From Psammoneis japonica (lineage: Eukaryota), in NCBI GenBank assembly GCA_008632985.1, contig QPGO01000094.1, forward strand, positions 1 through 36,743: a stretch of 36,743 nucleotides of DNA. The letters are read 5' to 3'. Position numbers and translations under genes: made by a program. The notes beneath the pieces were generated by a model. The model ran no database searches. It was given only the letters and a program-made list of their open reading frames with translations, and had not been told where the DNA came from. Of this stretch, positions 1-36,743 are shown one piece after another. The number at the start of each line of letters is the position of its first letter. The first letter of the stretch is position 1.

Positions 1-722
1 AGAGCTCGACCGGGTTCTCAACCAAGACATTCCCGCATTGATGGAGGTTAGTACTGCCTTTTCTCGCTCTCCTTATTGTTTGAATCTGGTAGTCGAGCGC
101 AATCATAATTATTTGTTCTGCTTTGCTCTTCCATAGGCGCTGCCCAGTGAAAAAGATTCACCCGAGACTTTGAAAGCCAAAATGGGTGCTGCGGACGGCC
201 GCAACAACGTTTCCGTGCCGGTCCCCACCAAGGCTTCAAAGTTTGGCAAAAAGGACGAGTACACCGCCAATCCATTCGGATTCTCGGAACAGGATTCTGA
301 TAACTATTGGTAGGTTTTCTGCTTGCGCCTTTCTTTGTACTTGCTTTCACATTTGCATGATTAACATTGTAGCTTTCTTCTCGTTTTGCCTGTATAATTT
401 CAGGGCCTTGCAAGATTCAGCTGACCGTCTCTTGCATAGTTTCGAGGCACTCGGGCCAGAAGGAGGCTTCTTGTCTCCCCAGGTGGCGCGTGATGTCCTT
501 GTAAAAACTGGACTTAGCAAGGAACAGTTGCGTCAAATTTGGAACCTCAGTGATATAGATCGGGATGGATACCTGGATCATCACGAATACGTGGTTGCCA
601 TGTTTTTGTGCGACGCTGTCACTCAGAAAGGCCGCCCCATCCCAGCCGAGCTCCCCGCAACATGTGTTCCACCGGACAAGAGGGAAATTCTCGCATCTAG
701 GAAGGGCCAGGGGGGATTTTAG
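1..722 (+). CDS. EH-domain-containing protein (EHD/RME-1-like), 3' part; exons 1-46, 137-309, 404-722
   Basis: Spliced frame reads ELDRVLNQDIPALME/ALPSEK...NPFGF...YW/ALQDS...LSKEQLRQIWNLSDIDRDGYLDHHEYVVAMFL, an EH domain with EF-hand. GT-AG introns at 47-136 and 310-403 restore the frame. Confidence 0.85.
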
Positions 723-896
723 ATTGGCACGGAGAGGAAAGGGGCGGCCTTGGTACTGCAGAAGGTCGCTTCGTTGAAAGATCGTAATTTTTTAAGTAAT
801 AGTCCCGACATTTATTTCATTGCAAAATGTAAACATGTAGCATTGAGAGTGCAAAGCCGTCAAAGTGATGGCACATATGGGTGCGCAACAACTGCA

Positions 897-2468
897 TCAC
901 ACCGGTACGGCGGACACTGGTACCGGTGACTTCTTATTGAACATTATATCGTAGAGCAAAGGAGAACCAACCTTCATCACAGCGGTGGTAAAGCAAACAT
1001 GGAGGATTCGTACTTCGAAACCGCGCATGTATGAATCGTACAATCCGCTCCATCCCTTTTCTTTTAAATCAGCCTTGAACAGTGAGAGTGCAGATACCTG
1101 CACTCCAGCTTTCTTTGCATCTTGAGTTTTCGCCACCAAGACATCAAGAGGAAGCGTCGAAAACGTTGACGCTGTTCCTCCCAATAAACTTGCGATGATC
1201 TTGTCGCCTGCCGACAAGACAGAAACGCCCTTTTGACGACGAAGAAGTCCCTCGAATATATCGGAGAACTAACGAGTGACGAGCACACGCTGGTAAGGGA
1301 AAGTAGTAGAAAGAGAAAAGCGCTTCGAGATATAAGACGGAACTTACGTAAAACCTTGTTGCCCAGTCAAAGACTCGCTTGGTTGCAAAGATGTTGGAAC
1401 CCTTCATTAATGCCCCAATACCTTCTTGTGCCACAACGTCAGCACCGATTTTGAAGCTGAGCCAAGTTGTTCTCCACAGTGACATTTGCTCTCGAAAGAC
1501 GGGATTCGTCATAACGCGAGTCTTGAGCAAGAGAGTCGGAGACAGTACATAACCTTGAAAGCCGCCTGCAATGCCACCAGCCAATGTCAAAGCCAATATC
1601 TCAGGAAGAATGCCATCGCTTGCAAGGGGCATGAGGAAACTGGTAGCTACGGAATGAGCAAGACCAAAGACACTTCCTTTCGCCAAGCTCTGAACAACAC
1701 CCCAAGGGACAAATCCATCCCATATTCCTGCAATTCCCTTTTGTTCCGTGATGCTTTTAATAACGTCGCCGTAGGTTGTACCTTGAGGAGAAGTCTGCAT
1801 AACGATTTTGACAAACTCCAGGAAATGTCCCAACACTGCTTCGTACATCAACGTAACAATTGCGGCCACAATGAGTCGCTTGGTAAATTCTGACCCACTT
1901 GTTGCTGCACCACCACGTAGCGAAAGAGCGGTCTGGCATCCCCGATGGCCTTTGCTTGAAAACAACGTTGACTGTGCGGCTTGAACTACTTCACGGTGAC
2001 CTCGTCCTTCGGAAGAAGGTGCATCGTATGAGAATGCTCTGTTTCGGCGAAGAGAAACATTCGACAGTATCAAAGAGTGTCCATCATCTTCGTCGTCATC
2101 GTCATCATCATCGCTTTCGTCGTCAGATTCGTATTCAGACTCGAGCGTTTGAACCTCGAACTCCGCCCCTCCGTTGCATGATAGCAACGCTTGAGTAGAA
2201 AAACAGAGCCACCCTCAAACAACAGCGAGCTTGTTACAATGGATGGATTCGTTTGCTCTGAATCCTCACTGTCAGTGTCTTTGTAGTAAAAGAGTGCCTC
2301 TGTTTCTGGAAAGTTATCCACGAAGCTCTCCGAAGGTTCGAGCGAGATCTGTGAACTGCTTCTGAAATTGTGAGGATTGTTCTTGTCGCCGAGGGCGCCT
2401 ACCAACTGGCCGCAGTTGACTAACAGAGATGCTGCTATTATGACGACAACATCGATGGAGGATATCAT
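897..2468 (-). CDS. Mitochondrial carrier family (SLC25-like) protein with long N-terminal extension; intron 1269-1347; apparent 1-nt frameshift near 2200
   Basis: Carrier-type motifs HFLEFVKIVMQ, PTLLLKTRVM, PLDVLVAKTQ and GIAGIWDG. The GTAAG...TTAG intron joins RFY to FSDIFEG in frame. Adding one T to the minus-strand T5 run at ~2199-2203 fuses the upstream signal-peptide ORF (2070-2468). Confidence 0.8.
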
Positions 2469-3014
2469 ATTCGAAAATTTCCTCTTTGTGTGATTTGCTT
2501 TTGTCGTTGACTTCTTCCCAGGGTACTTCTAGTATGACAGGGCCTATGCTGAGTGATGATGATGTGTGGTGATGATTGATGATGAGGCGTGATGTGTGAG
2601 GTGCGCATGAACGGCGGAAAGCGCGCCAAAACGAAAGCCTGCGCGGCACGATTTCGCGCGCGTCGTGTCACAGCAACCGTTGCCCTCATAACCAGTCAAA
2701 AATGTGGGCAGGGGGCGCACAGGGGGCGGGCGCGGAGGGACACTTCATCCCTGTAGAAAGTTTATATAAATTTGTTCAACGTAGATTGGCGATTCTACTC
2801 CTACGTTCATTAGAAAGAGTCATACTATCAATGTCGATAGTAGATAACGTCCAACGCAAGAAATTAACCGTCACAAAATACCACGCTAGAAACAACCAAC
2901 AGCTTTCTTTTTTTGTGACTCCTTCAAGCCAATTTTGGAAGCAACAATACCCCGAAAGAAGCTAAAGTTCGTGTCTACTATTTTGACGCTATACTCGTAT
3001 GCTCCTTAACTAAA

Positions 3015-5550
3015 ATGCTTCGTGAGAACATAGAGGACCAAGCATCCAACGATAACGCATCGTTAGAGCTGTTGAAGCACACTCAGAATTCACAATTACA
3101 AATCGTGCCGATGCGCTTGTTTCGTAGCAGAAGTGATCCGAAAGTAGTTACCCAAGCGAGCGCATTTTCTCGTGTTAGAAGCTTCCCGGTGACGAAATCA
3201 GCAAAATGGAGAAACTCCCATTCAAAGTACAATGGCGATGCGTCAATGAAGGCAAGTGACTCAACCCCGACAATTAAAGAGTCGCTGAGTAAAATCGTCA
3301 CAACTAGGACAGTTATAGAAAATCAACAAACCAATCAGACTCGTGAGCAAGAAAAAATAAAGCTGGATTTGCCATTAGACGGTCGCTCGATGCTTCGTCA
3401 TCAAGATGAAAGTGAAATGGAGAAGCATGTCAGTGAGAAGAAGAACCCTCAGGCTGAAAATAACCCAGACGATGGTGAATTTTTGGCGCAACGCTGGCTT
3501 GTACCAAACACGTGGTTCAACCATTCAACACCGGTGCAGACCGAGTCACGAAATGAGGTTGAAGACTATAGCTTTGAAGTGAGTGGTGTGGTCGGCAGAC
3601 ACTGTTGTTGCGGATGATTCTGACGACAAAAGTTGTGAGGCCGGATCATCTGGGTCAGTTTCTACTTTTGGGCAAGTCTTTGGCGATCTCGTTTCGGTAC
3701 CCTCGATTCCCGACGCAGAAACTGTCGATGACAAGCTCTCCGTTGGGGACTTATCAGTCGTATCCAACGATGGTCTAAAATTCGTGCCTTCTACAGATGA
3801 AGAGTCCATTGATCTTCACACCAATGCCACAAATTGCGATAGCCTCGACCTCGATAAGGACTACTCTGGAGTCAGAGTGAACGAGTTGGTCCGTCCAGCG
3901 AACGCAGTATCGCAAACACTGGAGGAATCAAAAGAAATTCGAAGAAGTGAGCAGGCTGGAAAATACCTTATCCAGCAGATCTGAAAGACTCGAAAGGGAG
4001 CTACGTATTGCAAAGGAAAAGCATGGACTCTATGACGTTCAGTGTGCCCATATTACATCGGTAAGTCCATTCGAAACAAAGCTGTCGGTTTTGTTGCCAT
4101 GTTTCCCCTATGCGAAGTTTGTTATAACTCTCTCTGCATTCTTGCCATCGTAATATAACCGTGTTCAGGCCCTTGGAGATGTATTAGAGGAAGATAATAA
4201 GATAGATCAAGCTCTTACAAAGCACCGAGATGCTCTAATGATCTACAGTGCAAAACTTGGCGACCATCATTTGACCAACTCTTGATGAAAAGACTCGCGT
4301 AGCTGAGCTGTTGGAAGCGTGCGGTAACTACAATGAGGCAATCGCCATGTGCTTTAATATCCTCCAAATGAGACGGGCAATGCTTGGACAGACTCACACT
4401 TCAGTATCCGACACGTTGGTGTTAATTTCGAGGGCTCTCGAGAAGAAAGGGAGACCAACTGGAGCCATCAGCTCATTGAAGCGCGCTCTGAGGTTTACAG
4501 AGCGAGCCTTGGCGACGCTCATCCGCGCGTTGCCACTGCCGTTGATGACATTGCCAAGCTTTACATGAAGACGAAACAATACAAGAAGGCAGGTGCTATT
4601 CTCGAAGAAGTGGTAAAGCTAAGGGCAGCCACAATGGGCATGAGCCATCCCGATGTTGCTCGAAGCCTGTTGGAATTGGCAACGGCGCAAGAAGCATTGG
4701 AGGACTACGTTGGCGCCATGAAGTCTTTGAAAAAGGCCCATAGCATCTACACATCCCGCGTAAAGGGGAGAAATAGAAAGAATCTTCAAGCGCTGGGAGC
4801 GTTAGAAAGAATTGCTCAGGTTTATAGGGCAACCAAGGACACAAACAAGGCAGTCCAAGCGTACGTCAAAGTCGTACGCGGAAGAAAACAGCTGCTGGGA
4901 GAGCACCATCCACTTGTGGCAACGAGCTATCTTCACCTCGGTATTGCCCTTCGAGAGGATGGTGATAATGAAAGAGCTTTAAAGTACTTGAATCACGCTC
5001 TCTCTCTCTTTGCTCCAACCAAGAGAAAAGCGCTGAAAAGCTTGCAATGCAGGCCGAGACGATTCATGAGTTGTCACGACTCCATGCCATGATAGGCAAG
5101 AAATATGAAGCCCGCAGGTTCTTGAAGAAAGAAATAACCCTACGAGAAATGATTGGCACTGATCAGGAGTTATTCAACCTTGGCAAAGCCAAAAATGCTC
5201 TCGGTGTTGTGGAATATGAAATGAAAAACTTCAAAAAGGCGCTGAACTGCTTCATGGAAGCACTTTCAATATTTGAAAGAACTCAAGGTATTGGTGTAGA
5301 CTTTGGTGGAGCCCTCGTCAACACAGGGCTTGCGCTAAAGGCTAGCGGTCACCGAAAACGGGCTAATGAAGCATTTGAAGAAGCTCTCAAGGTTTTTAAG
5401 TCTTTCGATTTAGCAGATGACCACGAATTTGTGGTCAAAGTTTGTAAGGAACTGAAAGACGAAAAGACCTGCAAGGGCGCCAAGGATAGGAGCGCAGGAA
5501 GAATTTATGTTGCCACCAAGCGTGTTTCCAAAAGCCACGTTGTAGCTTAA
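3015..5550 (+). CDS. Kinesin-light-chain-like TPR repeat protein; intron 4061-4168; about five frameshifts
   Basis: Repeated motifs LGQTHTSVSDTL, LGDAHPRVA, MGMSHPDVARSL and LGEHHPLVATSY across consecutive overlapping ORFs. Frame jumps near 3585, 3955, 4280, 4500 and 5020. Confidence 0.75.
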
Positions 5551-5837
5551 AAGCGAAAGTTAAAAGCAGATGATAACTAGACTCTACAGCTAGACCAACG
5601 GAAGAAGGGGTAGTCCTGTACTCATTCACGTGCATGCGAGAGCAATACACACTGTACACTGTAAGTCGCCACGAGGCTAGATGCAGGTTTCTTTAAGATA
5701 GATAATTTCTAACTAGGCTAGAGCTACATACTTCAAAAACAGTCCAGTTGCCACAGGAAAAAAGTGAAGTCCCACGAGACTTGGCGCCGAAGGTGATGGG
5801 TGATGCAAGTATCTTTTAGTATATTCTTTCTTACATT

Positions 5838-6292
5838 CTACTCTTCTTCCTCTTCTCCAGCACGAAACACAGTTCCAGCAATACGGTCCAAATCCTGTTG
5901 TCCCACTCGAGTCATTCGGCGTCCGCCAGAAGGCAACTTTTCAACAACCTTCATCTCTTCAAGCTGAAGAAGTACGGAGCGAATGATTCCGGAGCTAGCC
6001 TTTCGGAAGTGCTCAGTGCGGGCACCCCTCCTGTAGTTTCCACCGTACCACTTTTGCAGCTGACCTACTCCAAGTCCTGGACGAAGGTAAACTTACGGGC
6101 AATCGAAGCCGCCCGGATATAATACCAGTCATCGCCGTACGGGGCAAGTTCTTTGAAACATGCTGTCTTGACAGTATCGCTCCAAACTGGAAGCTCAAAC
6201 TTATCAGAGTTCTTCAGATGCTCAGCGTATGCATCAATAAAGGCGCGAGGCGCAACGTCACGTACGCAAATACCACGAGCTTCTTCTGCCAT
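5838..6292 (-). CDS. RPS19: 40S ribosomal protein S19 (eS19); one base missing near 6090
   Basis: [13 protein letters not shown]...[21 protein letters not shown] continues after a 1-nt shift as [18 protein letters not shown]...[13 protein letters not shown]. The span is 455 nt, one short of a multiple of 3. Confidence 0.93.
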
Positions 6293-7525
6293 GATCAAAT
6301 CAAGCTGTCGGCTGTGGGATAAAACAAGAAAGAAATGTTGAGGAGATTGCTTTGACTTGCTTTTATTTACGCAGTTGCCGATACGAATTTAGCATCAGAA
6401 GGATACTATCAATGGGTGCTTGTTGTTTCTGGTGACAACCGTTGGAAACACCGCCATCTCCTCACCTTCAATTTCATTCACTTGTTGGTCAAAGGTGCAA
6501 GCTCGAGCATAGCACGACGAACGACGCGACGATGATGGCGGGCGGAGAGGGTCGCACGTTGCGCTTCGTACTGATCGTACAGTGGAATCGTGCGGAGCAC
6601 GTCGCACGCTACAAAGTAAGCGGTAAGTGAACAGTGACACGGATGACGGACAGGGAATGCTCGTGCCTTCTCTTCTCTGATTTATTCCACATCCGGGTTT
6701 TTCCCTGTAGCACTGTGAACTGCGCAGCGGCCCTCTGCTCTCTAGCTACGCTAGAGTAGAGGAGAACAATTTTGGACAGCCAAACGCGAGGTTCGGGGAA
6801 TGAAAACACATTGAACAATGACTGTCAACAAACGGCTCAGCAACCAGCAATGCAGGCAAAGCAAGTGCAGCCAGCCACCAATGCAAGTGTCACCTTCAAA
6901 CAACACACTCTGGCTCTCTTCCAATGACGGGAATGAGTGGTCAGGACAAGCGCTCTTGGTGCAGATGGGGAAGCACTGCCGTTTGACATTGGCACTTTTT
7001 GTGTTGGAACATGCAGAGCTCTGGAGCAGTCACACCAACCACAAAGTGGCATGTCAACCAAGCCACAAGTCAGCAATGCCACACAGCAACCTGCTGAGCA
7101 ACAAAGATGGTCAAAAAAGGAGCCATCGATGATGCCAGCCTTGCTCTTGGAGCTGTGCATGATCGGTCATCATTTGCGCCAGATGGTGCAGCACAGCACA
7201 CTGCTTGTGCCTGCTCTGAGTTGTTGATTGACGTGCACATTGTCTGCAGCCACTTGGCGAACAGGCGCATCAATCAAAGCAGGCGCCATGTTTCAGACAG
7301 GCTGACATTCAGAAGAAGAACATTGAGCTCATTTTGCAGCAAGGGAAGAGCTGCAGAGTCTTGCTCTTCACACAACAATGCAACACGATTGAGCATGCCA
7401 CCCAAACCAGTGAAGTGCAAAAAAAGATCTAGAGTCTCGAGAACTGCACAAAGCATCAGCAACTGCCACCTGACTTTTCTGCAAGGCTGGAAAAATTTGT
7501 TGAAGAATGTGGCTCAGACCCGTTG

Positions 7526-8272
7526 TGCTTGTGGAAATTGAGGTGTGATTCAGGGTGCAATTTTGGGGTGGTGCAAAAATGTGCATTGCACAAATTTACA
7601 CCCCAAATTTGCACCCGATTTTTGCATGAGTTCAAGAGTGTGAAATTTGACATCTGCAACTTTGTGAGCAACGACACATTCATTGAACACACGCTCCTGA
7701 AAAATTGTTGACATTCAAAGCAGGAACATCCCCATGTCTCTAATTTCAACCAACTTGTCTGTGCATGACTTGAACGCTCCAATGACTGCATCAAAACACC
7801 GCAGCATTTGGTGGCTCCACTGCAACCTTGCACACATCAAATCTTAGAATGATGCTGTTGATGTCACGCATCATTGTTGCATCCATGGCTGAGGTTTCAG
7901 CAACCATGTGACACATTTTTCTTCTAAGAAGGCATGAAGGTGCCATCATTCTGTCATTTGTTGACTTCAATCTTGTCACTTTTTGCCATTCTTTCTTTCA
8001 TGAACACACCACAATGGCTCCCCAGCAACAATTTTTCAACATTTTGTCGACCAAAGTTTGTCGCTGATTGTTGGTTGTCATTGTTGTTCAGTGTTCACAT
8101 GTTTTCTGCCATTGTGGATGATGATGAGTCTGTTGGCTGTGCAAAAAATTTTACAGGCAAAAAATGCATGTCTCTGGTGGCCCATTTGTTGGCTGCATTT
8201 TTTGAGGGGTGCATTCCGCACGTTTTTGCATCCCGAAATTGCACCCCGAATTGCACCCCTCCTCCACGAGCA
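7526..8272. mobile_element. Degenerate non-autonomous TIR element (~750 bp)
   Basis: 7528-7591 (cttgtggaaattgaggtgtgattcagggtgcaattttggggtggtgcaaaaatgtgc) is an imperfect inverted copy of 8209-8270 (reverse complement ctcgtggaggaggggtgcaattcggggtgcaatttcgggatgcaaaaacgtgc). Confidence 0.6.
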
Positions 8273-8794
8273 TGACAGGTCTCAGTGGCATGGTCAGATG
8301 AAGCTTGCAAGACAGACAGATGGAGCTCACTTGCACTGGCTCAGAGATTGTCATTGAAGATGCCTCTGATGTGGCCAGCTCACAGACCCTGGAGCAGTCA
8401 CAAGCCTCTTTGGCTCACAATGTCCACACAAGACCATTGAAATGGCCCTGACTCAAGCAGATCTATGCACTGCAAAGATGGCAGTGGACAAAAATGCGCA
8501 GCTCATTGTCCCAGGCAGCTCTGACTTTGTCACACATGTTGGCCCAAGCAAAAATTGAGTGGAGAACTTGCTGATGTCATCAAATTGCTGTGAGACGTGA
8601 GGAACAGATTTGTTCATTTGGACACAAACAGGCCAAAAACCTGCCACAGATCTTCTTGACAAAATGCTCTGTCTGAAATTGGGGAGGTGCCTGTTTCTTC
8701 AAACAAGCAAAGATGATGCGTTTCTGATTGCAAGTCAAACACACTCATCCACTTGTGAAAGCTGAGCAAAACACTTGGAGTGCAGGAGCTCTCA

Positions 8795-8865
8795 ACAGGA
8801 GTGCTTGAGATGCAGCTCTTGACAGGAGTGCTGGAAATGCAGCACTTGATTGGAGCACTCAAGAT
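8795..8865 (+). repeat. Degenerate 27-bp tandem repeat (~2.5 copies)
   Basis: acaggagtgcttgagatgcagctcttg / acaggagtgctggaaatgcagcacttg / attggagcactcaagat. Confidence 0.6.
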
Positions 8866-9918
8866 TGCCCAACACCAACCAACTTGGGCAGTGTGGAGGA
8901 AGTGGTGGGTGTGGCTGTCAATGGGCATGCTCAAAATGATGCAGCGCCAACTGACAAGGGTGGTGCGGAGGAAGCAGTGGCGGGCGCACACGATGCAACA
9001 TCAGCTGACAAGGTTGGCACAGTGGAGGCAGCAGATGAAATGCCAACACACCCAAAGGCATGCCAACAAAGGAAGAGCTCAAATGTGTGGGGATTGTTGA
9101 GGGCGCAATGTCTTGCCTGTTTGGGAAGGTCAAGTTTGCAAGCTTGGCACTCGAGGATGATGACAGGGTCAAAAAGAATCCAGTTGGCTTCAAGCTCTGA
9201 TGGCATCAATCCATGGAAAGTGTTGCTGTGCAAGATTTTAATCATGCAACTCACCACAAGCATGTTCAGAAGACTGCCAATGAGCTGTTGCTGCTTTGTC
9301 TCAAAAAGAACAGATGGAAACATGGGCAGGTCAAGTCCAAGAGTTCACAACAATGAGCAGCACCAAGTTGTCCCAATGAGAGCCAAAACAATGACAGGTG
9401 CTCTCTGACATGTCCACCACCCCAAACAGCATGACCAATGCTTGACTGACCAAGAAGAAGAAGTGCTGCTGCTGTGTCAAAGGATGTGACAACAACAGCG
9501 CCAGCAGCAAGTTGAGGCAAGCACCTCAAATTCCGCCAAAGCTGTTGAGTGGTGCGACCAGAGCAAACAAAATCTTGCACCGTGTCAGATCTTTCAAGCA
9601 GCAGGAGTGGACCAGCAGCTTGAGTCATGGTCGATCGTGCAACTTAAAAGACATCTGACTGTGTTGCTTGCACTCCAAGGAATCTGTCAGTGGTGGGAAG
9701 CTGTCAGTGGGATGCTGTCAAGTGTTGATGTCCAAAATGGCCAAATGGTTGCTGCATTGTCAGAGCCATTTGACGCTCCTGTGCTGACTGGGAAGATCAA
9801 CTTCCACACACCTCAAAATGTGCAACCAAGTGGTGCTGGCACATTTCAAGAGCTTCTTTGGCATGCTGTCACGTTGGGCTGGGCAAATTCAATGTTGTCT
9901 CCAGCGGCATGATCTGCA

Positions 9919-10945
9919 ATGGCAAGAGAAGCCAGTCAAGCACAAAACATTGAGAGCAGTCTTGTGTTGCCCACACAAAATGCATGGGAAAATGCAGATC
10001 CCAAGTGGAAGAAGCCATGCTTCACACACAAAGATTTGACTCCAGAAGAAGCAAAGCAACGCACCAGTTTCTGGGACTTGAAACATTTGCTGCAGCATGT
10101 GGCTGTTGTGCACAATGGCAACTTGGAAGTCATTGCCAAAACTGCAACAAAACTGACCTGGCTGGAAGAGCTTCTTTTGCATTTTGAATTTGCTTGGGGT
10201 TGCATGAGGACACAGCTGCAAGATTGCAAAAAAGAGAGCATGATGCACATCCACACACATTGAGAAAAACAATTGCTCATTGCCAGAAAAGCACGCCAGA
10301 TTTTTGGGTGAGATGGCCGATGCATGCACCACAACAAAGAGGGCGCAAATTCATGAGACACAAGAGCTGGGGTGCACACTTTTGTCCAACAACTGGCCAC
10401 CGCATTGTCACCCATGATGCGTCAAATGTTCCCATGCCAGATCCAAGCTTGGGTGACCTCAACCAAGCACTGCTCCACAAATGCTGCTGCAACACATGCA
10501 TTGTGCAAGGGTGGGTGTTGCTGCACAGCTGCATTGTTGGTTGTGTGGTTTGCCACTTGTGGCTGGACACAGTGGCGGTGATTGGCAGATTGAAGGTGCA
10601 AAGGCTCTTGAGCTCCAAAAGTTGTTTGCTGAAACTGACCCTTCTTCTTCCAGAGCCTTTCTGAATGCATTCAACAAAGGTTGCCATCAGATGTTGGAGA
10701 CACAAAAGCACAGTCAAATGTGCTGTCAACCGGAGTTGGCAGATGAAAAGTTCAGAGATGCAACAAGGTCACTTGCGCAGGTTGTGTGGCTGTCATCCGT
10801 TCTGGTGACAAGAGGTGTGCAAAATGCACCAAAACCTGTGTCCTGGTTCATTGAAAGAGGGCGCACCAACCAACTTTGGGGCATTGATTCTTCACTCTGC
10901 AATGCATGGGAGGCATTTGCATTTTTTTGCAAACTTCATGTTTGA
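9919..10945 (+). pseudogene. DDE transposase remnant, PIF/Harbinger-ISL2EU (DDE_Tnp_4)-like
   Basis: Frameshifted frames give HRIVTHDASNVPMP, GHSGGD, FLNAFNKGCH (recalled consensus DKGY) and AVIRSGDKR, in the order expected for this family. Confidence 0.55.
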
Positions 10946-11112
10946 CGTGTTTCAATGAATGTTGCTGCTGCAGTGCACAGAGAAAATGCAGAGCTGTGCA
11001 GTTGTGAGCAGCATTGAAACACGGGGTGCCAGCAGCTCATGTTGGCATTTAAAGCATCTTCATTGCATGGCAAAGCATGGTCATGGACTCTGCAACAAAT
11101 TTGCACCAGAAA

Positions 11113-11479
11113 TGCACCATGCTCGAAGAACGAGTGTAAACGAAAGTAGAGTGGTGTACGAAAAGTGGAAATTGTGAGATTGAATTTTGCTCTGTGATTT
11201 TTGGTTTCTCCGAACGAGTTCTCAATGGCCTAAAGCTTCTGTACTGCTTCTACAGACGAAAGGCCTTTCGGAGAATATATTCGTGACAACAGATTGTCCG
11301 GATGCGATTGCCATTGACACGTAAGATGTCAACATCGTCAATCGATCGTATTTGCAATTCTCGACATCCGATCAACTCTGTGTGATCGTTCTGTCCTTTG
11401 TACGCATCCACGACTGTGGTACGATTGACATATAAATAATATATAATCATATATATGTATATAACAGTCGCATACTGCA
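11113..11479 (-). repeat. 3' LTR of the Gypsy element
   Basis: Colinear without indels with 15471-15837; about 32 substitutions by hand count. Confidence 0.93.
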
Positions 11480-11490
11480 TTCGCCTCCCT
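11480..11490 (-). other. Polypurine tract (PPT)
   Basis: Minus strand AGGGAGGCGAA immediately precedes the 3' LTR. Confidence 0.75.
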
Positions 11491-13970
11491 AATTGCACAT
11501 TAGAGTCATTTGTAAGTGGATTATTCGACGGACATCGACAGTGTCAATAATGTCTCCACTTTCACTGTATTGTGCCATTAGCAATGACTGTTGTTGTTTT
11601 GTATAGGCAATATAGGGCCGTTCCAATTTCCGAATGTCTTTTGAGAGTGACATTGTTTGTTTCTCACTTAATATGTATATATATAGTATTACGTCGAGTA
11701 TTCTCATTGACGTTCTTGTTGATATGAACACAAGGACTAATTGTCCTGGAGTAGTGTTTTTCCTGATATCGATTGTACATAGCATCGTGCCCAGTACTTA
11801 ATGTACGCTCTTAATTATGGCGTTCACTTACTTACTTGTGGATTTCATGTAGTTTGGCGGGCTTACTTTATATGCCATATTGCTCTGCTGCACTACCACG
11901 TTTCATAAGTAATAATAAACGATGGTCAAGATATTATGACCATTTCGTCTTGATAATCAATCCTGTGATGGTTATGAATTCCATTATGGATTTTTTTTTG
12001 TACTTCAACCATCTATCAGTTGGATTTTAATCGTTATTTGGACGTTTCTTTCTGACATACCGGTGTTATTTTGTCATTCCGAAGGCACTGGTTTCGTGCA
12101 CTAAGTGGATAAATGTCCATTTTTCTTTTCTTTTTCTAGATCTTTGGCACATCTCGTGTGTCGACATGATGTATATTTTAATGTCTTGCCTCGTACATTG
12201 TACAATACAACCGTACGGGTGTTGTGAGATTGTCTTTTGCCAGTGTGAAGTGGATACGTATAATGTATACCAATCTGTCACTGTTTTTTCCTAAATCGTC
12301 CTTTAAAAAGGCGATTTTATCCTTGTGACATGAGCATTTTTCGATCTCGCTCGCCTCCACGAAAAGTGTTCGTATGATATGTCGCGTCCGACAATTTGGA
12401 GGGAATGTCTTCTTCCCGTTTTTTAACGGTAGGACATTGTCGTAGGATTCAATTTTCTATAGTAAGTCGGCTGATCGCGTCTATCGCGACGATGTTCGCC
12501 TTGCCCTCGTTGTATTCTAATTCGGGACTGAAGTTGTCAACGTATGACTTTGTCCGTTGTGTCTTATGATCCGTATATGTATAAATCTGTTGGCCAAACA
12601 GTATATTTCGGAATTTTATAAGTGTTTTCACTATGGACAGAAGTTCTTTTTCCGTTGTAACGTATAATATTGAAATCCGTGTATGATAACAATATAGTTT
12701 TTGATTTGATGCGCTCCACATTTTCGGAGACTTTTCGTTCCGTACTTGTACTTTTGCCGTTTGACCTTTATTGAGATGAATTTGGCTAGTATTGTACAGG
12801 AGATCGTTGAGACTACATGTCTCGATAACAGCAACGTATGACAACGAGATGTCGTAGTGTTCTTTACGTTTTTCTCGTGTTGCGATTGCTTGAATCGCCT
12901 CCATTTTCTTTGCAATCGATTGCATGTCGTTACGCATGGAAGTCTTGATAGTTTATTTCAAGTTAAATAGTGAAGGACTTTTGTTGTTAACCTTCTAAGC
13001 GACTGTTCTAGTCGTTTGAATGCCGCATTAAGCTGTCACTTGCACAGGTGATGTTTTGAAGTTACTTTTGTCAGGCACAAACGATCACATGCAGTCGTTC
13101 TGACAACTTCAAACCTGTTGTGAGTTCACTCAAGTGTTGTATAAAAATATCTGGGGCTCTGTAGATTCTCATTGGAAGTCCACAGTGCTCATTTTCTCCC
13201 CACGGCATGATTTTCGTGTGAGCACGACGTGTGCTTTTTTTGTTTGACATGGTGGCATTCCATGTTTGAATCAAACAGATCACATGCATGAAACGTTCTT
13301 GCTTCAATGGCATTTCCTGAACATTGGGTGAAGGATGCACCACCTGTGTGAACCTTGTGCCAAGCTTCTGAGTGTCGGGTGCAGTCGAACTCGACCTGTT
13401 TTCTTTGGACAATGAGTCTCAGAGCGACTCATTCAGAGCAACTTCATTCTTGAGACTTCAATCTTTCACAATGGGTCAAACTCCTTTTGATTGGACGCCT
13501 CCAAAGACTGTGACAGGAGAAGGTTCTCACGCGTCGTGGAATCGCGTCAGATTTTCCACGATGAGATCCGCTGATGCTTCCCATGCATTCGTCTGAGGAA
13601 CTTTTCAAAACGATTTCAACCTCTCAAGAAGAAGATTGAGTTGGTTGTGTTCATTTGGGTCAGATGCATCGCCGCAGTTGTCACTTGATTAAGATCAATG
13701 GCGTGACAATGTGAGTCGAGGACCATTGGCTCCGTTGTTGACTCTGTTCACGGCGTCACATTTTTCAATGTGATCGGTTTTCAGCTTGAAAACATCGGCA
13801 TCGAAGAGTGTGTGAACATTCTTCGTAAGGCAATTGCTTCTTCCCATTAGATTTCTGCATTTGCGCAGTCCAGTGTGACTTGCAGGGCTGGACATTAAGT
13901 CGCGTCCCATGATCACATCATTTGAACCTGAAGAAAATTTGGTGTTTTCAACACATGCTGTTTGCATGTC
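11491..13970 (-). pseudogene. Gypsy pol remnants (protease, RT, RNase H, integrase)
   Basis: DVIMGRDLM (protease, ~13900); FDSNMECHH and MPWGENEHCGLPM...APDIF (RT, ~13140-13280); YVTTEKELLSIVKTL...YTDHK and ANIVAIDAISRL (RNase H, 12450-12670); DWY...QH...CQR, TPGQLV and DTVDVRRI (integrase). Confidence 0.85.
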
Positions 13971-15470
13971 AGCATGCCTTAAATTTCACACAGCGAGAAC
14001 TGAATTCGGTGTTTGCTGTCAGTCGTAAAGAGCTCACCCTTGGTTTCCCAAGTTTTTGGTGGCGGATTCTTGTGTTCTCAACTTTCGCACGAATTTGCGC
14101 AAAATTGTGGTTGACGATGTTCCGTTGTCGACAGGAACACGCAGGTGCTTTTTTTTTTCTCCTTTCCCAAGGAAGCATTCACACAAATGATGACTCCTGG
14201 ACTGGCATGAATTATTTCTGCCTTTTTTCTGGGCTTCCCAATGTCCAGCAAAGCACACAATTCGTGAACAGACCAAAATTGTTCTTTGGATTCAGCCTGG
14301 ATCATCCGATCAAATTGGTGTTTTTCTTCACTGAGGGCATCAGAATCTGATTCTTTGCCCTTGTGCTCTTTTTCTTTGTTCAAGGAACTCGCTTTGAGCA
14401 TTTTTTGAACCGCCTGATCAATCATGACGTTCATCTCTTTTTTTGCGAGTGGCATTTTCGTCATCGCGACGCGACCGCGTGCGATTGCCATTTGAACGGC
14501 GCATTTTTGGGTCTCTTTCAGAGTCACCCTTGCACTCTTTTGCCAGTTCATTTTTAGAATGGCTTCAATCCGTGATGTGGGCATTCTTTTTTCAAAGATG
14601 AGACCTTGCATTCACTTTGGATTGTTCTGGCACCATGTGGGAGACCATTTTTGGAACCAAATTTGGAACCTTTTTTATTTTGGAACCAACTGCGCTGTCA
14701 GAGCCTGAGTTGACATGTTTTTTCGTCACGGACGTCATGAACGACCTTTAGATGACTCAAAACTTAATCAGCTCATCAAGGATGAGTTGCAATGGTTGAT
14801 TGTTTTGGACAGTAGACTGATGCTGCCATCCTTGCGGTGCGAGTGACAGCTGACAAATCAGCGCTTGGTTTCCCGCTAGATTCGACTTAGAATCCATCTG
14901 AGGGTCGCACAGACTCTCATCGTTGACCTCTTGGGTCTGACAGAGGCTTTCCCGCTGTCAAGCAGCTCTGGTTTTCTTCAGGTCATCTCGAAAATAATTT
15001 CCCTGATTCTGAAGTGCATTTCCTCGGAGGACATGAGTTGTGAGACGCTTGAGGTGCTTTCCAACGATTCCCTCTTGCTCCTTGGACTCGAGGATCATCG
15101 ATTCGGTCTCAAAAAACTCTCCAACAGTCTCTCCTTGCATGCCAGACGCATTTCTTGGACCTGATCGACTCGGAACTTGCATTCTCTGCAACCATGACTT
15201 GGTGTAGATTTTTTGACAATGCGGTGTGCTTGAGAGCCCTTGATCCTTGGGTGCTTGGAACAGACCGCACTGGAGCGAATCCTCTTGTCTGGTGGACGAA
15301 AAACAACGTTCCATCTTGAGGCACTGCTCGGCTTGAGCTTCTTCCGCTTTGGAAATCGATTCCAGCAGAACTGATGCGATTCATTCCTGTTCACAGAAGA
15401 ATTTGCAAAGGCACATCAGTTAAAATTTTCATTTTCCGTGCTTTTTACCTTCTGTGGTGTGTGTGCACAA

Positions 15471-15837
15471 TGCACTGTGCTCGAAGAACGAGTGCAAACG
15501 AAAGTAGAACAGTGTGCGAAAAGTGGAAATTATGAGATTAAATTTTGCTCTGTGATTTTTGGTTTCTCCGAACGAGTTCTCAATGGCCCAAAGCTTCTGT
15601 GCTGCTTCTACAGACGAAAGGCCTTTCGGAGAACACATTCGTGACAACAGATTGTCCGGATGCGATTGCCATTGACACGCAAGATGTCAACATCGTCAAT
15701 CGATCGTATTTGCAATTCTCGACATCCGATCAACTCTGTGTGATCGTTCTGTCCTTTGCACGCATCCATGACTGTGGTGCGATTGACGTGCAAATGACGT
15801 GCAATCACACATGTGTGCACAACAGTCGCATGCTGCA
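15471..15837 (-). repeat. 5' LTR of the Gypsy element
   Basis: Direct repeat of 11113-11479 with TG...CA ends. Confidence 0.93.
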
Positions 15838-15841
15838 GAAA

Positions 15842-18220
15842 ATTCAACGCCCCAAAAATGAACCATGAACACCTTCCATTGTGAGCTTGATCTGCTGCAC
15901 AAGAAGGTTGTTTCTTTCAAGATGCACATCTTTGGCTTTTTTCTCTCTCCCTGCTCTGTCTGTTTGTGTGCTGGCTCATCTCTTCTGTGCAATGCTCTGT
16001 TGTGTGTGTGTGCTCTCCTTTTGCCAGAAAAAAGATGTGGCTGTGGGATGTGTGCTGCCACTTGCTTTGAATCATGTCTGCAAGTGCGTGCCATTCTTTC
16101 GCTGAAGTGCAGCATCCTGTTGGGCAAATTCAAATTGTTGTTGACACAAGTGCCCATCAACATGATCATGGCAGAGTCTGTTTTTCTCTGCGCTCTTGAT
16201 CACAGCATTGTGTGTGCCAAAGAAATGAAAACAAACAACAAGTGTCTGTGCCAAAGAAATGAAAACAAACAACAAATCTTCTTTGGCTCTCTTGATCTCA
16301 GTGTGCAAAGCTCTTGTTGGTTGAATTGCCGCTCAAAGTGTTGTCATCAATTGACAAGAGCTGGCACTCTTCAACATGGGTGTTTTTTCCTCTTGTGTGT
16401 CATGGCAAGCTCACCCCAAAGGGGTGGCTCAAGCAAAAGCTGCACTCAGCAACCACAGTGTTTTCTGCTAAAATCAACAGAGCTGCAGCCAAATCTGATG
16501 CTGGGTGATCTGGCACAAATGTCAATTGTGTGGTGGTGCCTGAGGCCAATGACTGATGCCTCAAAAAACACATTTTGGGTCTCTTTGCATGTGTGCAAAA
16601 TGTGTTTTTGACAACAACAATTGCTCTCTTTTGTTGCAAACCTCCTCACAATGCATCATTGACAAATCTGCCACACCCACTCTCCCAGTTTCCGGTTTCC
16701 AGTGTTGCCCCATTTAAAATTGAGGCATTGCCCCAGACAAAAAATCAGCACTGCACAAGCACCAGATCACCCCCAGCTGCTTTGTTGCCTGTTTCCTGTC
16801 ACTGTTGTTGTGCGCCATTGTCATCATTGCTTGCAAAGTGAGTCACTTCGCCAGCTGCTTTGTGGCACCACACAAGAAGTTTTGCGCATCATCTGCAAGC
16901 TCTGCAAAATGACGTGGTCTTTCTGGGGCCTGCTGGAAATTTTGGTCACATGCATTGAAAAGGTCAACATGAGCAGCAAGCCACAAGAGCAGGACCTGGG
17001 TGCATTGTTGTGCTGTTTCTGAACTCTGAACATTTTTCTTTGGTTGTGCATTTTCCTCATGGCACCATTTTTGGAGATGCTTCCACACATTTCTGTGCAC
17101 AGCCAGCTGTTTTTGAATTAGACAGCCAACCAAGCAGCTGGCAACCACCCAAACAACCACAAAGTTTTCACTGCCACAAGCCTGGAATGCCTGGCACATG
17201 ACACTGGTGCTCCTCAACTCTGAAGCACAACCCCCTGGGTTGGCCAGCGCTCCTCAGCTCTGAAGCACCACCTCCTGGGTTGGCTGGCTGAGCTGGTCAA
17301 AGTCAAGAGATTAGAGCACAAAAGCAAAGCTGCCTCAAGGAGCAAGTGCACATGTGCTGGTCATCTGAGCACACTTGCTTGCACCATGAAAAAGCAAAAA
17401 GGCTGCTGAGTTTGGGAAAAGTGCACAGTTTCTCAGCAGTGTTGAGGTCACTCAGAGTCTCTCTTCATTTCAGACCTCCTGGCTGTGCTGCTTGCCTGCA
17501 TTTGCAGCAGCAGCAATGCCAAAAGACCCTCTGTCTCAGCTGCCAGCATTGGCTGCAGCCCATTAATCAGACCATGATGTGCTGCCTCCAGAGCCAGTGA
17601 AAGACTGTCTCTTTGGCACATCTGCCCCCCTGGCAAGACATTGGCGTGCGCTGCGCTTTGAGCGCAGCTGATTGTGAAAATTTGAGCCGAGAGAGAGAGA
17701 AGAGCAGTGTGCCTCATTTCTTTGAGGGGCTGTCTGATTTGTCCTCTCTTCTGCTGCAGGCTTTAATTTTCAACATGCACGGCAACAAATGGCGGCACTG
17801 CACCCCTGCCAGGGCATGCAGCAACAGCGTGGCGCGACAGCCCCACATGGGAGAGAAAAGCCTCCACAGGGTTTGCAGTCACCAGCTCAACAATCAACTT
17901 GCAGAAGAATGGGTTTTCTTTCACAACAACTGCCCTTGTTTTTTTTTTCTGACAAGAGACAAAAGAGGTCACCTGCCGCCACAAAAGTCCCTTGTTTTGG
18001 CAAAAAAGCTGCTGCAGTGCCCAGAAGCCGGTGCTGGAGAGAGCCCCTCCTCCATTTGACAACAACATCATGTGTGCAGTGCAGTGATGCAGGACAACCT
18101 TGACAATCATGAACGAGACCAGTTTTCTCATCAATGGGGAGAAACACTGGGCAGTTTCAATGCGATTGCCCGCCACTTTGACGTGAGCAACTTTCGACGA
18201 CTGGGGGTGTGACGAAAAAA
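15842..18220. other. TpA- and CpG-depleted degenerate repeat domain (right part of island), family unassigned
   Basis: About six TA in ~2.4 kb; ORFs are Tyr-free; the pattern ends abruptly at ctttaaaattataatac (18221-18237). Confidence 0.85.
17205..17284 (+). repeat. 40-bp tandem duplication
   Basis: gctcctcaactctgaagcacaaccccctgggttggc / gctcctcagctctgaagcaccacctcctgggttggc. Confidence 0.85.
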
Positions 18221-18262
18221 CTTTAAAATTATAATACATTTTTCATTTCGTTTGTACAGTAG

Positions 18263-18344
18263 GACATCGTGCCGGAGTGGTAAACGGGATAGATTGCTAA
18301 TCTATTGTGCTATGCACGCCAGAGTTCGAATCTCTGCGATGTCG
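18263..18344 (+). tRNA. tRNA-Ser (anticodon GCT)
   Basis: Acceptor stem GACATCG/CGATGTC with discriminator G; D-arm GCCGGAGTGGTAAACGG; anticodon arm ATAGA-TTGCTAA-TCTAT; long variable arm GTGC-TAT-GCAC; T-loop GTTCGAATC. Confidence 0.95.
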
Positions 18345-18346
18345 AA

Positions 18347-18353
18347 TTTTTTT
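18347..18353 (+). terminator. Pol III oligo-dT terminator
   Basis: T7 run 2 nt after the tRNA; a TATA-like attataat lies about 30 nt upstream of the tRNA. Confidence 0.8.
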
Positions 18354-18568
18354 GCTTGAAACGCCTCATCTTGGGCGTATTGTACCGGCAGGTCTACGGG
18401 TACCTAAGTACATACCGTACACACTATGTGCTATTTGGTTTCTGAAAGTACTACGGAGTATTATTTTACTTAGTAGTCTACGGTACACCCTACAGTACCG
18501 GTAGGGCCCCATCTTACGGTACCGGTAGGTCGTAGGGATGCTTCGTACAAGGGATTATCCCTTGCTTC

Positions 18569-18698
18569 GTACCGCTTTTCCTCCACATTTCTGCGTCATT
18601 CAATCTATGATGGCGATCTTTCTGCATTGATTGTAGTACTGCTTTTCCTCCACATTTCTCCGTCATTCAGTCCATGATGGCGATCTTCTGCATGGATT
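18569..18698 (+). repeat. ~65-bp tandem duplication
   Basis: gcttttcctccacatttct(g/c)cgtcattca(a/g)tc(t/c)atgatggcgatctt occurs at ~18574 and ~18641. Confidence 0.85.
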
Positions 18699-19026
18699 AC
18701 TTCGAATGCATGAAGAAACGCGAGAGGACGAATGAGAAAGGTCTTTACATATGGCAAAAGCAGATGAAATTGGCTTAGGGCATAGCACTACCAACTGGAG
18801 ACTACTAAAGAAGAATACTACATTCGTAAAGTGTTACTGGTGGCAGCCACCAAAGCTGAATATTACATTCGTACAATGACATCAGCTACCCAAGTAGAAT
18901 GCAAGAGATTGAGAGGCTATCCCCTAGACTCAAAATGAACTCCCAATTGTACTTCTTGGTTTCCGAGACCACAAAACAATGCCCATCATGTAAGCGGCCG
19001 TTCCCTTTCTGTTTACTCCCCCCCGT

Positions 19027-19864
19027 TTACTCCCCCCCAGCGCCTGCCTCTTCCTCGAATGCAGATGGATCTTCCCGATAGAGACGGCACTGGTTGTGAA
19101 GCAAACCTCCTTGCATCAGCCATCCACGCTCACGAAGCTCGTCATCCGTGGCTGACTCCCAACGCCTGACGATGCGGTATGGCTCGTTGAATTTCCAATA
19201 CACCGTGTCTCCAGGCAAGATGCAACACTTGCCACCACAGGCGGTTTCTTCCATCATACTTTCGGGATCAATTTCTCCATGACACCCATAATTGACAAAA
19301 TCCATGAAAGCTTCTGATGGCCACATGTGAACTCCGCCACAGACATTCTCCTCCATAAACTCACGGTAGAGAGGACGAAGCTGGCCTTCGGTCAAGTAAG
19401 AGCCATCCTGGTTCTTCAAGTTTGCTACACTTGCAGCCATTCTCGAATCGAATAGAGCGCCCCACCAATGGTGGTGGACGACATGACGGCCGACCACTCG
19501 CGTGTATGAAACTCACGTGCACCAAAGCCCCGTGGCATGTTCCCATTTACCCCTCCCCAGCCCACCCCCCTTCTTGAAGATGCAAGGCTTCCCCAAAGAC
19601 ATGTTCGGTCCCCATACACATGTCGAGTTTGACTTTGTAGTGACAAGAGTCTTCATTAATTTCCCTGGCTGGATGGCCCGCCGGCGTATAGCTCTGAATG
19701 TGCTTTAGCACCCCGATGACATCCGCCAGAGCATTCGCGGTACTTTCTTCTTGTTGCACACACCACAGAAAACAGTAGAAACGACTCTTGTGGATTTCAT
19801 GAATCTTTTTGAAGCGCCTGTTCCATGCATTTTGCATCGTCGGAATGACTGCCGTCAATGACAT
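19027..19864 (-). CDS. Hypothetical protein, possibly one frameshifted or spliced gene (ORFs 19547-19864 and 19027-19497)
   Basis: Two co-oriented ORFs with ordinary composition, separated by a G-run-rich segment. No family recognised. Confidence 0.35.
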
Positions 19865-19899
19865 GGTGTCGACCGCGTTTACAATCCGAAAGTGTCTCG

Positions 19900-19941
19900 T
19901 TACTCACACGAAGAGTGTGATTACTCACACGAAGAGTGTGA
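19900..19941. repeat. Perfect 21-bp tandem duplication, each unit with the dyad TCACAC-N5-GTGTGA
   Basis: ttactcacacgaagagtgtga twice, followed closely by the palindrome tgtgatcaca. Confidence 0.9.
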
Positions 19942-20604
19942 TCATGTGATCACAATGTGCCATGTTCAATGTGCTCGAGGATCGCGAGGAGGAGGAGTCG
20001 CGCGCGAATACTCTCTTAGCTAGCTCTCTAGCCCCTACTCGCTCTACTCTAGTAGTAGTAGCTAGTAGAGCTAGCTCTCTAGCTAGAGTTTTTCGAGCTA
20101 GAGTTCCTCTAGCTAGAGTAGAGGTATGAAAAATAACTCTCCCACAGTCAACGCTCTGCACAAGAAAAGCACCATGCGATGTGCAGTACCATCTTCACAA
20201 CTTGTTACCGGGTGCGACTATTACTGTGTAATACGAGTACCGGGCGGTAGGAAAGGGATGTTCCACTTCAATTGACGTAGGCTACGTAGAAACCTAGATT
20301 TTACCAAACTAGACACAGGCCCAGAAGCCCGCTCATCGTGGCATGAACAAGCGTACTGTAACGGAGAAGACGCGACCAAACTCGACAACATCGATCGAAA
20401 GGAGCGAAAAATTGCGTAACGAACCAAAGGCATTGACGTTGTGTTTCCTTCCATGTGGGAAGGATCAGATTGCAGCGTTCACGTCTGGTACACCTCCAAC
20501 GGCCGTGTAACAATGGTAATTGATTGGACGCTGCTTTCACGGCTGTTACTGCTTGACAAAATTTGATCGAGTATCACCTCGTGGCTTTTCATAACTCATC
20601 CCAA

Positions 20605-22226
20605 TCATGCAGCAACATCATTAGCATGGGCGTTGCCAACAACATGGCTTTGTCGGTTGTCTTCTTCCCACAGTAAGCGTTCGAAAGTCTCCTCTGGGGA
20701 ACGCAGCAACACGTCTTCACTCAAGTGCTTTGTCGCGGCATTCAAAATCAATTCAGAGATGGGAGGTTTGCCAGACAGCGAGACGCCCTCTCGCAAGTAC
20801 TTCTTCGGAAGTGAAGCAATCTCATCCAATTCGATGCGATATCGCTTCGAGTTGGGTTCTCCAGCAAACAACTGACAAACCGCTTTGACAATGAATCGCC
20901 GGATTTTTGCAGGATCCCATAGATTTTCTTCCTCATCGGCATGTCGACCGTATTCTTGAAGTATTTCTAGCCGATTCAAATGTCTGCAGGAGTCATCCTT
21001 GTAGAGTAGACGGTCCGCCATTGCAAAATTCCAAGGCTGAGCGGCAAACGAACGCCCGACCATTACCCCTAGCAAACCGGGACATTCGTCAAATTCCGTC
21101 TGAGCATCAGTCAAGCTACCGATACCACCATTGACCGAAAACGTAAGCTCTGGATAGTCTTGTACAAGTCGTCTGACTAGTTCGCGTTTCAGAGGTGGTA
21201 TTTTTCGATTGTCCGCAGGCGAGAAAGATTTCTGAAGAACGGCAATACGTGCGTGCACAGAAAAGTCGGTCACGACATTGTTCGCCGCTACTCGTTCAAT
21301 GAAGCTGCAAAGTTTGGAATACTCCATCTCAGGATCAATGCTGTCGTAAGCCTTTCGAGTGAAAGACTGGTCATTTGACGTTCCAATTCTACATTTGACC
21401 GTCACTGGCAATTTCCCGCCGGTACCGTCATGTAAAGCAGAAGTGAGTTCTGCTACCAGATCTGGATCGTCCATCAGAGCAGCTCCAAAGCATCCTTTTC
21501 CGGCTACCTTTGGAGAAGGGCAGCCGCAGTTCAGGTTGATGGCGGTGTAGTCGCACCATCCTCGGTCAGTCATGTCCATCACAGTCTGGGCTGCTTCATA
21601 CATTTGCTGAGGATCTGAACCACCTAATTGCAACACGGAAGCGCCCTCAAGCGGTTGTATTAGCCCTTGGCCAAGGTAACGCCTCATAAATTGATCATCA
21701 TAGCCCTTTCGTGCTTGTTCTGGGGTTGCTGTTGGATTCTGGCTTATGAATTCGTCCTCTTTGTCACGACGCTCGTGAACCAAGGCATTTGCTGCAACCA
21801 TCTCGGTATAGAGCAAGGTGCGGTTCGAAATGAGCCTTACCAAATGCCGAAAATGCCGGTCTGTGTACTCCATCATCTATTCATCAAAGGACATGCAAAA
21901 GAAGAAAGTGGAGTTACACAATGCGTGAGACGCATGAGACAAACAAAAGAAGAAAGTTAGAGCGAACATACCGGTGCGAGAGACAAGCGGCTTGCTTCCA
22001 TCAGTTCTTTGTATTTTGTCTCCCTCGTGGCTGCATTGTCCTCACTGGACTCTGTCGATGTTGTGACCTGGTACAGGTTTCGCCGAGAAAGAGCTTTCCT
22101 TTGTGTAAGGGAAGCAAAAGCAGGTACACGGCCAGCCGCCGACCCTCTCATTTGCAAACCGTACATTACAACGCAGCTGTATTCAATCGATACAATAACA
22201 GATAGAAGCTGCGGTCCCCACCTCAT
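20605..22226 (-). CDS. dusA: tRNA-dihydrouridine synthase, DusA-like; intron 21877-21971
   Basis: LSLAP/MMEYTDRHFR, YTEMV, LQLGGSDP, INLNCGCPS, FGAALM, VTVKCRIG, VHAR, NGGI and VMVGR. The N-terminal extension may be an organelle-targeting peptide; the start codon is uncertain. Confidence 0.88.
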
Positions 22227-22388
22227 GAGGCACGTTGACAAGTTTCTGAGTCGCTATTGGGCTGCTTGGCTACTTCTGACTTCTGATGATGCATGTCGCT
22301 GTTACTGTATTACCGTATGGTACCGGTATGGATCGATACCGGTATGTGAGGCGAGGGTTTGGAGTTTGGATGGAGGCGAGTTGATGTA

Positions 22389-22710
22389 CCCTGATTATCA
22401 TAGAAAATCTGTACGAAAATCAAAATCTGTAGCCCTACCTATTTTTGAGGGGCTTGAAAAAATCTGTACCTATTCTGAACGGAAATCTGGAATCCGTACC
22501 CAGTACAAATGTACGTAGGATGTACGTAGAACGCGCCAGGCCTACCTGGGAAGGGGTTCTTCAAATCTGAGAAAATCCAAAGCCAGTTTTAGCGAAATCA
22601 ATGAAAATCTATACTTTTTGAGAATCTGTACCTATTTCTCCGGAAGCCTTGAAAATCTGTACCTGTTTTTAACCAAAATCTGGAGTACAGATTTTCTATG
22701 ATAATCAGGG
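22389..22710. mobile_element. MITE, 322 bp, perfect 26-bp TIRs, TA target-site duplication
   Basis: TA-CCCTGATTATCATAGAAAATCTGTAC (22389-22414) ... GTACAGATTTTCTATGATAATCAGGG-TA (22685-22710), with internal AAAATCTGTAC-like repeats. Confidence 0.9.
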
Positions 22711-22881
22711 TATGCCGCTTCTTCAAATTTCGTATTATTTCTCTAAATTAATGTATTGTTGCGTGAGACTTTGAAATGAAATTGCAAGATGTACTTGTGA
22801 CGGTCTGGCTGTTGCTAAGTTCTCCCGATACGATCACTATTCTAGAGCTAGAGAGACAGTCAAACCCCTTTCAATTTCAAT

Positions 22882-23651
22882 CTAGAAGCCAGCGTTAAAA
22901 TCAATCGGATAGCCAGCCAACGAGTTGATGACATAAGGATCATGCGTGGGGAGCATTTCGTGGACCATTAATCCCAGAATCCCCATCATTGCCGCACGGC
23001 CATTGTTAAGCTCAATGCCCCGCTTACGTTCTTGCTCTTCAGGAGAAAAGGTGTCCCAACCGAGATCGAAGGCCTCGTTCCTAAAGTCTCCCACAAGCTC
23101 GCTACCAACGAGGTCTTTCATCACTGCCAACTCGAGAAGACCGCAGAAGAGAAAGATCTGCAAGAGCCCAGCCGGCGGGACCTTGGAAAGCGCCGCAATT
23201 CCAGCTTTGGAGAAGAAAACAAATCAGACGCATGTTTTAGTAACTGGCATAGTATAGGTGAAGCTTTCAAAAGAGGAATGAATGGAGCACATATTGACTA
23301 TTCGATATTAGAGAACAGCTGCAAAACCGACTTACTTGGGATAGAGTCAAACGAGGTGCCATGGTAATCAATGTCACCGGGAAGACGAACTCCGCCGGTC
23401 GTGACGATATGTCCGAGCACAGCGAGCATCGAAACACGACCATGCTTCAGCTCAACATAGCGCAGGCGGTTGAAACGAGCGTCATCGGCATCATCCAGCA
23501 GGCCGAGGGGGTCGAAGAATCCAAGTGGCGGTTGCGCGCCCAGCTCATTTTCAAAGGACATCTTGGTAGACACAGAGGTGCCCACTCCCGTCTGAGACGG
23601 TGCGAATGCCGCAGTGGCGGTAGCAAAGAGCGGTAGGATGGAAAGTCTCAT
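22882..23651 (-). CDS. Lhcf: Fucoxanthin-chlorophyll a/c binding protein (Lhcf-type); intron 23205-23335
   Basis: Bipartite presequence MRLSILPLFATATAAFAP; FENELGAQPPLGFFDPLG, YVELKHGRVSMLA and ELNNGRAAMMGILGLMVHE. Confidence 0.95.
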
Positions 23652-23933
23652 GGTGCCTGGCTTTGTTTTGCTCTGAAGTGACCGGCCGAGTTGCACTGCA
23701 ACACAAGATCTCTTGCGAGCCCTGTCCTTGGCGAGCCGCCGCGAAAAGATCCAAAAGATTTTCGAGAATAACCCGGATGTTGGATGCTGGATGTTGAATG
23801 TCAAATAAAATGGACGACGACTCATGACTGACCTTGAACCTCTCGTACAAACTATTCTGCTTTGATTGCTTTTTCGCTCTTCTTGTGTTCACTGTTGATT
23901 GTCGCACGGTTGTATCTGACTTGTGTTGCATGA

Positions 23934-25169
23934 ATGGGAGATGCAACCAGCGGAGCCATGGATAGAGCGACGGAGAATGTGGTGACGATGGAAAACGCTG
24001 ATAGTCTGAGAGCAGAACACGAGAAGCAACGTATGAATCTCACCTCAATCCATCAGAAAGCGTTGGCTCGTCTTTTTCCTCCTTTGGACTCGACGAAAAC
24101 CGGTGCAAGAAAGATTTCCAACAAAATCAAAGAATTGCAAAAGAAGCGAAACAAGCTGAGGGATCGTCGAATTTTCCTTTTCTCAGAAATCAAAAGGCTT
24201 GAAGCCACAGAGATTTGCTCCAGTGTGGCGTTTGATCTGACTGGGGTGCGAGGGAGCTCGAATCTACCTTTTGTACGTTCCTACTCTAGTAGTCGCCCTT
24301 CGCAATTAGATGATAACGCGAAGGACGATTTCTATCAAGATCTAGCAAACAAGATGAAGAATATCCGTTCCAAACGAAGAGTTGTTGGTGCTCACTGCGT
24401 TTCCGGGATATCCCTTTTGCCCCGTAAGGATGACAGCACTTTTGGTGTTCGTTTCGACATTGCTGTCAAAGGACGCTACAGTACCGGTCACGTTGCCTTC
24501 TTTCGAATCATCAAGGATCATATCAAAGGAAAATACCTTCGGTTGGTTCAACATACTCTTCCAAAAGGTCTTCTCACAAATGCAGACATGTCGGTGGACC
24601 TACCAGCAGATGATGCTGACGATGGACTATCTAGGAAAGCGTTTGTCAGCGCTTTACAAGAACGCGTCGGCTTTCTGTACGATGTGCTCCATGCGCATGT
24701 TCATCGACGAACAGCTTGTCTCTGGCTGTCGAACGAGGCGGAACAACAGCAACAACAAGACACTTCGAGAATGGTCCAGTGTGTGAGTTTCAACGAGCAA
24801 TACAACGTTGTTTCGTTCCAAATGGTTGTTTGTTTCCGTCCAGGTCAGGCGGAGGCAAATAATGATGAAAGCCGCGAGTTGCGACACCAGGTCACGCTAT
24901 TCTACAGAAAACGTTTGAGATCCAATCCCACCCATGTCTCTATTAAACACATCAAGCATCCCTTGCCTACCGGTACAGCTGAACACAGAACCGGCACCAA
25001 TGTCGGCGCAGAGGTCGCAAATGACGAATATACTGGCGATAATGGTTCAGAAAGGGAAAGCATCGATCAGCGAAAATTGAACGAGCTCAAGAAGGTTTTC
25101 ATTCGTTATCCCATACCGATCTCAATTTCAAGCGCCTGGGAGTCAATAGAGTCCGCAACTCATCACTAG
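23934..25169 (+). CDS. Putative CENP-O/Mcm21-like kinetochore protein
   Basis: N-terminal coiled coil, then SGISL...FGVRFDI...G...LRLVQHTLP...LHAHVHRR, resembling the recalled CENP-O RWD signature. Confidence 0.6.
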   Translation: MGDATSGAMDRATENVVTMENADSLRAEHEKQRMNLTSIHQKALARLFPPLDSTKTGARKISNKIKELQKKRNKLRDRRIFLFSEIKRLEATEICSSVAFDLTGVRGSSNLPFVRSYSSSRPSQLDDNAKDDFYQDLANKMKNIRSKRRVVGAHCVSGISLLPRKDDSTFGVRFDIAVKGRYSTGHVAFFRIIKDHIKGKYLRLVQHTLPKGLLTNADMSVDLPADDADDGLSRKAFVSALQERVGFLYDVLHAHVHRRTACLWLSNEAEQQQQQDTSRMVQCVSFNEQYNVVSFQMVVCFRPGQAEANNDESRELRHQVTLFYRKRLRSNPTHVSIKHIKHPLPTGTAEHRTGTNVGAEVANDEYTGDNGSERESIDQRKLNELKKVFIRYPIPISISSAWESIESATHH

Positions 25170-25637
25170 AACTTTTTGTCTACGGTACCTCGCTTGCTTC
25201 TTCATTACAAGTGGCGGGTGTAGAGGCTTAGGGAACAATAACAGGTTGATTGCATACCATAGCGGTGATTCGGTATGCAATATATGCAATCAGTAGAACT
25301 AGGTAGGCTAACAGAACCTGATGTATGTGGTCGCGTGCATGAGCAAACGTGGAAACGAACCTTCAAATTGAGTCCGAGAGGTCAATAATTTCGAGCTCTG
25401 CGACATACAGTAAGAAAAATGCGTCGTAGAATCCTACAGAGCTTCAGTATCATATAAAAAATTGCGCGCGAAAGAACAAGATCCAGGTGGCAGGTGGCGT
25501 TTCTGACATTTTTGATCACAAAACGGGAGCGTCACGGCAAACTGCGAAGGGTCACGCCACTCTTCGCTCTTCACCCTCACTCTTTGCCGATTTTCAATTT
25601 CATTCCTTTCCATGTTTCATGTTGACTGCATTGTATC

Positions 25638-27347
25638 ATGAACCAACTCTTCCGTCCCCGGCATCCGTCGCTGGAGGATGTGCGTCAAACTCAGCACACC
25701 AATCGTTCCTACTCACAATTGCCTTCTGACGCGAGACGCACCAATGGGACCTCACAAGCGGAACCGTCGTTTGATAGAGATGAAGCATCGCTATGGGACT
25801 CGATTACCTGCGTCATAACAGGCGTCGCTGCGATATTTTGCGTTTTGGGGCTGGTGACGATCCTGGCAGTTCTATTTGTGACAGTTCGTCCTTTTTCTCG
25901 ATCTTCTTATCGACGGCTGGCGGCACACACCGGTGCTGCGGCGTTCCTTGACGCTGTTGCTCTCTTACTGCCGGCGACCAAGATTTATGTCACGGGAGAT
26001 TCAGACATGCCTTCCCCAGTTGGTACAAGCCTGTTAGTATGCAATCACCTGATAGACGCAGACTGGTGGGTTATACTTATGTTAGGGAGGTGTGTTGGAC
26101 TCCGGGGAAGTGAAAAGGTGTTCCTAAGAAACGAAGTGCTTCAGAGCAGTCGAAGATCAAGTCAAGGAAAACCCTCTGTTAATGGCACTTCGAGAACGGA
26201 CGCTTCATCGCAAGTTTTGTCATCTGCTTCCACAAAAAGTGTATCATTTTCACGTTCAGCTCCCGTTGGTGGGACATCATTTGGGCGGCTTCCGGTCAGT
26301 CCACAAATTCGTATTGCCGCACGACTTTTGCATGCACTCCTTGAATTCCCCTTGTTAAGCGGGGAGAACAATAAGGATTACATATCAGATCGAGAAAATC
26401 TGTTTGAGCTTCTTCGGTCATTTGCCGGGGATACGGAGACCGCGGCACCTGTGCACCTCCTCCTTTTCCCAGAAGGTTGGTCTCTTCACGACAATGGATG
26501 CTTGGATCGGAAAGCCGTTTTGGCCATGAGCAACGAATTCGCGAAAAGGGAAGGACGACCACAGCTGAAGCATTTGCTGTTGCCACGGACGACTGGATTC
26601 AACGCTTGTCTCGAAAGCCTTCGTGAATCAAGCCCAGTCGTTTATGATGTTACAATGGTAGGTTTGCTTGTTGCTCATTATTTCGTTCGTCTCCCGGAGG
26701 ACTGTTGTCTAATCATAATTGCGTTCTCTTTGGCCTTTGCTTCCAAGGCATACGCTGGCTACAATGGGACGGTTCCTCCGTCTCTCTCCCTATCTCTTCC
26801 TAGCCTTTGGCGATTTCTTCGCATAGGGTTCCCTCGTGAGTTTCACGTTCGAATCAAACGGTATAGCATGGAGGAGGTGCTGAATGATTCTGGTTGGTTA
26901 GATAAGCAATGGGCAGAGAAGGATCGGTTACTTGGGCACTTCTCACGTCACCAGTCTTTCCCGATAGAAAGTCGTGGTTTTTATCGAAACCGAGTATTTG
27001 ATACTCAGAGGCAGGCGCTGGAAAGCTCTGTGCTTGCCCTGCTGCGTTTGCTGTTTCTGCCTTTCACTATTCCATTTCTTCTCCTACTTTCGGTGCCATT
27101 CTTCTGGACTGGGGTTTGGTTGTGGTTGGGTTTTCAGGCCTTCAAACTTGTCACTACGGCTTCAGACGGTGCTCCGTCTCGACGGACTGTAGACGACCCT
27201 AACGTGCACGATGGTGCAGGAACTGCTGAGACACCAGGGAGTGTCGGAGGCGGCGCAGATTCAAATGCCGGGACACCATACGTCCCGAGCACGCCATTTG
27301 TATCTCCGACTGTTGCAAATTGGAGGAATCCCCATGGCAGTGACTGA
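25638..27347 (+). CDS. Lysophospholipid acyltransferase (PlsC; LCLAT1/AGPAT-like); in-frame intron 26658-26747
   Basis: Motifs NHLIDAD (NHx4D), FPEG, HLLLPRTTGF, VYDVTM/AY and WLDKQWAEKDRLL. Confidence 0.88.
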   Translation: MNQLFRPRHPSLEDVRQTQHTNRSYSQLPSDARRTNGTSQAEPSFDRDEASLWDSITCVITGVAAIFCVLGLVTILAVLFVTVRPFSRSSYRRLAAHTGAAAFLDAVALLLPATKIYVTGDSDMPSPVGTSLLVCNHLIDADWWVILMLGRCVGLRGSEKVFLRNEVLQSSRRSSQGKPSVNGTSRTDASSQVLSSASTKSVSFSRSAPVGGTSFGRLPVSPQIRIAARLLHALLEFPLLSGENNKDYISDRENLFELLRSFAGDTETAAPVHLLLFPEGWSLHDNGCLDRKAVLAMSNEFAKREGRPQLKHLLLPRTTGFNACLESLRESSPVVYDVTMVGLLVAHYFVRLPEDCCLIIIAFSLAFASKAYAGYNGTVPPSLSLSLPSLWRFLRIGFPREFHVRIKRYSMEEVLNDSGWLDKQWAEKDRLLGHFSRHQSFPIESRGFYRNRVFDTQRQALESSVLALLRLLFLPFTIPFLLLLSVPFFWTGVWLWLGFQAFKLVTTASDGAPSRRTVDDPNVHDGAGTAETPGSVGGGADSNAGTPYVPSTPFVSPTVANWRNPHGSD

Positions 27348-27979
27348 CAAGGCTGTAGAAAGACCCGAGAAACAGGCACTCCTTGGAGAATATCTGGTTC
27401 AATGCACCGTGGAACTGGCACCTGAAATCAATCATCAGAATAATACTTACGGATTCAGCCAAAATTCAATGCGAAAGTTGTTGGATTAATGCCCCCCAAG
27501 AGGGAAGACGGAGCCTCCGACAATTCTAGCTCTGATAATAGGGAGATAGAACTACTCTAGAGACTGCCTCTAGTAGAGCGCCCTTTTCACTTCAAACTAT
27601 TCTACTACTCTAGAGACTAGGGCTAGCTAGAAAAACCATGAGTTGAAACCACGGATACCGCTATGGCGTACGGTAGAGCTACGGTACCGGTACGGTCGGG
27701 TCGGTGGGTGTACACTTCTGGGGTGTAGGCGGCCCATCGCAATGTCTGTGTGTCCAAATAATGAGTTTTCTGGGTGTGAAGCCCAGATTGAAATTTCTGC
27801 TCTCACTGCGCAAGTGGCAGTTTGTGTGCCGTGGCTTGTGGCTTGCGGCCATGGACGAGGACCGGCGTTGGCTGCCCACAGCCACGCAGCAGCGCCGGCC
27901 CCGAGATTTCGTCAGGGCATGTACCATGTACCTTCACTTCTAGAGTGGTGCAGTTACCTTGACTCAAACTACGCCTACG

Positions 27980-30060
27980 ATGGCCTCTCATGAGCACTTG
28001 CAACAACTGAATGATGAAGATTCAACAAGCTCCGAGAGCGGTTCATCTACATCATCGAGCGATGACGATGACATGTCTGAATCCTCGGACGTACCTCAGG
28101 ACATTGGCAATGTCGACTCCGGTGTTGTGACTGTCGCAGATCCTGACCGTAGCGCAGAATTAGAAAGACCCAAACCTAAGCTCAAGCTCTCACTGCGGAT
28201 GCCAAAGAAGACGACTTCAGAAGAAGGAGATGATGAAGAGAAGGACATGGAAATCGATACCGCTGCAGCTTCTTCTGTTGCAGATTCAACTGATGCTGAT
28301 GAAGACATCGTGGATGAGACTGAGGTTGTGAAAGCCACCGTTGTTCCCAGCGACGATGGAGACGCCATTGAAGAAGTTGTTGAAGCAACTGTCGCAGAGG
28401 AGGTACCTACCGCCACCGCCGTGCCTTCTGCCACACAGTCTCAACCGCGACCCAAGCCATCCGCCCCCAAGAGTCGCCGCTCTCCAACGACTGTTCTTCA
28501 TGCGGGGCGCCCGGTTCGGCTGCCTTCAATGTCATCTCCTGGCTTACTCATAACACCGACTGCGGGTGTGTATCGTGGCGATGCTGATGCTGACGGTTTT
28601 ACAACCCCTGCATCAGTCTTTACCCGTGCCATGTCTTTGGCAGGGTACAGCACAGAAGGGAGAACCAAGCATCCACACAGAGGATCTAGTGTCGAAAGAG
28701 TCGTCGATGATATGTTCGACAGCAATATTCGCTTCACTTTGCATTTCCCACGCCTCGTCCCTGAGGATTTGTGGAGTCACAACGCAATGGCTTCGCCAAA
28801 TCAGGCATCGTCAGAGGAACTAGCATCGCACGACAAAACTTCATCTCTTCCACAAATCTTAGTCCGTGCTCTTGCAAAGCCTGAGGAAGAAAGGATGAAC
28901 GTAGCTAGTGAAGACGTAGGTGCAAACGGACGCAAAAAGCGAAGGACGTGTTTGTCTTTCGTTGACATGGCCCCTGTTTCTCTTACGATTCCATACCCAG
29001 AATCGTATATCCAGAAACGCCTTGACTACACCAAGAAGGTCGAAGCTCGGGAGCGTGCTATCGTTGCCTCTCAAGAATCAGCGCAGGCAGTGGAAGAAGC
29101 AAAGGAAACAAGCGCTACTACAAACACACCCAGCGAAAACGGCCTCCATGCAGCACCAAAGAATCCGCAGCAGATGGAAATACCACCAATACCAACACCA
29201 CCCAGTCCTCCTTCCGAGATTGATGATGACTATTTCAAAAGTACTGACAAGGAGCGACATCCTATTCGTATCATCAAGGGGAAGGAGAAGTTTGTTTCAC
29301 ACCTTGACAAAGATTGCTTCCACATTACAGATGGACGGTACTATGGGCTCTCGACCAATTCTATTGCCGACCCCCATTTTGTTGGGCCGAATGCTCCTGG
29401 TATTGTAGGCTTAAATATATCAGGGGGGACTGGCTTAGCAACTTCTGCCAGCAATGCGGTAACCGCGACTTCTTCGCAAGGATACTTTGGGAGAAATCCG
29501 GGTGGCGGAAGCAGCGGTGCCGTTGTTGGATCGAAGAACCCGGCCGAAACGAACAAAGCGTCTTCCAAAGAGGCTGCGTCGTCGGGAGCTCCAGGCAGTT
29601 CTACCAAGACTTCAAAAGGTTCAAAGAGCAATGAAGCAGCGACGTCCACGTCAACGGACTTGAAGAAATTCATGGAGCAGGGAGACACGACTCTGGTTGA
29701 AGCAATGAAGGTTTGCATCACTCGTGCCGCCGTTCACGCAAGTCGAACGGGTATGCATGGAGGATCGTTTGTCGGTTCGGACGGGGAAACGTATCCTGAC
29801 ATCAGCAAGGCGTTTGCAGCACATGCAGGTTTGAGGCCGTGCAATAGATGCAAGAACAATAAGCAGGGTGTAAGTTTCATGATGTCATCGCATTCGAGTT
29901 ATGCTTGTTTGTCTAATACTTTCCTTTCTCTATTCAATAATAGGCATATCACTGTCGTCTACGTAGAAAGCATAAGGATGTTGACTACGATGGTGGAAAT
30001 AGTTGGGCAGTGCTTGCCCCGTTGTTCGAAGAGAAGATTGGTGATTTGGTACACAGGTGA
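27980..30060 (+). CDS. Hypothetical protein with acidic disordered N-terminus and C-terminal Cys/His motif; intron 29870-29943
   Basis: Long ORF; splicing gives PCNRCKNNKQG/AYHCRLRRKH...DGGNSW, ending at TGA 30058-30060. Confidence 0.75.
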
Positions 30061-30781
30061 TGAATGCAATTCGCTGGGTGCAATTGGGGACTTTACTGAA
30101 CGTTAAGCAAAGTTAAAATTGAATCGTTAAACTATGTCCGGTATCTCTAGTTGGATGGTGAGCTAGCTAGTTGAATTTCCTTATTTAGTTACTCTGTTTG
30201 GAAACTGGCTACAACTACCCGGTAGTTCTTTGAAGGAAGACGAGACGCATGCCTCCTATCCCTCTCTAGTAGAATTAAATTGTTTCCGCTTATTCTCATA
30301 GATCGTGGTGACTAAGACGAAGCAAATCATTCTGACACTACCAAGAGAGGCCTCCTCTCTAGCTAGCTACTAGCTAATGAGTAATTAGAGCTAAGAGTAC
30401 GCTACTCTAGAGGGACAACTCTGGATGGTAGCTACTCTCTAGCTACTCTAGCTACTAGCTAGTAGAGAGTAGCTACTAGAGTGGAGATAGAGCTACCGAA
30501 CAGAAGCAAGAGGAATAGTGTTTTGGTTGCGGCGCGACGAATGGTTGGCAACGCCCTCCTGGTGACAGCGGCGCGCGCGACAATCATTTCGAGCGTGAGC
30601 GAGAACGTGGAACGGCAGGTGTTGCGGTTGCTATGGGCTTTTGGGCCGGAGATGCTTTGATGTCGGTGCTTGCTGTCGGCAAACGTTTGATTTAACTTCC
30701 CTCTCTACCATACTCGCTCTAGAGCAAGTAAGCTTGTCACGAAAGACGCACCAGGGAAAACCAGGTCGGTATAAGCAATTG

Positions 30782-33091
30782 ATGTTGCGTCTTATTTCAC
30801 AGCCAAGATGTTTCTCCAAGACTGGTCGAACCGTACCTAGGAATCGGATGCCAACTGGTAAAAAGCACGAGGCGGAAAGATCAGGTTCCTCGTCTGTCGA
30901 GCCATTCGCCACACATCGAAGTCTTCTCTCGTCGGCATCCTTTTCATCTGCCTTAGACGCCTCAGAAAAATCAGATTTGACATGTCATCATCTGACAATG
31001 TCAGAAGTCTCACGCTCAAGCATGCAGCAGCGAGAAGTGATGAAGAACTTTTTTTCTATGCTGCAGGTTACATTATCCATGGCGTCGCGAGATCGTCGAT
31101 TGTACGAGTTCACAGATTCCTGGTCGTCCGAATCGAATGCGCTCCCACAGAGTGAGTCCAGGCACAAGTTAGAAGCTCAAGCTCAGGTTGTACCGTTATC
31201 TATGCAAAGGGGCTACATGGATGGAAATCAAATCCGACAGCGTAGTGGCATGAATAGTCTACACTTGTCCACCGAGATCATTGGTGATGATGAAATCACT
31301 GTCAGCAGCTTAAGAGAGCTCGAGGAAGCTCAACTTGAACCCGAGCAGAAGCAGACCCGGACTCCACGCCTGCAGAAACCACCATTCGCTGCTTCTCCTT
31401 TTGAGACTAATATATCTCGCGCCTTAAACTCTGACTTGTTGTCGAAGGTCAGGCGACTATTCATCGAATCAGTGGAGAAGGGACAGAGGCTCAATCCAAA
31501 TGCTCTGACGAAGCTGTTTAAATATCTGGTGAAAAGGGACATCGCTTGTGCTTACAATGTGATGTGCCGCTATCGAGAACAAGAGGGAACCCCAATGGAG
31601 CCACGAATGTATGCAGTGTTGTGCGATGCTATTGGATATGAACGTCCAAGACACGTTTCATCGCGTGATGTTACGACAATGGTAAAAAGGCTTAGGGGTG
31701 AATTGGAAAAGCTTGATGTGGTAAAATACCAACATGTTTGTTATCCTCGTTTGGTCAAGAGCCTAGTCAGACAACGTGACGCGTATCTGGGTCGAGGGGC
31801 ATTGGCGTTTTACCAGGACATGGTTGATGGCGACTTCCCAGGAAAGGAACAAACATGGGAGAAATGCATCGTATGTTCTCGCTATTCTAGGCAACATGAC
31901 CTTCCCTATCATGATATGCTGCGTGAAATTGTTGAGTCAGGTATGTTTCAACGCTTTCGTGAATGTGCAGGGTCGTTCATTCTATAGCTCTGACCCCGAG
32001 CTGACCACGTTTTCGCTATTTGCAGGACGACGGCCATATCCACCACATGCAATTCATGTACTGCAGAATCTTTTTCCATTCACAGATATCAAAGCCACTT
32101 CCGTCGCGTTGCAAGCCCTCCTGGAATTGCAAACATCCGCACAGCCCTCGCACCGGTTTCAGGTTTATGGTGTTGATTCTGGGACCTTGGAGCAGATCAC
32201 TGCAGCTGGAGCGCGAAAGGCGTCGCCAGAGCTAAATTTACTTGTTTGGGATATGTTGGAAGTTATGGGGAGTCAACCGACAGAAGCCATGTACGAAAAC
32301 ACAATTCAAGCATTCTGCATGTCGTATCGGCAAGACCACAACGTCTTCGCGGTTTTGGCGGAAATGGAATCTCGCGGATTTAAACCGACCAGGGCGCTGA
32401 TTCGAAGTATTTCTAGGTCATTGAGGTAAGATTTTCAGTTCCTGTTCTACAGATCTCGTCAAATATCTCACGGTGCGCCTTCTCCAATAGGTTTTCTCCC
32501 GGCAGAACGGATCACGCGTATTACATGTTAAAGCGCGAAGACATCGATGATTCTTCGAATATCTCCGTAGCCTCTTTGAACGCGGTGCTTTCAGCATGTG
32601 CGGAACAGGGCGACGTGGATCGCACATTTTCGTCATTCGACGATTTTGAAGTCCTTGGGCTGGACCCGGATGAGGATTCCTTTTCTTTCCTCTTAGAGGC
32701 TTTGGTGAACAACGCTCACAACAAACTGAAGAGAGGGGACAAAGAAGTAACAGAGAGCATCGATGCGGCAGAATCGATTGTTGCGATGATGAAGGATTTT
32801 GATATTTCGCTTTCTTCCCATTCCCTGTATCGATATGTGCAACTTATGTGTTTTGCCGGGGATATTACCAGGGCATCAGAAGTTGTCTATGACGCAATAG
32901 AGCGAAGGCGCAGAGTGCCGAACAAAACATTGTTCATTCTAGCGAAGGAATGCGGGGCTGCTGGACAATTCGACATGGCGCGGGACATCGCTTCGAAGAC
33001 AAGCGAACCATGGGATGCGTTGAATGATAAGATCAGCCGCTGGGCAGCAGACTTCAAGCGTGAGCGAACACCAGATCTGGCAAAAGAATGA
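30782..33091 (+). CDS. Pentatricopeptide-repeat (PPR)-like protein, probably organellar; introns 31941-32025 and 32426-32490
   Basis: PPR-like units SLNAVLSACAEQGDVDRTFSSFDDFEVLGLDPD and MYENTIQAFC...LAEMESRGFKP. Both introns restore frame. Arg-rich N-terminus MLRLISQPR. Confidence 0.8.
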
Positions 33092-33284
33092 ATTTACCCT
33101 TTTCTTTTGTTTCATTTTGTCGCTCCAATCAAGCACATGGGTTTACTGCAATCAAAAAGGCTCTTCCTCTCTCGCTATTTACAAGTTAGACTACGAACAT
33201 TTAGTTTTCCTAATCACATTCACGAGCACCCAATCACTTGACATTAATACGAGTAAGCCTCTTTTGTGATTAAGGTGCCACTCT

Positions 33285-35020
33285 CTAGTATAAAGGAAAT
33301 GTGCGATCCACTTCATACTTCCAAGACACTAGTCCTCCACGTATATTGTAGACGGAGTGTATATATGGGTTGTTCTTGGCTGCTTCCGCCAGTAACGCCG
33401 TTGCTTCAGCAGAAAAGACTCCTCGTCGACACAAGCAGTAGATTGGCTTTTCTCCATCCGATTCCTCAGCCAACTGACGCAGCGAGATACGACCGATTTC
33501 TCCTTTTAGCCTATCTAAAGGAATGTTCAAGACTGTAACCCCGTCCAACGAGCACATCTCGAATTGACGCTTTACACGTACATCTAACAGTATATATGGC
33601 TCTCCACTTCTTCGAATCCTGTCAAATTCTGTGCAAGAGATCTCTAGTTCTTCTGGCAATTTAATTGGCGTAACTCCGTTGGCTCTTTCTGCGTTTGCAG
33701 GGCCTTGTACAGCCTCTGTTGTCTTCTGACTGTCTTCCATTGACTTAATGGTCGCTTCGGGCCCACAGACAGGACATTTGCTTTGTTTGGGCGGCCTCTT
33801 GATGCTAAAAAAAGAGCACTGCAAAGAGTCGTACATCATTAATCGATTGTTCATTGGGGTGCTGCATTATTACAGATGAACGCCAGAAAATCTGAGAGTC
33901 GTGTTCATCAAGTAAATGAATATTTTTATGATGACAGCAAAAGATCGACTTACCCTACACCAGTCAGAACCTTCAACACCTCGATCGCCTGGAGTACGCC
34001 AATGAGTCCGGGAACTGTGCCTAAGACACCACTATCTGAGCAACTATTGCATCCTTCGCCAGGGGATGGATTCGGGTAAAGACACCTGTAACAGCCTTCA
34101 CCACCGTGGTTGTACACTGTCAACTGCCCCTCCGTTCCGATGGCACTTCCGGATATCAAAGGTTTATTCGCTAGTACGCATGCATCGTTGATAAGGTAGC
34201 GAGTCCGCGGGTTGTCCGACGCATCAACTACGCAGTCGTGTCGCGAAACGAGTTCCAAGGCATTTTCGTGCGTAAGCACCTCTCTGACCGGTACATATCT
34301 GATAGAAGAGTTGACATCGCGTAGAGCAAGACACGCGGAAAACGCTTTGGGCATCCCAACAGTCGATTCCCGGTGGATTATTTGACGGTGCAAGTTGGAA
34401 ATCTCCACATCATCAAAGTCCACAACGCTGATCTTACCAATGCCAGACGCCGCCAAATACAAAAGAGCTGAAAACGACAGCTTCTTCGTTAGCAATCTGA
34501 AAGTCTCCACCAGCGAAGAAAATATGTAGGACATACCTGTTGAACCAATCCCTCCAGCTCCAATCACAAGAACTGATGACGATAGCAGTTTCTTCTGTCC
34601 TTCAACGCCGTAACCATCCTTCAACAACAACAACTGCCGGGAATACCGTTTAACATGATCACGAGACAATTCAGCAACAGGTTCAAGCTCTGCGCCCGCG
34701 TCGCCTTGGTCGCCCTGTGAAGTGATGGGTTGTAGGTGATACTCGGACTTTAGTTTCCTCTTCTCGTCATTCAATCTCTGGTTCTCTGTTTGAAGATATT
34801 GGAGCTGTTCTTCCAGATCCTGGATTCGCTTCCTCCACTGTGCGTATCGCATTTCATGAAGCTTCTCCTTCGTTTCAAACTCGCGTTCCATCTCCTGCAT
34901 TTTCTTCTCTAACAACTTTTGGTATTCAATTCTTTCTTGAAGTGATGTACTGTGCAGCATGTTCGCGGCGCTTTCCGATAGAGCCTTCCAAACAGATGGT
35001 TCCTCATGATTTTTGTCCAT
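33285..35020 (-). CDS. MOCS3: Adenylyltransferase/sulfurtransferase MOCS3/UBA4 (ThiF plus rhodanese); introns 34468-34536 and 33862-33953
   Basis: RYSRQLL, VLVIGAGGIGS, DFDDVEISNLHRQ, CYRCLYP, CPVCG and the rhodanese loop CRRG. Confidence 0.93.
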
Positions 35021-36018
35021 CTTATTATCTTCCACACGTAAACTGATAATGGTCTTCTAAAGACTGGTCCTGACTATTGACTTTCAGCTCCGGCAGAGCA
35101 ATCTACGTCAACCTGAAGCATGCAGTGCTGACAGCGAAGTTAGGTTGAGTCTTCACAACATTATTCCAGCCCAGCTTGCCAGTGCCGTATTAGTTTTTTC
35201 CCGTCCCGTTCCCTTTTCGTGTTTCTCACGACTTTTTCGAATTTTCCAAAGTACACTTTTCCTGATATTACAGAATACAATGGCTATCCAGCAGTTCCTC
35301 ACATCCAGCCACGGTTACATAATGAGTAGGAGTTGTACAGTAGAATTCGTTGAAACATACTGTACGACGTCAGCAAGAACATGTGTCTGGCATGCATCCT
35401 ACATAATGTGTACAGTACATACTACCGTAGGGCTATTGCACCCAATCGACGGACGCCTTCCGTTTTGTTTCGCGGTTCTCGCTATAGCGAGCGGCGTAGC
35501 ATCAGTCACTTTCATGGAGTGCACCGCTGGTCGTTGTCGACAACCTCCGTGTCTTGTGTTATACACCACTGTGGAGGAACCGGATGCAACGTCGTCTCAT
35601 GAAAAGGACACGTCTCTTGCAAAGGAAATCGAAGGCACCGTTGCCGCAACACTGGCGTCTCTTGCACCGCCGCGTAACGCAACGATCACAACTGCGACAG
35701 CGGAGGTGGCGCCGACTTCAACCATGACGAACCAACCGTCGTCGTTGGTGGAAGGAGACGTGCCGGCATCGCAGACTGCAGCAAAACCGCCTGCAAAGGA
35801 GCCAATCGCCCTCCCCCCATTGATCCCTTGCAAGGCATCCGAAATCCATGGAGGACTGGATTTGGTCACCATGCACAATTGCGAATCGGTGAACTCAAGC
35901 GGCACCATGCATTTTAAGGATCCAAACTGCGACATGAGTTCGATCCACACAACCGAAGCAAAAGCAGATGCAAACAACCTGGATCCTGGAAACAACGAAA
36001 CAACTGAGATGGCAGCAA

Positions 36019-36311
36019 NNNNNNNNNNNNNNNNNNNNNNNNNNNNNNNNNNNNNNNNNNNNNNNNNNNNNNNNNNNNNNNNNNNNNNNNNNNNNNNNNN
36101 NNNNNNNNNNNNNNNNNNNNNNNNNNNNNNNNNNNNNNNNNNNNNNNNNNNNNNNNNNNNNNNNNNNNNNNNNNNNNNNNNNNNNNNNNNNNNNNNNNNN
36201 NNNNNNNNNNNNNNNNNNNNNNNNNNNNNNNNNNNNNNNNNNNNNNNNNNNNNNNNNNNNNNNNNNNNNNNNNNNNNNNNNNNNNNNNNNNNNNNNNNNN
36301 NNNNNNNNNNN
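36019..36311. other. Assembly gap (N run)
   Basis: Run of n characters. Confidence 0.99.
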
Positions 36312-36743
36312 TTCGACGAAAATTGGCGGCTTCGCCTTCAGATGCGCGTTAAATTGAAGGTGCCTTGGAGGGATCACATCGAAATCGGTCGTTCTCAAAG
36401 GAAGGGCGCAGGACTCGGTGTCTTCGCATTGTCTTTCTTCCAGAAACAAGAGGTCATTGGCGTGTGCATTGGCACGGAAGTGTCTAGAAACCCAACTCCC
36501 TTCACTCACTGCTCTCATGACGAGCAGCACGGAATCGACCACAGCGACTGTCTCCTGACACTGCGCGAGCCCAGCGGTCACCATGTGACGGCAGCTCCCC
36601 AACCCTTGGAACTGGAAGAGGGTGAGAACACCAAGCCTCTACACCTGGGTGTGCATTGTGTGAACGATGCGGAGGACACCTTTGAAGACCCCACCAAAAT
36701 GACGAAGTTGGAAGTCAATGCCAGCAACTGTCATTTCAACAAC
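36312..36743 (+). pseudogene. SET-domain-like coding fragment, TpA-stripped, runs off the window end
   Basis: Open frame from 36312: IEIGRSQRKGAGLGVFALSFFQKQEVIGVCIG...PLHLGVHCVND...NCHFN, matching SET motifs GxGLFA / IGxYxG / xxxxN with Tyr positions replaced. Confidence 0.6.

Follow-up and report, generated by a model that had tools for sequence, protein, structure and literature searches.

What could erase a single dinucleotide, TA, from a long stretch of a diatom chromosome, and in which direction does such a process operate? The question is raised by a locus of Psammoneis japonica (GCA_008632985.1 QPGO01000094.1:1-36743), whose whole analysed stretch of 36,743 nt is here called the window. 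Nearly all TA is gone from about 10 kb of this locus, most of a young retrotransposon included. Specifically, in 500-nt intervals the observed/expected ratio of TA falls to 0.00-0.10 across 7001-11000 and to 0.03-0.22 across 13001-18000, with flank values mostly at 0.4-0.9. The depleted island is organised as follows:

6758..11112, no strand: tract A, TpA-free, CpG-poor and TG/CA-rich, with 10 TA in about 4.35 kb
11113..13162, minus strand: part B, TA-normal, holding the 3′ LTR, an integrase-like region, RNase H and the C-terminal part of the reverse transcriptase (RT)
13163..15837, minus strand: part C, TpA-converted with CpG retained, holding the N-terminal part of the RT, the upstream region and the 5′ LTR, with 23 TA in about 2.68 kb
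15838..18223, no strand: tract D, TpA-free and CpG-poor continuation of tract A, with 6 TA, all of them YTAR
35563..36743, plus strand: tract E, a second TpA-poor stretch that spans a gap of 293 N and runs off the end of the window

In the parts used for counting, whose limits differ by a few bases from these final bounds, TA occurs 10 times in the 4353 nt of A (6758-11110), 23 times in the 2678 nt of C (13163-15840) and 6 times in the 2383 nt of D (15841-18223), as compared with 281 times in 6757 nt and 757 times in 17777 nt of flanks; the first-pass annotation had put the two outer tracts at about 10 and about 6, and the counts agree. The borders are sharp: on the left, a TA at 6757 is followed by none until 7430, and on the right, one at 17764 by none until 18224. 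The TA-normal block 11113-13162, with 152 TA and a ratio of 0.79, splits the island in two. In strand-symmetrised terms, TA observed/expected is 0.03 in A, 0.12 in C and 0.04 in D against 0.63 in the flanks, and that of CA/TG is 1.89, 1.44 and 1.79 against 1.12, with the two strands in balance (497 TG and 531 CA in tract A). CpG follows a different course, being low in A (0.25) and D (0.21) but not in part C (0.84), and reaching 1.31 in part B. In tract E, 5 TA are found in about 890 called bases, with TA ratios of 0.08 and 0.13, when the lowest of 156 flank intervals of 450 nt is 0.20, and CpG is normal (1.02 and 0.82). The loss of TpA has a time course separate from CpG decay: A and D lost both dinucleotides, and C and E lost TpA only. 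Block B, the likewise TA-poor 13.2-15.8 kb, the CpG loss in A and D and tract E are features of the island beyond those that the first-pass annotation had described.

The element that interrupts the island has the structure of a Ty3/gypsy-type retrotransposon, that is, direct LTRs of 367 nt with TG...CA termini and a target-site duplication (TSD) of 4 nt, GAAA:

11113..15837, minus strand: Ty3/gypsy LTR retrotransposon, defective, 4725 nt, inserted into A + D, recognised by its LTRs, TSD and Pol matches
11109..11112, no strand: left copy of the TSD GAAA, the same 4-mer as 15838-15841, abutting the LTR termini
15838..15841, no strand: right copy of the TSD GAAA, matching the left copy
11113..11479, minus strand: 3′ LTR (element orientation), TA-normal, 25 TA
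15471..15837, minus strand: 5′ LTR (element orientation), TpA-converted, 5 TA
12458..12664, minus strand: RNase H domain, 55% identity to P0003 residues 616-694, Pfam PF17917
12669..13376, minus strand: decayed RT domain, crossing the boundary 13162|13163 between TA-normal and TA-poor DNA

The Pol proteins P0003, P0005 and P0006 match the element in tblastn, and Pfam RT_RNaseH does so at E 2e-6. In particular, the RT aligns to P0003 residues 340-577 with 25% identity and in a single frame through the boundary, and the P0005 alignment extends to 12110, reaching the integrase zinc-finger region of that protein; the resulting order, RT (13376-12669), RNase H (12664-12458), integrase, is that of gypsy elements. 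In a transition-blind (RY) comparison, part C from 13168 matches 20 relatives over their RT region, scoring 150-283 bits where controls reach 108 bits at most. The element is defective: stops and a frameshift interrupt it, and it lacks a YxDD box. Tracts A and D were contiguous until the retrotransposon inserted. Neither their ORFs nor their whole reading frames match a Pfam family, and their RY matches do not exceed reversed controls. The demonstrable transposon is 11113-15837 only, and the transposon island of the first-pass annotation is supported for this interval alone. As for the TA-normal block B, it may have been spared, may have been restored by gene conversion, or may be an assembly chimera.

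The two LTRs provide the most direct record of the change. They differ at 32 positions over 367 nt, with 32 transitions and 0 transversions, and at least 29 of these 32 differences trace to TpA sites. Of the 32, 23 lie in a TA found only in the B copy and 2 in a TA found only in the C copy, and at one more site CA in one LTR stands opposite TG in its partner. Read from B to C, 26 of the 32 are A>G or T>C, of which 23 fall within a TA of copy B. The 25 TA of the B copy appear in the C copy as 12 CA, 9 TG, 1 CG and 3 TA, and the overall TA counts are 25 and 5, while CpG counts are 22 and 23. Conversion, which followed integration, reached about 86% of the TpAs of one LTR and about 14% of those of its counterpart. 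The first-pass annotation had described the process as repeat-targeted, a reverse of RIP; the LTRs of this one element, however, lie 4.4 kb from each other and fared in opposite ways, an outcome that speaks against a simple homology trigger.

The direction of change is TA to TG/CA, that is, A:T to G:C at TpA, as the first-pass annotation had also held. This follows from the LTR pair taken together with the logic of Tyr codons and with polarised spectra in an independent transposon family. Within the element, conserved Tyr codons are left in the TA-normal part alone: part B, whose composition equals that of the flanks, keeps the conserved Tyr of YVTTEKELL, TYTDHK and ELEY, and in part C the family motif GKYEYQKLPMG aligns to GENEHCGLPM, where a His stands against the Tyr of the family 'EY'. 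A comparable pattern is found in tract E. None of the 144 aa of its ORF 36312-36743, which has 15 homologues at E<=1e-3, is Tyr, and the five Tyr-majority columns of the family are occupied in this ORF by E, C, C, H and C (Cys or His in 4 of 5). It is a Tyr-less copy of a gene family that is here termed SET-like and no more, the resemblance to the domain being weak: the ORF has no Pfam SET match even at E<=10, and among 12 scanned homologues a SET match at E<0.01 is found in 5 and is above the gathering score in 1.

Polarised spectra, the check that the first-pass annotation had put forward, were obtained from a related gypsy family on independent metagenome contigs, of which 18 copies out of 77 loci were aligned, with the ancestral state taken as the column majority of the TA-normal copies; a homologue search meant to place the host of this family yielded no match. 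They show an excess of TA to TG/CA. Ancestral TA has become TG or CA at 23/32 sites in copy L063, 30/47 in L065, 26/73 in L041 and 26/73 in L050 (36-73%), and at the remaining A/T sites of these copies the transitions A>G and T>C amount to 22/324, 10/364, 17/609 and 23/609, respectively (3-7%). As the copies are related, these counts refer to sequences and not to independent events.

The target is the adenine of 5′-TAY-3′, on either strand. Residual TAs are YTAR in 24 of 39 cases in the tracts of the window versus 194 of 1038 in the flanks (p=4e-9), and RTAY in 1 of 39; the 10 left in tract A are 7 YTAR, 3 YTAY, 0 RTAR and 0 RTAY. Relative to the flanks, A and D together retain 0.01 of TAT and of TAC, 0.06 of TAG and 0.18 of TAA. 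Per strand, conversion by the +1 base is 84/337 for C, 43/203 for T, 24/399 for G and 14/277 for A, and the choice of strand obeys the same rule, since RTAR gave 62 CA and 17 TG and YTAY gave 40 TG and 18 CA (p=3e-8), with symmetric outcomes at RTAY (27 TG, 32 CA). RTAY, which offers two targets, is nearly gone, and YTAR, which offers none, survives.

A process of this kind has been described in the chlorarachniophyte Bigelowiella natans. Of the 231 mutations that Illumina sequencing of mutation-accumulation lines revealed in two integrated viral regions, 230 were A>G or T>C, and every GC-biased one fell on TpA (bioRxiv preprint, 10.64898/2026.01.13.699255). The same source reports 124 genomic clusters poor in TpA and rich in CpA+TpG (at least 3 kb, observed/expected TpA <=0.43 and CpA+TpG >=1.52), and an enrichment of RT and DDE domains in low-TpA coding sequences (Mettrop et al., 10.64898/2026.01.13.699255). 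By these published thresholds, A (0.03, 1.89) and D (0.04, 1.79) pass, although D is 2.4 kb alone and was once contiguous with A; part C passes for TpA (0.12) and at 1.44 lies just below the CpA+TpG limit. The two cases share nearly exclusive A>G/T>C change at TpA, with TpG or CpA as the product depending on the strand, and a lasting footprint in which TpA is low and CpA+TpG high. In B. natans the process keeps to sharply delimited foreign or mobile DNA; here the borders are sharp, and one tract is a gypsy element. They differ in that the host here is a diatom (Stramenopila) instead of a member of Rhizaria, in that the clearest target is an LTR retrotransposon instead of a giant-virus or virophage insert, and in that the footprint is near saturation (0.03-0.12, versus 0.45 in the NCLDV region reported for B. 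natans). Moreover, a 3′ pyrimidine requirement is seen here, and the word 'trinucleotide' is absent from the main text of the preprint, where de novo mutations were observed, whereas in the diatom the process is known from its footprint in the sequence. The first-pass annotation knew of no such description: none was found for a TpA-erasing process in diatoms, and yet the same process is described in B. natans (10.64898/2026.01.13.699255). The diatom is a new lineage for a kind of process known in B. natans, given that nine of nine named homologues of a flanking gene come from diatoms, as the first-pass annotation had judged of the host.

We consider it very probable that a real, directional hypermutation process of the B. 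natans kind acts here at the level of DNA. Regionally confined, it has turned TpA into TpG or CpA in the tracts, and it acted after the young Ty3/gypsy element had integrated. It is far faster than ordinary mutation and has sharp domain borders. As to chemistry, the reading towards which we incline is that adenine in DNA is deaminated to hypoxanthine, which the following round of replication reads as G, if with little more than even confidence, and an adenine-deaminase-type cause as proposed in the first-pass annotation fits. The candidate enzyme would have a TadA-like 'UAC' taste; the natural site of bacterial TadA is U-A-C, which matches TAY.

A different chemistry would start from the opposite base. 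If the thymine of 5′-RTA-3′ were modified, by hydroxylation of the 5hmU or base J type, and mispaired with G, the resulting T to C on one strand would equal A to G in TAY on the other, and these data, being strand-symmetric, do not separate TAY on one strand from RTA on its complement. In some protists, thymine modification does favour TpA. However, the single experimental precedent, in B. natans, proposes adenine deamination as a hypothesis, and we regard thymine modification as improbable. Error-prone repair synthesis by a polymerase of the Pol eta type, repeatedly recruited to silenced DNA, was also a candidate of the first-pass annotation, and the WA hotspot of Pol eta includes TA, with A to G as its commonest error. 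Such a hotspot predicts a loss of AA, yet AA is undepleted (1.23-1.33 in A, C and D versus 1.13 in the flanks); together with the strong requirement for a +1 pyrimidine, the lack of transversions between the LTRs and the near saturation of TAY sites, this makes Pol eta very unlikely. Even less probable is a sequencing or assembly artefact, in which modified heterochromatin bases are miscalled (A as G, C as T) or a mutated copy is joined to an unmutated one. A chimeric join could account for the abruptness of the B|C border within a single element, and tract E adjoins an assembly gap. Against this, the signature and the TAY rule recur in independent metagenome assemblies, the gap of 293 N would resemble a paired-read size estimate, and the B. 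natans de novo mutations came from Illumina reads. Furthermore, run X1, the only run with the stretch and possibly the source of the assembly itself, has 0.72 of the sampled 31-mers; as the stretch is about 77% TA-poor, most TA-poor words are present in accurate reads.

The reverse polarity, with elements natively free of TpA and block B hit by a RIP-like C to T change (CpA/TpG to TpA), is compatible with the LTR comparison by itself, which has no outgroup, and with the lower G+C of B (0.39 vs 0.46 in C), but it is extremely improbable: B matches host DNA in TA, CA/TG and CpG and the outliers are A, C and D; Tyr is coded by TAY alone, and B keeps the family Tyr where C and ORF 36312-36743 show Cys or His; and in the two most-converted copies of the polarised family the change from TG/CA to TA is found at 0/104 and 1/100 sites. 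Fixation, by reverse transcription, of ADAR-like A-to-I edits in transposon RNA can likewise be set aside almost entirely, even though ADAR favours a 5′ U and a retrotransposon is the only element identified, since both strands are changed equally, LTRs identical at integration now differ, a sharp border lies inside the element, the non-element tracts A, D and E bear the signature too, and the favoured +1 base is a pyrimidine and not G.

The preferred reading, adenine deamination in DNA, can be placed beside better known systems. RIP, in Neurospora and other fungi, also produces dinucleotide-specific transitions in DNA after integration, on both strands and with sharp borders, but its C to T at CpA creates TpA, which is here destroyed, and it needs duplication and mutates both copies, whereas the two LTRs fared very differently. 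APOBEC3 is likewise an innate defence of the deaminase type that leaves context-specific clusters of transitions in integrated retroelements; it acts, however, on cytosine in minus-strand cDNA, before integration, giving G to A on one strand, in contrast with the A:T to G:C, strand-symmetric and post-integration change seen here, also outside the element. Deamination of 5-methylcytosine is visible in A and D (CpG 0.21-0.25) and also feeds TG/CA, but it is unable to remove TpA, which C and E lost with CpG almost intact. Finally, TadA, ADAT2-ADAT3 and TadA-derived base editors convert A to I beside a 5′ U or T, although the natural substrates of TadA and ADAT2-ADAT3 are tRNA loops.

Targeting would be exerted through a silenced or foreign chromatin domain rather than through repeat homology, and the effect would be inactivation. 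Every Tyr codon being TAY, Tyr would be turned into Cys or His, for example in the YxDD box of the RT; TAA and TAG stops and TATA-like and AATAAA-like signals would be erased, and few new stops created. Among the metagenome loci of the related gypsy family, 1-kb TA-free tracts adjoining TA-normal DNA occur in L047 (observed/expected 0.02), L063, L076 and L058.

The TpA dearth that the first-pass annotation had claimed is real and extreme, both in 500-nt windows and in the positions of the single TA dinucleotides. Specifically, the TA observed/expected ratio (o/e) lies at 0.00-0.10 over 7001-11000 and at 0.03-0.22 over 13001-18000, against values of mostly 0.4-0.9 in the flanks. On the left side of this island the TA at 6757 is followed by none until 7430, on the right side the TA at 17764 is followed by none until 18224, and TA is dense again from 11137 to 13162. 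The island is described here by four parts, of which B is the TA-normal block.

Composition of the island and flanks (o/e values strand-symmetrised; for the TA counts, the cuts differ by a few bases from the coordinates listed)
Part A, 6758-11112: 10 TA; o/e TA 0.03, CA/TG 1.89, CpG 0.25
Part B, 11113-13162: 152 TA; o/e TA 0.79, CA/TG 1.19, CpG 1.31
Part C, 13163-15837: 23 TA; o/e TA 0.12, CA/TG 1.44, CpG 0.84
Part D, 15838-18223: 6 TA; o/e TA 0.04, CA/TG 1.79, CpG 0.21
Flanks: o/e TA 0.63, CA/TG 1.12, CpG 0.96

In other words, B has the dinucleotide values of host DNA and A, C and D are outliers, CpG being low in A and D and not in C. A second tract, E, is TpA-poor from 35563, across a gap of 293 N, to beyond the window end; it holds 5 TA in about 890 called bases, with TA o/e of 0.08 and 0.13 (flank minimum 0.20 in 156 windows of 450 nt) and normal CpG. 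The gap's odd length points to a size estimated from paired reads.

Features of the window
7492-7592 and 8210-8306: inverted repeat inside A, about 100 nt long, 87% identical in purine/pyrimidine (RY) coding, in which it is mainly seen
11113-15837 (-): single Ty3/gypsy LTR retrotransposon made of B and C; LTRs of 367 nt with TG...CA ends; target-site duplication of 4 bp, GAAA
13376-12669: decayed reverse transcriptase (RT) domain of this element
13162/13163: border at which the sequence changes abruptly from TA-normal to TpA-erased within this one RT domain
18569-18687: 52-nt unit in two tandem copies, 92% identical, with a 67-nt period, just beyond the right island border
36019-36311: assembly gap of 293 N inside tract E
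36312-36743 (+): open reading frame E2 in tract E

The wording "transposon island" of the first-pass annotation is demonstrated for B and C alone, since for A and D the Pfam searches, by ORF and by whole frame, returned no family and RY matches did not exceed controls. The RNase H of the element (PF17917) is 55% identical to the Pol protein P0003, and its RT domain aligns in one frame through the TA border 13162/13163. RY coding ignores transitions, and under it part C matches, from 13168 on, the RT region in 20 related loci with 150-283 bits, the reversed-sequence and flank controls reaching at most 108 bits. A and D were contiguous before the element was inserted. The Pfam search of 37 island ORFs and of six whole frames with stops as X returned RT_RNaseH in part B only. 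RY-space BLAST matches of A, D and E to 77 metagenome loci with related gypsy copies (62-100 bits) were discarded, as the reversed and flank controls gave 64-108 bits. The frames of tract E had no Pfam match, an Ephrin_CRD hit at E<=10 being at chance level. Repeats inside the window, in ordinary and RY space, comprise the LTR pair and the weak inverted repeat in A only; the latter may be a relic of hairpin or terminal repeats of the ancestral sequence.

The flanks carry ordinary eukaryotic genes (mitochondrial carrier, TPR protein, Dus, CENP-O, acyltransferase and ThiF-type enzyme). A Protein Atlas comparison of the ThiF ORF was uninformative as to taxonomy. A flanking ORF of 720 aa has 112 homologues, and the nine that carry an organism name all come from diatoms, with a best identity of 44-47%; the host is therefore a diatom that has no near relative among sequenced species. 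Bigelowiella natans is intron-rich, so that the long, uninterrupted ORFs of the host do not fit this organism.

The two LTRs of an element are identical at integration, and their differences therefore arose later. Within exact bounds the pair shows 32 differences, all of them transitions (32/32): 23 lie in TA unique to the copy in B and 2 in TA unique to the copy in C, and at one adjacent pair the B copy reads CA and the C copy TG, implying one ancestral TA struck in both copies. TA occurs 25 times in the B copy and 5 times in the C copy, CpG 22 and 23 times. At most about 3 differences have no link to TpA, and ordinary divergence is below 1%; about 86% of the TpA was lost in the C-side LTR and about 14% in the B-side LTR. 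The process is far faster than background mutation and separable from CpG decay.

The polarity is supported beyond the LTR pair by the tyrosine codons, the composition of B and the tyrosine loss of E2. Tyrosine is encoded by TAY and by no other codons. Part B keeps Tyr at family-conserved sites (YVTTEKELL, TYTDHK, ELEY), and in part C the family RT motif GKYEYQKLPMG is aligned to GENEHCGLPM. E2 has no Tyr in 144 aa; an exhaustive search returned 15 homologues at E<=1e-3, and at the family's five Tyr-majority columns E2 has E, C, C, H and C.

Independent data come from metagenome contigs, where a scan with an RNase H alignment returned the 77 loci, many of them belonging to one family with 82-90% identity. 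The median of the lowest 1-kb TA o/e per locus is 0.57, and four loci carry TA-free tracts of 1 kb beside TA-normal DNA.

TpA-free, TG/CA-rich tracts adjoining TA-normal gypsy copies (with lowest 1-kb TA o/e of the locus)
L047:2751-5493 (0.02)
L058:1751-3250 (0.16)
L076:1-750 (0.14)
L063, whole (0.13)

These tracts, in which Pfam found no match, have the same architecture as A and D against B in the window. For the direction of change, the 18 of 77 loci that cover one 2.2-kb Pol segment were aligned, omitting the near-identical L061 and L072, and every copy was set against the majority, column by column, of the other TA-normal copies; a polarisation by singletons only, with all other copies identical, had masked TpA sites hit several times.

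Conversion in single metagenome copies (first, TA sites turned into TG/CA; second, A>G or T>C among the A/T sites outside TA)
L063: 23/32; 22/324
L065: 30/47; 10/364
L041: 26/73; 17/609
L050: 26/73; 23/609
L028: 0/30; 7/196

Accordingly, the excess of TA to TG/CA in polarised spectra, proposed as a check in the first-pass annotation, is present in this gypsy family (for example 23/32 vs 22/324), although the copies are related and the counts are of sequences, not of events. When called neighbours are required, the two most-converted copies show TA to TG/CA at 22/30 and 28/45 sites and the reverse at 0/104 and 1/100. The degree of conversion does not follow ordinary divergence, as L064 has 40 transversions with 9/58 sites converted and L065 has 9 transversions with 30/47; this mismatch fits an episodic or locus-specific action. 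Runs tests for clustering of conversions in eight family copies were not significant (p 0.25-0.94). The ORFs flanking the family comprise Exo70_C, RVT_2 and PIF/Harbinger transposase only, the flank ORF of L050 having no homologue at E<=1e-5. A PIF/Harbinger-type transposase (Plant_tran, DDE_Tnp_4) lies at L041:2492-3719 (+), adjoining a partly TpA-converted gypsy copy. At L068:2758-4156 a stretch of about 700 nt is duplicated in tandem within the gypsy Pol region, with 90% identity between the copies; this may be an assembly artefact.

On either strand, the process strikes the adenine of 5'-TAY-3'. Depletion in A and D relative to the flanks reaches 0.01 for TAT, 0.01 for TAC, 0.06 for TAG and 0.18 for TAA. 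YTAR, the sole class without TAY on either strand, makes up 24/39 of the residual TpAs of the window vs 194/1038 in the flanks (p=4e-9), and RTAY, which offers two targets, 1/39 vs about 29%. Among metagenome family sites ending as TA, TG or CA, YTAR was kept at 181/196 and RTAY at 65/124 (p=2e-16). The strand choice follows the same context: RTAR gave 62 CA and 17 TG, and YTAY 40 TG and 18 CA (p=3e-8). Per-strand conversion in this family by the +1 base is 0.25 for C, 0.21 for T, 0.06 for G and 0.05 for A, with little effect of positions -2 and +2. RTAY became TG in 27 cases and CA in 32, and this near equality shows that there is no strand bias.

As described, the process works on DNA once the element has integrated, treats both strands alike, is TAY-specific and region-bounded, and makes transitions only. 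Adenine deamination, we infer, is the simplest chemistry, and the authors of the B. natans work propose the same: adenine would be deaminated to hypoxanthine in DNA. No Tyr codon would survive, stops of the TAA and TAG kinds would be erased along with TA-rich signals, ATA could become ATG, and few stops would be created, so that long spurious ORFs would persist. A modification on the thymine side, at RTA, would yield an identical pattern. A weaker rival is a sequencing or assembly artefact behind the TpA-poor tracts. Sampled words of the window have a share of 0.72 in a single DNA sequencing run, possibly the assembly's own source, and near none in two runs of the same sample, and no RNA run with these words was found; the recurrence of the signature in independent assemblies, however, leaves this explanation weak. 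RNA editing fixed by retrotransposition is rejected because both strands are changed, the two LTRs are unlike and the changes extend to non-element DNA, and the Pol eta put forward in the first-pass annotation is disfavoured by undepleted AA and the lack of transversions. A native composition fails because no sequence devoid of Tyr codons can encode these proteins, RIP has the wrong direction, and 5mC deamination cannot remove TpA.

As for what is targeted, the same annotation had assumed repeats; the opposite fates of two LTRs of one element speak for targeting by domain rather than for a trigger by homology. The spared block B may lie beyond the targeted domain, may derive from gene conversion by an unmutated copy, which would account for its ending exactly at the element edge, or may be an assembly chimera.

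To our knowledge, before a 2026 preprint on B. natans no cellular system was known to erase TpA by A:T to G:C hypermutation. The literature search found no report of it in diatoms, in line with the first-pass annotation, although the same kind of process is described in B. natans; the SPLASH paper (PMC9258296), in the sections at hand, is unrelated to TpA erasure. In its available text, the preprint (10.64898/2026.01.13.699255) places 231/302 mutations of mutation-accumulation lines in two integrated viral regions; 230/231 of these are A>G or T>C, the GC-biased ones all being on TpA, with a rate of about 6e-7 in 11/15 lines. It further describes 124 TpA-poor, CpA+TpG-rich clusters in the genome, an enrichment of RT and DDE domains in low-TpA coding sequences and an ADAT2 homologue as candidate enzyme (10.64898/2026.01.13.699255). 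Its basis is one species and two viral inserts, and neither "diatom" nor "trinucleotide" appears in the main text (10.64898/2026.01.13.699255). The process seen here is of this very recently described kind; new are the lineage, the retrotransposon target, the near-saturation and the refined motif.

That the footprint occurs near saturation in a retrotransposon of a diatom, and occurs also in a transposon family from environmental DNA, suggests that the pathway is widespread in marine protists and hits transposons as well as viruses. Tentatively, and with rather more doubt than confidence, the observations could be read jointly as an ancient defence by TpA(Y) DNA-adenine editing in distant SAR lineages, which would include diatoms, chlorarachniophytes and the hosts of the metagenome gypsy family. 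Its targets would be chromatin domains that are silenced or foreign, rather than repeats in themselves, and it would employ a deaminase with a "UAC" specificity like that of bacterial TadA. As every Tyr codon is TAY, such a pathway would act as a "tyrosine eraser", disabling RT, recombinase and capsid genes and leaving frames open. If true, phylogenetic profiling would lead to the enzyme, on the basis of the TAY motif and of which sequenced protists carry or lack the footprint. The 5'-TAY-3' rule narrows the enzyme hunt, and a natural adenine editor on double-stranded DNA would be of biotechnological interest. Diatoms dominate ecologically and can be manipulated genetically, so that deaminase knock-outs and mutation-accumulation tests are feasible.

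In TpA-erased tracts, long ORFs that lack Tyr arise spuriously, and annotation based on proteins misses the transposons, which RY alignment can recover. The E2 gene family is uncharacterised, has a weak SET-like domain and contains one named member, from the diatom Amphora coffeaeformis. Among its environmental homologues, P0120 and P0130 contain 1.1% and 0.4% Tyr, the other nine 3.6-6.4%. Both carry His or Cys at the conserved Tyr columns of the family, and they may be products of TpA-erased DNA in other organisms.

Follow-up and report, generated by a model that had tools for sequence, protein, structure and literature searches.

Rewriting of TpA to CpA/TpG in dead mobile DNA of a diatom-like alga, and its dependence on flanking bases

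The window analyzed here, a contiguous stretch of 36,743 nt, contains 6.7 kb of DNA from which the dinucleotide TpA has almost disappeared, and so raises the question of what removed it, in which direction the sequence changed, and what distinguishes the few sites that persist. A preliminary description of this DNA proposed A-to-G change at 5'-TAY on either strand, with a preference that is not absolute. That proposal fits each of the three data sets examined below, namely an LTR pair, the TpA surviving in the window, and 14 related copies from metagenome contigs. Genes in the window are long ORFs without introns and the host is diatom-like; among 120 listed matches to MOCS3, all eight that carry an organism name are from diatoms (best identity 57-64%).

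A nested retrotransposon in TpA-poor DNA

The affected DNA comprises an outer element, interrupted by a later insertion, and one half of the inserted element itself:

6758..11110, no strand assigned: outer stripped domain A, with 10 TpA in 4353 nt, CpG depleted too (o/e 0.1-0.3) and CA/TG o/e ~1.9
11109..11112, no strand assigned: GAAA, left copy of a candidate 4-bp target-site duplication, with GAAA again at 15838-15841 after the right LTR
11111..15837, minus strand: nested Ty3/gypsy-like element, stripped over one half only
11111..11479, minus strand: left LTR (3' LTR of the element), carrying 25 TpA and hardly stripped
11480..13170, minus strand: unstripped half, TA o/e 0.65-0.99, covering the C-terminal part of RT, RNase H and the zinc-finger region of integrase
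13171..15837, minus strand: partly stripped half, with N-terminal RT, presumed gag/protease and 5' LTR, 23 TpA kept and CpG not depleted
15469..15837, minus strand: right LTR (5' LTR of the element), where stripping has left 22 of the 25 left-LTR TpA as CA, TG or CG
15838..18223, no strand assigned: outer stripped domain C, domain A resumed past the nested insertion, with 6 TpA in 2386 nt, every one YTAR
35563..36743, no strand assigned: possible extra TpA-poor stretch, with 5 TpA and CpG not depleted, which enters an N gap and continues off the window

Domains A and C (6758-11110 and 15838-18223) together retain 16 TpA in 6.7 kb. Over 7001-11000 and 16001-18000 the observed/expected ratio of TA is 0-0.1 and that of CA/TG ~1.9; in the gene-bearing flanks TA o/e is ~0.5. 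The density of Y-R steps is equal in stripped DNA and flanks (0.248 vs 0.238 per base), and the GC content of stripped DNA is 0.45-0.51, that is, not AT-rich. Domain A is probably dead mobile or foreign DNA. Pfam searches with outer-domain ORFs (33 of at least 100 aa and 96 of 45-99 aa) returned nothing above threshold, as did searches of 26 ORFs against PHROGs and one against Atlas; weak Pfam matches to NS1_C and Ribosomal_L31 fell under the cut-off and were discarded. Purine/pyrimidine-coded self-comparison found no terminal repeats of the outer element, and a coded match of 3625-3812 to the LTR proved, once aligned, to be chance. In coded comparison with 77 metagenome loci, the outer domains fared no better than a control with the query reversed.

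The nested element is a Ty3/gypsy LTR retrotransposon, with direct 369-nt LTRs, GAAA on both sides, and the order RT - RNase H - integrase. RT comes first on the minus strand, at 13412-12669, and 12664-12110 holds RNase H together with the integrase zinc region, as delimited by tblastn matches of queries P0003, P0005 and P0006 (12110-12664 and 12669-13412) and by a Pfam RT_RNaseH match within 12452-12952(-). The copy is dead, because stops break its reading frame. Stripping begins abruptly inside it, with a TpA at 13162 and none until 13690.

Flanking bases and the fate of TpA

All nine surviving TpA of the preliminary description lie within 1 nt of where it placed them, and a further seven occur at 7597, 7741, 7925, 8152, 8464, 16715 and 17764. 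Survivors had been said to follow a pyrimidine and mostly to precede a purine, and on the plus strand 16 of 16 are preceded by Y and 13 of 16 are followed by a purine; the former figure is partly an accident of strand, as the three mixed sites are RTAR on the opposite strand. Sorted into strand-symmetric classes, the survivors comprise 13 YTAR, 3 mixed (YTAY/RTAR) and no RTAY, so that the reported virtual absence of RTAY holds without exception among these 16. Of the 1034 TpA in the flanks 18.6% are YTAR; at that frequency, 13 or more YTAR among 16 sites have a probability of 1e-7, or 4e-9 if the background is taken from the unstripped half of the nested element.

To express these counts as survival we normalized by transition-invariant Y-R steps, with the flanks as the ancestral mix. 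If the composition of A and C was originally flank-like or element-like, an assumption needed because every search for a copy of the outer element free of these changes came up empty, survival there is 0.24 for YTAR (13 of ~54 expected), 0.02 for mixed sites (3 of ~144) and 0 for RTAY (0 of ~101). The uniform survival of NTAN contexts that the preliminary description named as contrary evidence is not seen after correction for composition. Survival in 13171-15837 follows the same order (YTAR 0.47, mixed 0.22 and RTAY 0.03, from 11, 11 and 1 survivors), and by trinucleotide, A and C relative to flanks, it is 0.18 for TAA, 0.06 for TAG, and 0.01 for both TAC and TAT. A model with one rate per adenine, set by the 3' base and fitted to the class survival counts, gives k(TAY)/k(TAR) of ~4.4 in A and C and ~3.1 in 13171-15837, and predicts the near-absence of RTAY. 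The products are asymmetric in A and C, where CA and TG number 136 and 244 in Y_Y contexts, and 261 and 142 in R_R contexts (Fisher 4e-16); the flanks show a bias of the same sign, albeit mild. No such product asymmetry is present in 13171-15837 (51/63 vs 48/52, n.s.), despite the survival bias there.

The two LTRs (369 nt) are 91.3% identical, and 100% identical in purine/pyrimidine coding, their 32 differences all being transitions. With the TA-bearing LTR as the starting state, 26 of them are A-to-G/T-to-C and six run the other way. Conversion of TpA in the right LTR (22/25) yielded CA in 12 cases, TG in nine and CG in one. Adenines changed to G at 23/50 TA, 3/53 CA, 0/58 AA and 0/57 GA, all three conversions at CA being CAY; with respect to the 3' base, the change occurred at 21/40 TAY and 2/10 TAR (TAG 1/3). 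RTAR sites of the LTR pair mostly become RCA, as previously proposed, with six of seven converted (5 RCAR and 1 RTGR). One converted YTAR and one retained RTAY are the exceptions to the rule. Among the 32 differences a single one, a transition at CpG, is clearly unrelated to this process, which suggests that TpA mutated far faster than background.

The same preferences recur in a set of metagenome contigs carrying 14 related gypsy copies, whose changes were polarized by the majority base. A-to-G rates are 0.179 at TAC, 0.176 at TAT, 0.077 at TAA and 0.060 at TAG, and 0.014-0.062 in the other 12 contexts. By 5' base, TA mutates at 0.118 and the remainder at 0.028-0.039; AA (0.036) is at the background rate, CAC is the highest of the non-TA contexts, and the base at -2 has only a ~1.25-fold effect. 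At site level, TAY adenines are mutated at 110 of 137 positions and TAR adenines at 58 of 161 (P = 5e-15). Clear stripping among the 77 metagenome loci is confined to the related Ga01631xx family (L064, L076 and L063, and partially L055, L067, L020 and L075); L005, TpA-poor in one window, is not convincing as a stripped locus. In L064, TA o/e is near 0 over 2900-5493 and the eight survivors are six YTAR, two RTAR and no RTAY. Collectively, these data support a quantitative preference for TAY over TAR of ~3-5-fold, which is not absolute.

Direction, chemistry and rival explanations

These patterns are probably best explained by hypermutation of integrated DNA from TpA to CpA/TpG, likely through enzymatic adenine deamination aimed at silenced foreign DNA. 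A:T is replaced by G:C at TpA on both strands after integration, in sharp-edged patches that overlie dead mobile DNA. In the outer 6.7-kb element this went almost to completion, with loss of CpG as well, and the gypsy-like retrotransposon would have inserted into it later, only its 13171-15837 half then being affected; gene conversion from an intact copy may lie behind the escape of the other half and the other LTR. The rate at each adenine is set by its neighbors, a 5' T being nearly obligatory with C as a weak second, and a 3' pyrimidine raising the rate ~3-5-fold above that with a 3' purine. RTAY presents two good targets and would be first to vanish, YTAY and RTAR would be converted on the TAY strand to YTGY or RCAR, and YTAR, above all TTAA, would last longest. 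As for chemistry, the likeliest agent is a candidate deaminase with a TadA-like taste for T-A-Y that would turn adenine in DNA into hypoxanthine. The data establish the pattern and its direction, its occurrence on both strands and after insertion, and the context rule; the enzyme, the attack on A and not T, and the mode of targeting are inferred.

As far as sequence goes, A-to-G at T-A-Y and T-to-C at R-T-A are one and the same and thus inseparable. TpA being self-complementary, a process attacking thymine in R-T-A (TET/JBP-type oxidation, or another T modification, to 5-hydroxymethyl- or 5-formyl-uracil, whose mispairing with G gives T-to-C) predicts exactly the context tables observed in the LTRs and the metagenome copies. 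In dinoflagellates, TpA and TpC are the preferred sites of 5-hydroxymethyluracil, and 5-formyluracil favors transitions from A:T to G:C. We nonetheless consider this route unlikely, as it would need T-to-C at R-T-G to account for the second-tier changes at C-A-Y (3/53 in the LTR pair, and CAC in the metagenome copies), which follow simply if a deaminase's 5' pocket is relaxed. The polarity itself might be questioned, given that the LTR pair alone gives no direction, that the TA-bearing half is lower in GC (0.38-0.40), and that several stops interrupt its RT frame; natively TA-free elements could then have acquired TA in 11111-13170 through RIP-like C-to-T change at CpA/TpG. This we find scarcely credible, since TA o/e of 0.03 with a normal density of Y-R steps is implausible as a native state, and since RIP mutates both repeat copies, here one LTR being spared. 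Within 13340-13090, in the stripped part, RT has His (CAY) at four positions where Tyr is conserved, and the TA-bearing RNase H part retains its conserved Tyr. In the 14-copy family the reverse change is at background (G-to-A at TGN 0.03-0.06, and at TGY 0.05-0.06, vs 0.18 for A-to-G at TAY). Because conserved Tyr became His and the reverse change is at background, the direction is from TA to CA/TG, which is not that of RIP.

Error-prone repair synthesis of the Pol eta type in silent chromatin would also produce A-to-G errors at WA, TA included. Comparison with this signature, as the preliminary description advised, yielded no fit, as adenines at AA escape mutation (0/58 for the LTRs, and background in the metagenome family), and we assign it a very low probability. 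Equally improbable is ADAR-like editing of retrotransposon RNA or dsRNA that was fixed through reverse transcription. ADARs typically change A to G with a 5' U preference (PMC10661471), and on repeats they do so in clusters, but both LTRs are copied from one RNA and hence identical at integration, and here they differ at 32 positions; the strands are affected about equally (12 CA vs 9 TG); the edge at ~13165 falls within the element; and no retroelement gene could be detected in the outer domain. Further, ADARs act on RNA, tolerate a 5' A and favor a 3' G, listed as UAG in the table of a review (PMC10661471), in contrast to the 3' Y preference, unmutated AA and integrated DNA of this locus. 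Nor is TAG favored over TAY, either in the LTR pair (1/3, vs 21/40 for TAY) or in survival across A and C (0.06, vs 0.01 for TAY), and ADAR-type editing is contradicted at this locus. The target rule (5' T, 3' Y, AA spared) therefore excludes Pol eta and ADAR-like signatures. Among public sequencing runs, one matched the window (70% of sampled words), possibly as its source data, and no RNA run was listed. That the pattern is an artefact of assembly or of base calling in heavily modified DNA is barely conceivable, as independently assembled metagenome contigs of other projects carry the same signature and context rule, the RT reading frame is altered coherently (Tyr to His), and Illumina mutation-accumulation data confirm the process in another alga (10.64898/2026.01.13.699255).

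Relation to known systems and significance

Adenine deamination as favored here resembles RIP in so far as both cause dinucleotide-specific, defense-like transitions that ruin mobile DNA after integration. RIP is otherwise its mirror image, making TpA from CpA where the process at this locus removes TpA, and it mutates both duplicate copies. Fungal RIP was rejected on polarity, on the GC content of stripped DNA, and on the spared LTR. The sharp-edged patches, and the sparing of one LTR of the pair, mean that the process is not repeat-triggered as RIP is.

The natural target of TadA/ADAT is an A preceded by U33, and the early adenine base editors of Gaudelli et al. in 2017 are said to have preferred YAC. 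In the review's table the motif for TadA/ADAT2 is 5'ACG (PMC10661471). The likeness lies in adenine deamination read as G, with the natural TadA target A followed by C(G) (PMC10661471). In the changes described here a 5' T is needed and a 3' pyrimidine favored, but T equals C at +1 in the metagenome copies (0.176 vs 0.179), and the enzyme at this locus is putative. Amphioxus ADAT2, the only ADAT2 known to have been tested on DNA, prefers adenine in GAA, not TAY, and has a cytosine side activity (PMC10354150). CpG decay in the same stripped DNA shows a mild TCG bias, which could, by analogy with that protein, be a cytosine side activity of the same candidate enzyme.

The closest precedent is in Bigelowiella natans, whose TpA hypermutation would be a system of the same kind. 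In mutation-accumulation lines, 230 of 231 mutations in two integrated viruses were A-to-G/T-to-C, all at TpA, and the genome holds 124 clusters poor in TpA and rich in CpA/TpG, among which RT and DDE domains are enriched (Mettrop et al., 10.64898/2026.01.13.699255). This locus likewise shows A-to-G/T-to-C change, a 5' T, and regional TpA depletion with gain of CpA and TpG. Common to both, as far as the preprint's main text describes, are changes confined almost wholly to TpA that yield CpA/TpG, and a regional distribution on foreign or mobile DNA, RT-bearing sequences included. The host here is diatom-like and not a chlorarachniophyte, and the targets, in contrast to integrated viruses, are a retrotransposon and an outer element of no recognized family, stripped almost to completion. 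The TAY-over-TAR rule is not mentioned in that main text, nor is CpG loss, as in our outer element, treated there. A literature search for the phenomenon in diatoms or elsewhere retrieved this preprint alone, and the accessible text of Maumus et al. 2009 (PMC2806351) makes no mention of it. The process is thus already in print (2026), and what is new here is the diatom-like host, the transposon targets and the flanking-base rule. The preprint provides the only direct evidence of a TpA-erasing process, its text naming neither an enzyme nor a flanking preference.

Rewriting of TA to CA/TG in dead mobile DNA looks like the fingerprint of the DNA-editing defense recently described in that alga. 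Judging from our locus and the metagenome contigs, diatom-like algae have the process too, and there it acts on transposons; diatoms are major ocean producers. Hardly any natural enzyme is known to mutate adenine in DNA. The target rule is reproducible, requiring T before the A and favoring C or T after it by 3-5-fold, and provides a yes-or-no test for candidate deaminases that could interest builders of base editors. More tentatively, and with the odds somewhat against it, stramenopile diatoms and the rhizarian Bigelowiella may share one old TpA-erasing defense, in which a DNA adenine deaminase with a TadA-like preference for 5'-T-A-Y would be loaded patch-wise on silent transposon or viral DNA. 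If so, the TAY-over-TAR fingerprint would constitute a ready assay with which to identify the enzyme.

Anatomy of the stripped locus and its LTR pair

The window is eukaryotic and gene-dense (GC ~0.47). Long ORFs without interruption occupy its flanks and encode a mitochondrial carrier, TPR proteins, a dihydrouridine synthase (Dus), CENP-O and a ThiF/rhodanese MOCS3-type enzyme. Relative to these flanks, dinucleotide composition shifts abruptly across 6758-18223.

Dinucleotide observed/expected ratios (o/e, 500-nt bins) and features of the nested element
Bins 7001-11000: TA 0.00-0.10; CG 0.11-0.31; CA/TG 1.87-2.01
Bins 11001-13000: TA normal or high, 0.65-0.99
Bins 13001-16000: TA 0.06-0.22; CG 0.57-1.0
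Bins 16001-18000: TA 0.03-0.07; CG 0.03-0.33
Flank bins, mean: TA ~0.5; CG ~1.0
11111-11479 and 15469-15837: direct repeat (LTR pair), 369 nt, 91.3% identity
13412-12669, minus strand: reverse transcriptase (RT)
12664-12110, minus strand: RNase H and integrase zinc-finger region, following the RT

The LTR-bounded element, with GAAA at both ends, is a dead Ty3/gypsy-like retrotransposon inserted in 6.7 kb of older sequence (6758-11110 and 15838-18223; the outer domains), for which protein, profile and coded-DNA comparison gave no match. Within the element, TpA is stripped from 13171-15837, comprising the 5' LTR, presumed gag/protease and N-terminal RT, while the remainder, including the 3' LTR, is unstripped. 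As 13171-15837 lost TpA yet kept CpG, the TpA process is independent of CpG decay. The border is sharp (final TpA at 13162, next at 13690; 528 nt without TpA) and falls within the RT gene, at no boundary of the element; such a border might have arisen from one patch event or, alternatively, through gene conversion by an intact copy. Elsewhere, a second TpA-poor stretch (35563-36743; five TpA, o/e ~0.1 in 35601-36000, CpG not depleted) enters a 293-N gap (36019-36311) and continues past the window end; a ~64-nt unit lies just beyond the stripped region in two tandem copies (18569-18698; 90.6% identical); and bins 20001-20500, 27501-28000 and 30001-30500, presumably AT-rich intergenic DNA, show the reverse bias (TA o/e 1.13-1.22, CA/TG 0.74-1.05).

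The two LTRs of an element are identical at insertion. Here they differ at 32 positions, all transitions, and are 100% identical in purine/pyrimidine (R/Y) coding. Twenty-two of the 25 TpA in the spared LTR are changed in the stripped LTR, to CA (12), TG (9) or CG (1); the near-equality of CA and TG shows that both strands were targeted. Only one of the differences is a plain CpG transition, so that since the element inserted, mutation at TpA has far outpaced all other change. Counted on both strands, A-to-G change depended on the 5' base (after T 23/50, C 3/53, A 0/58, G 0/57), all three changes after C being CAY, and on the 3' base (TAY 21/40, TAR 2/10). Conversion by class was 15/16 for RTAY, 6/7 for RTAR, 1/1 for YTAR and 0/1 for YTAY, so that one retained RTAY and one converted YTAR are exceptions to the context rule; the earlier impression that RTAR sites mostly become RCA is correct, as five of the six converted sites gave RCAR and one RTGR. 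Six differences run in the opposite direction, some of which fit TpA conversion in the 'spared' LTR (e.g., CA vs TG at 11118-11119). At 11440, ATAT in one LTR is matched by ACGT in the other; TA can thus be converted fully to CG.

Context dependence of TpA survival

The preliminary description listed nine surviving TpA in the outer domains, all of which are real; seven others were overlooked, though these conform to the same pattern. The 16 survivors comprise 13 YTAR and three YTAY, with no RTAR or RTAY. Because TpA is self-complementary, the meaningful classes are YTAR, mixed (YTAY, RTAR) and RTAY, and YTAR makes up 18.6% of 1034 flank TpA, compared with 13/16 survivors (P = 1e-7). As all changes concerned are transitions, the purine/pyrimidine skeleton is preserved, and counts of Y-R steps per context class provide a mutation-proof denominator; equal step density in stripped DNA and flanks (0.248 vs 0.238) argues for an ordinary ancestral mix in the former.

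TpA survival, with flank proportions taken as the ancestral state
Outer domains: YTAR 0.24, mixed 0.02, RTAY 0; TAA 0.18, TAG 0.06, TAC 0.01, TAT 0.01
13171-15837: YTAR 0.47, mixed 0.22, RTAY 0.03; TAA 0.52, TAG 0.18, TAC 0.11, TAT 0.09

Composition-normalised survival is therefore far from uniform across classes (0.24, 0.02 and 0 in the outer domains), and trinucleotides rank TAA > TAG >> TAC = TAT. The proposal that TAY is most sensitive and YTAR most resistant holds in both the outer domains and 13171-15837, as does the virtual absence of RTAY (none of 16 outer-domain survivors; survival 0.03 in 13171-15837). When each adenine is assigned a single rate that its 3' base determines, the modelled TAY/TAR is ~4.4 in the outer domains and ~3.1 in 13171-15837, with ~0.2 and ~3.5 RTAY survivors predicted and 0 and 1 observed; the suggested A-to-G change at TAY on either strand, a preference described as not absolute, can now be stated as a 3-5-fold preference. 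Products in the outer domains (Y_Y contexts, CA 136/TG 244; R_R contexts, CA 261/TG 142) follow the same strand rule as the metagenome family described below. This asymmetry is absent in 13171-15837 (51/63 vs 48/52), where the element's coding-strand bias is possibly swamping ~20-40 events.

CpG decay has a context of its own. Survival relative to flanks in the outer domains is 0.16 for TCG, 0.22 for ACG and CCG, and 0.41 for GCG, and C-to-T change in the metagenome family peaks at TCG (0.170 vs 0.074-0.112). Amphioxus ADAT2 is reported to act on cytosine at this TCG motif (PMC10354150, available text), and one enzyme may possibly underlie both the TpA process and TCG-biased CpG decay. RCGY is the commonest class among surviving outer-domain CpG (40/92); some 'surviving' CpG may thus have originated as RTAY and been converted twice, the second time at CpA.

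Replication in a metagenomic gypsy family

An RNase H-region alignment was used to scan metagenome contigs and gave 77 loci, and one group of related contigs shares the window's TpA-stripping signature. It is most complete in contig locus L064 (2900-5493; TA o/e near 0, CA/TG 1.5-1.8), where the eight surviving TpA are six YTAR, two RTAR and no RTAY; stripping is partial in L076 (2001-3750) and parts of L063. Fourteen family copies (77-91% pairwise identity, blastn) were aligned to reference locus L053 and polarised by majority base. A-to-G rates are 0.179 at TAC, 0.176 at TAT, 0.077 at TAA and 0.060 at TAG (0.014-0.062 in the twelve other contexts), and by -2/+1 base 0.199 (R/Y), 0.159 (Y/Y), 0.069 (R/R) and 0.061 (Y/R). 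The 3' base is thus the main determinant (~4-5-fold with the 0.033 background subtracted), the -2 base being of little weight. Where 60% or more of the copies have TA at a site, the converted fraction was RTAY 28/88, YTAY 34/197, RTAR 37/198 and YTAR 20/215, with YTAY giving TG 23 and CA 11, and RTAR giving CA 28 and TG 9. The family's copy-state counts are phylogenetically non-independent, for which a site-level comparison is a partial remedy: at least one copy was mutated at 110/137 TAY, 58/161 TAR and 211/1175 adenines not after T (TAY vs TAR, P = 5e-15).

The 12.4-kb contig L046, in which a host Exo70 gene accompanies the gypsy copy, has a TpA-poor end (TA o/e 0.30-0.42, CA/TG 1.4-1.5) with a Copia-type RT fragment at 127-1149 (RVT_2, E = 1.5e-5, short of the curated cut-off), and hence other element classes may be targeted in that organism. 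Four further gypsy-bearing contigs (L017, L029, L031, L043) have CpG o/e of 0.07-0.18 and normal TpA; they represent hosts with strong CpG decay without TpA stripping, and are a useful contrast group.

Protein affinities make both data sets look diatom-like. The nearest Atlas clusters of the window's Dus protein are diatom and oomycete; among 120 matches listed for MOCS3, eight carry an organism name (best identity 57-64%), and all eight are diatoms (Nitzschia, twice, Entomoneis, Mayamaea, Cylindrotheca, Pseudo-nitzschia, Amphora and 'Stauro...'). The metagenome family adjoins an Exo70 gene whose sole organism-named relative among 14 matches is Pseudo-nitzschia multistriata (61%). The long intron-free ORFs of the window also contrast with the intron-rich genome of Bigelowiella natans, the host of the process compared below.

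Direction, mechanism and precedent

A sequence pair cannot distinguish TA loss from gain, and polarity was therefore sought elsewhere. Four positions at which RT homologues have a conserved tyrosine (KPYP, SYAT, YEY, YIDD) are histidine (CAT/CAC) in the stripped segment, while the unstripped RNase H part retains its conserved Tyr and 55% identity to the same homologues. Together with the TAY excess of A-to-G in the 14-copy family, where the reverse change at TGN is low (0.031-0.058), this establishes that TA was lost, not made, and excludes a RIP-like polarity; the sparing of one LTR further argues against repeat sensing in the style of RIP. The process is real, and consists of patchy, post-integration transitions at TpA in DNA, on both strands, with a 3'-pyrimidine preference.

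Adenine deamination in DNA by an enzyme is the most likely, though inferred, chemistry. The 5' T requirement and 3'-pyrimidine preference resemble the target of TadA, whose target A is preceded by U33 and whose early derived editors reportedly prefer 'YAC'. A review table, in the part available, gives that target as A followed by CG (PMC10661471). In the comparison with TadA-type signatures proposed in the preliminary description, the GAA preference reported for amphioxus ADAT2 on DNA (PMC10354150, available text) does not fit the TAY pattern; nor does the UAG preference listed for ADAR (PMC10661471, same table). The Pol eta signature, also proposed for comparison, is ruled out because adenines after A are unaffected in both the LTR pair and the metagenome family. 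The main rival to enzymatic adenine deamination is a thymine-directed route, in which the oxidised T of R-T-A is the lesion, and which predicts identical context tables.

The process has a precedent in B. natans. There, according to the available text of a 2026 preprint (10.64898/2026.01.13.699255), two integrated viruses hypermutate by A-to-G/T-to-C change solely at TpA, at ~1000 times the background rate and in a subset of lines. The preprint also describes clusters that are poor in TpA, rich in CpA/TpG and enriched in RT and DDE domains, and it proposes an ADAT2-like deaminase. This is the same kind of process as at the window. The words 'context', 'flanking', 'trinucleotide' and 'CpG' do not occur in the preprint's main text, though its Fig. 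2B or Table S2 could already carry flanking information, and our literature search on the phenomenon found no report in diatoms or any lineage besides B. natans. We therefore class the window locus with this kind of process, itself only very recently described, to which the quantitative flanking-base detail presented here is a new addition.

Follow-up and report, generated by a model that had tools for sequence, protein, structure and literature searches.

The two long terminal repeats (LTRs) of a retrotransposon are identical when they are made, and the LTR pair of one element in the pennate diatom Psammoneis japonica now differs almost exclusively at a single dinucleotide. Which process could have produced this pattern, and is it limited to the LTRs? 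We addressed these questions in a 36,743-nucleotide stretch of the genome assembly (GCA_008632985.1, QPGO01000094.1:1-36743), referred to here as the window. The explanation that we consider likely is that a targeted mutator, acting after integration, converted TpA to CpA or TpG across an 11.4-kb silenced and probably foreign domain.

The left LTR (positions 11113 to 11479, minus strand; the 3' LTR of the element) and the right LTR (15471 to 15837, minus strand; the 5' LTR) are each 367 bp long and align without gaps, with 32 differing positions (8.7%). An initial annotation had described about 32 differences, all of them transitions and nearly all at YpR dinucleotides, and the alignment reproduces this description: there are exactly 32 transitions, no transversions, and no indels, and 31 of the differences fall in YpR steps, which account for 202 of the 367 LTR positions (binomial P = 1.4e-7). 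The accompanying claim that this spectrum is not neutral drift is also supported, based on the YpR excess and on a probability of about 2e-6 for 32 transitions out of 32 under a neutral 2:1 ratio. A repeat search recovered the identical pair of intervals, and under purine/pyrimidine coding positions 11111 to 11479 and 15469 to 15837 were 100% identical and formed the sole such repeat in the window (k = 36). The difference pattern of the LTR pair is therefore confirmed as real.

The two copies are strongly asymmetric. At 23 dinucleotide sites, the number that had been estimated, one copy reads TA and the other CA or TG, the TA belonging to the left copy in 21 cases and to the right copy in 2; likewise, the left copy carries the A/T state at 26 of the differing positions and the right copy at 6. 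The 25 TAs of the left copy are read in the right copy as CA (12), TG (9), CG (1, the only TA-versus-CG site), or unchanged TA (3), and the right copy retains 5 TAs altogether. The 12 CA versus 9 TG outcomes gave a nonsignificant runs test, and the surrounding domain is free of CA/TG skew; both strands are hit. Hits specific to the left LTR are confined to its first 70 bp (11118, 11153, 11174, and 11182), where both copies were hit independently at four of seven inferred TAs. Two of these four are the CA-versus-TG sites that had been singled out earlier (11118-19 and 11152-53). Past the first 70 bp, the left LTR has no hits. The YpR target described earlier narrows to TpA specifically, since CpG has hardly changed in the LTRs (21 of 22 and 21 of 23 are common to both copies), whereas 22 of the 25 TAs changed. 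TpA hits number about 29 in the pair, and no more than 3 differences are of another kind.

Based on its sequence features, the element flanked by these LTRs is a Ty3/gypsy LTR retrotransposon, present as a defective copy. The LTRs end in TG...CA and are bordered by a 4-bp target-site duplication (GAAA, 11109 to 11112 and 15838 to 15841). The orientation of the element follows from a minus-strand polypurine tract (AGGGAGGCGAA, 11480 to 11492) that directly adjoins the left, 3' LTR. Pfam RT_RNaseH, tblastn, and a profile of five relatives place protease, reverse transcriptase (RT), RNase H, and integrase in this order on the minus strand. The region from protease to the start of RT (13355 to 14107) contains no tyrosine in 251 codons. 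In the RT fingers/palm (13101 to 13376), conserved tyrosines have become histidine, including the tyrosine of the YxDD motif at 13091-13089. Tyrosines are kept in the RNase H domain (12422 to 12664; found with Pfam RT_RNaseH, with tblastn at 55% identity, and with the profile). It is followed by a stop-interrupted integrase N-terminal zinc-finger region (12110 to 12400; tblastn with queries P0124 and P0125) and an integrase core remnant (11753 to 11845; domain 4 of the five-relative profile and tblastn with P0125). With Ty3/gypsy elements of diatoms the element shares its LTR termini, the brief target duplication, the polypurine tract, and the order of the pol domains, and its closest proteins are approximately 55 to 60% identical in RNase H; the copy examined here differs by its many stops (11 in each element half, counted as X in aligned frames) and at least two frame changes. 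As these many stops coexist with at most three ordinary LTR differences, the element was either defective at insertion or has a more complex history. Neither a close family member of the element nor a second copy of its LTR was found in any collection searched.

The signature is not limited to the LTRs, where it was first described. A TA map, RIP-type indices, and rho values delimit a TpA-depleted, CpA/TpG-enriched domain from 6758 to 18223, in which rho for CpA/TpG is raised to 1.4-1.9, TpA/ApT is 0.0-0.1, and (CpA+TpG)/(ApC+GpT) is about 2. Its borders are sharp: on the left, at 6757/6790, normal TAs end at 6757, and on the right, at 18223/18224, they resume at 18224. The outer part of the domain, 6.7 kb in total, consists of a left segment (6790 to 11112, 10 TAs) and a right segment (15838 to 18223, 6 TAs), both CpG-poor (rho 0.23). 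Here 16 TAs are observed versus about 282 expected (Poisson P = 4e-97; rho 0.04), a loss of about 95%. Within the element, the right 2.7 kb (13163 to 15837, minus strand) contains 23 TAs versus about 200 expected, a loss of about 90% (rho 0.12, with CA/TG at 1.44 and CpG at 0.84, which is not depleted), and the left part (11137 to 13162, minus strand) is not hypermutated, with 152 TAs, a rho of 0.80, and a GC content of 38.6%. The boundary between the two parts crosses a stretch of unbroken RT homology: 200-bp windows to its left contain 12 to 22 TAs, the window at 13001-13200 contains 7, and those further right contain none. In all four compartments, total YpR remains constant at 23 to 26% as TA drops and CA+TG climbs.

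The left outer segment has no recognizable protein domain, six frames of the outer domain read through stops as X matched no Pfam families, and a repeat search found no repeat of the outer domain inside the window. Its CpG loss and absence of genes suggest that the outer stretch may be foreign. About 40 bp beyond the right border lies a tRNA-Ser(GCT) gene (18263 to 18344, plus strand; ARAGORN, Rfam tRNA at 58.5 bits), which may act as a boundary element.

In which direction did the dinucleotides change? An ancestral TpA accounts for 29 of the 32 LTR sites and an ancestral CpA/TpG for 23. Positions that are tyrosine in relatives have kept it in 0 of 9 cases in the TA-poor part of the element and in 11 of 24 cases in the TA-normal part (Fisher P = 0.015); four of the nine lost tyrosines read histidine, one of them in YxDD, and one position, before TDHK, varies naturally between tyrosine and histidine among relatives. 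Invariant tyrosine columns, as read by eye, are kept in 0 of 5 and 4 of 4 cases, respectively, and the pol frames contain 1 tyrosine in 343 codons on the right and 9 in 226 on the left, compared to 2.8 to 7.6% in relatives. Single-transition mismatches to these outgroup relatives, which are only about 50 to 60% identical to the element, are all of the TA to CA/TG type right of 13162 (7 versus 0 in reverse) and mixed left of 13000 (7 versus 8; Fisher P = 0.022). The TA-rich left LTR also matches the family norm, as 79 related elements from metagenome loci have a median rho(TA) of 0.72 and none of their 662 one-kb windows falls below 0.26. None of these 79 loci or of 157 related proteins carries the TpA-loss signature, with both sets having been selected via intact motifs. 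LTR context, the RT tyrosines, the related elements, and the TA-free flanks together favor T:A to C:G change at TpA over RIP-type C to T change, and they support the earlier suggestion of an ancestral TA that took independent hits on one or the other strand; for single LTR sites, the polarity would follow from context, flanks, and protein logic.

As the LTRs were identical when made and non-element flanks share the signature, the change occurred after integration and at the DNA level. The 39 surviving TAs are far from random in context: the 5' neighbor is T for 25 of them and A for 1, against a window background of 19% T and 24% A (chi-square P = 4e-11), and 12 of the 39 are TTAA. This excess of TTA/TAA and near disappearance of ATA among survivors suggests an enzyme. 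In our proposed reading, an old 6.7-kb stretch, in which conversion would be near saturation and CpGs have been lost as well, makes up the domain together with a younger Ty3/gypsy element nested within it, whose CpGs are nearly intact while about 90% of TAs are gone. Conversion would fade inside the RT gene, sparing the left 2 kb and with it most of the left LTR, and because most of that LTR was left untouched, the two copies differ almost only at TpA. A TadA/ADAT2-type adenine deaminase acting on nuclear DNA is the candidate enzyme; it would target the A of 5'-TA on both strands, and an A at the second position 5' of the target (ATA) would aid it, whereas a T at that position (TTA) would impede it. 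Its guidance may lie in chromatin state and not in sequence repetition, the tRNA gene may have halted it on the right, and its role may be genome defense.

In a full-text literature search, the only match for such a mutator was a 2026 preprint on the chlorarachniophyte Bigelowiella natans. According to the preprint's text, 230 of 231 mutations in two integrated viral regions of mutation accumulation lines were A to G or T to C, all at TpA (Mettrop et al., bioRxiv 10.64898/2026.01.13.699255). The targets there were integrated giant-virus and virophage DNA in single copy, the system is characterized by a de novo rate that in some lineages is locally raised (approximately 1e-7 to 1e-6 per generation and site), and reverse transcriptase and DDE domains were enriched among TpA-depleted coding sequences (bioRxiv 10.64898/2026.01.13.699255). 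As far as the preprint describes it, that system shares with ours a nearly exclusive A to G/T to C spectrum at TpA that gives TpG or CpA by strand, confinement to discrete regions, and long-term TpA depletion with CpA+TpG gain. Under the preprint's cluster rule, four consecutive windows (7001-11000) and those at 13001, 16001, and 17001 count as clusters here, and none outside the domain does. The differences are the host, a diatom in our case; the target, which here comprises an LTR retrotransposon and 6.7 kb without a recognizable protein domain in place of a giant virus and virophage; the depth of depletion, with a rho of 0.04-0.12 compared to the 0.45 given for the NCLDV region; and the evidence, a fossil record with an LTR-pair clock compared to de novo mutations in lines. 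The TTA-spared, ATA-preferred context and a tract end inside an element are seen here; searching the main text of the preprint for trinucleotide or flanking context gave no match (bioRxiv 10.64898/2026.01.13.699255). We tentatively raise the possibility, which we do not hold as the expected outcome, that diatoms share the TpA-erasing defense of Bigelowiella and that it is old and widespread in SAR: a chromatin-guided nuclear adenine deaminase, preferring ATA and working worst at TTA, whose tracts would spread from marked DNA into new insertions and stop at barriers such as tRNA genes, as a GC-raising mirror of RIP.

Among alternatives, the one that survives best accepts the hypermutation and holds that the LTRs are not sisters, with approximately 11183 to 13162 having been replaced from an unmutated family copy by gene conversion or recombination. 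This would change the meaning of the LTR pair as an internal control and leave the mutational reading unaffected. The spared block begins at most 70 bp from the element edge, where homology to another copy would start, and stops inside the continuous RT-coding segment with homology unbroken; moreover, both copies are hit at four of seven TAs in the first 70 bp and the left copy is unhit beyond. However, the block ends are graded, both at the left edge, with its four of seven hits, and at 13001-13200, where the Tyr to His change at 13091 falls within the graded zone; several mutation tracts with differing end points would also yield graded ends. With no donor copy found by the window repeat search or in the collections searched, we regard replacement as unlikely, if worth keeping in mind.

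The mutator favored above might also use another chemistry, in which a TET/JBP-type dioxygenase oxidizes the T of TpA to 5-hydroxymethyl- or 5-formyl-uracil, which mispairs with G and gives T to C. A TpA-preferring hydroxylation of thymine is known from dinoflagellates, and G is a pairing partner of 5-formyluracil. In all counts made here, T to C on one strand is indistinguishable from A to G on the other, as TA is a palindrome. On the other side, the U33-A34 context of the TadA/ADAT2 tRNA substrate is invariable, and the 5'-TA rule matches it. The preprint's authors favor an ADAT2-type deaminase, of which B. natans has one candidate (bioRxiv 10.64898/2026.01.13.699255). We consider oxidation rather improbable.

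An artifact appears very improbable, whether from modified-base miscalls at TpA or from mispolishing, with the TA-normal 2-kb block being a consensus borrowed from another copy. Mispolishing can yield a mosaic inside a repeated element, and no second independent sequencing run is listed as containing the stretch. But a strand-tied miscall at a palindromic TA predicts many TA and CG outcomes, and the 25 LTR TAs give one CG and three TA; outer-domain CpG is depleted and not raised; the borders fall on biological landmarks, the element edge and the tRNA gene; and outer CpG decay and protein decay are independent signs of a real, old sequence. Weak support comes from one DNA run, which may be the assembly source; its k-mer contigs contain 72% of sampled exact 31-mers of 9000-18900. 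In B. natans, lines sequenced with Illumina acquired the same signature de novo (bioRxiv 10.64898/2026.01.13.699255).

The reverse direction, a RIP-like process striking the left 2 kb and left LTR of a natively TA-poor element by C to T at CpA, is highly improbable: although the 23 LTR sites noted above also fit CpA/TpG to TpA and one conserved tryptophan reads TAG at 12815, it requires eight hits in CpG context plus one further hit off context, an ancestor that was functional without tyrosine codons in protease and RT and with histidine at the YxDD tyrosine, and a fungal-type process in a diatom, it leaves the TA-free flanks without explanation, it is at odds with a family norm that fits the left part and not the right and with mismatches that are directionless left of 13000, and of the 10 in-frame stops from 13073 to 12770, just 1 is of the Trp/Gln-to-stop type produced by RIP. 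The usual RIP cut-offs are 1.03 for (CpA+TpG)/(ApC+GpT) and 0.89 for TpA/ApT; the left part lies below the first, as RIP predicts (0.91-1.01, with a GC content of 38 to 39%), but also below the second (0.7-0.8).

Fungal RIP itself, known from Pezizomycotina, shares with the preferred TpA mutator a dinucleotide-specific, transition-only, both-strand inactivation of mobile DNA at the DNA level, as well as the distortion of LTR dating and dinucleotide indices. RIP turns CpA/TpG into TpA and lowers GC, whereas here TpA is destroyed and GC raised. We rejected it as the cause based on the domain's TpA/ApT and (CpA+TpG)/(ApC+GpT) values and on the contrary polarity tests. RIP belongs to filamentous ascomycetes that have the RID machinery and requires duplicated sequence and a sexual cycle; the outer domain is unrepeated in the window, and the best named relatives of a host gene are from diatoms (Bacillariaceae, Cylindrotheca, and Nitzschia; 67 to 74% identity).

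Deamination of methylated CpG accounts for the outer-domain CpG loss and adds to CpA/TpG, and diatom transposons are CpG methylated. As the cause of the pattern it was rejected, since it cannot remove TpA and the LTR CpGs are almost intact; it explains at most one to three LTR differences (e.g., 11411). Hypermutation of retroelements by deaminases is also known from ADAR, which to our knowledge is restricted to animals, and from APOBEC3. Editing before integration, by ADAR (A to I on double-stranded RNA) or APOBEC3 (C to U on cDNA), predicts identical LTRs, a single strand, and limits at the element ends; it was rejected because the LTRs differ at 32 sites, the strands are hit 12:9, and the flanks are depleted. 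ADAR prefers a 5' U, as stated in the preprint (bioRxiv 10.64898/2026.01.13.699255).

Should the TpA mutator prove real, a T:A to C:G mutator acting at TpA in silenced foreign DNA would exist in a second algal group, one that is ecologically dominant. What is so far an oddity of one species would thereby become a candidate for a general genome defense of eukaryotes, with a polarity opposite to that of RIP. The ATA/TTA/TTAA context, the tract ends, and the possible tRNA gene barrier provide handles for tracing the enzyme and its guidance. Such domains also have consequences for annotation. Because TA-free DNA has TGA stops only, gene callers will produce long false open reading frames, and because every tyrosine codon is lost, homology searches will miss TA-erased copies. 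Such domains could be detected cheaply by screening dinucleotides for a rho TpA below 0.2 combined with CpA+TpG above 1.5. Lastly, the warning that LTR-based ages would be inflated is supported for this element: since only 3 of the 32 differences lie outside TpA, the naive divergence of 8.7% overstates a value of about 0.8% approximately 10-fold.

The left (11113-11479) and right (15471-15837) long terminal repeats (LTRs) of the minus-strand Ty3/gypsy retrotransposon form a built-in before/after control for a mutational process acting on this region. The two 367-bp copies align without gaps and differ at 32 positions, all of which are transitions, and a repeat search of the window recovers this same pair. 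Once the window is recoded into purines and pyrimidines, 11111-11479 and 15469-15837 become 100% identical and constitute its sole direct or inverted repeat (k=36). YpR steps contain 31 of the 32 differences, compared with 202 of the 367 positions overall (P = 1.4e-7). At 23 dinucleotide sites, TA in one LTR is matched by CA or TG in the other, with the TA in the left copy at 21 sites and in the right copy at 2; two further sites have CA in one copy and TG in the other, and at one more, TA is matched by CG. The initial annotation had described copies of this length without indels and with about 32 differences, all transitions and nearly all at YpR, including about 23 TA versus CA/TG sites and 2 CA versus TG sites, all of which is borne out. 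Its interpretation, in which TA was the ancestral state, is also supported by the inferred context of the changed sites, the loss of Tyr codons, the baseline among related loci, and outcomes on both strands, although the phenomenon is bigger than the LTR pair described there.

Between approximately 6800 and 18200, TpA/ApT is 0.0 to 0.1 and (CpA+TpG)/(ApC+GpT) is about 2, compared with about 0.6 and 1.2 in the remaining window. These indices are the opposite of those of fungal repeat-induced point mutation (RIP; C to T at CpA). Both borders of this TpA-depleted domain (6758-18223) are sharp: on the left, the last TA outside the domain lies at 6757 and the next at 7430, while on the right, the TA at 17764 precedes a dense TA run from 18224. 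The outer part of the domain, the nonelement sequence on either side of the retrotransposon (6790-11112 and 15838-18220; 6,706 bp), holds 16 TAs where about 282 are expected, with observed/expected measures (rho) of 0.04 for TA, 0.23 for CG, and 1.86 for CA/TG. The right part of the element (13163-15837) holds 23 TAs where about 200 are expected (rho of 0.12, 0.84, and 1.44, respectively), and both deficits are far beyond chance. The left part of the element (11137-13162) holds 152 TAs (0.80, 1.31, and 1.18), and the remaining window has values of 0.62, 0.97, and 1.13. The summed YpR fraction holds at 23 to 26% across the four compartments, as it should if transitions alone interconvert TA, CG, and CA/TG.

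Because TGA is the sole stop left in TA-free DNA, the outer part carries long Cys/His-rich open frames (for example, 249 codons at 15862-16611), which could be mistaken for genes by a gene caller. None of these frames matches Pfam, and a Pfam search of the outer part on six frames read through with X returned 0 families. Two tandem 33-nt copies with 97% identity and a spacing of 34 nt also lie in this TA-free sequence, at 16209-16275.

As the exchange between TA and CA/TG is symmetric, the LTR pair alone gives no direction of change, and four other lines of evidence were used. When A/T is taken as ancestral, 29 of the 32 LTR sites fall in a TpA context (the exceptions are 11151, 11411, and 11430); when G/C is taken as ancestral, only 23 of 32 fall in a CpA/TpG context and a CpG context is needed at 8. 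Only 3 of the 25 TAs of the left LTR survive in the right LTR, a loss that matches the nearly TA-free nonelement flanks, for which mutation of the left copy cannot account. The coding sequence of the element interior was compared with seven relatives (P0121-P0127). Right of 13162, none of seven Tyr positions of the relatives is kept (three His, two Asn, one Lys, and one Ala), nor is either of the two in 13001-13162 (one His and one Leu), whereas 11 of 24 are kept left of 13000 (TA-poor versus TA-normal, Fisher P = 0.015), with the outgroup proteins being distant from the element and one Tyr position being naturally Y or H among the relatives. In the reverse transcriptase (RT) of the element, His replaces Tyr in the catalytic YxDD motif, and of the invariant Tyr columns in a five-sequence alignment scored by eye, the TA-poor part keeps 0 of 5 and the TA-normal part keeps 4 of 4. 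Along the aligned pol frames, Tyr accounts for 1 of the 343 right-hand codons and 9 of the 226 left-hand codons, compared with 2.8 to 7.6% in relatives. Since a functional protease and RT need Tyr codons, the TA-poor state is derived. Single-transition mismatches to the relatives point the same way, with seven TA to CA/TG and no reverse changes right of 13162 but seven and eight, respectively, left of 13000 (Fisher P = 0.022).

Related metagenome loci provide a baseline for this element family. Across 79 such loci, whole-locus rho(TA) has a median of 0.72 and a minimum of 0.54, and the lowest value among their 662 one-kb windows is 0.26, compared with 0.86, 0.87, and 0.73 in left windows of the element and 0.13, 0.10, 0.12, and 0.19 in right windows. 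None of the 79 loci contains a TA-free tract, and the 157 related proteins all contain Tyr; both sets were selected through intact Tyr-containing motifs, so the absence of the signature there says little about its generality. A profile-free search of a 167-amino-acid RNase H frame against 1.84 billion representatives gave 260 relatives, none of which is more than about 60% identical across the bulk of the matched region; these yielded no family consensus. A word-index search for longer relatives gave seven matches at 41 to 56% identity, and a 48-base invariant LTR stretch had 0 matches among metagenome contigs.

The process acted after integration, since the LTRs were identical when made and the flanks carry the same signature. 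Both strands are affected (12 CA and 9 TG outcomes), with no CA/TG skew along the domain and no significant strand-run structure of CA versus TG outcomes in a runs test. TpA conversion far outpaces other decay: the LTR pair shows about 29 TpA changes versus at most 3 other differences, and 21 of 22 and 21 of 23 CpGs are common to both LTRs, while the outer part, which is older, has a rho(CG) of 0.23. Among the TAs that survive in the depleted parts (39 in all), the preceding base is T in 25 cases and A in 1, compared with a window background of 19% T and 24% A (chi-square P = 4e-11), and 12 of the 39 lie in TTAA. Scaling to left-part densities gives rough right-part survival estimates of 0.01 for ATA, 0.09 for CTA and GTA, and 0.33 for TTA, a graded 5'-neighbor rule that looks like an enzyme preference.

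Taken together, in-place, TpA-targeted T:A to C:G hypermutation of a silenced domain of probably foreign DNA is the best explanation. Ordinary RIP was rejected based on the opposite indices of the domain and on the left part of the element, where mismatch directions are balanced, no RIP signature is found, and 1 of 10 in-frame stops (13073-12770) is of the Trp/Gln-to-stop kind. Editing by ADAR or APOBEC before integration does not fit LTRs that differ, flanks that share the signature, and changes on both strands. CpG decay alone would not leave the LTR CpGs nearly intact while TpA changed, and natural UpA/CpG suppression as in RNA viruses is far too weak. Strand-tied basecalling error was likewise rejected, since it should leave many TA and CG readings, but of the 25 left-LTR TAs only 3 read TA and 1 reads CG in the right copy, and CpG in the outer part is depleted. 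Adenine deamination at 5'-TA is the favored candidate chemistry, given that the tRNA on which TadA/ADAT2 naturally acts carries U33-A34; chromatin state may guide the putative enzyme to its targets.

The tract ends are graded. Both LTR copies were independently changed at 4 of 7 inferred TAs in their first 70 bp, and farther in only the right copy was changed. The interval 13001-13200 includes converted sites and has 7 TAs, between the 12 to 22 per 200 bp and the 0 per 200 bp of its surroundings, and the boundary at 13162 falls within a continuous RT-coding segment. Mutation tracts that entered the young insert from both marked flanks and ended at variable points may account for the spared 2 kb. 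Alternatively, an unmutated copy may later have overwritten this stretch by gene conversion, or the stretch may be a mosaic introduced by polishing.

On this explanation of in-place hypermutation at TpA, the domain joins a class of systems described only very recently. According to a preprint on Bigelowiella natans (bioRxiv 10.64898/2026.01.13.699255), 231 of 302 nuclear point mutations in mutation-accumulation lines fell in two integrated viral regions, and 230 of these 231 were A to G or T to C, all at TpA. The same preprint describes 124 clusters of TpA-depleted, CpA+TpG-enriched 1-kb windows, reports enrichment of RT and DDE domains among TpA-depleted coding sequences, and proposes an ADAT2-type DNA adenine deaminase; a term search of its main text for diatoms, LTRs, trinucleotides, and flanking context came back empty (bioRxiv 10.64898/2026.01.13.699255). 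Under the B. natans cluster rule, windows 7001-11000 qualify here and none does outside the domain. The signature is the same, but here the host is a diatom and the target is a retrotransposon. Full-text searches, with most subscription journals outside their coverage, found no comparable diatom report, and their sole match was the B. natans preprint.

The element has the hallmarks of an LTR retrotransposon, including TG...CA ends, a GAAA duplication at both sides, and a minus-strand polypurine tract adjoining the left LTR, which makes the right LTR the 5' LTR of the element. Homology to Ty3/gypsy protease, RT, RNase H, and integrase follows in order on the minus strand (Pfam, tblastn, and profile searches). 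Both halves are defective, and Pfam searches of separate and X-read-through frames gave a single weak match, to RT_RNaseH. In TA-rich DNA, a 167-codon open frame spans 12449-12952 (minus strand), of which only the last approximately 70 residues are RNase H. The YRDMW-region homology upstream of RNase H sits in another, stop-bearing frame, which implies a frame change near 12665 and an open stretch that is partly out of frame. Five surviving TAs lie within 120 bp at 15421-15539, where the 5' LTR meets the primer-binding region in the otherwise converted right part, and represent either a locally protected patch or chance.

Genes flanking the domain are eukaryotic (mitochondrial carrier, Dus, CENP-O, ThiF, and TPR), and the top named relatives of the Dus frame are diatoms (Bacillariaceae sp., Cylindrotheca, Nitzschia, and Pseudo-nitzschia) at 67 to 74% identity, which assigns the window to a pennate diatom; a Protein Atlas search with a host gene gave no informative taxon. 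A tRNA-Ser(GCT) gene lies at 18263-18344 on the plus strand, approximately 40 bp to the right of the domain. In yeasts, tRNA genes act as chromatin barriers, and by analogy this gene may halt the mutated domain at its right border. Normal CpG levels resume approximately 70 bp before that border. One DNA sequencing run, possibly the source of the assembly itself, contains 0.72 of the words sampled from 9000-18900, and the same run-level word search listed no RNA runs sharing them. A run of 293 N at 36019-36311 probably marks a gap in the assembly or masked sequence. Outside the domain, 29501-31000 is locally TA rich, with TpA/ApT of about 1.2 and (CpA+TpG)/(ApC+GpT) of about 1.0, and overlaps two long open frames (27944-30106 and 30599-31987) with no Pfam match.
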